Assembly: GCA_964387845.1 (NCBI GenBank)
Contig: CAYLXA010000008.1
Span: 44,270-108,269, forward strand
Direction: 5' to 3'
Length of the DNA: 64,000 bases
Origin: an uncultured bacterium
GTDB lineage: Bacteria; Omnitrophota; Omnitrophia; Omnitrophales; Abzuiibacteriaceae
A program made the translations under genes and the position numbers. The notes beneath the pieces were generated by a model that had not been told where the DNA came from, did no database searches, and worked only from the letters and a program-made list of their open reading frames with translations. Positions 1-64,000 of this stretch are shown here, piece by piece (within the stretch, counting starts at the first letter, position 1; every line of letters begins with the position of its first letter).

Positions 1-923
1 TTACGCAGGTGTTTACGCGCGGAATGTGGTACACAGGCAGTGCTTCGAGGCGGTACCGTTCAGGCTCCATCCGAGGCGGCGGCCAAATTCAGGTCCTGAT
101 TTTTGTTTTGTCGATTATTTTCATCATTCTCGCGCCGATTTTAGCGCAGCTTTTGTATTTTTCGCTTTCCAGAAAACGGGAATATCTGGCGGATGCTTCA
201 GGCGTCCGCCTGACGCGCTACCCGGAAGGGCTTGCCTCTGCGCTCGAGAAAATCGCCGCGTCAGATTCTGAGATTTATGCGGCCAATGAAGTAACGGCTG
301 CCATGTTTATCGAAAATCCGTTCACAAAAGAAAATCGTTTTACGAGCCTGCTGGGAACTCATCCGCCGATCCGGGAAAGAATCAAAATTTTGCGCCATAT
401 GTCGCAAGGCGCCAGTTTGGCCAACTATGAAACCGCATTTCGCTCCGTAAAAGGAAATTCCGCGGCCGCGATTCCGGCGATGAGCCTTCAGGATGAAAAA
501 GAAATATCGCTTCGAGCGGCGCATGCGGACGCAGGAAAGCCATTTGAAGAGCCGGAATCCAAAGAGTCCGTGCGCGATGCAACCGATTTGCTGCGTGCGG
601 TCAGCGGATTTGCATTTTTAGCGTGTACTTGCGGCATTAAATTCAAAGTTCCCGCCGATTTTAACCGGCCTGAAATTATTTGTCCGCGCTGCAGCCGGAT
701 TACGGAAGTGCCGTTTGCCATTTTGGCCGGCGCTGCGATGGTGCATCAGGGAAGCGACGCATCCGGACAAAAAACAGCCGAAGAGCCGCAGGTTTACAAG
801 CGGAAGGGCGAGGGCTGGGAATCGTTTTCCTGCCGCTGCACCAAGCTGCTTCAGCTTTCTCCGCAATTTCTAGCGCCGCAAATGACCTGCAGTGCCTGCG
901 GCCGCACCACCTTGATTCAATAA
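1..923 (+). CDS. htpX: M48 family (HtpX-like) zinc metallopeptidase, 5'-truncated at window edge, with a C-terminal double zinc-ribbon extension
   Basis: The frame is open from nt 3. The C-terminal region SRKREYLADASGVRL...LLGTHPPIRERIKILRHM matches the conserved HtpX/M48 C-terminal block. It is followed by two CxxC...CxxC pairs (CTCG..CPRC; CRC..CSAC). The catalytic HEXXH would lie upstream of the window. Confidence 0.75.
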   Translation, partial: TQVFTRGMWYTGSASRRYRSGSIRGGGQIQVLIFVLSIIFIILAPILAQLLYFSLSRKREYLADASGVRLTRYPEGLASALEKIAASDSEIYAANEVTAAMFIENPFTKENRFTSLLGTHPPIRERIKILRHMSQGASLANYETAFRSVKGNSAAAIPAMSLQDEKEISLRAAHADAGKPFEEPESKESVRDATDLLRAVSGFAFLACTCGIKFKVPADFNRPEIICPRCSRITEVPFAILAGAAMVHQGSDASGQKTAEEPQVYKRKGEGWESFSCRCTKLLQLSPQFLAPQMTCSACGRTTLIQ

Positions 924-1001
924 GCCATTTTTCACTTTAAAAAATCAGAGAAGCGTGCGATAATTTTTCGTCTTTTTAATCTTGAATCAAGGAGATGAGC
1001 C

Positions 1002-1580
1002 ATGAAGAAATTATTAAACAGTGTTTTGATTTTATCCGCATTTTTGATTTCATTTTCGTCTGTTGCAGCGGCCGCGGCGTATGAAATTGACGAATCACAT
1101 TCAAGCGTTGCTTTTAAAGTGAAGCATTTTGTATCGATCGTCAGAGGCAATTTCGAAAGTTTCAAAGGTACTGTCGAATTTGACGAAGCAAATCCGGCCG
1201 CATCTTCCACAAGCGTCAGCATTGATGCAAAAACCATCAACACAAGCAACGCAAAGCGCGATGAGCATTTGAGAAACCCCGACTTTTTTGAAGTCGAAAA
1301 ATATCCGCAAATCACATTCACAAGTACAAAAGTTGAAGACGGAAAAATTACCGGAAATCTGACGATGCACGGCGTCACAAAAGAAGTGGTGCTGGATTAC
1401 ACATTCAATGGAACCGCGACCGATCCGTGGGGAGGCCAGCGCGCAGGTTTTTCGGCCACAACCGAAATCGACCGAAAAGATTTCGGCATTACCTTTAATA
1501 AGGTGCTCGACAACGGCGGCTTGATGCTCGGCGAAAAGGTCCAAATAGAGATCGAAATCGAAGCTGTGAAGAAATCGTAA
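1002..1580 (+). CDS. YceI family periplasmic (polyisoprenoid-binding) protein
   Basis: Signal peptide MKKLLNSVLILSAFLISFSSVAAA. YEIDESHSSVAFKVKHF...GNF...G...FD...SV..D..TI.T....RD.HL core typical of the YceI family. RBS AAGGAGA upstream. Confidence 0.85.
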   Translation: MKKLLNSVLILSAFLISFSSVAAAAAYEIDESHSSVAFKVKHFVSIVRGNFESFKGTVEFDEANPAASSTSVSIDAKTINTSNAKRDEHLRNPDFFEVEKYPQITFTSTKVEDGKITGNLTMHGVTKEVVLDYTFNGTATDPWGGQRAGFSATTEIDRKDFGITFNKVLDNGGLMLGEKVQIEIEIEAVKKS

Positions 1581-1614
1581 GATTCTTGCTATTTCAGCCG
1601 ATATTTCTATCGGC

Positions 1615-2943
1615 ATGGCACATCAGCTGAAGCGGGAACTTCATTTTTGGGATTCGGTTGCGATCAATATTGGCATCATCATCGGCGTCGGTATTTTCCG
1701 GGTTCCGGCTGAAGTTGCCAAACACCTCACCAATCCCGCCGTCATTTTATCCGCATGGGTCATCGGCGGCGCGATTGCGCATTTTGGCGCGCTTTGCTAC
1801 GCCGAACTTTCATCTCGTTATCCGCATACGGGCGGCACCTATGTGTTTATCCGGGAAGGTTACGGAAACTTAGCTGGGTTTCTCTTCGGCTGGACCGAAA
1901 TCGTGATCTTGAGGGCCGGTTCGATCGCAGCCGTTGCCTACGTTTTTTCCACCTATCTTCAAAATTTTTTGCAGCTCGGGCCGTGGGGCGAAAAAATCAT
2001 CGCCATCGGCTTAATCACTGTTCTGACTTTCATTAATATTCTGGGCGTGAAGCTGGGAACGCGAATTCAAAATGTTTTCAGCTCGCTGAAAGTACTCACA
2101 ATTTTAGCGATGTCGGCCGCCATTTTCTTCCTGGCCGCTAAATCATCAAATGCCTCTGTTTTTACTTTCCCGAAATTTGAAACCGCACAGCTCAATTCAC
2201 ATTCATTGTTCTTATTCGCCGCGGCAATTGTTCCGATTTTATGGACTTACGGCGGCTGGCACGAAAGCGCTTTTATGTCAGGCGAGTTTCGCGACACCAA
2301 GTGGGAACTTCCGGCGTCGCTTTTGACAAGCGCGCTAGTCGTTACCATCCTTTATGTGACGATCAATATCGCGTATTTGCAGGTGATTCCGCCTTCTGAG
2401 ATGGCAGGCACAAAAGCGATTGCATCCGAAGTGTTCCGCCGCATGTTCGGCTCTACCGGAACTATTATCATGACAACCGCAGTCCTCGTTTCATCCGTCG
2501 GCGCGCTGAACTCGACGATTATGACCGGCGGGCGAATTCCGTTTGCCGTGGCATCCGATTATCCGAAATTCAAATGGGTTGCTCAAGTTGATTCCAAATT
2601 TGAAACGCCCCGGAGGTCGCTCGAAATCAACGGCATTTGGGCGGCGGCGCTGGTTTTGTTCGGTAGTTTTGAACAGCTGGTTTATTTCTGCCAATTCGCA
2701 CAATGGCTTTTTTTCGGACTTGCGGGATTTAGTATTTTTATTGCCCGCGCAAAGCAAAAACAAATGGAAGCTTTTTCGATGCTCGGCTATCCGTTTATTC
2801 CGGCCGTCTTCACTTTGATCGCGATCGGCATTTGCGCTTCCATTATTTGGTATACGCCGCAGGCTTCTTTTGTCGGTGTGGCTCTTATTTTATTAGGAGT
2901 TCCGGTTTACCACTGGGTGAAGGGCGCTCAACATTCAAAATGA
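1615..2943 (+). CDS. APC family amino acid permease
   Basis: 12-TM hydrophobic profile. N-terminal FWDSVAINIGIIIGVGIF motif typical of amino acid/polyamine/organocation transporters. Confidence 0.85.
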   Translation: MAHQLKRELHFWDSVAINIGIIIGVGIFRVPAEVAKHLTNPAVILSAWVIGGAIAHFGALCYAELSSRYPHTGGTYVFIREGYGNLAGFLFGWTEIVILRAGSIAAVAYVFSTYLQNFLQLGPWGEKIIAIGLITVLTFINILGVKLGTRIQNVFSSLKVLTILAMSAAIFFLAAKSSNASVFTFPKFETAQLNSHSLFLFAAAIVPILWTYGGWHESAFMSGEFRDTKWELPASLLTSALVVTILYVTINIAYLQVIPPSEMAGTKAIASEVFRRMFGSTGTIIMTTAVLVSSVGALNSTIMTGGRIPFAVASDYPKFKWVAQVDSKFETPRRSLEINGIWAAALVLFGSFEQLVYFCQFAQWLFFGLAGFSIFIARAKQKQMEAFSMLGYPFIPAVFTLIAIGICASIIWYTPQASFVGVALILLGVPVYHWVKGAQHSK

Positions 2944-2962
2944 TTAGCCGAAAAATGAATCT

Positions 2963-3583
2963 ATGGGCATCTTAGATTTTGCGGTACTTTCGTTTACTTC
3001 GTTATTCGTGATCGTTGATCCTTTTTCGAGTTTGCCGGCGTTTTTAGTGATGACGCAGCGAAACTCAATTGATGAACGCATGCGGATGGCCGGGCTTGCG
3101 TCAATCGTGACGTTCTTTATTCTGGTAATTTCCTACATTGCGGGGCTCCAAGTTCTGCAGGCTTTCGGCATTACCGTCACGGCGTTTGAAATCGCGGGCG
3201 GCATCATTCTTTTGATTATCGCGCTTGACATGCTCCAGGCGAAAAGAACGGCAATTAAAGAAACACCGGAAGAGCAGGCAGAGGGCGTCAGCAAAGAAGA
3301 CGTGGCCATTACGCCGCTTGCGATTCCGATGCTCGCGGGCCCGGGTGCCATCACGGCCGTGATTCTTTTAAGCAGCCAGGCCGAAAGCTTTGTGCATCAC
3401 AGCATCGCGCTTTTGAGTATATTACTTGTATCACTTGTGACTTTTTTTGTGCTTTGGACTGCCGCAATAAAGTCGCACATGTTTTCGCGCATCACGATGA
3501 AAATTATTACGCGCGTGATGGGCCTTCTGCTTGCCGCGGTTGCCGTTCAGTTCATCATCAACGGCGTCCAGAATATTCTTTAA
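2963..3583 (+). CDS. MarC family (UPF0056) integral membrane protein
   Basis: About 200 aa, 6 TM. N-terminal FxxLFxIVDPxGxLPxFL signature (LFVIVDPFSSLPAFL). Confidence 0.8.
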   Translation: MGILDFAVLSFTSLFVIVDPFSSLPAFLVMTQRNSIDERMRMAGLASIVTFFILVISYIAGLQVLQAFGITVTAFEIAGGIILLIIALDMLQAKRTAIKETPEEQAEGVSKEDVAITPLAIPMLAGPGAITAVILLSSQAESFVHHSIALLSILLVSLVTFFVLWTAAIKSHMFSRITMKIITRVMGLLLAAVAVQFIINGVQNIL

Positions 3584-3590
3584 TCGGAAC

Positions 3591-4364
3591 GTGGAACTCT
3601 TCCTGATTTGCCTCACGGCTTTAACGGCTTCGTGCCTGACACTTTTCTCCGGATTCGGGCTCGGAACCATCCTGCTGCCGGTTTTTGCGCTTTTTTTTCC
3701 GCTTGAAACCGCAGTTGCCGTGACCGCGATCGTTCATTTTTTGAATAATCTATTCAAACTGAAATTTTTCGCGCATCACGCGGATTTCAAAATCGTTCTC
3801 CGGTTCGGAATTCCAGCCGTGATTGCCGCATTTTTCGGCGCAAAACTTCTTCAAATTCTTTCCGGCGCAGCTCCTTTTTATACCTATTCAATCGGTTCCA
3901 AACTCGCGGAAATGACGCTTTTAAAAATCGTGATCGCACTGCTTTTGGTATTTTTTGCGCTGCTTGAAATTTTTCCGGTTGAAAAGCGCCTGAAATTTGA
4001 CAGCCGGTTTTTGCCGGCCGGCGGATTTTTGAGCGGATTTTTCGGCGGGTTGTCCGGAAATCAAGGTGCCTTCCGGAGCGCATTTTTGGCGCAGCTTCCG
4101 ATTTCGAAGGAAGCGTTTATCGGCACGGGAGTCGTGATTGCGTGTTTGATTGATTTCATGCGGATTTACGTTTATAGTGCTACTTTCCTGGCAGGTGATT
4201 TACGGGAACAGGCAGTTTTGATTTTGGCGGCTGCGGCTTCGGCATTTTTGGGTGTTTATGCGGGCGCAAAACTTGTCCATAAAGTGACCATGGCGGCGAT
4301 TCAAAAAATCGTAGCAATTTTACTTGTGATTTTAGCAGCCGGAATTGGTTCCGGAATTTTATAA
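3591..4364 (+). CDS. TauE/SafE family sulfite exporter-like membrane protein
   Basis: Multi-TM protein with GFGLGTILLPVFALFF and a second half FLSGFFGGLSGNQGAFRSAFL typical of the TauE/SafE (DUF81) repeat. GTG start chosen to avoid overlap with the upstream gene. The start is uncertain (the ORF opens at 3531). Confidence 0.65.
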   Translation: MELFLICLTALTASCLTLFSGFGLGTILLPVFALFFPLETAVAVTAIVHFLNNLFKLKFFAHHADFKIVLRFGIPAVIAAFFGAKLLQILSGAAPFYTYSIGSKLAEMTLLKIVIALLLVFFALLEIFPVEKRLKFDSRFLPAGGFLSGFFGGLSGNQGAFRSAFLAQLPISKEAFIGTGVVIACLIDFMRIYVYSATFLAGDLREQAVLILAAAASAFLGVYAGAKLVHKVTMAAIQKIVAILLVILAAGIGSGIL

Positions 4365-4373
4365 GGGTGAAAA

Positions 4374-5297
4374 ATGGAATTTAATCAAATTTTATTGTGG
4401 ACAGGGTTTGGCGTTTTCGTGGTCGCGATGCTGGTGCTTGATTTGGCGGTATTTCATAAGAAAGCGCATGCCGTAAAAATCAAAGAAGCGCTCATGTGGA
4501 GCGCCATTTGGATTGCGCTCGCTTTATTTTTTAATATCGGCGTTTATATTCACAAAGGCCCCGACACGGCGCTCAGGTTTTTAACCGGCTATCTGCTCGA
4601 GAAGTCGTTGAGTGTTGATAACCTCTTTGTTTTCTTGCTGATCTTCCAATATTTTCAAGTTCCGCAGAAATACCAGCACAAAATTCTTTTTTGGGGGATT
4701 TTGGGCGCTCTGATTTTCCGCGCTATTTTCATAGCCGCCGGCATTACGCTGATTCATAAATTCCATTGGATTATTTATGTTTTTGGCGCGATTTTGATTT
4801 GGACGGGCTTGAAGCTGGCGCTCGAGAAAGAAAAGGAAGTGGAGCCGGAAAAAAATATCGTCCTTAAGATTTTCAAGAAGTTGATGCCGATTGCAAACCA
4901 ATATGAAGGCGAGAAATTTTTTATCAAAAAAGACGGCCGAAATTTTGCGACACCGCTCTTTGTCGTGCTGTTAGTGATTGAAACGACGGACGTTATTTTC
5001 GCCGTAGATTCAATTCCCGCGATTTTGGCGATCTCGCACGATCCGTTTATCGTTTATACATCAAACGTGTTTGCCATTTTGGGCCTCCGGGCGCTTTATT
5101 TTGCGCTTTCAGGCGTCATGCAAATGTTCAAACACCTTCACTACGGGCTTGCTGCGATTCTTGTGTTTGTCGGTACTAAGATGCTGATTTCTGAGTTCTA
5201 CAAAATTCCGATTTGGATTTCGCTAAGCGTTATCGCATTTATCTTGTGCCTTTCGATTATTGCGTCTACCTGGAAATTACCTGAAAAACGCGCGTAA
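4374..5297 (+). CDS. TerC family integral membrane protein
   Basis: SLSVDNLFVFLLIF and a second AVDSIPAILAISHDPFIVYTSNVFAILGLRALYF repeat are characteristic of TerC/Alx. RBS AAGGGTGA. Confidence 0.85.
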   Translation: MEFNQILLWTGFGVFVVAMLVLDLAVFHKKAHAVKIKEALMWSAIWIALALFFNIGVYIHKGPDTALRFLTGYLLEKSLSVDNLFVFLLIFQYFQVPQKYQHKILFWGILGALIFRAIFIAAGITLIHKFHWIIYVFGAILIWTGLKLALEKEKEVEPEKNIVLKIFKKLMPIANQYEGEKFFIKKDGRNFATPLFVVLLVIETTDVIFAVDSIPAILAISHDPFIVYTSNVFAILGLRALYFALSGVMQMFKHLHYGLAAILVFVGTKMLISEFYKIPIWISLSVIAFILCLSIIASTWKLPEKRA

Positions 5298-5370
5298 AAT
5301 CCGGTTTGCATTGAATCCGATTGTGAAATTTTATAAAATGACACCGGAATTATTGATTGTTAATAGTTGT

Positions 5371-5449
5371 GTCATCCTGAACGAAGTGAAGGATCTAAGT
5401 TCGTAGACCCTTCGCTCTGCTCAGGGTGACAGGAGTTGCTCAGGATGAC
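5371..5449. repeat. Hairpin-forming copies of a dispersed ~25-nt repeat (GTCATCCTGARCGWAGYGAAGGATC family)
   Basis: 5371-5395 GTCATCCTGAACGAAGTGAAGGATC. 5409-5430 is its imperfect reverse complement CCTTCGCTCTGCTCAGGGTGAC. 5434-5449 is a third partial inverted copy. The same family recurs at 10240-10264 and 10574-10619. Confidence 0.7.
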
Positions 5450-5472
5450 ATTTTAATTAGGGAGGTAATCAC

Positions 5473-6180
5473 ATGAACACCAATGAAACGTTAAATTTAG
5501 GCCTTTCGCGCGAAGCAGTTTCCGAGCGCAGTTTTCTGTCACAGGTTTATTTGTGGATGTCTATGGCGCTTGCTTTGACGGGCATCGTGGCATTTGGATT
5601 TGCACAAAATCCGGCTGTCGTCGCCAATTTAATGCGCAGCGGAATCGCGTTTTTCGTGATTATTATTGCACAGCTCGGGCTTGTATTTTGGTTAAGCGCC
5701 GGCATTATGCGGATGAGTCTCACGGCTGCAACAGTCGCGTTCAGCGTTTATTCATTCCTGAACGGATTGATTTTCTCGACGCTTTTCCTGGTTTATACGG
5801 GAAGCTCAATCGCATCCACTTTCTTCGTCACGGCCGGCACGTTTGCTGCCGTCAGTCTTTATGGCTATACGACAAAACGTGATCTGACTTCGATCGGCAG
5901 TTTCTTATTTATGGCGTTAATCGGCATGATCATCGCTTCGATTGTAAACATGTTTCTCAAGAGTCCGGCGATGTATTGGATTTTGACCTATGCCGGTGTT
6001 GCGATTTTCGTGGGGCTCACGGCATACGACACGCAGCGCCTGAAAAGAATCCACGAGCAGGGATTTCAAAGCGGTGAAATGCTTTCCAAAATGGCGCTAT
6101 TGGGTGCGCTCGCACTTTACCTCGACTTCATCAATTTGTTCCTGCTTCTTTTGCGGGTGATGGGCAGGCAGCGCAGTTAA
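5473..6180 (+). CDS. Bax inhibitor-1/YccA (TMBIM) family membrane protein
   Basis: 7-TM, 235 aa. FLSQVYLWMSMALALTG...YDTQRL conserved blocks of the BI-1/YccA family. Strong RBS GGGAGG. Confidence 0.85.
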   Translation: MNTNETLNLGLSREAVSERSFLSQVYLWMSMALALTGIVAFGFAQNPAVVANLMRSGIAFFVIIIAQLGLVFWLSAGIMRMSLTAATVAFSVYSFLNGLIFSTLFLVYTGSSIASTFFVTAGTFAAVSLYGYTTKRDLTSIGSFLFMALIGMIIASIVNMFLKSPAMYWILTYAGVAIFVGLTAYDTQRLKRIHEQGFQSGEMLSKMALLGALALYLDFINLFLLLLRVMGRQRS

Positions 6181-6183
6181 TTC

Positions 6184-7818
6184 ATGAGCCTTTTCTGGAT
6201 TGCGCTTTTTGTTTGCGCGGTTTTCTTGGCGGCTTATTGGACCTACGGACGGTTCTTAAGCCGCCATTTTTCTTTAAATCCAAGAGCCAAAACGCCTGCC
6301 TGCGAGATTAATGACGGTGTGGATTATGTTCCCGCCGAGAAAAACTTCCTTCTCAGCCAGCATTTTTCCGCGATTTCTGCCGCAGGGCCGATCGCTGGGC
6401 CGATCATTGCCGCCGTTTGGTTTGGCTGGCTGCCGGTGCTTTTATGGATTGTGTTAGGCGCGATTTTCTTCGGTGCTGTGCATGATTTTTCAAGTCTCGT
6501 CAATTCCGTCCGCCACCGCGCATTGTCAATCGTCGAAATTGTGCACGAATATTTAGGCCGGCGCGGTTATTTACTTTTTTCTGCTTTTGTTTGGCTGTCT
6601 TTGATTTACGTTATTACCGCTTTTGCTGATTTAACGAGCAATTCATTTGTCAATCCCGAACTGGGCGGCGGTGTTGCGGCTTCCTCAACTTTATATTTAT
6701 TGATCGGCTTGGCGATGGGAATCGCGCTTTATAAATTTCGGATGCCGCTAGGGCTCGCAACCGCCATTTTTCTTCCGCTCGTCATTTTCGCGATCTGGTT
6801 TGGCCAATATATTCCGATCGTGCTTCCGCAACATACCTGGAACCTAATTTTATTGGTTTATTGTTTTATCGCTTCCGTGATTCCGGTATGGCTTTTGCTC
6901 CAGCCGCGCGGATTTTTGGGCGGATTTTTTCTCTATGTGACGCTTGCGGCCGGCCTCATCGGTCTTTTCTTGGGCGGGGAAACGATCCAATATCCGGCCT
7001 TCATCGGATTTAAAAGCGAAAAGGGTTTACCGCTTTTTCCGATTTTATTCGTGACGGTTGCCTGCGGCGCTTGTTCCGGATTTCACGGGATTGTGAGTTC
7101 AGGGACAACATCCAAGCAAATTGCGAAGGAGCCGGACTGCCGGATGATCGGTTATGGCGGCATGCTTTTGGAAGGTGTTGTGGCTTTGATTTCGCTTGCG
7201 ACTGTGATGATTCTTGCGAAAGGTGATGCGCTCGTATCCGGTTCACCCGATCAAATTTACGCCGAAGGCCTCAGCCGTTTTGTAAGCAATTTCGGAATTC
7301 CGCGCGAATTTGCGCGTTCCTTCGCGCTTTTGGCTTTCACGACTTTCATTTATGACACACTCGATGTCGCAACGCGGCTTGCGCGTTATATTTTTCAAGA
7401 GGTAACCGGCTGGAAAAGCAATTGGGGAAAGTACGCCGCAACGTTTATCAGTCTTCTGATCCCGTTTTTTTGTGTCAGCATGAAATCGGTGGATGCTGCT
7501 GGCCATGCCGTTTCGGCGTGGCGGATTTTCTGGACGGTTTTCGGCACTTCCAATCAGCTTTTGGCGGCACTCACGCTCATGATGCTGACCGTTTGGCTTG
7601 TGAAAATTAATAAACCGTGGTGGATGAGCGGAATTCCGATGATTTTTATGTTTACGATGACCGTTTGGTCTTTATTTCTGATGGCTCAGCCGATGCTTTC
7701 CGGCTGGTTTTCTGGGAATTTTAGGCTGGATTTGGTGGGTTCCGTATCGATCGTTCTTTTTGTCCTTACCGCGTTATTGATTGGGGAAGTGTTGAAATTG
7801 AAGAAAATATCGCATTAG
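6184..7818 (+). CDS. cstA: Carbon starvation protein A (CstA family transporter)
   Basis: N-terminal block GRFLSRHFSLNPRAKTPACEINDGVDYVPAEKNFLLSQHFSAISAAGPIAGPIIAAVWFGWLP is the CstA signature. Large multi-TM protein. Confidence 0.9.
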   Translation: MSLFWIALFVCAVFLAAYWTYGRFLSRHFSLNPRAKTPACEINDGVDYVPAEKNFLLSQHFSAISAAGPIAGPIIAAVWFGWLPVLLWIVLGAIFFGAVHDFSSLVNSVRHRALSIVEIVHEYLGRRGYLLFSAFVWLSLIYVITAFADLTSNSFVNPELGGGVAASSTLYLLIGLAMGIALYKFRMPLGLATAIFLPLVIFAIWFGQYIPIVLPQHTWNLILLVYCFIASVIPVWLLLQPRGFLGGFFLYVTLAAGLIGLFLGGETIQYPAFIGFKSEKGLPLFPILFVTVACGACSGFHGIVSSGTTSKQIAKEPDCRMIGYGGMLLEGVVALISLATVMILAKGDALVSGSPDQIYAEGLSRFVSNFGIPREFARSFALLAFTTFIYDTLDVATRLARYIFQEVTGWKSNWGKYAATFISLLIPFFCVSMKSVDAAGHAVSAWRIFWTVFGTSNQLLAALTLMMLTVWLVKINKPWWMSGIPMIFMFTMTVWSLFLMAQPMLSGWFSGNFRLDLVGSVSIVLFVLTALLIGEVLKLKKISH

Positions 7819-8623
7819 GCAATTCCAAGTATTTCCGCCCCTCCTCCTTCTTTCCGCGCTTGATACAGCCCTCTCCGTAAATTTTGCATTTTGCTTCTAA
7901 TTCTTTAAGCGCCAAGCCTGTTTGCTTTTCATCTAAAATTCCTGATTTTAATATTTTTTCGATTGCTTGAATTCGGTAAAAATCCAAATTCGAAATTGTA
8001 TGTGATAGTTGATCCTTGTGTCCGCCGTATTTGATGACCAATCTTTCTTTGATTAAATGAATCGGAAAACGCGCAGCGACGCGCAGCCATAAATCGTAAT
8101 CTTCACAAGCAGGGAAGGATTCATCGAAGTTCCCCACGATGTCGAACAATTTCCGCCTCATCATTACAGCGGATGGGCTGACAATACATAATGGAAGACA
8201 TTCTTTAAAAATCCACCCGCCAACTTTTTGATGCTTCTTCAAAGGATTCAAATGTTTTCCGTTCCGAATCCAAATTTCATCAGTCTGACAAATCATCGCA
8301 TCCGGATTGTTTTCGAAGAACTCGACCTGCCGTTCCAATTTTTTCGGCTTCCATTCATCATCCGAATCCAGAAACGCGATGAAATCGCCCTTGGCGTGTT
8401 CCAGCCCTGTGTTTCTGGCTTTACTGACACCTTGATTTTCTTTGTGAATCAGAGTGAGATGAGGATGATGTTCCAGATTGTGGACGGTTTGGTCGGTCGA
8501 GCCGTCATCAACTACGATGACTTCGAAATGTCTGTAAGTTTGCTTAAAAACCGACTCAAGCGCTCTGTTAAGCAGTTTCACGCGGTTATAGGTTGGAATA
8601 ATGACGCTGACGAACGGATTCAT
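7766..8623 (-). CDS. Family 2 glycosyltransferase
   Basis: VSVIIPTYNRVKLLNRALESVFKQTY..FEVIVVDDGSTD..IAFLDSDDEW: GT-A fold DxD/DDGS motifs. Confidence 0.85.
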   Translation of the reverse strand: MNPFVSVIIPTYNRVKLLNRALESVFKQTYRHFEVIVVDDGSTDQTVHNLEHHPHLTLIHKENQGVSKARNTGLEHAKGDFIAFLDSDDEWKPKKLERQVEFFENNPDAMICQTDEIWIRNGKHLNPLKKHQKVGGWIFKECLPLCIVSPSAVMMRRKLFDIVGNFDESFPACEDYDLWLRVAARFPIHLIKERLVIKYGGHKDQLSHTISNLDFYRIQAIEKILKSGILDEKQTGLALKELEAKCKIYGEGCIKRGKKEEGRKYLELPNAIFSSISTLPQSITR

Positions 8624-8729
8624 AAGTCTAAATATATCATAAAGTTATAACAGAAAACCAGAATGGCTATTTAAGGGCATTTTCTATATAATAATGGCTC
8701 TCTTTAACCTTAACCAATCTGAGCCCTAA

Positions 8730-9290
8730 ATGCTGACAAGTCAGTCGATTAAGTCGTATTTAAAAGCGCTTTCAAGCGATAGCCCGACGCCCGGAGGCGG
8801 GAGTTCGTCTGCACTTGTGGCAGCCATGGGAACAGGGCTTCTATTAATGGTGGCCAAAATTGCGCGCCGGAAATTATCAAAAATAGAGCAAAAGGCGCTT
8901 GATAAGGTCATTAAATTACTCACCAAATGCTTGCGCGATATGGAAGCCGTCATTGACTTGGACGTCAAAGTGTATGATGCGGTGATGGCTGCTTATAAAA
9001 AGAAGGATGAAGCAAAAATTGAATCTGCGCTCGGCAATTCATTCCGGCTTCAGGCGGATCTGGCGTTCTTAATCGCGATGTCCAAAGAAACACTGCCGGC
9101 ACTGTTTAAAGTTGTGAAGGGCTCGATCGGGAATGATTTGATCGTCGCGCGCGCATTTTTGGACGGCGCATTTCAAGGCGCGGTTGCGACCGCGAGAATT
9201 AATGTGAAATACATGCAATCGGCAAAGAAAGATCATTTTAACCGTGCGCTTCAGCAGCTTGAGAAGCGGTATTACGGGATAAAAGCATAA
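8730..9290 (+). CDS. Cyclodeaminase/cyclohydrolase family protein (FTCD C-terminal-like; putative methenyl-THF cyclohydrolase FchA)
   Basis: SPTPGGGSSSALVAAMGTGLLLMVAKI is the hallmark N-terminal motif of the formiminotransferase-cyclodeaminase C-domain family. It lies immediately upstream of folD. Confidence 0.75.
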   Translation: MLTSQSIKSYLKALSSDSPTPGGGSSSALVAAMGTGLLLMVAKIARRKLSKIEQKALDKVIKLLTKCLRDMEAVIDLDVKVYDAVMAAYKKKDEAKIESALGNSFRLQADLAFLIAMSKETLPALFKVVKGSIGNDLIVARAFLDGAFQGAVATARINVKYMQSAKKDHFNRALQQLEKRYYGIKA

Positions 9291-9376
9291 CTAGAAAGGA
9301 AATGCCAAGCTCCAAATACCAAATTCCAAAATGCGTTATTTAGAATTTGGAGTTTAGAATTTGGAATTTTAATAAA

Positions 9377-10249
9377 ATGACTGCCAAACTTTTAGAAGGA
9401 AAAATCATAGCCGAAAAGCTGCAGAAGAAAATTGCAGCAGAGGTGCGCGATCTGACGTCCAAAACAAAGCAAACGCCCAAAATGGTGGCAATCCGGATTA
9501 ATGAAGACCAAGCCTCAGAGCTTTATTTGAAATCACAGCGGAAAGCCGCGGAGCTTGCCGGCATGAAGCATGAAACGATTACGATTTTGGGTGCGACCGA
9601 AAGACAATTAATTCAGGCCATCGAAAAAGCCAATAAAGACGTATCCATTCATGGCATCATGATTCAAATGCCGCTTCCTCAGGATTTTCATCTCGAAAAT
9701 ATTTTGGATTCCATCGATCACAAGAAAGACATCGAAGGCGTCACGAGTTTTAATTTAGGGCAATTGGTTCTCAAGAAAGACAAATTGGTTCCGTGCACGG
9801 CGCTTTCCTGCATCACTTTGATTGAAGAGACAGGCGAGAAGCTGCGCGGCAAAGAAGCTGTGATCGTGGGCTCCAGCAAAGTCGTTGGGCGCCCGGTTTC
9901 GCTTTTACTTTTAGACCGGATGGCAACCGCGACGGTTTGTCATATTGCGACTTCAGAAGCCGGGAAGCTTGAATCGCATGTGAAGCGTGCGGATATTTTG
10001 GTGGTGGCGGTCGGAAAAGAAAATGTAATTCCCGGGAAATGGGTCAAAGAAGGCGCGATTGTGATTGATGTCGGGATTAACCGTGTGAACGGAAAAACCG
10101 TGGGCGATGTGGAATTTGAAGAAGCAAAATCCAGAGCCAAATTCATTACGCCGGTCCCGGGCGGCGTGGGCCCAATGACGGTGACGATTTTAATGCACAA
10201 TTTGGTAACGGCGTACAGGTGGCAGACAGAGAATGCGTCGTCATTCTGA
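9377..10249 (+). CDS. folD: Bifunctional methylenetetrahydrofolate dehydrogenase/methenyl-THF cyclohydrolase FolD
   Basis: MTAKLLEGK..., the NAD(P)-binding GSSKVVGRPVSLLL block and a PGGVGPMTV C-terminus are conserved in FolD. Start taken at ATG 9377 (GGAG 9355). Confidence 0.9.
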   Translation: MTAKLLEGKIIAEKLQKKIAAEVRDLTSKTKQTPKMVAIRINEDQASELYLKSQRKAAELAGMKHETITILGATERQLIQAIEKANKDVSIHGIMIQMPLPQDFHLENILDSIDHKKDIEGVTSFNLGQLVLKKDKLVPCTALSCITLIEETGEKLRGKEAVIVGSSKVVGRPVSLLLLDRMATATVCHIATSEAGKLESHVKRADILVVAVGKENVIPGKWVKEGAIVIDVGINRVNGKTVGDVEFEEAKSRAKFITPVPGGVGPMTVTILMHNLVTAYRWQTENASSF

Positions 10250-10264
10250 GCGTAGCGAAGAATC
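10240..10264. repeat. Copy of the dispersed 25-nt repeat (GTCATTCTGAGCGTAGCGAAGAATC), overlapping the folD stop
   Basis: Direct-orientation copy. Its inverted partner lies at 10574-10598, and together they bracket the GIY-YIG gene. Confidence 0.65.
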
Positions 10265-10273
10265 TCTGTTTCG

Positions 10274-10564
10274 ATGAAGAAGGGTTACGTTTATTTGCTT
10301 GCGAACAAAGTTAACACTGTAATTTATATCGGAGTTACAAGCAATCTTGCAAAAAGAATTTGGGAACATAAAAAGAAGCTGGTAGAAGGATTTACAAAGA
10401 AATATAACGTAGACAAACTAGTTTATTATGAAATTTTCGAGTTAGTTGTTGATGCAATAAAAAGAGAAAAGCAAATTAAAGGTTGGGTCAGAAAAAAGAA
10501 AGTGGACTTAGTCGAATCACTTAACCCTAATTGGAACGATCTATACAAGAACTTAAACGAATAA
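10274..10564 (+). CDS. GIY-YIG nuclease family protein (URI-domain, COG2827-like)
   Basis: GYVYLLANKVNTVIYIGVTSNLAKRIWEHK...KKY..L.Y.E.F........E..IKGW is the GIY-YIG motif. 96 aa. Confidence 0.85.
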   Translation: MKKGYVYLLANKVNTVIYIGVTSNLAKRIWEHKKKLVEGFTKKYNVDKLVYYEIFELVVDAIKREKQIKGWVRKKKVDLVESLNPNWNDLYKNLNE

Positions 10565-10573
10565 GATGTACGA

Positions 10574-10619
10574 GATCCTTCGCTTCGCTCAGGATGACGG
10601 GCGAAGGGTTCAGGATGAC
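10574..10619. repeat. Inverted copy of the 25-nt dispersed repeat plus a partial second copy
   Basis: 10574-10598 GATCCTTCGCTTCGCTCAGGATGAC is the reverse complement of the consensus. 10610-10619 TCAGGATGAC is a partial repeat. It overlaps the panB ribosome-binding region. Confidence 0.65.
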
Positions 10620-10620
10620 G

Positions 10621-11415
10621 ATGAAAACCTCAATCCAACACATCCTTAATAAGAAAAAAGCCAAACAGAAAATCACGGCGCTTAGCACCTACGATTTTGC
10701 ATTTGCGAAGCTCGTCGATCAATCAGGTGCGGATATTGTTTTGGTCGGCGATTCCGTCGGCATGGTCCAGCTCGGTTACGAATCCACGTTGCTTGTGACT
10801 TTGGATGAGATGATTCATCACACGAAGGCGGTTTCGCGCGCCGTAAAGCGTGCGCTTGTTGTGGCGGATATGCCGTATAAAACTTACGAAACAGCCGTTT
10901 CGGCGATTAAATCTGCACGGCGGTTTATTGAAGATGCCAAAGCTGATGCGGTGAAGTTAGAAGGCGGCGAGAAAGTTGTGAAGCAGGCCAAGGCACTCAC
11001 ACGGCTGGGTATTACAGTCATGGGCCATCTCGGAATGTTGCCGCAGTCGATTGAGAAGACAGGCGGCTATAAGGTTCAGGGTAAGGACAAAAAGCAAGCC
11101 GATCAAATTTTAAAAGATGCAAAAGCACTCGAAGAAGCCGGAGCATTTTCTATCGTTTTGGAATGCATTCCGTATGAGCTTGCGAAGAAAATCACGGAAT
11201 CCATAAAAATTCCGACCATCGGAATCGGCGCCGGGCCTTATTGTGACGGACAAATTTTAGTGCTGCATGATTTACTTGGGTTTAAATCGAGTGTCAGCCC
11301 GCGCTTTGTGAGGCGCTACATGGATTTTGATGCGCTGGCCAGTAAAGCTCTGGAGCAATTCCGCCATGATGTCGAAACCGCCAAATTTCCGTCTCTAAAA
11401 GAGAGTTTTGAGTAA
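10621..11415 (+). CDS. panB: 3-methyl-2-oxobutanoate hydroxymethyltransferase (ketopantoate hydroxymethyltransferase)
   Basis: LSTYDFAFAKLVDQSGADIVLVGDSVGMV...VVADMPY...VKLEGG...MGHLGMLPQS..GGYKVQGK are PanB conserved blocks. Start at ATG 10621 (alternative 10615). Confidence 0.9.
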   Translation: MKTSIQHILNKKKAKQKITALSTYDFAFAKLVDQSGADIVLVGDSVGMVQLGYESTLLVTLDEMIHHTKAVSRAVKRALVVADMPYKTYETAVSAIKSARRFIEDAKADAVKLEGGEKVVKQAKALTRLGITVMGHLGMLPQSIEKTGGYKVQGKDKKQADQILKDAKALEEAGAFSIVLECIPYELAKKITESIKIPTIGIGAGPYCDGQILVLHDLLGFKSSVSPRFVRRYMDFDALASKALEQFRHDVETAKFPSLKESFE

Positions 11416-12236
11416 TGACCAGTTCCTATCTGATCCTTATTTTGCTAATCGTTCTTTATGCGGTTTCGTTTCTGGTACATTTAGGGAATTTTCTTAACAA
11501 AGAAACCAGATCGATCAATCCCAACCTGCTTTTTGAAATCGGATTCCTGCTCCACACATTTTTAATTTTCACGGAAGCGCGCGAAACCCAATTTTTTCTT
11601 CCGGTAACGACTTTCCGGGAAGTTTTGATCTTTTTTGCCTGGTCGCTCGCGTTTGTGTTTGTGATTTTACTCAGGCGAATCAAGCAGGAAAGTTTCGGAA
11701 TTGTGCTCATTCCATTTTTGCTGAGTTTTCTGGCGGTCGCGCTCGTGATTGAAGACGGAAAAGCTATTCCGACGACTTATTTCAGCGACCATTATTTTTT
11801 GGTCCACATTTTATCGGCCTTTTTTGCTTACGCCAGTTTCACACTTTCTTTCGTGGCGTCAGTTTTGTATTTAATTCAATCGCGCCTTATAAAATCCAAG
11901 CAGCTTGGCAGTTTTTACCACAAATTGCCGCCTTTAAATGAGCTGGAAAAATTCATTGTGTATGCAATTGCATGGGGCCTTGTGCTGCTTGGCATCGGGA
12001 TTTTGAGCGGGTTTTTGTGGGCGCACAATTCGTTTAAATCTTTTTCGCTTTTGGAACCAAAAACGATTTCCAGCCTGGTGACGTGGCTGGCGTACGGCAT
12101 TATTTCCTTTCTTTACCGTTTTTCCATTGTGCGCGGAAAACGGAACGCCAAAGTCGTTTCGCTGACGTTTGCACTTGTTTTGTTTACGTTTTTAGGAACC
12201 AGTTTGTTTCAAAATACTTTACATATCGGAATGTAA
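11415..12236 (+). CDS. Cytochrome c assembly protein family (CcsA-like) membrane protein, HemX-like by operon position
   Basis: 8-TM protein. The C-terminal LLEPKTISSLVTWLAYGIISFLYR resembles the CcsA WDPKE...W..Y...L..R block. It sits directly upstream of hemA, as hemX does in Bacillus-type hemAXCDBL operons. Confidence 0.6.
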   Translation: MTSSYLILILLIVLYAVSFLVHLGNFLNKETRSINPNLLFEIGFLLHTFLIFTEARETQFFLPVTTFREVLIFFAWSLAFVFVILLRRIKQESFGIVLIPFLLSFLAVALVIEDGKAIPTTYFSDHYFLVHILSAFFAYASFTLSFVASVLYLIQSRLIKSKQLGSFYHKLPPLNELEKFIVYAIAWGLVLLGIGILSGFLWAHNSFKSFSLLEPKTISSLVTWLAYGIISFLYRFSIVRGKRNAKVVSLTFALVLFTFLGTSLFQNTLHIGM

Positions 12237-12238
12237 CC

Positions 12239-13537
12239 ATGAACCGGCTTTGCTGTATTGGAATTGACCATCATAAAACGCCCGTTGCGCTGCGCGAACG
12301 GCTCTCGATTTCGGATAAGAGAGTTCCGGAAGTGCTGGAGGCGGTCCGCAGAATCGAAGGTGTGCGCGAATGTTTTCTGCTTTCCACTTGTAACCGTTTT
12401 GAACTTTACGCGCGCGGCGATGAGTCCATTCTTCAGGCGCTCCCCAAATTTTTAAGTTCTTTGCACAATATCGAAGAAAACGAAATCAATGCGCATCGTT
12501 ATTTGTTCCGCGGCGAGGAAGCTGCCCGGCATTTGTTCCGGGTCACGTGCGGTTTGGAATCGATGGTGGTCGGCGAATACGAAATTTACGGGCAAATCAA
12601 ACGGGCGTTTCAAGCCGCGATCGCAGCCGGCACCGTCGATTCCGTAATGTTTCAGTTGATCGAACGGGCGCTTAAAATCGGCAAACGCGTCCGCGCAGAA
12701 ACGAACATCAGCAAAGGCGCCGTCAGTGTTTCATCCGTTGCGGTGGAGCTTGCGGAGAAAATTTTCGGGCGTTTGAGCGGCGAGCAGGTGCTTGTGATCG
12801 GCACCGGCGAGATGAGCGAACTTGCGCTTCAGCATCTTGTTAAAGCAGGCGCCGGAAAAATTATTGTGACCAGCCGGAGTTTCGAAAGGGCGCTCGGACT
12901 TGCGCAAAAGTTCGGCGCAGAGCCCATCCCGTTTGACGAATGGCTGCGCGCGCTCAGAACAAGCGACATCGTCATTTCATCGACCGCCGCGCCGCACGCG
13001 ATCATCAAAGCTGCCGACGTAAAATCGGTCATGCAGGAGAGGCGCCGCAAGCCGCTTTTCTTTATTGATATTGCCGTGCCGCGCGATGTGGAATCGGCCG
13101 TTCAGCACATTGATGACGTCTATTTGTATAACATTGATGATTTGCAGTCTGTGATTCACACCAACGTCCGCGAACGGAAACGCGAAATCGAAAAATGCGA
13201 AAAAATCATCGATCACGAGCTTTTGCAATTTGAAGGCTGGATCGAGCAATTAGAATTGAAACCGACTTTAAGCTGGTTTCAGAATTATTTCGAGACCGTG
13301 GTGCACGAAGAAATCGAAAAATCCCGGCCAAAATTTGCGGGCAAAGAAGATGAGCTTGAGAGTCTAATGGTGCGCGTTCGGAAGAAATTATTTCACCGGC
13401 CGCTTAAGAATCTCAAACAGGCCTCGCGCGAGGGAACGCTTTACCGGTATTTGCAAATGGTCCGCGAGCTCTTCTCCGATCATTCTCAAAAGTTCGGCCA
13501 GCCGTCGGAAAATCCAAAAGAAGATTCGCGTGTATGA
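12239..13537 (+). CDS. hemA: Glutamyl-tRNA reductase
   Basis: MNRLCCIGIDHHKTPVALRERLS, LSTCNRFELY (catalytic Cys) and ESMVVGEYEIYGQIK. NADP-binding VLVIGTGEMSELA. The ORF opens at 12083 but the conserved N-terminus begins at ATG 12239. Confidence 0.9.
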   Translation: MNRLCCIGIDHHKTPVALRERLSISDKRVPEVLEAVRRIEGVRECFLLSTCNRFELYARGDESILQALPKFLSSLHNIEENEINAHRYLFRGEEAARHLFRVTCGLESMVVGEYEIYGQIKRAFQAAIAAGTVDSVMFQLIERALKIGKRVRAETNISKGAVSVSSVAVELAEKIFGRLSGEQVLVIGTGEMSELALQHLVKAGAGKIIVTSRSFERALGLAQKFGAEPIPFDEWLRALRTSDIVISSTAAPHAIIKAADVKSVMQERRRKPLFFIDIAVPRDVESAVQHIDDVYLYNIDDLQSVIHTNVRERKREIEKCEKIIDHELLQFEGWIEQLELKPTLSWFQNYFETVVHEEIEKSRPKFAGKEDELESLMVRVRKKLFHRPLKNLKQASREGTLYRYLQMVRELFSDHSQKFGQPSENPKEDSRV

Positions 13538-14463
13538 GTTTTTCGCTCCGGATCGGTACTCGGGGAAGCAAGCTTGCGCTTTATCAAGCGCAGCTGGTTG
13601 AATCCGGAATCCGGAAAGCTTTTCCGGATCTCAAAATCGAGACGGTGAAGATTAAAACAAAGGGCGATGCGGTTCAGCAGGGCTCCATCTCTTCGATCGG
13701 GCGCGGAATTTTTACCCGTGAAATTGAAGAAGCATTGTTGAGACGAGAAGTCGATCTGGCGGTCCACAGCGCGAAAGATTTAGAAACAGAGCTTCCGAAA
13801 GGATTGACGATCGGTGCTGTACTGGAGCGCGAAGATGCGCGCGATTGTTTGATTACGCTGGATCGGCGGAAATTCGGTGATTTGCCGAGAAAAGCCAAGA
13901 TCGGTACGAGTTCTTTGAGGCGAAAAGCGCAGCTTTTGCATCTTCGGCCGGATTTCAATGTTGCCGATTTGCGCGGTAATGTGGATACGCGCGTCAAGAA
14001 GCTCGAATCCGGCGAGTTTGAAGCGATTGTGATGGCCGCAGCCGGCATTAAACGGCTTGGGCTGTCGAGTTTGATTACGGAAATTCTGGATGACAGTAAA
14101 ATGCTGCCGCAAGCCGCGCAGGGCGCTATCGCGGTTGAATTAAGGCAGGATGATCAGAAAGTGAGAGATCTTGTGAAGCTAATCAATCACGAGAAAAGTT
14201 TTCTACAAGCGGAAGCGGAACGCGCGTTTTTACGGACTTTGCATGGCGGCTGCCAGATTCCAGTTGGGGTGAAAAGTGATTTTAATCAAACGCATTTTCA
14301 TATGAAAGCTGCTGTATTTTCTTTGGACGGAAAAAAAGCGGTTCGGAATGAATTGTCGGGACCGAAAGAAAAAGCAAAAGAGCTCGGAATTCAGTTGGCT
14401 GAGAAATTATTGTCGCAGGGCGCGCGCGAAATTCTGGAAGATATTCGAAAAAATTTAAAATGA
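13534..14463 (+). CDS. hemC: Hydroxymethylbilane synthase (porphobilinogen deaminase)
   Basis: LRIGTRGSKLALYQA..., SAKDLETELP, TSSLRRKAQL, RGNVDTRVKKL, GGCQIPVG are conserved HemC motifs. ATGA overlap with hemA. Confidence 0.9.
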   Translation: MSFSLRIGTRGSKLALYQAQLVESGIRKAFPDLKIETVKIKTKGDAVQQGSISSIGRGIFTREIEEALLRREVDLAVHSAKDLETELPKGLTIGAVLEREDARDCLITLDRRKFGDLPRKAKIGTSSLRRKAQLLHLRPDFNVADLRGNVDTRVKKLESGEFEAIVMAAAGIKRLGLSSLITEILDDSKMLPQAAQGAIAVELRQDDQKVRDLVKLINHEKSFLQAEAERAFLRTLHGGCQIPVGVKSDFNQTHFHMKAAVFSLDGKKAVRNELSGPKEKAKELGIQLAEKLLSQGAREILEDIRKNLK

Positions 14464-15977
14464 AGAAACTAGGAACCGTTTATTTAGTCGGTGCCGGCCC
14501 CGGAAATCCGAAATTGATTACGGTGCGTGGGCGCGAACTGCTTGAAGCTTGCGATATTGTGATTTACGATTCGCTGATTTCCGAATCGTTACTCAACTGC
14601 GCAAAAAATGCGGTCAAAATTTATGCCGGCAAAACCAGCAAAACACATAGAAAATTCAGCCAAGTTGAAATTGAAAAAATGTTGATTCATTATGCAAAAC
14701 TCGGAAAATCGGTCGTCCGTTTAAAAGGCGGCGACCCCTTTATCTTTGGCCGCGGTGGTGACGAGGCGCTGGCTTTGCAAAACGCCAAAATTCCATATGA
14801 AATTGTGCCCGGCATTACAGCAGCGATTGGTGCATCCGCTTTTGCGGGAATTCCGATGACGCACCGGCAAATGGCTTCTGACGTCACATTTATCACTGCT
14901 CACGAAGATCCGCTGAAACCCGACGTTCAAGTGAATTGGAAAGCGATCGCGAGCCTCACCGGAACTCTCGTGATTTATATGGGCGTTTACAGGTTAGAAG
15001 ATGTTGCAACTCGATTAATTCAACTTGGAAAAAATCCTGAAACGCCCACGGGAATTATCGAATGGGGAACCACTTCTAATCAAAAAACTGTGACAAGCAC
15101 TTTGGATAAGATTGCAGAAACAGCAGAAATGGCGAACATAAAGTCGCCAGCAGTTATCGTGATCGGAGAAGTTGTTTCGCTTAGGAAGCAGCTTGCGTGG
15201 TTTGAGGAAAGGCCGCTTTTTGGAAAAACGGTTGTTGTCACGCGGCCTCGCCATCAAGCCGGGGCGCTCGCTGAACTTTTAGAAAGCCAAGGTGCGCGTG
15301 TGGTTGAAATTCCCACAGTTGAAATTCATCCCGTCAAAAATTTGAAAAAAGCGGACGAGTCCATCCGCCAGATTTCAAAATACAATTGGCTGGTGTTTAC
15401 GAGTGAGAACGGCGTTGAATATTTTATGAAGCGGTTAAAGCAAATCGGTTTTGACGCGCGGAAGTTAAATAAAATTAAAATTGCAGTTGTCGGGCCGGGA
15501 ACAGAAAAAAAAATAAATTCTTATTCATTGAAAGCAGATTTTGTTCCGGAAGTATTTTCAACCGAAGACCTTTTCCGGGATTTAAAGCGAAAAAAAATGG
15601 TTCGCGGGAACCATTTTTTGCTGGTCCGGACGACAATTGCCAATGACGAACTCAAGAAATCGATTCAAAAAGAGGGCGGTTTTGCAACAGAGCTTTCGAT
15701 TTATGAAACACGCAAACCAAAGTTAGACCGCCGAAAGGTAAAATCGGCGGTCGAAAAGGTCGATTATGTGACGTTTACGAGCGCATCAACCGCAAATAAT
15801 TTTTTCAGTCTTTTTTCACGCGCGGAATTGAAAAATATAAGAAGTAAATTCATATCCATCGGGCCGGTTACCTCGCAAGCCATTCGAAGCTTCAAAGTTC
15901 CCGTGTATAAACAAGCGAATCCTTACACAATTCCCGGGCTTGTGGACGCAATCACGAACGGAAACGGAAAAAACTAA
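14460..15977 (+). CDS. cobA/hemD: Fused uroporphyrinogen-III C-methyltransferase / uroporphyrinogen-III synthase
   Basis: N-terminal VYLVGAGPGNPKLITVRGRELLEACDIVIYDSL...GGDPFIFGRGGDE is CobA/SUMT. C-terminal PLFGKTVVVTRPRHQAG...LVFTSENGV is the HemD fold. Confidence 0.9.
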   Translation: MKKLGTVYLVGAGPGNPKLITVRGRELLEACDIVIYDSLISESLLNCAKNAVKIYAGKTSKTHRKFSQVEIEKMLIHYAKLGKSVVRLKGGDPFIFGRGGDEALALQNAKIPYEIVPGITAAIGASAFAGIPMTHRQMASDVTFITAHEDPLKPDVQVNWKAIASLTGTLVIYMGVYRLEDVATRLIQLGKNPETPTGIIEWGTTSNQKTVTSTLDKIAETAEMANIKSPAVIVIGEVVSLRKQLAWFEERPLFGKTVVVTRPRHQAGALAELLESQGARVVEIPTVEIHPVKNLKKADESIRQISKYNWLVFTSENGVEYFMKRLKQIGFDARKLNKIKIAVVGPGTEKKINSYSLKADFVPEVFSTEDLFRDLKRKKMVRGNHFLLVRTTIANDELKKSIQKEGGFATELSIYETRKPKLDRRKVKSAVEKVDYVTFTSASTANNFFSLFSRAELKNIRSKFISIGPVTSQAIRSFKVPVYKQANPYTIPGLVDAITNGNGKN

Positions 15978-16948
15978 TGGCATATCCCAAAACGCGGCTT
16001 AGAAGGCTCCGGCGCACGGAAAATCTGAGGCGCCTTGTCAAGGAAACACATCTTTCTCCGGATCAGTTGATCATGCCGTATTTTGTTTCGGAACTGATCC
16101 GAGGCAAAGAGCCGATTCAATCAATGCCGGGACAATTCCGGTATTCAATATCCGCGCTTTTATCAGAGCTCGATGGTTTAAGCCGCACAGGGGTTCGAAA
16201 TATCATCCTGTTCGGAATTCCGAAGAACAAAGATGAAAAAGCGCGCAGTGCTTATTCATCAAAGGGAATTATTCAACAAACCACGCGCCAAATCAAAAAG
16301 CGTTTTCCGGGGCTGAATGTGATCACGGATGTTTGCCTGTGCGAATACATGAGCCACGGCCATTGCGGCATCATTCAAAAAAACCATGTTCAAAATGATG
16401 CAACGCTTACGCTTCTTGCCAAAACTGCGCTTTCGCATGCCGAGGCCGGCGCCGACATTGTGGCGCCGAGCGACATGATGGACGGCCGGATTGCCGCGAT
16501 CCGCAAAAATTTAGACCGAAGCGGTTTTGAGGAATTGCCGATAATGAGTTATGCCGCGAAATTTGCCTCAGCTTATTATGGGCCGTTCCGTGAGGCCGCG
16601 CATTCTGCTCCGTCATTTGGCGACCGGAAAAGTTATCAGATGAATCCGGCCAACCGGAAAGAGGCCTTGCGCGAAATCGAAACGGATATTGAAGAAGGCG
16701 CCGATATTGTCATGATCAAGCCGGCGCTGCCGTATTTGGACGTGATTCGGGATGCGAACGCGAAGTTTCAAATTCCGTTTGCGGCCTATCAAGTGAGCGG
16801 TGAGTATTCGATGATCAAAGCGGGTGCCAAAGCCGGGTTTATGGATGAGCGGCAGCTGGTTTTGGAAACATTGCTTTCAATTAAACGGGCGGGAGCCAAT
16901 ATCATTCTGACGTATTTTGCAAAAGACGCTGCGAAATGGCTGAAATGA
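15977..16948 (+). CDS. hemB: Porphobilinogen synthase (delta-aminolevulinic acid dehydratase)
   Basis: RLRRLRRTENLRRLVKETHLSPDQLIMPYFV, cysteine cluster CLCEYMSHGHCG (Zn-type), DIVMIKPALPYLD, YQVSGEY active-site lysine region. Confidence 0.9.
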   Translation: MAYPKTRLRRLRRTENLRRLVKETHLSPDQLIMPYFVSELIRGKEPIQSMPGQFRYSISALLSELDGLSRTGVRNIILFGIPKNKDEKARSAYSSKGIIQQTTRQIKKRFPGLNVITDVCLCEYMSHGHCGIIQKNHVQNDATLTLLAKTALSHAEAGADIVAPSDMMDGRIAAIRKNLDRSGFEELPIMSYAAKFASAYYGPFREAAHSAPSFGDRKSYQMNPANRKEALREIETDIEEGADIVMIKPALPYLDVIRDANAKFQIPFAAYQVSGEYSMIKAGAKAGFMDERQLVLETLLSIKRAGANIILTYFAKDAAKWLK

Positions 16949-17964
16949 ATCAATCAGTTTCAAAACACTCCTCACCCCAACCCTCTCCCATGGGGAGAGG
17001 GCAGGGTGAGGGGTCGAGAAGATTTCATTTTTCAATTCTTGTTTTTTTCGGTACGTTCATCCTTTGCTTCGCGCTCTGGATGACTTATCTACAGCAAGTC
17101 GGCTCCTCCGAAAATCATTTCGGAAGTTACCTGATTCTGATCATGGGCCTTTTATTTTCGGCAGCCTGCGGACTTTTTGTTTGGTCGCTTGAGTCCCGGG
17201 AACAGTTTCTCAAGAATGAAGTTGAGAAGCGGACGGTTCAGCTTCAAAGCATTAATGAGGAACTCGCCGAAAAGAATAAAGAAATCGAAAGCTTTGCTTA
17301 CGCCATCTCGCACGATTTAAAAGCACCGCTGGTTTCCATTCAAGGTTTTACGTCATTATTAAAATCCGAACTCGGAAAAACTGCCGAAGGGCCTGTCGGT
17401 GCTCAACTAGACCGTATTTCAGCAAACGTAAAACAGATGAGTGCGCTTATTCAGGATATCTTGGAATTTTCAAGAGTCGGCCGCATGGAAGAAGAGCAGG
17501 AAAGTGTCGATATGAATGAGCTTTTCAAGGAAATCACGGCTGCGCTGAGGCCTCAAATTGAAAGCAAAAAAATCATACTTGAAATTAAACCGCCTTTTTC
17601 AACGCTGTGGGGATCCCGGAAGCGCCTTCAACAGGTATTTATGAATTTGATCGGAAATTCCGTTAAATATATAGGTACTACGCCCAGCCCCAAGGTTAAA
17701 GTATATGGCCGGGAATCCGGAAACGGGCTTTTTGAGATTTGCGTTGAAGACAACGGCATCGGGATCCCGAAAGAAGCTCAGGAAAAGGTATTTAAAATTT
17801 TTCAGCGTTTTCATCCTAAATTGGGCGTCGAAGGGACCGGAATCGGTTTGAGCACCGTCAAGAAAATCGTAGAGACGAGCGGCGGGCGGATTTCGTTTAC
17901 GTCGGAACCCGGCAAAGGAACGTCTTTTTTTATCGCCTGGCCGAAAACGGATTTAAAAAAATGA
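16945..17964 (+). CDS. Sensor histidine kinase (2 TM, HisKA + HATPase_c) with an in-frame palindromic-element insertion near the N-terminus
   Basis: H-box FAYAISHDLKAPL, N-box LIGNSVKY, G-boxes DNGIGIP / GTGIGLSTV. Start placed at the ATG overlapping the hemB stop (ATGA). The ORF opens at 16936. Confidence 0.8.
   Translation: MNQSVSKHSSPQPSPMGRGQGEGSRRFHFSILVFFGTFILCFALWMTYLQQVGSSENHFGSYLILIMGLLFSAACGLFVWSLESREQFLKNEVEKRTVQLQSINEELAEKNKEIESFAYAISHDLKAPLVSIQGFTSLLKSELGKTAEGPVGAQLDRISANVKQMSALIQDILEFSRVGRMEEEQESVDMNELFKEITAALRPQIESKKIILEIKPPFSTLWGSRKRLQQVFMNLIGNSVKYIGTTPSPKVKVYGRESGNGLFEICVEDNGIGIPKEAQEKVFKIFQRFHPKLGVEGTGIGLSTVKKIVETSGGRISFTSEPGKGTSFFIAWPKTDLKK
16970..17011. repeat. REP-like nested palindrome CCTCACCC-CAA-CCCTCTCCC-ATGG-GGAGAGGG-CAG-GGTGAGG inside a coding region
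   Basis: Perfect nested inverted repeat. It is translated in-frame as SPQPSPMGRGQGEG in the kinase N-terminus. A related double unit is at 41725-41808. Confidence 0.7.
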
Positions 17965-18374
17965 AACAGATTTTCATGGTCGAAGATAATCCCGATCATG
18001 CGTTTTTGATTCAAACCGCAATCGGGGAAGATGACTGCAAAATTACGCATTTTCCGGAAGGGCTGTCGCTATTTGAATTTTTTGAATCAAACCAAAGCCC
18101 CGAAGCGCTCCCGGAGCTGGTTTTGCTGGACCTGAATCTTCCGCAGCTGGATGGTTTTCAGATTTTGAGCAAAATGCGGGCAAATGCGAGGTTAAAACTC
18201 ATTCCGGTCGTCATGCTTACGACTTCGAAAAGGCCGGAAGAAATTAAGCGTGCTTATGAGTTGGGTGCACATGGGTTTGTATCGAAGTCAGAAGATTTCG
18301 GAAACCTAAAGAATCAGTTGGCATGTGTTAAAAATTATTGGCTGAAAACAGTGGAGAAACCGAGCGTCACATGA
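17961..18374 (+). CDS. Single-domain response regulator (REC only)
   Basis: MVEDNPDHAFLI...LVLLDLNLPQLDGF...LTTSKRPEEIKRAYELGAHGFVSK: phospho-acceptor Asp and conserved Thr/Lys present. No output domain. Confidence 0.8.
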   Translation: MKQIFMVEDNPDHAFLIQTAIGEDDCKITHFPEGLSLFEFFESNQSPEALPELVLLDLNLPQLDGFQILSKMRANARLKLIPVVMLTTSKRPEEIKRAYELGAHGFVSKSEDFGNLKNQLACVKNYWLKTVEKPSVT

Positions 18375-19585
18375 TGAAGCGGGCGTCATTCCGGATTTTA
18401 GTTGTTGAAGATAACCCTGACCACGCGCAGCTTGTCAAATCCACGATCGAAATGGCAAAAAAGGGCGCTTACGAAGTCCAGGTTGCGGCGAGCGTTGAAG
18501 AAGCGGTTGAAATTCTGGGGCGCGATAGTTTCAGTTTAATCATGTCCGATTTTAATTTGCCGGGTAAAAGCGGGCTTCATTTGCTTGAATGGCTGAACGA
18601 AAAAGGCAGCACGGCGCCTTTTATCATGTTGACCGGTTCCGGGGATGAAAAAATTGCAGTCAAAGCGATGCAGGAAGGTGCATACAATTATGTGGTGAAA
18701 GACGAATCCTACCTGCAGGTTGTGCCGCATGTGATTGATGAGGCGCTCCTTAAGTATTTAGCCAACCAGGAAAAAGAGCATCTCGAAAAGGAAATCCGTG
18801 AGAAAAATATTGCGCTCGACCAGGCCAACCGCAAACTCAGGAAGCTTGATGAATTAAAATCCAATTTTACGGCGTCGGTGAGCCACGAAATCAGGACGCC
18901 GCTTAATTCGGTCCGCGAAAGTTTGACGCTTCTTTTAGACGGCGTTGCCGATCCCAAAACGGAACGCGGGCAGCGCGTGCTTGAAATTGCGCGGCGCAAT
19001 ATTGACCGTTTGACGTCTATGATTAATGATTTGCTTGATTTTTCAAAAATCGAGGCCGGAAAATTGCAGGTCCATTTGGCGGACTGCAATTTAGAAACAC
19101 TGCTTGACGAAGTTGTGACGGGTTTTCAAGGGCTCGCCCAATCCAAAAAAATCAAGCTGGTTTTTCAACCAAAAGAGAAAACACAGAACGTTTATGCCGA
19201 TGCCGAGCGCGTGATTCAAATCATCACAAATTTAGTCAATAATGCGGTTAAATTTACGGCGCCGGGCGGCACCATTACGGCTGACTATCGTTTGACCGAA
19301 AATGACATGGCGCAGGTTACCGTCACGGATTCGGGGCTCGGAATTCCGAAAGAGGATTTGGAACGTATTTTTGAACGTTTTGAACAATCTGAGCATTCAA
19401 ACCAAAATATTCCGAAAGGTACGCGCGGAACGGGCATCGGGCTTTCGATTTGCAGCGAGCTTATCAAGATGCATCATGGTAGGATTTGGGCGGATAGTGA
19501 ACTCGGCAAAGGAAGCAAGTTTCATTTTACGCTTCCGTTAACGCAGGCGGTATTTGAAAAAGCAGAAGGCGTCAAGCAGTCTTAA
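18371..19585 (+). CDS. Hybrid response-regulator/histidine kinase (N-terminal REC + HisKA + HATPase_c)
   Basis: REC: ILVVEDNPDH...IMSDFNLPGKSGL...MLTGSGDEK. Kinase: SVSHEIRTPLNSV, NLVNNAVKFT, DSGLGIP, GTGIGLSICS. ATGA overlap with the upstream receiver gene. Confidence 0.8.
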   Translation: MMKRASFRILVVEDNPDHAQLVKSTIEMAKKGAYEVQVAASVEEAVEILGRDSFSLIMSDFNLPGKSGLHLLEWLNEKGSTAPFIMLTGSGDEKIAVKAMQEGAYNYVVKDESYLQVVPHVIDEALLKYLANQEKEHLEKEIREKNIALDQANRKLRKLDELKSNFTASVSHEIRTPLNSVRESLTLLLDGVADPKTERGQRVLEIARRNIDRLTSMINDLLDFSKIEAGKLQVHLADCNLETLLDEVVTGFQGLAQSKKIKLVFQPKEKTQNVYADAERVIQIITNLVNNAVKFTAPGGTITADYRLTENDMAQVTVTDSGLGIPKEDLERIFERFEQSEHSNQNIPKGTRGTGIGLSICSELIKMHHGRIWADSELGKGSKFHFTLPLTQAVFEKAEGVKQS

Positions 19586-19599
19586 CGAGGAGAGGCGAG

Positions 19600-20001
19600 A
19601 TGAAGCGAAAATTGCTGTTGGTGGATGACGACAGGGAGTTTGCGGAACTATTCCGGAAGCGCGCTGAAGGGTCCGATTGGCAGATGGTTTGGCTGAACGA
19701 CGGTACGGACGCGGTCAAGATTGCCAAAGCCGAAAAGCCGGACGTCATTATTCTGGACGTTTTTTTGCCGGAAATGGACGGCTTTACGACTTTGAAGAGC
19801 CTTAAAATGAAAGTGGACCCAGAAACCAAAACACCTTCAGCAGTTTGCGATATTCCGGTCGTGGTCATGACCGGCAAAGCGCCGATGATGGAAGATATGG
19901 TCCGGTTTGAAGGAGCAGTCGATTTTTTTACGAAGCCGGTCGACGGCGCTTCGCTTCTCAAGCGCATCAACGAGATTGTGGAGAAGAAACAAAAAGCATA
20001 A
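19600..20001 (+). CDS. Single-domain response regulator (REC only)
   Basis: LLLVDDDREFAELF...VIILDVFLPEMDGF...VVVMTGKA...FFTKP. Confidence 0.75.
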   Translation: MKRKLLLVDDDREFAELFRKRAEGSDWQMVWLNDGTDAVKIAKAEKPDVIILDVFLPEMDGFTTLKSLKMKVDPETKTPSAVCDIPVVVMTGKAPMMEDMVRFEGAVDFFTKPVDGASLLKRINEIVEKKQKA

Positions 20002-20006
20002 CGCCG

Positions 20007-20396
20007 ATGAAACGCGTTCTCATTATCGATGACGACAAAGATTATGCCGATCTTCTGATGATCCGGCTGAACCAAGCCGGTTACGAAGCCGAATGGTTCA
20101 ACGGATGTGAAGCTGCGACACAACGCCTCGATAAGAGCATGGATTTTGATGTGGTTGTCTTGGATGTTGAAATGCCGGAGAAAAACGGCATGGCCACTCT
20201 CGCTTACCTCAAAAATCATTTCAAAGCCCGAGGATTTAACAAATTCCCCATTCCCGTCATTGTCGCAACCGGCCTTCAAAGCCAGGAGCTCCGCGAAATT
20301 TTCCTCGATCAAGACGTCGCCGATTACATTCAGAAACCCTTCGATTCCTCCGTCCTCACCAAGAAAATCGAAAACATCCTCTCCAAAAATAAATAA
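20007..20396 (+). CDS. Single-domain response regulator (REC only)
   Basis: VLIIDDDKDYADLL...VVVLDVEMPEKNGM...VIVATGL...YIQKP. Confidence 0.75.
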   Translation: MKRVLIIDDDKDYADLLMIRLNQAGYEAEWFNGCEAATQRLDKSMDFDVVVLDVEMPEKNGMATLAYLKNHFKARGFNKFPIPVIVATGLQSQELREIFLDQDVADYIQKPFDSSVLTKKIENILSKNK

Positions 20397-20409
20397 GTAA
20401 GTAAGCACC

Positions 20410-20660
20410 CAAGGAGAGTGTTCCGTCGGCGCCGGCGTTCATTCGCTCCAGTCCCAATTGTCATCAAAGCCTTAAAGCGCTTATTTATAGGTGAATTGGG
20501 GCTGCCCTCACCTTCAAAGAAAATACAATGTAGGTGATGGGCTGCAGTGAATGCCGCCTGCCGCTCACTCATTGAACCCGCGCCACTTTGCTTCACGAAG
20601 TAAAGTGGCGGGGACCAAGCTTCAACGAGCTCCGAGAGCCGCCTTTGGAACACTCTCCTT
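20410..20660. other. Structured ~250-nt intergenic element bounded by perfect 16-bp terminal inverted repeats (MITE-like element or novel structured RNA)
   Basis: CCAAGGAGAGTGTTCC at 20410-20425 pairs exactly with GGAACACTCTCCTTGG at 20645-20660. The interior holds several nested hairpins (for example CGCCACTTT-GCTTCACGAAG-TAAAGTGGCG, GGCGCCGGCG) and a direct repeat AGGTGA..GGGCTGC x2. It is higher in GC than its flanks, has no convincing ORF, and did not match the rRNA/tRNA/RNase P/tmRNA/SRP signatures I could recall. Confidence 0.35.
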
Positions 20661-20882
20661 GGATGCAGAAGGGCGGGAGTGAGCCGAGATGTTCTCCGGA
20701 GCGCCATTATTCGGAAAGATTGAAGGGCTCAATCTTTCCGAATAGGCTGAGCACGGCAATTTTTGCTTAGGCAATACGCCTAAAAATTGCCGCGCGGAGG
20801 AAAGCGTAAGAGAAGCGTCTCGGCGAATGACCTCATATTTATTCTTGAAGCAGTGCGTGTTTCATGCTTCAATAGCGGTCTC

Positions 20883-21221
20883 ATGAGCATTCAGGAATTC
20901 CCCGAAATAGAAACATTTCATAAGCTTCCGCGCAAAGTCATCGTCAAAGGCGGAAGTTCCGGCTTCTCCGCGCAAGGCAAACCTGAGCTTCGCGGTATCG
21001 TTATCAACAATATCGGCCATACCGTCAAGGAAGTCCGTGTATCGCTCATTATTTTCAACCAGGATGAAATTCCGGTTTTAAACACGAGCATATCCGCGGA
21101 CCCCGAAATTCTGCAGCAGGGCGGTATCGGCTCGTTTACATTTACTTTGGATGATTACGGCAAAGAAATTACCAACTACTACCTCTATGCCAACTGGAAG
21201 TACGACGACTCAAACTGGTAA
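20883..21221 (+). CDS. Hypothetical protein (112 aa)
   Basis: ORF in coding-like sequence between the structured element and acs. I recognised no family. The ORF opens at 20787, and ATG 20883 is chosen as the start. Its 3' end overlaps the putative acs start by about 35 nt. Confidence 0.35.
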
Positions 21222-23193
21222 ATCTAAAAAATCCGAAACGATTGATTCGCTTCTTTCGGAAACACGCAAGTTCAAGCCTTCCGTTTCTTTTCAAAAATCC
21301 GCCTGGGTCAAAAGTTCTTCAATCTATAAAACCGCCGGGAAAAATTCTCAGAAATTTTGGGAATCGTTTGCCCGAGAACTGGCGTGGTTTAAGCCCTGGA
21401 AAAAAACGCTCGAATGGAATCCGCCGTATGCGAAATGGTTTATCGGTGGAAAGATTAACGTGAGCTTCAATTGCGTCGACCGGTGGGCGCAGTCCAATGC
21501 ACGCAATAAAGCCGCGATCATTTGGGAGGGCGAACCGGGCGATGAGCGGACCCTTACGTATTGGGATTTGTATAGGGAAGTTTCAAAATTTGCGAACGCT
21601 CTGAAATCACTTGGTGTTCGCAAAGGTGACCGGGTGGCGATTTATATGCCGCTTGTGCCCGAAGCCGCGATCGCAATGCTGGCTTGTACGCGGATTGGTG
21701 CGGTTCACAGCGTTGTTTTCGGCGGATTCAGTGCCGAAGCACTTCGCGACCGGATCAATGATGCCGAAGCGAAAGTTTTAATTACTGCTGACGGCGGATG
21801 GCGCCGGGGCGGGGTGATTCCGCTCAAGAAATTTGCAGATGAAGCGTTGAAGGCTACGCCGAGCATCAAGCATGTTGTGATTTTAAAGCGCACGGGCACG
21901 GAAATTCATGTACAGGAAGGCCGCGATCATTGGTGGCACCGTTTGATGCAGGATGCGAAATCAGATTGCAAACCCGAGGCGATGGATTCTGAAGATATGC
22001 TCTTTACACTTTACACATCCGGCACAACGGGAAAGCCGAAAGGAATTGTTCATACAACCGGCGGCTATTTGACCGGAACTTACGCAACAACCAAATGGGT
22101 TTTTGATTTAAAGCCGGAAGATGTTTATTGGTGCACAGCCGATGTCGGCTGGATCACGGGGCACAGTTACCTGGTTTACGGCCCGCTTGCTAACGGCGCA
22201 ACGGTTGTGATGTACGAAGGAAGCCCCGATTGGCCCGAAAAGGAACGTTTCTGGCGCATTATCGAAAAATACGGCGTCACGATCTTTTACACGGCCCCAA
22301 CCGCGATTCGTACTTTTATGAAATGGGGCACGGAATTTCCGGAGCGCTGCAATTTATCATCGCTCCGCCTTCTCGGAAGTGTCGGTGAGCCGATCAATCC
22401 CGAAGCGTGGATGTGGTATCACAAATATATCGGCCGCGGCAAATGTCCGATTGTCGATACCTGGTGGCAAACGGAAACGGGCGCCATCATGATTACACCG
22501 CTTGCGGGTGTCACGACACTCCGGCCCGGGTCAGCATCACGGCCTTTTCCTGGAGTTGAAGCAAAAGTGATGAATGAAGCAGGCGAAGAAGTCAAAATCG
22601 GTGGCGGTTATTTGGCGCTCACCAAACCTTGGCCGTCCATGCTGCGCGGTATTTTTAATGATCCGGAACGTTACGAAAAACAATACTGGTCCAAGTGGCC
22701 TCATCTCATTGGCACCAAGAAAAACGTTTACTTTACGGGCGATGGCTGCAAAATCGACAAAGACGGTAATTATTGGCTGCTCGGACGCGTCGACGATGTG
22801 ATGAATGTTTCGGGCCACCGGATTTCCACAATGGAAGTTGAAAGCGCGCTTGTCGATCATCCGGCGGTTGCCGAATCGGCGGTCGTGAGCAAGCCGCATG
22901 ACGTGAAAGGCGAGGGAATCGCCGCATTTGTGACGATCAAGGAAGGATTTTCTGCCAGTAAAGAATTAGTCAACGAACTAAAAGAGCATGTTGTCAAAAA
23001 AATCGGTTCACTCGCGCGCCCCGAAGATATTATTTTCTCAGCCGACCTCCCCAAAACCCGCTCCGGCAAAATCATGCGCCGGCTCCTCAAAGATATAGCA
23101 GCCGGGAAAGTCCTGGGCGATACGACCACGCTCGCCGATCCTGGTGTTGTGGAGCGGCTTAAGCAATCCTACGCCGAAGATGCCGAATCTTAG
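21187..23193 (+). CDS. acs: Acetyl-coenzyme A synthetase (AMP-forming)
   Basis: [43 protein letters not shown] (AMP-binding P-loop), [29 protein letters not shown]-terminal [13 protein letters not shown]. Start ambiguous (21151 or 21187). Confidence 0.9.
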
Positions 23194-23211
23194 GGCTGTA
23201 ACACGTAAAGT

Positions 23212-23300
23212 AGGGTCAAGGGTCACGTAGCAAGGGGCAAGGTAAGAATAACAATTTCATTTGCGCCTTGACCTATGACCCTTAGCACTTGACCCTATGG
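23212..23300. promoter_or_regulatory. Cluster of direct and inverted TGACCC/GGGTCA hexamers in the acs / giant-gene intergenic region
   Basis: AGGGTCAAGGGTCAC (23212-23226) and CCTTGACCTATGACCCTTAGCACTTGACCCTATGG (23266-23300). This gives five or more copies of the hexamer in both orientations over about 90 bp. It is a candidate transcription-factor operator or terminator region. Confidence 0.3.
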
Positions 23301-23378
23301 TTTGCCTTCCAAAATCTCCTAATATTATTACTAATAAGTCATAATTAATAACATTTATAACATTTTTAAGTCCTGATA

Positions 23379-23407
23379 TTGAGTTTTATCAGTTTTCGAG
23401 ATATAAT
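23379..23407 (+). promoter_or_regulatory. Putative sigma70-type promoter of the giant gene
   Basis: TTGAGT (23379-23384), 17 nt spacer, TATAAT (23402-23407), about 40 nt upstream of the GTG start. An 8-bp inverted repeat CGAGATA...TATCTCG overlaps the -10 and start region. Confidence 0.4.
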
Positions 23408-23446
23408 TTACCCAATCTTTATCTCGAAAGGATTTCAAGCTCCCCA

Positions 23447-26400
23447 GTGCGCAAAAAGCCATTTTTCATCAAAGCAATTGCCCTAGCGCTTTGCTTTACT
23501 TTTATCGCTACCGATACCATCGCTTATTCCGACGCAGCTCAGACATCTCCGCAACTGGCGGAGATGCTGAAGCAGTCCTCGAACTGGTTGAGTTTGAGGG
23601 CCGCTACCATTTCGGGACTTTTCCGCAACGCCGCACCTTCTGTTTCCGGTACGCGTTTACCTGCCGCAGCTCCCAAGTTCGCCCGTTACTTGTCAGAACT
23701 TCGAAATGAAGCCAATGAAAAACCGGTTACGGCTGACTACATATCCGCTCAAACAATTCAGAATCAAAAAACCAATGAAATTACGCCTCCGCCTCAATCT
23801 GAATTACGCCAAGAGAAGCCCAGATTTAAATCGCGGCACAGCTTTTTTAACCATGCCATACAGTTAAGCCGCAACTTATTCAAGCTTTCAGAGTGGAAAC
23901 ACCGGATTTTGAGATTGTCCAGCAGCTTCGGAAACCTTCCAGATGACATTCTGTTTCTAGTTACAACTCTTCCCATATTGATCGGAATATTGATAGTGGA
24001 TGCTCTTGATAATTTTCATGATAACCCCAAAACAAACGCAAGAATATGGTTCTGGGTTGTTACGAGTTCAGCGGTGTGGCTCTTCTCAGTGTTAACTGCC
24101 AATGTTGTTTTATTCAGATTTCAGAAACCTGCAAAAAGAAAATTGCCGGCAAAATCTGATCAGAAAGTTCAACGATCTGAATTGCGCGGCCATTCGGGCG
24201 TAGGGAGTTATGTCATTGGCGATTTGGAATTTAATAAAGGTGATCCAACCGGCTTTGAATTGATTAAACGGTTGATCGGAGAAGTAAGAGCAGGTCTTTT
24301 AACCGGCGAACTTCAAAAAGCCGGCTTGGATCAAGATTCTATTTCACATATATTCCGGCTTGCTTCTTCGCCTAGTAAAAGTGCGCGCGAGCCAATTGGT
24401 TTCAAATACAGTGAAGCGGCCGGTCAGTTTGAGCTGATTAAAAATGATTTGCGCACCTATCTTCATCAGCTTCAGAAAACACAAAATCATGATCACGAAA
24501 TCAATGTTTATGCGCTTGGGTTAGGCAATCTTCCGGTTGAAGCAGAGGAAGTCATCAAGTTGTTTCTGAACGTCATGGAAGAGGAGCTTGGCGAAGCAGC
24601 CAAAAATTGGTCTTTTAATTTTATCGGAATTGATTTTCAAGACGAACCCATCAAAGTCGCGCGAAAATACTTTGCAGAAGATATGGCTTCTCTAAAAGAA
24701 AAAGGATTCCGGAAAGTCACTTTACAAGCTGTGAAGGCAAACGCACTGTCATCTTCAGAGCTGACGCGGGTATTTGAAGAAACGGGTGGCTCTAAGAAAG
24801 CAGACTATTTATTTCATCGGCATGTGATGTATGTAAACCGTGCTTCAAGTTGGTTAAATCAGCTTCGAGGCCTCACTCCTATCACGATGTTACGGCCTGT
24901 GCTTGCTGACGCGTTGGAGTCGTACCTTCAATCACAGAATTTGATCGGCGCATTTACAAAAACAGGTACACGTTATGTTATTGAACCTCTCGCCAGCTCA
25001 GACCCAAGCATACGGGAAGTTGTCATTCCGGGATCCAGCGTTTTGCCGCAGGAAAATGGCGCAGCCGGCAGCGGGATTTATATTGTGAATGACCCCGCCG
25101 TTTTTACAGCAACCGGCTTCATTCAATATCTCCAGGATCAGCTTGGAGAAAATTTCTCCATCTCCGGCCCTCTTCGGGTCGATCGGACTGGAGGCCGGGG
25201 AGAGCTGCGCCGGGCTTCGAATTTTCATTTTGTAAACACAGTACGCAGAGTGTTGCGGCGGGAAATCGCCCAAATAGAAAAAGACAAGTGGCAAAACTGG
25301 GCAGTTGGTTTTGAGCCTGTGCAAGATGTTGCAAGCCACCTTGTCCGCGGTGCAAAGGGCGAGCTATGGATTCATTTGCACTTAACCTACCACGGACATG
25401 ATAAACGTGCTCGTTTCGCCGAAAATGGCGTCTATGACTTGGGATTGCTTTTCCGGATAACCGATCGAGAGAATCAATTAACTCTTGATGCCCCCATGAT
25501 TGAACCGCAAATAGGCCGGTCTGACTATTTTGCTTTTACACGCGCCGAAACGGTGCTTTCTTCCGAGCAGGCGGCCCGGCTTGTGAAGGAGGGAACGGAA
25601 TTTGTCAATTCGCACGCCGGTCCGATCCGCAGTGCAATGCGTCTTGCCAAGAAAAAACCGAGCTCAATTCATAATCTATTGGGCCGTGCAGTATCGCCCC
25701 GGCACGCACGAGGCCTTTACAACATGATGACATTAGGGCATGAGGAAAAGCGTGTGATTGACCGTACAAAAAGGCGCTCGGTTACTTATCGGTTTGTGGG
25801 CAGCCGGCGAAGCGAGCTGCGTCAAAAATCGGAATTAGATTCGGCCCGAGAGTTTGTGGCTCACGCTATCCAAACCGGCCAATTGAAATTAGATCTGTTT
25901 GATCGGGGAAGGGAGCCTGCAAAACAAATTCTTCAGGAAGTTTTAGCTGAAAATCAAAAGCGAAAAACGGATCATATTCAAGAAGTCGAAACCGCAAGGC
26001 ACAAAATAGCAACTTTCGAATCAAGGTTCAAAAAAATCCGTGATGAAATTGATTTTGACCCGTTTAAACCTCTGGCGCCGACGGAGCAGGAAAAAATCAT
26101 GGAATGGTGGGCTGATGACCTGTACATGATGGAATATGAAATCAGAAATTATTTAGCCGAAATTCAGTCGGGGCAGCATCCGTTTTCAGGAAACGAATTG
26201 GATCAAGTAGTGGATGCTTTAATAGCCGCTTACCGGTGGAGTATGGATGTTGTTGCTTTTTTTGAAAAACAAAAAGCAGAACTATTATTCTTTCGAAATC
26301 AAGAGACCACCGACAGCGAAGAGTCGGCCGATACCATGGCGGCACTTTCAGGCGCATTTTCAGTTTTAGCCGACATCAAATCTCCGCGCGGACAAATCCC

Positions 26401-29400
26401 GGAAAATGTTTTTTTTGCCATAGCTGCAACCAAGCGCCACAAAGCGAAAGAATTTTTACTTTCTGTTCTTCGTGAGATTGGTTTCGATAAAACAAAATCC
26501 GAAACCCAGAAAATCGTGAGAGGAAGGGCGCTTAATTATCTGTTTGCCCACTTTCACAGCTCGGAACTTGCAGCACTGGCCCGGCAGGCAATTGAAAATT
26601 TAGGCAGAGAGCAAAGATTTGATTACGATGGCTGGGCATTTGATAGCGCGTTCATGGAACTTTTGCCTTATCTCGGAGATGAGAATGTTAAAGCGTATAT
26701 TTTTAATTACTTAAAAGATGATTTTCAATTCGGAAAAGCTCTCGAAGCTGGGAACTGTTTGGAATACTTGCTGTTCGATTTAGAAACCGCGGAGGTCCCG
26801 GGTTGGTTTAAGGAGCGCTTGCAGATTTATTCGGAAAAAAATGCAGCGGCTATGGATGATTTTGGAATTACGGAAAATCAGGAAGCCTATTTAAATCGAA
26901 TTAAAAAATTAAATGATTTTCTAGCTCTAAAAGAAGCCGGAATCGGGCTGCCGTCTTATCAATTTTCAAAATACGTTTTTCGGCCTATTCATTCACAGGA
27001 TGAAATAGACACACTGCGCAAAATGAGCGGTTCATTTCCCGGACGACGCCCTGGTTGGAGCCCATGGGATATGACCGATTTTGTATTGGAAGATAGCAAG
27101 ACCCGTCAAATTGTCGGAGGCGGCATGATTTCGGAGCATGACTACGACACAGAAGCGCACCATATTCATCTTGTTGCTCTGAGTGACCAGCTGCAAGGCC
27201 GGGATAGGGCAGATGCGTTTGTGTTTATTCTCGCCGGCATGTTGCAATCCATGTCGCCAAAAATCAAAGGCCGGAAAGTTGTTTGGCGCACATGGGTAAA
27301 AGATATTCTGGAAAAGACACTCGCGCTTGATTTGGCGGGCGTTGATTTAGAACCTCTCATCAATCAAAACCCTGATGATGCACGCTCGGAATTGCTCAGT
27401 AAGCCTGAATCGCAGAATCCTATCCTCGAAATCAATCAAGATTGGCGAAACATTTTTGATGACAACGCAAAACCGCTGGTGGTGGATGTCGGGTTCGGAA
27501 ACGGAGAAACACTGCTTTACCGAGCACAGCACGAGCCGGACAAAAATTTCATCGGTATCGAACTTCCCGAAGAGCCGTATGCGGATATGCTGGCTGAAAG
27601 GATTCAAACAGTGGGAATCAAAAACCTAAAAGTCCTCAAAGTGGCTGATTTTGAGGCATTTCGCACTCAACTCAAATTCGGGAACCAAGCAATCGTTTCA
27701 GAGCTAACTTATTACGATCCGTTTCCGGATAGTCCTTATGTATTTAGAGAACATACCGCTGATTTACAGCAAATTTTAAAACCCGGCGCGCTCGTTAAAA
27801 TCATGGTTTTTGAACACGAATTTTGGCAAGAACTGTCCGGCATTTTTGAATCCAACGGATTTCAAACGCTAAATCCTGCCGACCATGTTTTTGAGGATAA
27901 TCATGATACGCAGGATTCAAATGAGGCATTTAGCACTCAACTGAAACTTATTTTCCGATGGCCCGGTCTATCATCAAATCGTTCCGAATTGCGCCAAGAC
28001 CTCAAAATTCAGACGATTCTAAACGATATTGCCCAAAGCAGATTGATTTCGGAGAATCAGCCGGAAACTCGGTCTTTTTTTAATAGAATTTCGGATCGGT
28101 TAAAACAAAAATCAGTTTCCCAAACTTTCTTTTTGACCGGATTGTTACTTTCATCTTATGTCTATATTTTATTCGAGCGCTGGCTTGCTGCCGAGCCGGT
28201 CGAATCGAATGCTCAAGAAATAGCTGCCGCCATTTTACTATTGGGCATTATTTCTACGATTTTTACCACGATCGTTAAGAGAATGAATAAGTCTAGTACA
28301 TCCTGGCGCTGGGATGTTATTAGCTTTTCGGAAAATCAAATCATAGAAGATGCATTGACTTTTCTGGACCCTCACAAACATCAATTAAATCCCAATGTGG
28401 ATATTATTGTTGAGAAAAGAAGCCACAGGTTTAAGCGTATTGCCATCGGATTTTTCAAAGAAAGTTTAAAAAATCTTGGCGCCGGTGCAATGTTTTTATT
28501 GATAGGAGGCTTTTTAGCTTGGAAAATTGGATACGGCCTTCTTGATTTGTACAAGCAAGACCTGCACGCTGCATTTAAAGTCCCTGTCTATGGCATATTC
28601 GGCGCGGGGCTGATTGTGTTTGGTTTTGTGGGCATGATGGGATTTACCGTGCTTTTTCTATCTCCGTTCATTGCTCTTATGCAGGCTTGGGATGGAGAGT
28701 TTTCAGATAAGGGAATCGAGGACCAAAGAATTTTTGTCCAGCACCAAGAATCCGAAGATGTTTTTTACGAGACGCTAGTTGAAGAATTAAATCACCGTTT
28801 CAAACTCCGCCGAGAGCCGCTTCCGGAGTTTCCAAAAACACTGGATGGTTTGCGGCTCGCCATGATACTCAAACGCTACGGCCTCCCCGGCAGTGAAATT
28901 GCGAATCGTTCCGCCTCCGGCCTCCTCCGGGTCTTGCGCCCTGAAGGGTCAGAGACCGCAGACCGTAACGCTCTCCGAGCCAACGGCTCGATGGAGCCGA
29001 GGGCACGGGGGGAACTTCGGCAGTCGGAACCTCGGAAGATGAGCAGGGCTGAGCTCGCCTCTTTATTCAGGGCGCAGCTACGCGAGGCGAATTTCATTGC
29101 ATCGATACCGGTGTTGATACAACACGTATGGAATGTAATCGCCAAATTAGCAAAGCCCCTCAACTTCCAGTTTCGCGAACTAGGCCTAACGCAAGAGCTC
29201 CTCCGTTTGCAGACAGGGTTTTGGATCACCCGATTTGGGCCTGAAGACCGGATGTGGTGGGGACTCCGCGACGGCATGAAGTTCGGAGATACCGTTAATT
29301 GGTGGGGGCCTAAACAAAAAAGACCGGAGCCCCTGGGTTTTCATACCGGGATTGATTTTGTGATGTATCAAAATTTTCAAAAGGCCTGGAAAACAATTCC

Positions 29401-38400: not shown

Positions 38401-38992
38401 ACAAAACAGGTTGGATGCCGTCATTCATGAAATCCGGAATAATTCATCAAGTGCCGTACGTTCAGAATTAAAAGTTCAGAGCGAGAAATTGGTTCAATTT
38501 TTAACCGGCGGACAAAATAGAGCCACGTCATTGTCGGGCACTGCCGAAGCTGCCAACGCGCGCTCGGCGTTTGTCTTTTTGCCCGGAACCACCAATGAGC
38601 TGGGCGCTGTTTTTAACCAGATTACAGAAGCTCTTGCCGCCAAAAGCGAATTGAGAGCCGAAATCATTGCTTACGTGGATGGCCCGTTGATGGCGCGCAC
38701 AATCCGTGAAATCATCCTCGGTGTTCAGGGCGCTGAGCGTGTCCATATCGTGGCGAGTAATGAAGAGGCCGTGGCTAAAGCTCAGTCTCTAAACGTTGCG
38801 CATGCACATTTGATCGGATGGGAGGGGGAGCTTGAAGCGCCGTTTGTCCAAAATTTGGAGGACAGCTACCTGAAGCTCGGTATTCGCGTGGTGAAGAAAA
38901 ATGTAAGTGATTTCATGAGTTTTCTCGGGCGTGAGGCCGCTCGTTTTATCCAAGGATGGAAATCAGCAGTTCTCTACGCCAAATCCGCATAA
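23447..38992 (+). CDS. Giant (5181 aa) secreted/membrane-anchored mosaic protein with about 18 [RK]SELR linker motifs, 3+ methyltransferase domains, an M23 peptidase domain, HhH and HTH modules, and FYN-G beta-repeats
   Basis: Uninterrupted 15,546-nt ORF. N-terminal signal peptide MRKKPFFIKAIALALCFTFIATDTIAYS. TM clusters at about 23.84-24.12, 28.09-28.69, 31.0-31.35 and 35.46-35.83 kb. Recognisable modules: TrmB-like MTase (VVDVGFGNGETLL...FIGIEL), M23 (GFHTGIDF...PHLHLSIGW), RpoA-alphaCTD-like HhH (ISRLNIRYRLQRRIRQAGIRTVGQLVDL), MTS-type MTase (LVVGSGSGFDTW...FDRIIWNMPEH), PIMT (GQTISQPS...VLEVGAGSGW...PFDKIVVSAG...GGLLIIPV), 3 x HTH, 6 x FY(N/D)xxGxLL repeats. Confidence 0.85.
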   Translation: MRKKPFFIKAIALALCFTFIATDTIAYSDAAQTSPQLAEMLKQSSNWLSLRAATISGLFRNAAPSVSGTRLPAAAPKFARYLSELRNEANEKPVTADYISAQTIQNQKTNEITPPPQSELRQEKPRFKSRHSFFNHAIQLSRNLFKLSEWKHRILRLSSSFGNLPDDILFLVTTLPILIGILIVDALDNFHDNPKTNARIWFWVVTSSAVWLFSVLTANVVLFRFQKPAKRKLPAKSDQKVQRSELRGHSGVGSYVIGDLEFNKGDPTGFELIKRLIGEVRAGLLTGELQKAGLDQDSISHIFRLASSPSKSAREPIGFKYSEAAGQFELIKNDLRTYLHQLQKTQNHDHEINVYALGLGNLPVEAEEVIKLFLNVMEEELGEAAKNWSFNFIGIDFQDEPIKVARKYFAEDMASLKEKGFRKVTLQAVKANALSSSELTRVFEETGGSKKADYLFHRHVMYVNRASSWLNQLRGLTPITMLRPVLADALESYLQSQNLIGAFTKTGTRYVIEPLASSDPSIREVVIPGSSVLPQENGAAGSGIYIVNDPAVFTATGFIQYLQDQLGENFSISGPLRVDRTGGRGELRRASNFHFVNTVRRVLRREIAQIEKDKWQNWAVGFEPVQDVASHLVRGAKGELWIHLHLTYHGHDKRARFAENGVYDLGLLFRITDRENQLTLDAPMIEPQIGRSDYFAFTRAETVLSSEQAARLVKEGTEFVNSHAGPIRSAMRLAKKKPSSIHNLLGRAVSPRHARGLYNMMTLGHEEKRVIDRTKRRSVTYRFVGSRRSELRQKSELDSAREFVAHAIQTGQLKLDLFDRGREPAKQILQEVLAENQKRKTDHIQEVETARHKIATFESRFKKIRDEIDFDPFKPLAPTEQEKIMEWWADDLYMMEYEIRNYLAEIQSGQHPFSGNELDQVVDALIAAYRWSMDVVAFFEKQKAELLFFRNQETTDSEESADTMAALSGAFSVLADIKSPRGQIPENVFFAIAATKRHKAKEFLLSVLREIGFDKTKSETQKIVRGRALNYLFAHFHSSELAALARQAIENLGREQRFDYDGWAFDSAFMELLPYLGDENVKAYIFNYLKDDFQFGKALEAGNCLEYLLFDLETAEVPGWFKERLQIYSEKNAAAMDDFGITENQEAYLNRIKKLNDFLALKEAGIGLPSYQFSKYVFRPIHSQDEIDTLRKMSGSFPGRRPGWSPWDMTDFVLEDSKTRQIVGGGMISEHDYDTEAHHIHLVALSDQLQGRDRADAFVFILAGMLQSMSPKIKGRKVVWRTWVKDILEKTLALDLAGVDLEPLINQNPDDARSELLSKPESQNPILEINQDWRNIFDDNAKPLVVDVGFGNGETLLYRAQHEPDKNFIGIELPEEPYADMLAERIQTVGIKNLKVLKVADFEAFRTQLKFGNQAIVSELTYYDPFPDSPYVFREHTADLQQILKPGALVKIMVFEHEFWQELSGIFESNGFQTLNPADHVFEDNHDTQDSNEAFSTQLKLIFRWPGLSSNRSELRQDLKIQTILNDIAQSRLISENQPETRSFFNRISDRLKQKSVSQTFFLTGLLLSSYVYILFERWLAAEPVESNAQEIAAAILLLGIISTIFTTIVKRMNKSSTSWRWDVISFSENQIIEDALTFLDPHKHQLNPNVDIIVEKRSHRFKRIAIGFFKESLKNLGAGAMFLLIGGFLAWKIGYGLLDLYKQDLHAAFKVPVYGIFGAGLIVFGFVGMMGFTVLFLSPFIALMQAWDGEFSDKGIEDQRIFVQHQESEDVFYETLVEELNHRFKLRREPLPEFPKTLDGLRLAMILKRYGLPGSEIANRSASGLLRVLRPEGSETADRNALRANGSMEPRARGELRQSEPRKMSRAELASLFRAQLREANFIASIPVLIQHVWNVIAKLAKPLNFQFRELGLTQELLRLQTGFWITRFGPEDRMWWGLRDGMKFGDTVNWWGPKQKRPEPLGFHTGIDFVMYQNFQKAWKTIPEGTEVQALYGGTVVSVFQDDMQSTLVVNQEITDTDGGNTLVTIYAHIEPETNVQPGVKIEAGDVLGRIRRSRNERSIVSPHLHLSIGWAKPEFFERLKSDGVDWPFVDALAKEGLLTYVDPLTFLDKNEADHFFMNAQHNKLKKILILNTQPGAQFFLTRQVIEKQFPGVTTLAVRSFEEAQKILNDPSSEIDAVVRVDESASISFPRKYLKRTAVLDYQEKNKREFLRQLHVVNVIGRLYHEPISRLNIRYRLQRRIRQAGIRTVGQLVDLANLPKKFRKFTTGLSKVPEGLERRLQGSRYKDEIIRAIVSVQPQAILTRSILHRRSLGFFQMAYRLTFGFEYHPETRNFAELILFLNGLSGSVFKELVKQFDVHIQTDLIDILQRVARIAPEAISVNVLEMFIDDEETPKRMRENFNTLADLIHMARNDTKRFKEIFGYQISWHVLLLLLEILYDAVPGEIMWQEWPDLVHTVLNPHNLPRTFGSGGLSGHINAYSAAIQAHWRRLMAEHKGYAKRKDRSELRQAGDRQIFQRAFQGIAFGGYGAGLIAATWQMLTVYPQMLRPSLFVILLTWNFYQIVKLILKQPFVSQEKINQEKYINRQLIITHLPQLGLIKAHMLAPWLEAFMQAPEVGALFLTVSGLLVSKLAFDSYLRNDGRASGRSELRTNDPEEPNAKNPRTSTYETIISNRPQMNPTESNTEQASLFMAPLENVTPDAVRWLDRVFNSRLPKGQYVFVGVVVDRKSKDIQAFQDGVYMIAKFLEVGGAFEEIGLNEIKNKKLRRRITAVGKGSSVRVIEFASVGGGDDYEIPLRRLQGVVEDYYSNEPIVWIPISPEGELSSTLGWKPKNRAFHLTLVHQAPEQEPEARSELRNDGGIILEAGQQIKAVEGYQMQLQENGSVAFYRERLSSPEPDPVEVVKPTMAGMPVYDEAGNIMGYVGITHDFEGQGEDRKLIARTAFYPEPEFDIEKTHVPSTWPAWELLKAVGLLIPKEDAHILKIEDISQTSDSKIHRITVRVPEEQSFPLRGIEILARELIENPSAEQQFDLVYNEKGHLLAVFPVFGNENRAAAEDGLFLDVSPYYFEVPKDIRGESKLLIDQFLREWRQNQQHIQAYQKKHFGSNRMNFWHFSYNNDENNDEDNKEEPLYQFYHLLHSHGHDLSYLGEVEVQSLEHIFYYVSKDPDRKMLLLPIFPTVFPPSGDPQHDTEYHKAILIDPRFDLNENQRTLVVGSGSGFDTWLVSLKTRKTVSVIDINPLAVANTKALAKIAGFKVLARTADNIVDESGKPTFPDARFDRIIWNMPEHVEGDGPSHGQLATQRTKWYLTDHWDGDVDGFSLTRFASGLCDILNPDSRVLIWNSNNEDSILNAFENRGMEVERAGLNYRYSLYFIQPSAAAGELLEPISNSADQRSEPQKHIAVLQRFKHNPTGFMGWLKNEIAEVLTIIDMPSGQFMKLPDAERRKKNQRIENAISMLYGVEDFISAKDAAKIIKNIDEARRMLDEIYQMSEWRKNDFSAIRGGKQDSKLPASTEQAWHARDIFNEFLPKNGLGEALQKYTGDKKVLDTAAEKWLPVFTRVPKHLFMPKYLRQDAYLHDAPYRIGYGQTISQPSLVAFILALLDLEPSDEVLEVGAGSGWLAALMSQQAAHVYATELIPQLAGRAERVIENMGIQNVSIVEADGSVGYPQAAPFDKIVVSAGSPNVPELLVNQLREGGLLIIPVLDPAASKKQKSYKLTLFVKEGGKLTEKLAIDRVNFVDLRGVHGWQPAPKRSELRRAAQPKDSNSEKSTPKPETESDRRIIRAVNYFLKEKRPFNQGDIAKKARVSLQTVTNRKHANPSIARFVDWALEKAPKAEPKSVQALIRAAKQLKKEGKSGVTNSVVADLAGYHPQTVTSISKLYPKVKQAVQGARQSPHAQISPTIQKVVDVIKAAAKKKQVFQNEGQIAQAAEIRPETLSRIKKRRSSYREPFLQLLQYAVSDPDRALEIIKKHFSIHSEQRVSVQASAQDENLRSELRADGAIQDPGMVVTALIGVAAFGILIFGFDSVRERAFKVGSAALKLIRRLFWLWTGVLWISTHLAYAAHRVRPDSQDKIYQATGFDPGDLNYSEFLYPWAIFTVFIYPVAAFGLMRYLNRLVMRRNVLPFETSPSRSIPAHPTTSELDINRKVGTAQPSDQYSKDPLMKGRAELRASGSNPKKKDTSKATDLEKRFKELLEEADRTLEANKQLEDGLDEIHKVLPELPKDIIDGRSELRQSDPIGTASALPGPLAKSELRNFLPNQNPINRLDAKQGSGIGARGNVLEGRSGSNSEFYNYRGEKVLVLPTSTAKGILGLGDFIVVMPRPKPGTQDHILFYNSSGSLLFEAVNVSDYSLVGENMAIKFANGNIQFYDKTGKKLLSSFDHFSNFHPSQIDLQGDLLVFKKSSNEVGFYNSTGSLILRKSKGTDFDSFYVKGSFIVLVKKDNHHVYSGLTGKLIAKTQASVGETAQFDGDFFAVVNWNEFTFYNLQGKKILEKRTGSGDDNFINWSGEGGLLTFDKTHSRTFYDENGKLLAAIQKRVFASRVVNKVLRLEDNADFYEWYDFSPNALSASSKGQKSLDQIFSHNPAMLSRIRDYVKRRYDNPLMSREEPNHDLSSDLDDASNLIQLEKMPTEWIDDLSSLVLTGYNPSDKGARSILKEAAIQLGLIQAPSSQTKEAVPITYNQKALMRILSSGVITEAIRNGQFSFPTTGKRSSLIFLSDDGTNVKRIDETDSAKANVQLEFYLSSDNRTVGVSISVRDDNKASGWRVQHEEPKQLKDLQTSIEPASSKPSLTIVSARKQRTLDELINKVSKFPGWSNPGPSTYSFAHQATQISAFYTGIVPNLQPRWAWHLKVISSGYNLSVVVEDHIQSPGKWITVVKFNNSGSNNSVASQEWGNHLIDIEQNGLKTNIYMTKAYVDSLVKNRIPLKGATIDGVEWEFIPINPKQILPAKSELRTQAEQVSIETLDAALSVEPKAQNRLDAVIHEIRNNSSSAVRSELKVQSEKLVQFLTGGQNRATSLSGTAEAANARSAFVFLPGTTNELGAVFNQITEALAAKSELRAEIIAYVDGPLMARTIREIILGVQGAERVHIVASNEEAVAKAQSLNVAHAHLIGWEGELEAPFVQNLEDSYLKLGIRVVKKNVSDFMSFLGREAARFIQGWKSAVLYAKSA

Positions 38993-39038
38993 TTTTCCAG
39001 TTGCCTCCAAAACCTTCTCAGCCGTATGATGTTGCGCT

Positions 39039-40304
39039 ATGAGTCAATCAAGTAAGCTGTTCCAGCAGTCTAAAACACATTTCCCGGGAGGTGTGAATTC
39101 ACCGGTACGGGCGTTTCGTGCTGTCGGAGGATCGCCGCGTTTTATTGCGAAAGCCAAAGGGCAATTTATTTGGGACGCAGACGGCAAAAAATATCTCGAT
39201 TTCTGCCAGTCTTGGGGCCCGATGATTTTGGGCCACGCGCATCCGAAAGTAGCGAAAGCAATCTCCGATCAAGCCAAAAAAGGAACGAGTTACGGCGCGC
39301 CGACCGAAAATGAATCGAAACTTGCTTCCTTAATTAAAGAAGCATTTCCATCCATTCAGAAAATGCGGTTTACGTCATCCGGCACGGAAGCCGCGATGTC
39401 CGCAATCCGGGTTGCGCGCGGATTCACGAAACGGAAGAAAATCCTCAAATGCGACGGCTGCTATCATGGCCATAGCGATTCGTTGCTTGTGAAAGCCGGC
39501 TCGGGTGGTGCGACATTCGGTGTTCCGGATTCGGCCGGTGTGCCGGAAGACCTCGCGAAGCTCACGATTACGATTCCGTACAACGATTTTGACGCGCTTG
39601 AGCGTATATTTAAAAAAGAAGGAAAAAACATCGCTGTTTTTGCTCTGGAGCCCGTTCCGGCCAATATGGGCGTTGTATTGCCAAAACCCGGCTTCCTGGA
39701 GTTTGCGAGGGCCCTGACTAAGAAATACGGCACTTTGCTCATGTTTGACGAAGTCATTACGGGTTTTCGCATCGCTTTTGGCGGTGCGCAGGAATATTAC
39801 GGAATTAAAGCTGATCTCACATGCCTAGGAAAAATCGTAGGCGGCGGGCTTCCGATCGGTGTTTTCGGCGGCCGCGCAGACATTATGAGCAAAATTTCAC
39901 CGGAGGGGGCTGTTTATCAAGCCGGAACTTTGTCGGGAAATCCTCTGGCGACTGCGGCCGGCATTGCGACCTTGACGGAATTAAAGAAAAAGGATTTTTA
40001 CAAGCAGCTTAATATCAAGGCTCTTGAATTTTTCGGGATGCTGGATGATGTGTTCGAACGGGGAAGTTATCCGGTAACGCTCAACCGGATCGGCTCCATG
40101 TTCACAATTTTTTGTACACCAAACCCCGTATTTGATTACGAGTCCGCAAAATTTGCACATCCGGAGTGTTACGCCCAAATGTTTCAAAGTTTGCTTTCCA
40201 AAGGGGTTTATTTCGCGCCGTCACAGTTTGAAGCCAACTTTATTTCACAGGCAATGACACGCGAAAATCTTCAAAAAGTCGTTTCAGTTATTTCTCGTTT
40301 TTAA
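39039..40304 (+). CDS. hemL: Glutamate-1-semialdehyde 2,1-aminomutase
   Basis: FPGGVNSPVRAFRAVGG, GPMILGHAHPKV, FTSSGTEAAMSAIRVARGFT, PLP-lysine region GKIVGGGLPIGVFGGR. Confidence 0.9.
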   Translation: MSQSSKLFQQSKTHFPGGVNSPVRAFRAVGGSPRFIAKAKGQFIWDADGKKYLDFCQSWGPMILGHAHPKVAKAISDQAKKGTSYGAPTENESKLASLIKEAFPSIQKMRFTSSGTEAAMSAIRVARGFTKRKKILKCDGCYHGHSDSLLVKAGSGGATFGVPDSAGVPEDLAKLTITIPYNDFDALERIFKKEGKNIAVFALEPVPANMGVVLPKPGFLEFARALTKKYGTLLMFDEVITGFRIAFGGAQEYYGIKADLTCLGKIVGGGLPIGVFGGRADIMSKISPEGAVYQAGTLSGNPLATAAGIATLTELKKKDFYKQLNIKALEFFGMLDDVFERGSYPVTLNRIGSMFTIFCTPNPVFDYESAKFAHPECYAQMFQSLLSKGVYFAPSQFEANFISQAMTRENLQKVVSVISRF

Positions 40305-40411
40305 TTTTCTCACCTGCTATACATTCAAAAAATACACGGCAAATTTTAGTTTGCAAGCAAACCGAAAAAGAAAATTCAGGGATAATTTTCTAAGGTTTTG
40401 CCGGATAGATG

Positions 40412-40479
40412 AGCGGTTGAAAAACCGCTTGTCGGAAACTTTTTAAAAGTAGGCAGCGGGGCGCGCGAACTTTTAAAAA
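40412..40479. terminator. Two hairpins between convergent hemL and macB (candidate bidirectional terminators)
   Basis: AGCGGTT-GAAAA-AACCGCT (40412-40429) and the palindrome CGAACTTTT-AAAAAGTTCG (40461-40479) with flanking A/T runs. Confidence 0.4.
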
Positions 40480-40491
40480 GTTCGGATGAGA

Positions 40492-42486
40492 TTATTCGTA
40501 ACGAAGTGCTTCGATAGGATCGAGTTTGGCAGCTTTTTGTGCGGGCCAAATGCCGAAAATGATGCCGACGGCGGAGGAGAATCCGACGGAGAGCAGAATT
40601 GAATTGAGGGAAACACGGACGGCCCATCCAAAAGCATGCGCTAAACCGTAAGCGACGGCAGAACCGATCAAAATGCCGGCAGCGCCTCCGATCAAGCTGA
40701 CCACCATCGATTCAACCAAAAATTGCAAATAAATGTCCTTCCTCTTTGCGCCGATGGCCTTCCGGAGGCCGATCTCTTTTGTTCTTTCCGTAACGGATAC
40801 GAGCATGATGTTCATGATACCGATTCCGCCGACAAGAAGCGCAATTCCGGCGATAGAGCCCAGAAAAATCGTCATGGTTTGAGTGACTTTTGCGATGGAT
40901 TCCTGAATCTCCGTCATGTCGCGGATTGTGAAGCTGTCTTTACGGGTTTCGGGGAGCCGGTGGCTTCTGATGAGCATGGGAATAATCGCATCCTTTACGT
41001 CCTGAATTTTTTCTTTTGCTTCAACTTCAACTTCGATGGTGCGCAAATAATCGGTGCCGATGAGCCGTTTCATGGCGGTCATGATCGGAATGATGACCAC
41101 ATCGTCTTGATCGCGCCACTGGTTTCCGCCTTTTTCGGGAAGGACGCCGATGACGCGGAAGGCGATCCGGTTGATACGGATAATTTTGTTAATCGGATCT
41201 TCTTTATCAAAAAGTTTCTGGCGGACTGTTTTGCCGATCACAACTACTTTGGCTCTTGTCATATTTTCCCTGTCCGTAAAGAACCGTCCGAGAACAGGTT
41301 CTGCCGCGCGCATTGAAGCGTATTCGGGAGCAACGCCCTGGACTTCCGAATTCCAATTTTTGTTTTGATACACCAGCTGTACGCCGGCCTGGACCGTGGG
41401 GTTGACGCGTTTAACATTCGGAAGTTCACGAACGGATTTCAGGTCGTCCAACGTGAGCCGCGCCGCAGCGCCTTCTGCCATGGCAACGCCGCGCAAAATC
41501 GCGTTGTTGGGCCTCACGACGATTAAATTAGAGCCCAATCTTTCGAGGTCAGCCGTCATGGAAGCTTTGGTGCCTTCACCGAGCGCGAGCATCGCAATCA
41601 CGGATCCGACACCGATTAAAATTCCGAGCATTGAAAGCACCGAACGGACTTTATTGGCAAGAATGGCGGTGATGGCTTGTTGAACAAAGATGCTGATTTC
41701 TTTGAGGATTGAAGAAGAAGGCTTCCCCTCACCCTTACCCTCTCCCCTTAGGGGAGAGGGAAAAGAATTCGATCCCCCTCTCCCTCCGGGAGAGGGTGGG
41801 GTGAGGGAGGTTGAAGAGCCTGAGTCAGAAACGATCTGCCCGTCTTTCATTCGGATTTGGCGCTTTGCATATTCCGCGACTTCTTCTTCATGCGTCACCA
41901 GAATAATCGTGAGCCCCTTTTCATTCAGATTTTTAAGCAGTTTCATAATTTCAGTTTGCGTGTGTGAATCCAAATTTCCTGTCGGTTCATCCGCCATGAT
42001 GATTTTAGGATCGTTGATGAGTGCGCGAGCGATGGCAACGCGCTGCTGTTCGCCGCCTGAGAGTTGGTTGGGTTTGTGCTGTGCGCGTTTCTCGAGATTG
42101 ACTTCGCGTAAGCGTGTCAGAATTTTCTCTTCATTTTGGGAATCTGCATTCGGGCTATAAATCAGCGGCAGCGCCACATTTTTGGATGCGGTCGTGCGGG
42201 AAAGCAGGTTGAACATTTGAAAAATAAAGCCGATTTTTTGATTTCTCAAAACCGCAAGCGCATCATCCGAAAGCTCCGAAATTTGCTCGCCGTCCAAAAT
42301 AAATTCGCCGGAGTCCGGAACATCCAAAAGGCCCAGGACGTGCATCAAAGTTGATTTTCCGGAGCCCGACGGGCCCATGATGGCAATAAATTCGCCGGGT
42401 TGAATGTCGAGTGAAACACCGCGGAGTGCGTGGACTGAGGTTTCGCCGGAAGAGTAGGTTTTTTGAATATTTTTGAGCTTGATCAT
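40492..42486 (-). CDS. macB: MacB-type ABC transporter (fused ATPase + FtsX-like permease) with an in-frame palindromic-element insertion in the linker
   Basis: Walker A GPSGSGKST, Q-loop, signature LSGGEQQRVAIARAL, Walker B IIMADEPTGNLD. C-terminal 4-TM FtsX domain. The linker PSPGGRGGSNSFPSPLRGEGKGEG is encoded by the repeat at 41725-41808. Confidence 0.9.
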   Translation of the reverse strand: MIKLKNIQKTYSSGETSVHALRGVSLDIQPGEFIAIMGPSGSGKSTLMHVLGLLDVPDSGEFILDGEQISELSDDALAVLRNQKIGFIFQMFNLLSRTTASKNVALPLIYSPNADSQNEEKILTRLREVNLEKRAQHKPNQLSGGEQQRVAIARALINDPKIIMADEPTGNLDSHTQTEIMKLLKNLNEKGLTIILVTHEEEVAEYAKRQIRMKDGQIVSDSGSSTSLTPPSPGGRGGSNSFPSPLRGEGKGEGKPSSSILKEISIFVQQAITAILANKVRSVLSMLGILIGVGSVIAMLALGEGTKASMTADLERLGSNLIVVRPNNAILRGVAMAEGAAARLTLDDLKSVRELPNVKRVNPTVQAGVQLVYQNKNWNSEVQGVAPEYASMRAAEPVLGRFFTDRENMTRAKVVVIGKTVRQKLFDKEDPINKIIRINRIAFRVIGVLPEKGGNQWRDQDDVVIIPIMTAMKRLIGTDYLRTIEVEVEAKEKIQDVKDAIIPMLIRSHRLPETRKDSFTIRDMTEIQESIAKVTQTMTIFLGSIAGIALLVGGIGIMNIMLVSVTERTKEIGLRKAIGAKRKDIYLQFLVESMVVSLIGGAAGILIGSAVAYGLAHAFGWAVRVSLNSILLSVGFSSAVGIIFGIWPAQKAAKLDPIEALRYE
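41725..41808. repeat. Double-unit REP-like palindromic element inside macB
   Basis: CCCCTCACCC..CCCTCTCCCC-TTAG-GGGAGAGGG...CCCCCTCTCCC-TCCG-GGAGAGGG-TGGGGTGAGGG. Two inner palindromes sit within outer CCTCACCC/GGGTGAGG arms. It is related to the unit at 16970-17011. Confidence 0.7.
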
Positions 42487-42492
42487 GAACGA

Positions 42493-43449
42493 TTAAGCCG
42501 ACATGAAGGATTTCTTTTTGTTGGACCTTTTTGTATCCTCTTTTTTTGATTTGATGACAATCGTATCATTTTCTTGAAGGCCGCTCATGATTTCATAAGA
42601 AATATTGTCATCAATTCCGACTTCAATTTCGCGGGAAGCAGTTTTGGATTTTTCTTTGACCATTACATGCTTTTTATTGCCGCGCTCCTGCACGGCTTCA
42701 ATTGGAATTAAAAGTGCATTGTCTTTACGCGCAATTTCGATTTCAACATTGGCGGTCATGCCTGAAGCGAATTGATCGGGAACTTTTTCGGGCAGGATGT
42801 CGACTTTATAGATGATGACATTATTGACCGTTTCGGATTCGTACGCGATATGGTCTACTCTCGATGAAATTTTCAAATCCGGATACGCATCCAGATAAAT
42901 TACAGCATGCTGGCCGATTTTGACTTGTCCGATGTCGGTTTCGTCCACAGACGCTTTCACAATTAAGCGGTCGGCAAGAACGAGCACCACGTCGCTTGTA
43001 TTCACGGTTTGGCCCGGCTCAACACGGCGGACAATCACCGTACCGTCAATCGGCGCAAGGAGCGGCGTGGGTTTGTAAACATTCTGCCAGTCCGTACTTT
43101 GTTCGCCGCCATTTCCCTGAAGATGCATCGCATCCAAAAGCACGACACGGTCTGTGGAGCTCATCCAAGCCAGGATTTCACCTTTTTTAACTTCGCGGCC
43201 TTCTTTGACAAGAACATCGTCGATACGGCCTGCGACAGGCGGTTTAATTTCAAGTCTGTTTTGCGGTTTCACTTCGCCGGTCGCTGTGATGGTGACGGTC
43301 AAATCGCCGCGCGTTACTTTGATTTGCTTCTCAACTTCTTTGCTATCTTTTTCAGATAGTTTTCCGCTGACGATGCGGAAGCCTGCGAAAGCGATCAGTA
43401 AAACGACCAGAATTTTAATGGGTGTTAATTTAAGATTGCCGGAAGCCAT
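42493..43449 (-). CDS. macA: HlyD/MacA family periplasmic adaptor (membrane fusion protein)
   Basis: N-terminal TM anchor, then coiled-coil and beta-barrel blocks (VTRGDLTVTITATGEVKP...IKPPVAGRIDDVLVKEGREVKKGEIL). Start chosen at ATG 43449. It overlaps the tolC stop by about 20 nt. Confidence 0.85.
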   Translation of the reverse strand: MASGNLKLTPIKILVVLLIAFAGFRIVSGKLSEKDSKEVEKQIKVTRGDLTVTITATGEVKPQNRLEIKPPVAGRIDDVLVKEGREVKKGEILAWMSSTDRVVLLDAMHLQGNGGEQSTDWQNVYKPTPLLAPIDGTVIVRRVEPGQTVNTSDVVLVLADRLIVKASVDETDIGQVKIGQHAVIYLDAYPDLKISSRVDHIAYESETVNNVIIYKVDILPEKVPDQFASGMTANVEIEIARKDNALLIPIEAVQERGNKKHVMVKEKSKTASREIEVGIDDNISYEIMSGLQENDTIVIKSKKEDTKRSNKKKSFMSA

Positions 43450-44758
43450 ATTCAAAACCCAATCCCTGCCGTTGAATCCAGCGCGCAATGGCAATCAGCG
43501 CATCGCGTTGTGCGTCCAAATACGCCTTTCGCGCGCTTGATAATTCGTCTTCAATTTGATTCCAATCCTCAAACAGTTCCGTGCCGCTGGCATATTGCGC
43601 AGATGAAACTTCGGCGCGGAGCATTGCGGCGTCCAGGAATAATTTTCGCACATCGACTTGCGCAATTGCATCAATTGCCCGCGCCCATTGATCTTCAATA
43701 TTGATTACTACGTCATTGAAAGCGCCTTGCTCATCATCAATCGCTTTCTCGTAATCTGCTTTTGCCTTGGAAAGTGCAAATACTTTTTCGCCGCCTTCAA
43801 ATAGCGGCTGCCGGACAGTTGCCAAGATGCTCCACGAATGCCCATTGACGGCACGCCAACGGTCGGGTGCGCTGAGTTGCTGTGAGACCGACAAATCCAG
43901 AGTCGGGAAAAATTCCGCCCACTTGCTGACAACAGTCCAGCGTTCGGATTTGCGGCTTGCCGCTGCTTGAAGCAAGCCCGGGTGTTTGGCGGCTAACTCA
44001 TCCGGTTTAATTTCATCTTCGATTGGCTTGATGTCAAAATTGCCTTGCGCGACAAGCGGCGTGAATTCCCGGCGCCCGAGTGTTTGATTCAGTCTCCGCT
44101 GATTCACCCGGAGCCCGCGTTTGGCTTGTTCGATTTCAAATTTGGCCTGTGCAAGATTGGCTTGCGCGCGAAGCAAGGCGCCACGGTTTTCGCGGCCGCC
44201 TTGATAGCGCAAATCAACCAAGTTCACGTTGATTTGCCGCCGCTCGGCGATTTCTTCCGTGATTTGGATTAATCTCTGAGTCCGCAGCAATTCTACAAAG
44301 TTTGACCTTAATTCAAGCAGAATATCCGCGGAGGCTGCCGCATAAAATTGCCGCGCCGCTTCCAAAAGCTGTGATTGCGATAAAATATTGGCCGGCGTTT
44401 TAAAGGAATCAAAAATGAGCTGGCTTCCCGAGAGTTCGTAATCAGTGTCGTAGGTATGTTTGACATGTGGTGTCTTTGCGACCGTGTTGTCCATATTGAC
44501 GGAAACCTGGGGCAGGTAAGCGCTGATAGCTCCTCGCTTATCCGCAAGCGCCGATTTGATACTTTCCCGGGCGGCGTTCAGATCAGGGTTATTGTTGTAA
44601 GTCTCAAGCAAGCACTCATCCAAGGTCAGAGACCATTTTGCCGTAATCTGAGCTTCCTGTGCGGCCAATGGATTGGAGAATGACAATACAAATGCAATAG
44701 CCGACAAAACAGGCAAAACATGGAAGGAGTTCGATTTAACTATCTGCAAAAGCTTCAT
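43430..44758 (-). CDS. tolC: TolC family outer-membrane efflux protein
   Basis: Signal peptide, tandem alpha-helical/beta repeats with LTLDECLLETYNNNPDLNAARESIKSA... typical of TolC/OprM-family channels. First gene of the minus-strand tolC-macA-macB operon. Confidence 0.85.
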   Translation of the reverse strand: MKLLQIVKSNSFHVLPVLSAIAFVLSFSNPLAAQEAQITAKWSLTLDECLLETYNNNPDLNAARESIKSALADKRGAISAYLPQVSVNMDNTVAKTPHVKHTYDTDYELSGSQLIFDSFKTPANILSQSQLLEAARQFYAAASADILLELRSNFVELLRTQRLIQITEEIAERRQINVNLVDLRYQGGRENRGALLRAQANLAQAKFEIEQAKRGLRVNQRRLNQTLGRREFTPLVAQGNFDIKPIEDEIKPDELAAKHPGLLQAAASRKSERWTVVSKWAEFFPTLDLSVSQQLSAPDRWRAVNGHSWSILATVRQPLFEGGEKVFALSKAKADYEKAIDDEQGAFNDVVINIEDQWARAIDAIAQVDVRKLFLDAAMLRAEVSSAQYASGTELFEDWNQIEDELSSARKAYLDAQRDALIAIARWIQRQGLGFEYGFRQS

Positions 44759-44872
44759 AGGTCACTTTTATCGGCCAATTTTATCAGTTTACTAACCAGA
44801 TAAGAAGCGTAAAGTTAATCTCATGGTTAGGCTGATTAAGACGATAATGAATGGAGCAAGGTTTAAAAGAAA

Positions 44873-45085
44873 ATGGATTCAGAAACACTAATTAAATTAC
44901 TAGCAGTATTCGGTGTGAGCGGGCTCTGCACGCTGGTCGTTTATTGTGCGACAGCGCTGCCCGGCCTGGCTTCGGAGGATCATCCCAACAAGATGCGCAC
45001 TTATCTTATCGTTACCGTGATGGTTGCTTTTATTGTTTTAAGCTTCCTTGGTATTTTCTTCCTGGTTAAATACAAGCCGGAATAA
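44873..45085 (+). CDS. Small (70 aa) two-TM hypothetical membrane protein
   Basis: ORF with two hydrophobic helices between tolC and ispH. No family recognised. Confidence 0.3.
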   Translation: MDSETLIKLLAVFGVSGLCTLVVYCATALPGLASEDHPNKMRTYLIVTVMVAFIVLSFLGIFFLVKYKPE

Positions 45086-45132
45086 AACCTGCCTAGACCC
45101 CAGTTTCAGTTTGCGTTATAATCGCCATCCCT

Positions 45133-46362
45133 ATGAAGATCGAAAAATCCGATAAACATATCCGCACCAGTATGGGCTTCCGGGATGAAGTACTTCCGGT
45201 CCTGAATGAAGCCTACGCAAGTCCTTTAATTGAAAGGATTAAGGAAAATAACTATCAGTTAAAAGCGGGCAATATTTTGATTTGCCTGGCAGTCGAATTC
45301 GGCTTTTGCTACGGCGTTGACCGGGCCGTCATTTTGGCCTACGAAACCCGCAAAAAATTCCCCAATAAGCGCATTTTTCTGACTTCTGAAATCATCCACA
45401 ATCCGCAGGTCAATTCCAAACTGAAAGAGAAGGGAATCTATTTTCTGTCTGATCCGGAATGGAAAGACCAGGGTTATGACGCCATCCAAGCGGAAGATGT
45501 CGTGATTATTCCGGCCTTTGGAACCACAACGGAAGATTTATTGAAGCTTCAAAATAAAGGTGCCACACTCGTGGATACAACCTGCGGTTCCGTGATGAAT
45601 GTATGGAAGCGGGTTGATAGTTACGGCCGCGACGGATTTACATCTGTGATTCACGGTAAATATGACCACGAAGAAACGCGCGCTACCAGTTCGCGTGCGA
45701 CGGAATTTCCGAACGGGCACTTTTTGATTGTTCGCGATTTAGAGCAGGCGAAGGTCGTTTGCGATTTTATCCGAGGGGAAATTTCAAAATCCGATTTCAT
45801 TGCAAACTTCAAGTCCGAAGCCATGTCCGAAGGATTTGACCCCGGGCGCGATCTTGAAAAAGTCGGCTGCGCGAATCAGACGACGATGCTTTCCAGTGAA
45901 TCGATTGAAATCGCGGACATGATTCAAGAAGCCATGAAGGAACGCTACGGCCCGGAAGCGCATAAACACTTCCGCCATTTTGATACGATTTGCAGCGCGA
46001 CGCAGGACCGGCAGGATGCAATTATTAAATTGGTCCGGAATGGGATCGATTTGGCGCTGGTGATCGGTGGCTACAATTCATCGAATACCGGGCATTTGGT
46101 CGAAATTGCTTCTGAATTCTGTCCGGCCTTTCATATTAATGATGCTTCAGAGATTCTCTCTAAGACCGAAATACGGCATCAGCCGGCATTTAAGAAGGAA
46201 ACCGTCATAAAAAAAGAGTGGCTTCCGGATAGGCCATTGAAAATCGGCGTGACTGCAGGCGCCTCGACGCCGAACCGTGTAATAGAAGACGTGATTTGCC
46301 GGATTTTGGAAGTCACCGGTAATCTTCCAGAAGATTTACATCCCCTCCTTAAGTCAGTGTAA
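45133..46362 (+). CDS. ispH: 4-hydroxy-3-methylbut-2-enyl diphosphate reductase (long form)
   Basis: FGFCYGVDRAV (first Fe-S Cys), IIHNPQV, TTCGSVMNVW (second Cys), CANQTTMLS, TICSATQDRQ (third Cys), GGYNSSNT are LytB/IspH motifs. Confidence 0.9.
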   Translation: MKIEKSDKHIRTSMGFRDEVLPVLNEAYASPLIERIKENNYQLKAGNILICLAVEFGFCYGVDRAVILAYETRKKFPNKRIFLTSEIIHNPQVNSKLKEKGIYFLSDPEWKDQGYDAIQAEDVVIIPAFGTTTEDLLKLQNKGATLVDTTCGSVMNVWKRVDSYGRDGFTSVIHGKYDHEETRATSSRATEFPNGHFLIVRDLEQAKVVCDFIRGEISKSDFIANFKSEAMSEGFDPGRDLEKVGCANQTTMLSSESIEIADMIQEAMKERYGPEAHKHFRHFDTICSATQDRQDAIIKLVRNGIDLALVIGGYNSSNTGHLVEIASEFCPAFHINDASEILSKTEIRHQPAFKKETVIKKEWLPDRPLKIGVTAGASTPNRVIEDVICRILEVTGNLPEDLHPLLKSV

Positions 46363-46381
46363 AGGATGCGTAAAAAATTAA

Positions 46382-46410
46382 TTGACAGTGTTTTGAGGAT
46401 TGAATATCAT
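46382..46410 (+). promoter_or_regulatory. Putative sigma70-type promoter
   Basis: TTGACA (46382-46387), 17 nt, TATCAT (46405-46410), upstream of the 46544 secreted-protein gene. Confidence 0.45.
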
Positions 46411-46543
46411 CGCCTCACTGGGGGAGGCCCAGCCAAAGCAATTCTCGCTTCATTCATTAAAATTAAATAATAATTTGAAATATTTATTTTTTAAATTAAA
46501 TCAAACAAAAGCCAAATCAATCATCTCAAGCGGAGAAAAACCA

Positions 46544-47095
46544 ATGAGACAAAAATTTCTGGCCTTACTGCCGGTGTTGACGCTTGCTTTTGCGTTTTCA
46601 ATGCCGTCAGCATTGCATGCCGAAGATTCCTACATTGATCAATTAGCACGCCAAGTTCAGCAAGACATCCAATCCGGCGCCATTAAAGACAAAGTTAAGC
46701 CGGTGGACACTACCACGCAGACAACTCCGCCTGCGCAGCCGCAAACACCTCCACGGAGCCAATATGACCGTGAGTTAGATCAGCTTCATCTTGCAAGGTT
46801 TTTCGGAACTATCTTAGGTCCGGATGAATTTTCAAAGGATGAATTTTGGGAAGGACCGGATGATGAATCGGGCGACTATATGTTTGGCGATAGCTTGATC
46901 AATGTAACGCACATTGATTATCTTGGTACCGGCAATGGCCGTGTCATCGGTTCCGACACAGACTATGCAAGGCCTTGGAGTGTTAATGATAATATTCTTC
47001 GCGATGCTATTAATAGCAATGATTTTTCTACCCTAAGCCAGCGTCTTATTGAGTTGGGGTATCGCACTGGCGAGTTCAGGATTGAGGCTCAGTGA
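46544..47095 (+). CDS. Secreted hypothetical protein (signal peptide, Pro/Thr/Gln-rich linker)
   Basis: MRQKFLALLPVLTLAFAFSMPSALHA signal peptide. RBS GGAGAAAAACC. No family recognised. The ORF opens at 46400. Confidence 0.5.
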   Translation: MRQKFLALLPVLTLAFAFSMPSALHAEDSYIDQLARQVQQDIQSGAIKDKVKPVDTTTQTTPPAQPQTPPRSQYDRELDQLHLARFFGTILGPDEFSKDEFWEGPDDESGDYMFGDSLINVTHIDYLGTGNGRVIGSDTDYARPWSVNDNILRDAINSNDFSTLSQRLIELGYRTGEFRIEAQ

Positions 47096-47142
47096 TCATC
47101 ATGCGTAAATCACAGCTCATAAAATCAAAGGGACCTGTCACC

Positions 47143-48474
47143 ATGGATAAAAAAATCATAAAATTGCTTGTTCTTCATTTGGTAATGGCGCTTGCATTCA
47201 GCGCCGTTCCGTTTACGCCGGCCTATGCTTCTGATGGCGTTAGTGCTGCCGCCGGTTTTGCGGATGATATTTTAAACGGGCTCGAAAACCTCGTCCACAA
47301 GAGCGGGTTGATCGATCTCAAGTATAAGATTAAAGAACAATACGGTTTGCTGGTAAAGCCGTTCTTGAAAACGGGTTATGACTATTCTTCTAACGTTTTC
47401 AAAGCCAACAGCGTGAATTCAGCCGGTGATAATATTTGGACCGTCACGCCGGGCGTTCAGTTCAAGTACAAGAATGAACAAGCCACTATCGGTGGTGCCT
47501 ATGAAGCGCCTTTCCGCTGGCTGGCGAATTATTCCGAACAAAATACACAGACACAGCGTTTCATGGTGTATGCCAATTTAGAGCCTTCCGATGATTTTTA
47601 CATCAACATCGGCGAGCGCTTTGCGTCGGAAGAATCGATCTCTGGCTCTTCAACGTCAGAGCCGGTTGCTTTCTTGGACAATACTGTGAACGTTACTTTA
47701 GGATACCGCGCTGACGAGGATTACACCTACGAAGTTGGTTATGAATTGTTTGACCGCAACTTCCGTTCCACAGCAGCGGATATCTATAGCTATTCTGTTA
47801 ACAAATTCTCACCCCGAGTTTACCGCAAAGTTGAAGGCGGCAAAGTGTATACGGGCGTTGATGTCGGTATTGTGAATTTCAACAAAACCGATAGCCGCGA
47901 TACCGTTTACACCGAAATTCCGGTGGGCTATCAAGGCGAACTTCCGTTTTGGGGTTTGATCGGCGATGTGAAGGTTGGTTATCATAATCGCAGTCTCCAA
48001 GGCCACGCAGGGCGCAATGACTGGAGAAACATTGTTACCAATCTTGCGGTTCAAAAACGCCTGAATGGCGACAAAACCGTTGTGTCGGCTGGTTTCACGC
48101 GTCAACCGGTTGAGTCCAGCTTTGCAACTGCCACGACCTATGACGAGAAGTCATTTTTTGGTTCCGTGAAGCATTTAATCACGCCAAAACTCAGAGGCCG
48201 CGCTTCGGTGCGTTTTGCCAATGAGGATTATTATGACGGAACGGCAGTTGGCAGCCGCATAGCGGTTGCAGGCACGAATGTTATTATTGTTGTTCCGGGT
48301 GGCATTGTGAAAAGAGACGATGATGTATTCAACTATAATCTCGGCCTCGATTACAATGTCCGCAAATGGCTGATATTGCACGCGGATTATCAGTTTACGC
48401 GCCGCAATTCTAACATTTCAGCTTTGGATTATACGGACAACACAATTTCACTCGGCAGCACCATCCCGCTCTAA
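47143..48474 (+). CDS. Putative outer-membrane beta-barrel protein
   Basis: Signal peptide MDKKIIKLLVLHLVMALAFSAVPFTPAYA. Alternating hydrophobic/polar amphipathic beta-strand pattern rich in Y/G/N/T throughout. Confidence 0.5.
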   Translation: MDKKIIKLLVLHLVMALAFSAVPFTPAYASDGVSAAAGFADDILNGLENLVHKSGLIDLKYKIKEQYGLLVKPFLKTGYDYSSNVFKANSVNSAGDNIWTVTPGVQFKYKNEQATIGGAYEAPFRWLANYSEQNTQTQRFMVYANLEPSDDFYINIGERFASEESISGSSTSEPVAFLDNTVNVTLGYRADEDYTYEVGYELFDRNFRSTAADIYSYSVNKFSPRVYRKVEGGKVYTGVDVGIVNFNKTDSRDTVYTEIPVGYQGELPFWGLIGDVKVGYHNRSLQGHAGRNDWRNIVTNLAVQKRLNGDKTVVSAGFTRQPVESSFATATTYDEKSFFGSVKHLITPKLRGRASVRFANEDYYDGTAVGSRIAVAGTNVIIVVPGGIVKRDDDVFNYNLGLDYNVRKWLILHADYQFTRRNSNISALDYTDNTISLGSTIPL

Positions 48475-48503
48475 AGAAATAAAGCGGTTTCTGAGAATCA
48501 AAT

Positions 48504-48545
48504 ACAAAACGGGACAGCTTTTAAGCTGTCCCGTTTTGTATTTGA
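48504..48545 (+). terminator. Rho-independent terminator
   Basis: CAAAACGGGACAGC-TTTTA-GCTGTCCCGTTTTG followed by TATTT. Confidence 0.65.
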
Positions 48546-48731
48546 CCCTTCTGTGTAGGTTCTAGCAATTCAGATTCTGATATGAAAGGTTACAATATTA
48601 GGTCGATAAATATATATAATCGGTATATTCAATTTAGAATATCAATGTAAGTCTTTTATTTATAATACTTTATGTATTTATATTTCATTTGAACAAACGA
48701 GATTAAAGTGCTAAGATTCGATCACGGTTAA

Positions 48732-51700
48732 ATGAAAGTTATGCAAGGCCAAAAATATACCGCTCACCTTAAATTTGTTTCCTTATTCTTAATTATCACA
48801 CTTCTTTTAAACTCAGTTGCTTGGGCAGATCCGCCGAACGCTCATTTCTCGAAACTACCGCCCCATGTTTCGGTTTCTCATGTTAGTGAACCGATTCAAC
48901 TCCGCGATTTAAATGTCCTCGTTGATTACTTGACCGCCGACTTAAAGAACGAAGTTAAAATTGATATATCCAAAGAAACAGGAATCATTCGATCTATTTT
49001 ACGACATGATTCGCATTCTAGCCCTTTTGATTTTGATGTTGTTTTAATTCAGGATGCGCATGTCGATAACGAAGCGCAAACCAATATTCGACAAATTCTT
49101 CATTCTTTGTCAAAACAGATCGACCAACCGTTACTTATTGCGTTGGAGGGTACGAGCGGAAATTTAGAACCGAATATATTAAATTTCTTTCCGGACTATC
49201 CAAAAATCAATTCAATAATTGTGGAGGACTTGGAAAAGAGGGGAGAGCTGACAGGCGCTGAACGCTTCGCGTTTGAAAATCAACGGAATAAAACGCTTCT
49301 GGAATTTTGGGGGGCCGAAAACATTGATCAATACAAACAAAACCTTTCCGAATTTCGAGACGCTCTTCGGTTTTTTATAAATCATACCTCAGAACTCGAG
49401 CAAGCTGAGAGCCGGCTTGCCGGATTTCGCAAGCAAATTTTGAATCCTGAATTATGGTTCTTCCTAGAAAAGAGGGATGCTTTTTTAAAGGAAGAAGTTG
49501 ATTTAGCTGCTTATCTTACTTTTCTTCAGAGTGAGGCGATTCAGCATATAAAGCTTAATTTAGCCGATATTAAGCACCAATTTGATTTTCCAAATCTGGT
49601 TCGCTTTTCAAAACTTAAATACGAGGAAAATAAATTAAATCCTGAAAAGGCTTTGGAAGAATGCAGCAAACTTCTCTCTCTCGTTCAGAAGGAAATACCG
49701 AAAGGAAAAATTCAAAGTTATCTAACAGAACATCTCTGGCATCTTTCAAGAGATGTTTCTTTGCAACTGCCACAAAGTTCTCATCAAAATTTTTTTACTT
49801 CTGACCGACCTGTTATTACAGAAAAATCGCCGAACGTACGAGAGTTGTTTGAAATACTTCACGCTTCTTCGTTTATCTACAAATTTTCATTAGTACCGTT
49901 TCGAAACCTCATCCGTCTCGGACGTTTTTTGGCATTTCAATCGGAAATTGATGCCGCATCATTTTTTCAGGAGGTCCGTAAATTAGAAAGTTTGATCATT
50001 CGACGATTGGCCAAAACGCGCGAAGAGAAAAGACTTTTAGCTGCTGTGACTCGATGGAATTTGGTAAAAAAACTTTATGCACTTGAACTCAGTCGTTCGG
50101 AATTTTTGGATTATCAAAAATCGAAGCCACGGATATTAAAAACAATCTTGCGCTTTTTCCCCGCGCTTCCGGCGCCTGCACTTTCAGAAAAATTCTACGA
50201 TGGAGCATTAAAGCGCGACCATGTTCTTGTCCAAAACGCGCTTAATCATGCGGCCGGACGGCCCGTCATCATGGTAGCGGGCGGGTTTCATGCTGACGGA
50301 ATCGAATCTTATCTTCAAGACAACAATTTATCGTACGCAACCATTTCTCCGTCTATCAAAAACCCGAGCAAAGACCGCGAATCCTATTTTAAAACCTTTC
50401 AAGACGAAAACATCTCCTTTATTGTGGATATGCTGCGCACGAGCAATCCCGGCTTTTTTCGATCTGTCCGCGGCGAAAGACAATTCAATCTATTCGCTTT
50501 GGCAATTAGAAATCAGGAGGCCAATTTAGTTCGCATTTATTCTTTGACCCCCGAACAAGCGCGCTCGGAAATCAGGCAGGCGCTGGATCGGTGGCGTTTT
50601 CAATCCAGATCGGAATTGCGGCAAGACAGAAGTACCATTGTTACACCTGATAAAATCGAATCAAATTTTTCCAACAGTTCAGCAAGTCGCGCTCGAGAAA
50701 CGATCATTCCTCAAAGAATTCATCCCGGCACAATTGAAAAAATGCAAATTCCGTGGAGTTACAAATTAAGTCCAAAGTATTTTTGGAATTATCACAAAGC
50801 TTTAAGCCTGTCGGGCCTGGTTGTTTTTGGCCTGCTTTTATTTACAGCCGTAACCGGAAGAATTTTAGAACCGTTTACTGTTTTTTACTCCACGGTTTTT
50901 GCAGGCCTTTTAATGGCTCAAGCGGCCCGGTTTATCAAGAACCTCCTGATTCCTCCGGCGCATTATGTCATGCGAGATGACGGTGTCGCATTATTAGATA
51001 CTCATAACATAGAAATATTAAATCAAATCGTCTATCAATCCGAGATTCCATCCGCGATTTACATTGCCGTTGAAGATCAATTTGAAGGCAAAGATGAGAA
51101 AAGGCCGAATTATGAGGCCGTAAAAGCCTATGTTGAATTTCGCCAGGGATCATCACAGGGGTTTCGAAAAGTGAAAATCATTCCGCTCAGTAGATTGGGG
51201 CGGTTGTATTACACAAACCTTTACAATCAAAATCAAACCGGTGTGAAAAACATCATTTCAAGAAGTTTTCTCTTTGTGTGGAAATGGAAATTGTGGATAT
51301 GGATGCCTTTACTGCTTCCGGTTTGGTTGGCCGCAAATTTTCTCACGTTTGGTTATCTCAATCACGATTCTTTAATTCATTTTTACGGCGTAAAACCATT
51401 GCAAGGATGGGTAAGCTTGACGGATGTATCCGAATGGCTTCTGCATCTCAAATGGAGTTTTCTGCATCGAATCGAAATTCTCTTGTTCCTGGCGAATGAT
51501 TGGTTTAACAACACAAACAGCCTGTCCCCATGGTTTCAAACTATCGTATCGAATATTTTAACCAATCTAAGCGCCAAGTTATTTTCGTTATCAGAAACGC
51601 CGGGGTTATTCAGCTTGTACGCGGCAAAAGAAAAGGCAACAGACTACATTGCCTGGACTACGGTGATGGAGTCACTGACGTTTATCAGTTTTTTAGGTTT

Positions 51701-53426
51701 GGTAACGTTGGCGATGCTTTGGCTCCATTGGCAGCGGAGCCGCGAGAAAATTACTTATACGTTAACTGGCAAATCGCTTCCTGCGAAAGGAAAAATAAAA
51801 GGAATTTTTAATATAGGACTGATATCAATTCTGTTTTTAGCGGTCCCGGTTTTAATAGCCCCTCTCACCAATGGATTTATTTTGAGCCCGGTTGCGCAAA
51901 AGGCAATTCAGAATGACTTTAGCGAAGACAGGTCTTCGCTGGGTTTTATGTTTAAATATGCGGTTGAGCGGCAAGAGAATATTCGAAAAGATGATGAGGG
52001 ATTGAGAAGAGTGTTTGTGAAACTTCTCGAAAAGTTTGGGAAGGACGAAGATTTCACCAAAAACGGAGCATTTGACAAATATTTTGGGCGGCTCGGTCTG
52101 CAGGAATTTGAGTTTTTGATTAATCAATATCCGGAAGCGCGAACAGGGCTTTTGCAGTTATTAATCAAAGATCTGAACTTAGATCAAATTTTATTAACAC
52201 CCGGTATGGCGGCTCAAAGATTTCCTGGAAGCATTCAAGTTAAAGACAAGATCGACAAAATAAAGAATGTTAAATTGCCGGCAGATTTGAAAAAATTAAA
52301 ATTAGTTTTTGAAAACATGATTCAAGAATGGGAATCGGGAGGCAGCGAGCTTTTCAATGATCTTTTGAAGATCCAGGTTTTTGCGTTTGAAGATCAATAT
52401 TCTCCACTTTATATTGTTCCCTTAGGAGAAGAAGATCAGCTGGAAAAGTTTTTGAAGAATCTTGGAGAATTTGAAAAACCTCAGCAAGGGACAGAGGCTT
52501 TAGTTCCGGCATTGATTAAATTGGCCAAGAAGATGAGTTATTTGCCAAAAATAAGCCTGCAAGTGCCCAAGGCTAAAGATTTCAACCGGTCAGAGTTGCG
52601 CAAACCAACTTCGCGTTCTCAAATTTTATCGCGAATGCCGGATCATAACAATAAACATATTCACCATGCACTAAGCGCACGATTTTCATTTCAAGCTTCC
52701 GTGCTTTTTTTAGGAATTTTACCGGCCGCGTTCTCTGGAATTTCACCACCCGCCGGAAGACCGAATTTTGGTCTGCAGTCTTTACAGCATGAAGATTTTC
52801 AAGCAGTGATCCGATGGCTGCGTGAAAAAACGGATTCGCGGCTCAAAAAACAAGCAATTGAGTATTATACCGGTTTTTTTCAAGCGGAGCCCTCAACCGT
52901 TCCACAAACCATTATTCTTACGAGCGATTTGTTAACCCCCGAAGTGGTTGATGGAATTAACCAAGTAAGCTTAAATCCAAACGCAAAAATCATCGTTTAT
53001 GATGTAGGTGATTTAACAGCGCGATCCCTTCTTCCGCAACTTATCCGTGCGTCAGTTCGAAAAATATCAAAAAATGGCGCGGGATTTGATATCAATCAAT
53101 TCTTAAAAGAGGAAGTGCGCTCCGATAGATTGCCGCATACCGCTGTCTGGACAACGGAAACACATTTCGCAGATATTGAAAAAAATAAAGGTTTTCAATT
53201 TGTGGCGAAAAATCAATTGATGCGCGACGACAAATTGCGCGGGGCAGCGCTTTTATTACAATTCTTGCTCGTTCAGTTAGTTGCCAAACTCGGCATATTT
53301 CCTCAAAATCGAGACGAACTTTGGAAAAGAACATCCGACAATCGAATTGAATTTAATTTAACCAATCGAATTTTACAAATCCAAATGATTCATTCGGAAA
53401 TAAAAACGCTGCTGAGTTTTGCTTGA
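48732..53426 (+). CDS. Large (1564 aa) secreted/membrane hypothetical protein carrying two RSELR motifs, in a low-GC segment
   Basis: Uninterrupted 4.7 kb ORF. N-terminal signal/TM region (FLIITLLLNSVAWA), internal TM cluster at about 50.78-51.85 kb, mostly predicted helical. RSELR at 50607-50621 and 52587-52601. GC is clearly lower than the flanking housekeeping genes, with a very AT-rich upstream region. Confidence 0.75.
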   Translation: MKVMQGQKYTAHLKFVSLFLIITLLLNSVAWADPPNAHFSKLPPHVSVSHVSEPIQLRDLNVLVDYLTADLKNEVKIDISKETGIIRSILRHDSHSSPFDFDVVLIQDAHVDNEAQTNIRQILHSLSKQIDQPLLIALEGTSGNLEPNILNFFPDYPKINSIIVEDLEKRGELTGAERFAFENQRNKTLLEFWGAENIDQYKQNLSEFRDALRFFINHTSELEQAESRLAGFRKQILNPELWFFLEKRDAFLKEEVDLAAYLTFLQSEAIQHIKLNLADIKHQFDFPNLVRFSKLKYEENKLNPEKALEECSKLLSLVQKEIPKGKIQSYLTEHLWHLSRDVSLQLPQSSHQNFFTSDRPVITEKSPNVRELFEILHASSFIYKFSLVPFRNLIRLGRFLAFQSEIDAASFFQEVRKLESLIIRRLAKTREEKRLLAAVTRWNLVKKLYALELSRSEFLDYQKSKPRILKTILRFFPALPAPALSEKFYDGALKRDHVLVQNALNHAAGRPVIMVAGGFHADGIESYLQDNNLSYATISPSIKNPSKDRESYFKTFQDENISFIVDMLRTSNPGFFRSVRGERQFNLFALAIRNQEANLVRIYSLTPEQARSEIRQALDRWRFQSRSELRQDRSTIVTPDKIESNFSNSSASRARETIIPQRIHPGTIEKMQIPWSYKLSPKYFWNYHKALSLSGLVVFGLLLFTAVTGRILEPFTVFYSTVFAGLLMAQAARFIKNLLIPPAHYVMRDDGVALLDTHNIEILNQIVYQSEIPSAIYIAVEDQFEGKDEKRPNYEAVKAYVEFRQGSSQGFRKVKIIPLSRLGRLYYTNLYNQNQTGVKNIISRSFLFVWKWKLWIWMPLLLPVWLAANFLTFGYLNHDSLIHFYGVKPLQGWVSLTDVSEWLLHLKWSFLHRIEILLFLANDWFNNTNSLSPWFQTIVSNILTNLSAKLFSLSETPGLFSLYAAKEKATDYIAWTTVMESLTFISFLGLVTLAMLWLHWQRSREKITYTLTGKSLPAKGKIKGIFNIGLISILFLAVPVLIAPLTNGFILSPVAQKAIQNDFSEDRSSLGFMFKYAVERQENIRKDDEGLRRVFVKLLEKFGKDEDFTKNGAFDKYFGRLGLQEFEFLINQYPEARTGLLQLLIKDLNLDQILLTPGMAAQRFPGSIQVKDKIDKIKNVKLPADLKKLKLVFENMIQEWESGGSELFNDLLKIQVFAFEDQYSPLYIVPLGEEDQLEKFLKNLGEFEKPQQGTEALVPALIKLAKKMSYLPKISLQVPKAKDFNRSELRKPTSRSQILSRMPDHNNKHIHHALSARFSFQASVLFLGILPAAFSGISPPAGRPNFGLQSLQHEDFQAVIRWLREKTDSRLKKQAIEYYTGFFQAEPSTVPQTIILTSDLLTPEVVDGINQVSLNPNAKIIVYDVGDLTARSLLPQLIRASVRKISKNGAGFDINQFLKEEVRSDRLPHTAVWTTETHFADIEKNKGFQFVAKNQLMRDDKLRGAALLLQFLLVQLVAKLGIFPQNRDELWKRTSDNRIEFNLTNRILQIQMIHSEIKTLLSFA

Positions 53427-53500
53427 TGTCTGAGCTTTATTATAAATTATTATTTTGTAATATCTGACGTAAAAAGTGATTAAAAACAAAAGGAGAAAAA

Positions 53501-53779
53501 ATGAAGCTCAATTCGAAAATAATAACAATACTGATGGGTGCAATGGCGTTGGTTATGCTTTTTGCTGACGTATCGCTTTTTGCTGCGGTGGACCAGGGTC
53601 CTCGCGTTGAAATTTCAAGAAGGCAAAGGCGATTTACGACAGGCATAGGCATCAACGCGCAAGGAAGCGCTGTCATTGCAGAGCACTGCACGTATTATGA
53701 AATTACATGGTCTGACGGGTCGGTTTCTAGTACACGGCCAGATTGCTACGAGGATTTTATATCTTCGAACGATCGTTAA
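53501..53779 (+). CDS. Small secreted hypothetical protein (92 aa, 4 Cys)
   Basis: Strong RBS AAAGGAGAAAAAATG. Signal peptide MKLNSKIITILMGAMALVMLFADVSLFAAV. Confidence 0.45.
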   Translation: MKLNSKIITILMGAMALVMLFADVSLFAAVDQGPRVEISRRQRRFTTGIGINAQGSAVIAEHCTYYEITWSDGSVSSTRPDCYEDFISSNDR

Positions 53780-53974
53780 TATAGCGAACGGTTTATTTAC
53801 TGCGCTTGAAATAAGCAGTTGGTATTGTTTTGAGCAGATTCCGGCAGATTTGTTCAAGGCAATACCAACCAACGCTAGCAGTTATTGAGTGATGAATAAT
53901 TAGTTGATACAACGATATCGCTTGATAGCTTACCCCATGTGGTATACGTTATTTTATCTGTTTTTTCAATTCGC

Positions 53975-64000: not shown

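Follow-up and report, generated by a model that had tools for sequence, protein, structure and literature searches.

This research work indicated that the 1564-aa protein encoded in the window (the whole 64-kb stretch of DNA analysed) belongs to a very large and so far undescribed family of big Omnitrophota proteins, in which a hydrolase-like head is followed by modules divided by the pentapeptide RSExR. This motif is real, is selected at the peptide level, occurs phylum-wide, is restricted to large modular proteins and lies at module edges. Its best explanation, to which we give an even chance, is that these proteins are modular precursors and that RSExR constitutes their endoproteolytic processing site. 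The features concerned are collected in Table 1.

Table 1. Features of the 1564-aa gene, its flanks and the giant ORF (positions in the window).
Feature	Position	Strand	Description
1564-aa ORF	48732..53426	+	ATG start; three-module protein of the RSExR-punctuated family
N-terminus, residues 1-33	48732..48830	+	basic start, hydrophobic stretch 13-31, VAWA/D site; hydropathy scan
Head domain, residues ~95-560	49014..50411	+	Tiki/TraB/EreA/ChaN-like predicted alpha/beta core with ~300-residue helical insertion
Candidate catalytic residues, conserved	D108 (49053), H110 (49059), E139 (49146), R495 (50214), H520 (50289)	+	head domain
RSEIR variant, residues 611-615	50562..50576	+	15 residues ahead of the first RSELR
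RSELR, residues 626-630 (FQSRSELRQD)	50607..50621	+	head/module 2 boundary
Module 2, residues 631-1285	50622..52586	+	membrane module; orphan sequence
RSELR, residues 1286-1290 (FNRSELRKPT)	52587..52601	+	module 2/module 3 boundary
Module 3, residues 1291-1564	52602..53423	+	orphan soluble module; terminates in the family C-terminal tail
C-terminal tail, last 24 residues (...RILQIQMIHSEIKTLLSFA)	53352..53423	+	weak copy of the family amphipathic tail, final residue Ala
Hairpin, perfect, 22 bp	about 48500..48543	+	terminator of upstream porin-like gene; sequence reading and RNA fold
AT-rich 5' region	48544..48731	+	promoter-like site; consensus match
Small ORF, 92 aa	53501..53779	+	hydrophobic N-terminus, two Cys; predicted as a gene in a public assembly as well
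Giant ORF, 5181 aa	23447..38992	+	without head domain; C-terminus ...LYAKSA
Giant ORF motif starts	24173, 25196, 25808, 27980, 29006, 30962, 31391, 32009	+	exact or variant
Giant ORF motif starts, further	34718, 35441, 35963, 36155, 36218, 38324, 38459, 38642	+	exact or variant
Giant ORF degenerate motif starts	23690, 23795, 27383, 33638	+	

The gene and its surroundings exist as the preliminary description had claimed, and a protein identical to its product is present in public assemblies (P0001). The strong terminator reported upstream is real (-37.7 kcal/mol, z = -9.1, RNA fold against 200 shuffles) and sets the gene apart from the upstream operon. The AT-rich region ahead of the gene indeed runs from this terminator to the start codon, and includes a putative promoter at 48569-48596, where 9 of 12 consensus positions are matched. 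The small Cys-containing ORF located downstream was also found, without any family match in Pfam or NCBIfam.

Both RSELR copies of the 1564-aa protein are in frame and lie in polar linkers, as previously described, and a third copy, the variant RSEIR, had gone unnoticed. Two exact copies were thus seen where 0.003 were expected from the protein's own composition (Poisson P(>=2) = 4e-6). The giant ORF contains nine (0.01 expected), together with seven variants (RGELR, RAELR, KSELR, RSELK), while the reported absence of RSELR from all other proteins of the window held for the 40 remaining ORFs (13,683 aa), which are also devoid of RSExR of any type. Codons vary synonymously at every motif position (CGA, CGT, CGC, AGG or AGA for the first Arg, TCN or AGC for Ser), which points to selection on the peptide and not to a repeat in the DNA. 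One additional RSELR, at 52169, is in a different frame. Coincidence, which had been mentioned as a possible source of the motif, or a by-product of repeated DNA could find support in this extra copy, which is however situated in a short stop-bounded stretch and is counted as chance; such an origin is refuted by the above statistics, by codon exchanges such as TCN/AGC and CGN/AGR, and by a 63-fold enrichment in 133 independent proteins, and its probability is negligible.

Rather than a local peculiarity, as first thought, RSExR is a property of large proteins throughout Omnitrophota. In these 133 head-bearing proteins, 514 matches to R[SA]E[LVIMATS]R were counted in 340,256 aa, that is 1.51 per 1000 aa versus 0.024 expected, with only 9-18 matches for the scrambled motif and 3-19 when K replaced R or D replaced E; homologues from the first search had 91 RSExR in 104,830 aa. 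At 80 loci of species-representative genomes, ORFs of 100-300 aa had a motif density of 0.02 per 1000 aa, and density rose with ORF length, reaching 1.36 for ORFs of 2000 aa or more. The first motif comes right after the head (median residue 674 in the 133 members), and the following ones are spaced by a median of 252 aa, roughly the length of a single protein. Motif flanks are enriched in Pro, Ser and Ala. Ser is replaced by Ala in about 23% of the copies, which speaks against a phosphorylation site. The fourth residue differs by genome, being Leu throughout here and, elsewhere, Leu in 8/8 or Val in 11/12 copies (chi-square P about 1e-15), which fits co-evolution with a single reader per genome.

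The motif was indeed located, according to profile matches, in linkers, a few residues away from where recognisable enzymes natively begin or end. A UDP-glucose dehydrogenase module begins, at profile position 2, eight residues past RSEVR, a glucosamine-6-P isomerase module begins 20 residues past a motif, and a PEP-utilizers domain stops 18 residues ahead of one. In the giant ORF, which has TrmB-like, peptidase M23, HemK2/MTQ2-like and Pcm domains among its modules, the Pcm match (to position 215/217) stops about 6 residues ahead of RSELR at residue 3758, and the TrmB-like module lies between RSELL (1313) and RSELR (1512). Over 628 motifs, hydrophobic helices were found within 40 residues after the motif in 9.9% of cases and just before it in 2.5%, compared with 5.7% at random positions, as expected of a motif placed ahead of module starts. 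The excess after the motif, with examples such as RSELRVAELVVGAIALGVV in P0002, would also suit a topogenic element, the positive flank of internal signal-anchor helices that fixes the membrane orientation of each segment, and two Arg agree with the positive-inside rule. This role is nevertheless very improbable: about 90% of the motifs have no such helix within 40 residues, many directly precede soluble enzymes including the two cited above, and a simple charge rule leaves the invariant Glu and the strict preference for Arg over Lys unaccounted for.

The N-terminal ~500 residues of the 1564-aa protein define a family of 10,222 cluster representatives, almost all from Omnitrophota, with several paralogues per genome; this head is N-terminal in every case, in proteins of 600-7500 aa. 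The fold of its structural model, together with the conserved residues D108, H110, E139, R495 and H520, assigns it to the Tiki/TraB/EreA/ChaN hydrolase superfamily. It is not covered by any model in Pfam or NCBIfam, the Pfam ChaN match being below threshold, and a Foldseek search of the whole 625-residue model against the PDB gave nothing significant (best hit ChaN, probability 0.63, E = 0.64). Residues 1-33 resemble a signal peptide or signal anchor, so that the protein may be exported, and homologues have comparable AxA or YAQ sites near their N-terminus. Module 2 displays hydrophobic segments at 690-708, 978-996 and 1025-1043 (hydropathy scan) and has no Pfam or NCBIfam match, and a search with residues 631-1564 found no detectable homologue. 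Large family members share a C-terminal helix with a final A-x-[AS]-A. With the corresponding tail profile, the giant ORF ranked first among the 42 ORFs of the window and the 1564-aa protein second, with a score of 0.1, versus -22 +/- 9 for the others.

The two large proteins had been proposed to belong to one system, and this view is strengthened by the same non-random pentapeptide in their inter-module linkers and by the two best tail scores out of 42. The wording [quoted passage not shown] was fair, the 1564-aa protein alone having a Tiki/TraB-like head in the window. In the closest relative, 64 nt separate the homologue from the giant ORF upstream of it, which spans at least 9,746 aa and also carries RSE[LAV]R; of 48 head genes overall, 11 directly follow an ORF of 1000 aa or more. 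By contrast, the acquisition by horizontal transfer of a low-GC island serving the giant gene, as initially suggested, is improbable. The AT content of the gene does exceed that of its neighbours, as stated earlier, with a GC of 0.406 versus a gene mean of 0.463 (SD 0.041), about 6 points low, and a GC3 of 0.388 versus 0.504 (SD 0.063); the raw tetranucleotide distance of the region is the highest in the window (z = 3.1), a strong terminator bounds it, and modules 2-3 are orphans, as is the small ORF that follows the gene. However, once normalised for GC, tetranucleotide usage is ordinary (z = -0.3 to -0.9; correlation 0.93-0.94, mean 0.942), and the adjacent GC-rich glutamate synthase gene deviates just as much in raw distance (z = 3.0). 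Moreover, mobility genes, tRNA genes and flanking repeats were not found, the head family with its paralogues is native to Omnitrophota, and fast-evolving lineage-specific genes are often AT-shifted without any transfer.

From a mechanistic point of view, the 1564-aa precursor would comprise a signal peptide or anchor followed by the Tiki/TraB/EreA-like hydrolase head (~95-560), a polytopic membrane module (631-1285), and a soluble module (1291-1564) with the terminal amphipathic family tail, R-[S/A]-E-[hydrophobic or small]-R copies marking the boundaries between them. Site-specific endoproteolysis at these copies, which we regard as an evenly balanced proposition, would release the modules in the manner of a polyprotein. 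The head would be the simplest candidate protease, cutting its own chain as well as head-less substrates such as the giant ORF product, although this assignment is doubtful. Should the signal peptide work, the head would be located outside the cytoplasm; in relatives, enzymes typical of the cytoplasm make up many of the cargo modules, so that enzyme and sites may be on opposite sides of the membrane. Predicted structure is unconfident in the linker (pLDDT <50 over residues 559-607 and 617-625), and the model exhibits no ordered docking of this linker on the head. Tiki and RRSP, known proteases of the Tiki family, have unrelated cleavage sites, while ChaN and PMT C1/C2 are non-enzymes. Furthermore, 40 of the 133 head-bearing proteins (~30%), and about half in the first homologue set, are motif-free, and large ORFs without a head, including the giant ORF, carry the motif: head and motif are thus not strictly coupled.

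This loose coupling would equally suit a motif that is left uncleaved and serves a shared partner (chaperone, assembly or export factor, regulator) for docking or recognition, the proteins acting intact as membrane-tethered multi-enzyme scaffolds in which the head is another enzymatic module. We consider this rather unlikely, even if the enrichment, boundary and genome-specificity data suit any sequence-specific reader and not a protease alone. Indeed, the pentapeptide lies just outside the native termini of enzyme-sized modules, every ~250 aa, in disordered linkers with abundant Pro, Ser and Ala, an arrangement typical of polyprotein cleavage sites; no candidate partner was identified, and one working chain translated from tens of thousands of codons is hard to square with ribosome processivity. 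Publications do describe such proteins as membrane-anchored multi-enzyme polypeptides (10.64898/2026.06.07.730766).

Returning to the processing reading, several known systems offer points of comparison. Viral polyproteins and multi-core RiPP precursors (cyanobactin PatE) have a short recognition sequence at every unit boundary, which co-varies with the processing enzyme of the lineage. The RSExR family likewise repeats a short, lineage-dependent sequence at unit boundaries within one product, but it consists of chromosomal bacterial genes whose products are ordinary enzymes, where the other systems yield viral replicases or short peptides, and its processing protease is only a candidate. MARTX toxins (multifunctional autoprocessing repeats-in-toxin) are processed by a cysteine protease domain; neither this domain nor RTX repeats were detected here when searched for. 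In MARTX, the Tiki-fold domain is a cargo and the modules are recognised toxins, whereas in the RSExR family the Tiki-like domain is the N-terminal head, the modules are housekeeping-type enzymes and membrane segments, and cleavage is what we infer. The head itself differs from Tiki/TraB/PrgY/EreA/ChaN members (Tiki Wnt protease, RRSP Ras/Rap1 endopeptidase, erythromycin esterases, ChaN haem-binding lipoprotein) by a similarity below all Pfam and NCBIfam thresholds, by a core split by a ~300-residue helical insertion, and by its constant N-terminal position in very long modular proteins.

The Omnitrophota giants ("multi-enzyme metabolic cluster" class; Archaeovorin, Dockerin-type) come from the same phylum. 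Like the RSExR family, they have a signal peptide at the N-terminus and/or transmembrane helices, a single chain along which many unrelated enzyme domains of cytoplasmic type are lined up, poor sequence conservation and large ORFs in tandem. They have been catalogued from 10,000 aa upwards (Nielsen and Lui) or as ORFs >20 kb (Seymour et al.), compared with 1564 and 5181 aa here, and the publications consulted make no mention of RSExR, of a Tiki-like N-terminal head or of a C-terminal Ala tail. One of them states that the cleavage points of the giant proteins are unknown (10.1101/2023.11.21.568195). If our proposal is true, RSExR may turn out to be the cutting point that has long been sought in Omnitrophota giant proteins.

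The ORF of 1564 aa is the second longest of the window, after the giant ORF of 5181 aa. The preliminary description had reported two copies of the pentapeptide RSELR in its product, and both were confirmed to be in frame, as was the absence of the motif from the rest of the window, where RSELR, SELR and RSExR are all missing from the other 40 ORFs (13,683 aa). A variant, RSEIR, occupies residues 611-615, and the three copies, which start at residues 611, 626 and 1286, lie in the linkers between modules, the first of them after the N-terminal head domain. From the composition of this protein, 0.003 RSELR would be expected (Poisson probability of at least two copies, 4e-6); nine exact copies were found in the giant protein for 0.01 expected, together with seven one-residue variants (RGELR twice, RAELR, KSELR three times and RSELK) and several degenerate copies. 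Besides this motif, BLASTP detected no homology between the two proteins (best E = 0.8), and their genes are separated by 9.7 kb that contains unrelated genes. Synonymous codon variation was seen at all motif positions, including CGN/AGR for arginine and TCN/AGC for serine. Because the motif codons differ, selection acts on the peptide and not on a DNA repeat, which is ruled out as the source of the motif. An additional RSELR at 52169-52183 is located within the 1564-aa gene, in another frame; a frameshift reading was rejected, and this copy was counted as chance because the open stretch in which it stands is only about 40 codons long and has stop codons at both ends.

The same motif is abundant in the relatives of the 1564-aa protein. 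The homologues of the first search (n = 56) contain 91 RSExR in 104,830 aa, with V, A, L, T, M or I as the fourth residue, and in 133 further head-bearing proteins, which total 340,256 aa, R[SA]E[LVIMATS]R occurs 514 times (1.51 per 1000 aa vs 0.024 expected). Chance, which the preliminary description had allowed for as the source of the shared motif, is set aside by this 63-fold excess and by the Poisson probability for the 1564-aa protein. In the same 133 proteins, scrambled motifs gave 9-18 matches, and motifs in which Lys replaced Arg or Asp replaced Glu gave 3-19. Motif densities by ORF length are compiled in the table; large size is not in itself accompanied by the motif, as the glutamate synthase of the window, a large ORF, has none.

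Positions of the motif-bearing ORFs of the window and of their features, and motif density by ORF length
Feature	Position or value	Remark
Giant ORF (5181 aa)	23447-38992	+ strand
ORF of 1564 aa	48732-53426	+ strand
RSELR in the 1564-aa protein, first copy	50607-50621	residues 626-630
RSELR in the 1564-aa protein, second copy	52587-52601	residues 1286-1290
C-terminal tail, giant protein	38921-38989	tails also at genomic loci L002-L084
C-terminal tail, 1564-aa protein	53352-53423	tails also at genomic loci L002-L084
Motif density, ORFs of 100-300 aa	0.02 per 1000 aa	80 genomic loci
Motif density, ORFs of 300-600 aa	0.06 per 1000 aa	80 genomic loci
Motif density, ORFs of 1000-2000 aa	0.94 per 1000 aa	80 genomic loci
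Motif density, ORFs of at least 2000 aa	1.36 per 1000 aa	80 genomic loci

The placement of the motif is equally regular. It is flanked by polar sequence with much Pro, Ser and Ala, and the residue directly before the first Arg tends to be small; the median position of the first copy is residue 674, after the head, and consecutive copies have a median spacing of 252 aa. Where a known domain adjoins a copy, the boundary is close: in three homologues, a UDP-glucose dehydrogenase starts 8 residues past RSEVR, at profile position 2 (P0009), a glucosamine-6-P isomerase starts 20 residues past RSELR (P0013), and a PEP-utilizers domain stops 18 residues ahead of RSEVR (P0006). In the giant protein, the Pcm match stops at profile position 215 of 217, about 6 residues ahead of the RSELR at 3758, and a TrmB-like module is enclosed between RSELL (1313) and RSELR (1512). 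A topogenic role could be suspected from the hydrophobic helices, which are more frequent within 40 residues after a motif (9.9% vs 5.7%) and less frequent before it (2.5% vs 5.7%); only 4 of 628 motifs overlap such a helix. About 23% of the copies have Ala in place of Ser, which makes phosphorylation of the serine unlikely, and these two roles, as well as a DNA repeat or a chance match, were judged unlikely or excluded. The motif is a peptide-level, phylum-wide mark of boundaries, confined to large modular proteins. The giant ORF of the window is itself a series of housekeeping-type modules (TrmB-like, ~1320-1486; peptidase M23, ~1984-2071; HemK2/MTQ2-like, ~3200-3367; near full-length Pcm, ~3556-3752), each flanked by the motif or by degenerate copies such as the RSELL at 1313 and RSEPQ at 3398.

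The fourth residue of the motif is genome-specific (chi-square P ~1e-15): it is Leu throughout the window, Leu in 8 of 8 copies and Val in 11 of 12 in two other genomes, and mixed in several more. Two homologues without RSExR repeat other strings, QMGKRAEVR three times in P0034 (640-650, 1151-1161 and 1732-1742) and SETIYAPDG three times in P0037, which may be lineage-specific substitutes. At the locus of the closest relative, a second giant ORF (L002, 18664-25667; at least 8,259 aa according to the assembly gene call) stands beside a motif-rich one and lacks RSExR over the 2,334 residues covered; the giant ORFs of one genome do not all use the motif.

The head domain (residues ~95-560) has an alpha/beta core with a parallel beta-sheet flanked by helices, as is characteristic of the Tiki/TraB/EreA/ChaN superfamily. 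The proteins compared with it all belong to this superfamily except HopBA1, which has an EreA/ChaN-like fold. In an alignment of 18 head sequences, H110, E139, G140, E196, R495 and G517-G518-F519-H520 are invariant and D108 is nearly so; among the candidate catalytic residues, D108 is conserved in 16 of 18 sequences and H110, E139 and H520 in all 18. The catalytic 2His/2Glu set of RRSP consists of E3900, H3902, E3930 and H4030, and erythromycin esterases have a His-Glu pair; D108, H110, E139 and H520 resemble the superfamily set in order and spacing along the sequence and are candidate counterparts of it. No Pfam cut-off was reached by the head, whether for TraB_PrgY_gumN, Erythro_esteras or Cofac_haem_bdg; the last of these (ChaN) gave the top match, which covers residues 481-522 only (E = 0.076, 13.4 bits vs a cut-off of 27.7). 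NCBIfam gave no match to the head, a sequence search of the PDB with the head profile gave no meaningful one, and Foldseek with the whole model gave no significant one against the PDB. Since no curated model matched above its cut-off, we consider the head a new family inside the superfamily and not a member of an existing one. It is a conserved domain with a predicted hydrolase fold, and its peptidase or esterase activity is putative.

Family membership was defined here by a head recognised with the A1 profile, linker copies of R-[S/A]-E-[LVIMATS]-R and a C-terminal tail. The A1 profile matches the 1564-aa protein at E = 9e-161 over residues 4-598, and no other ORF of the window. Among 1.84 billion proteins, it retrieved 10,222 cluster representatives with E <= 0.001, of which 7,220 have E <= 1e-30; these proteins are 600-7,500 aa long, and the head invariably occupies their residues 1 to ~580. 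When a single genome per species was scanned with the smaller alignment A2, more than 442 relatives were found, and the best 80 of these loci are nearly all labelled Omnitrophota, often with at least three paralogues per genome. The homologues of the 1564-aa protein come from Omnitrophica/Omnitrophota in every case where the source is named. They are 1000-2700 aa long and align with residues ~95-560 only, always at their own N-terminus, and continue with unrelated domains: UDP-glucose dehydrogenase, PEP-utilising enzymes, glycogen phosphorylase, glucosamine-6-P isomerase, histidine kinases, receivers and GGDEF. For residues 631-1564, the homology search detected no homologue, and Pfam and NCBIfam gave no match for the 1564-aa protein or the 92-aa ORF. 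On contig JAJDCD010000025.1 (97952-140574; L011, L072), two head genes adjoin and a third is located elsewhere in the same genome. The head family forms tandem arrays and is multi-copy per genome.

A further shared element is found at the C-terminus. In the genomic loci, Ala is the last residue of 72% of ORFs of at least 1000 aa vs 8% of ORFs of 100-300 aa, and 106 of the 133 head proteins end in Ala. The last ~22 residues follow an amphipathic pattern, with hydrophobic residues at -22, -19, -18, -15, -11 and -5, Ala at -9 and -4, Ala/Ser at -2 and Ala at -1. The family form is an amphipathic helix ending in ...A-x-[A/S]-A, and the 1564-aa protein terminates in ...KTLLSFA. The Ala-Ala end of the tmRNA (ssrA) tag resembles this ending. 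On the tail profile, the giant protein scored 2.6 (rank 1 of 42) and the 1564-aa protein 0.1 (rank 2 of 42), vs -22 +/- 9 for the other ORFs of the window, both being weak relative to typical family tails (19 +/- 7). BLAST clustering and iterated profile searches found C-terminal domains shared within small subgroups only, the last ~22 residues alone being common. Stepwise C-terminal trimming, in which each module would end in a tail-like sequence, was rejected, as the 24-residue stretches ahead of motifs score like random internal sequence.

The preliminary description had placed the 1564-aa gene in a low-GC island acquired horizontally. The gene is indeed AT-rich (GC 0.406 and GC3 0.388, ~1.4 and ~1.8 SD under the window gene means), the shift being similar in all three modules, and the hairpin of the strong terminator upstream of it is real. 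The raw tetranucleotide distance of the region is the maximum of the window (z = 3.1), a value close to that of the GC-rich glutamate synthase gene (z = 3.0); after normalisation for base composition, its tetranucleotide correlation is ordinary (z = -0.3 to -0.9). The window has neither tRNA genes nor flanking repeats nor mobility genes, none of the neighbouring ORFs encoding an integrase or transposase; tRNA, tmRNA and Rfam scans of it found nothing. There is no case for horizontal acquisition, which these data make very improbable. The neighbours are ordinary Gram-negative chromosomal genes (haem biosynthesis, folD, panB, acetyl-CoA synthetase, ispH, a MacB/HlyD/OEP exporter and glutamate synthase). 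The exporter operon (40492-44758, minus strand) is tripartite, with a MacB-type ABC transporter, a HlyD-family adaptor and an outer-membrane factor, and is located between the giant ORF and the 1564-aa gene. Immediately ahead of the terminator come a 231-aa ORF without family match (46400-47095) and a putative beta-barrel porin of 460 aa (BBP2_2; 47092-48474), the stop of the first overlapping the start of the second. Two other AT-rich ORFs were noted, one that matches the '23S rRNA intervening sequence protein' family and is located between the genes for the large and the small subunit of glutamate synthase (58727-59101, GC 0.339), and one of 96 aa between folD and panB (10274-10564), with the lowest GC of the window (0.313).

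In some relatives, head genes are close to large ORFs. The gene of P0002, the closest relative (32% identity over the head), begins 64 nt past a same-strand giant ORF, which is at least 9,746 aa long and has seven RSE[LAV]R within its last 3,300 residues. A same-strand ORF of at least 1000 aa ends within 1.5 kb upstream of 11 of the 48 head genes with enough upstream sequence. A peptidase M48 gene is present at the start of the window (9-923; the Pfam profile matched in its C-terminal part only, positions 114-185 of 186) and another between two giant ORFs of the closest relative's locus (L002/L003, 16871-17701), which is possibly a coincidence.

From a mechanistic point of view, RSExR may be an endoproteolytic processing site that releases the modules, and the head domain may be the enzyme cutting it. 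The large and giant Omnitrophota ORFs, of up to more than 100,000 codons, would then be cellular polyproteins, or 'protein operons', whose cutting, perhaps during translation, would yield dozens of ordinary-sized enzymes and membrane proteins; the cutters would be a dedicated family of Tiki/TraB-like head proteases, and the fourth motif residue would be tuned in each genome to its own enzyme. By analogy, viral polyproteins and autoprocessed multi-effector toxins have a comparable layout; in the RSExR proteins, a specific sequence of a few residues, tuned to the lineage, stands in disordered linkers immediately next to units the size of an enzyme. The RTX-type repeats that characterise MARTX toxins, and their internal cysteine protease domain, gave no Pfam or NCBIfam matches in the 1564-aa protein or the giant. 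Judged from its position, spacing and conservation, the motif is a candidate site for which cleavage is about evenly poised. That the head cuts it is rather doubtful, as the coupling of head and motif is loose: the motif can also occur in large headless ORFs such as the giant of the window. Head and sites may also lie on different sides of the membrane. The same loose coupling of head and motif speaks for the main rival reading, that RSExR is a docking or recognition motif that stays uncleaved, which we regard as unlikely albeit serious. The full proposal, with true cleavage points, giant ORFs as polyproteins and head proteases matched to a genome-tuned fourth residue, is put forward tentatively, as possible but short of probable.

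Omnitrophota are widespread, uncultured and very small bacteria, whose giant genes are among the longest known. The question addressed by the motif is whether the products of these genes function as one chain each or are cleaved into parts. The papers covered describe giant Omnitrophota proteins with membrane-anchored multi-enzyme architectures and suggest proteolysis, without a cleavage site (10.1101/2023.11.21.568195; 10.64898/2026.06.07.730766); according to the authors of the main study, cleavage points were not known, so that the proteins could not be divided up for analysis (10.1101/2023.11.21.568195). In the part of the literature covered, neither an RSELR/RSEVR/RSExR motif nor a link between Omnitrophota and Tiki/TraB was found, and an earlier description may exist. 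RSExR offers a concrete and testable candidate for these cleavage points, at about one per 250 residues between consecutive copies and ~1.5 per 1000 overall, and the head, with which the proteins of more than 10,000 clusters begin, is a candidate enzyme. Even if the motif is uncleaved, motif, head and tail define a very large protein family without a Pfam or NCBIfam model, and provide a practical segmentation of giant proteins for structure prediction and annotation. If the proposal is true, it would explain how working products arise from extremely long ORFs, give a simple rule for the computational dissection of Omnitrophota giant proteins, and reveal a mode of gene expression without known parallel at such a scale in cellular organisms.
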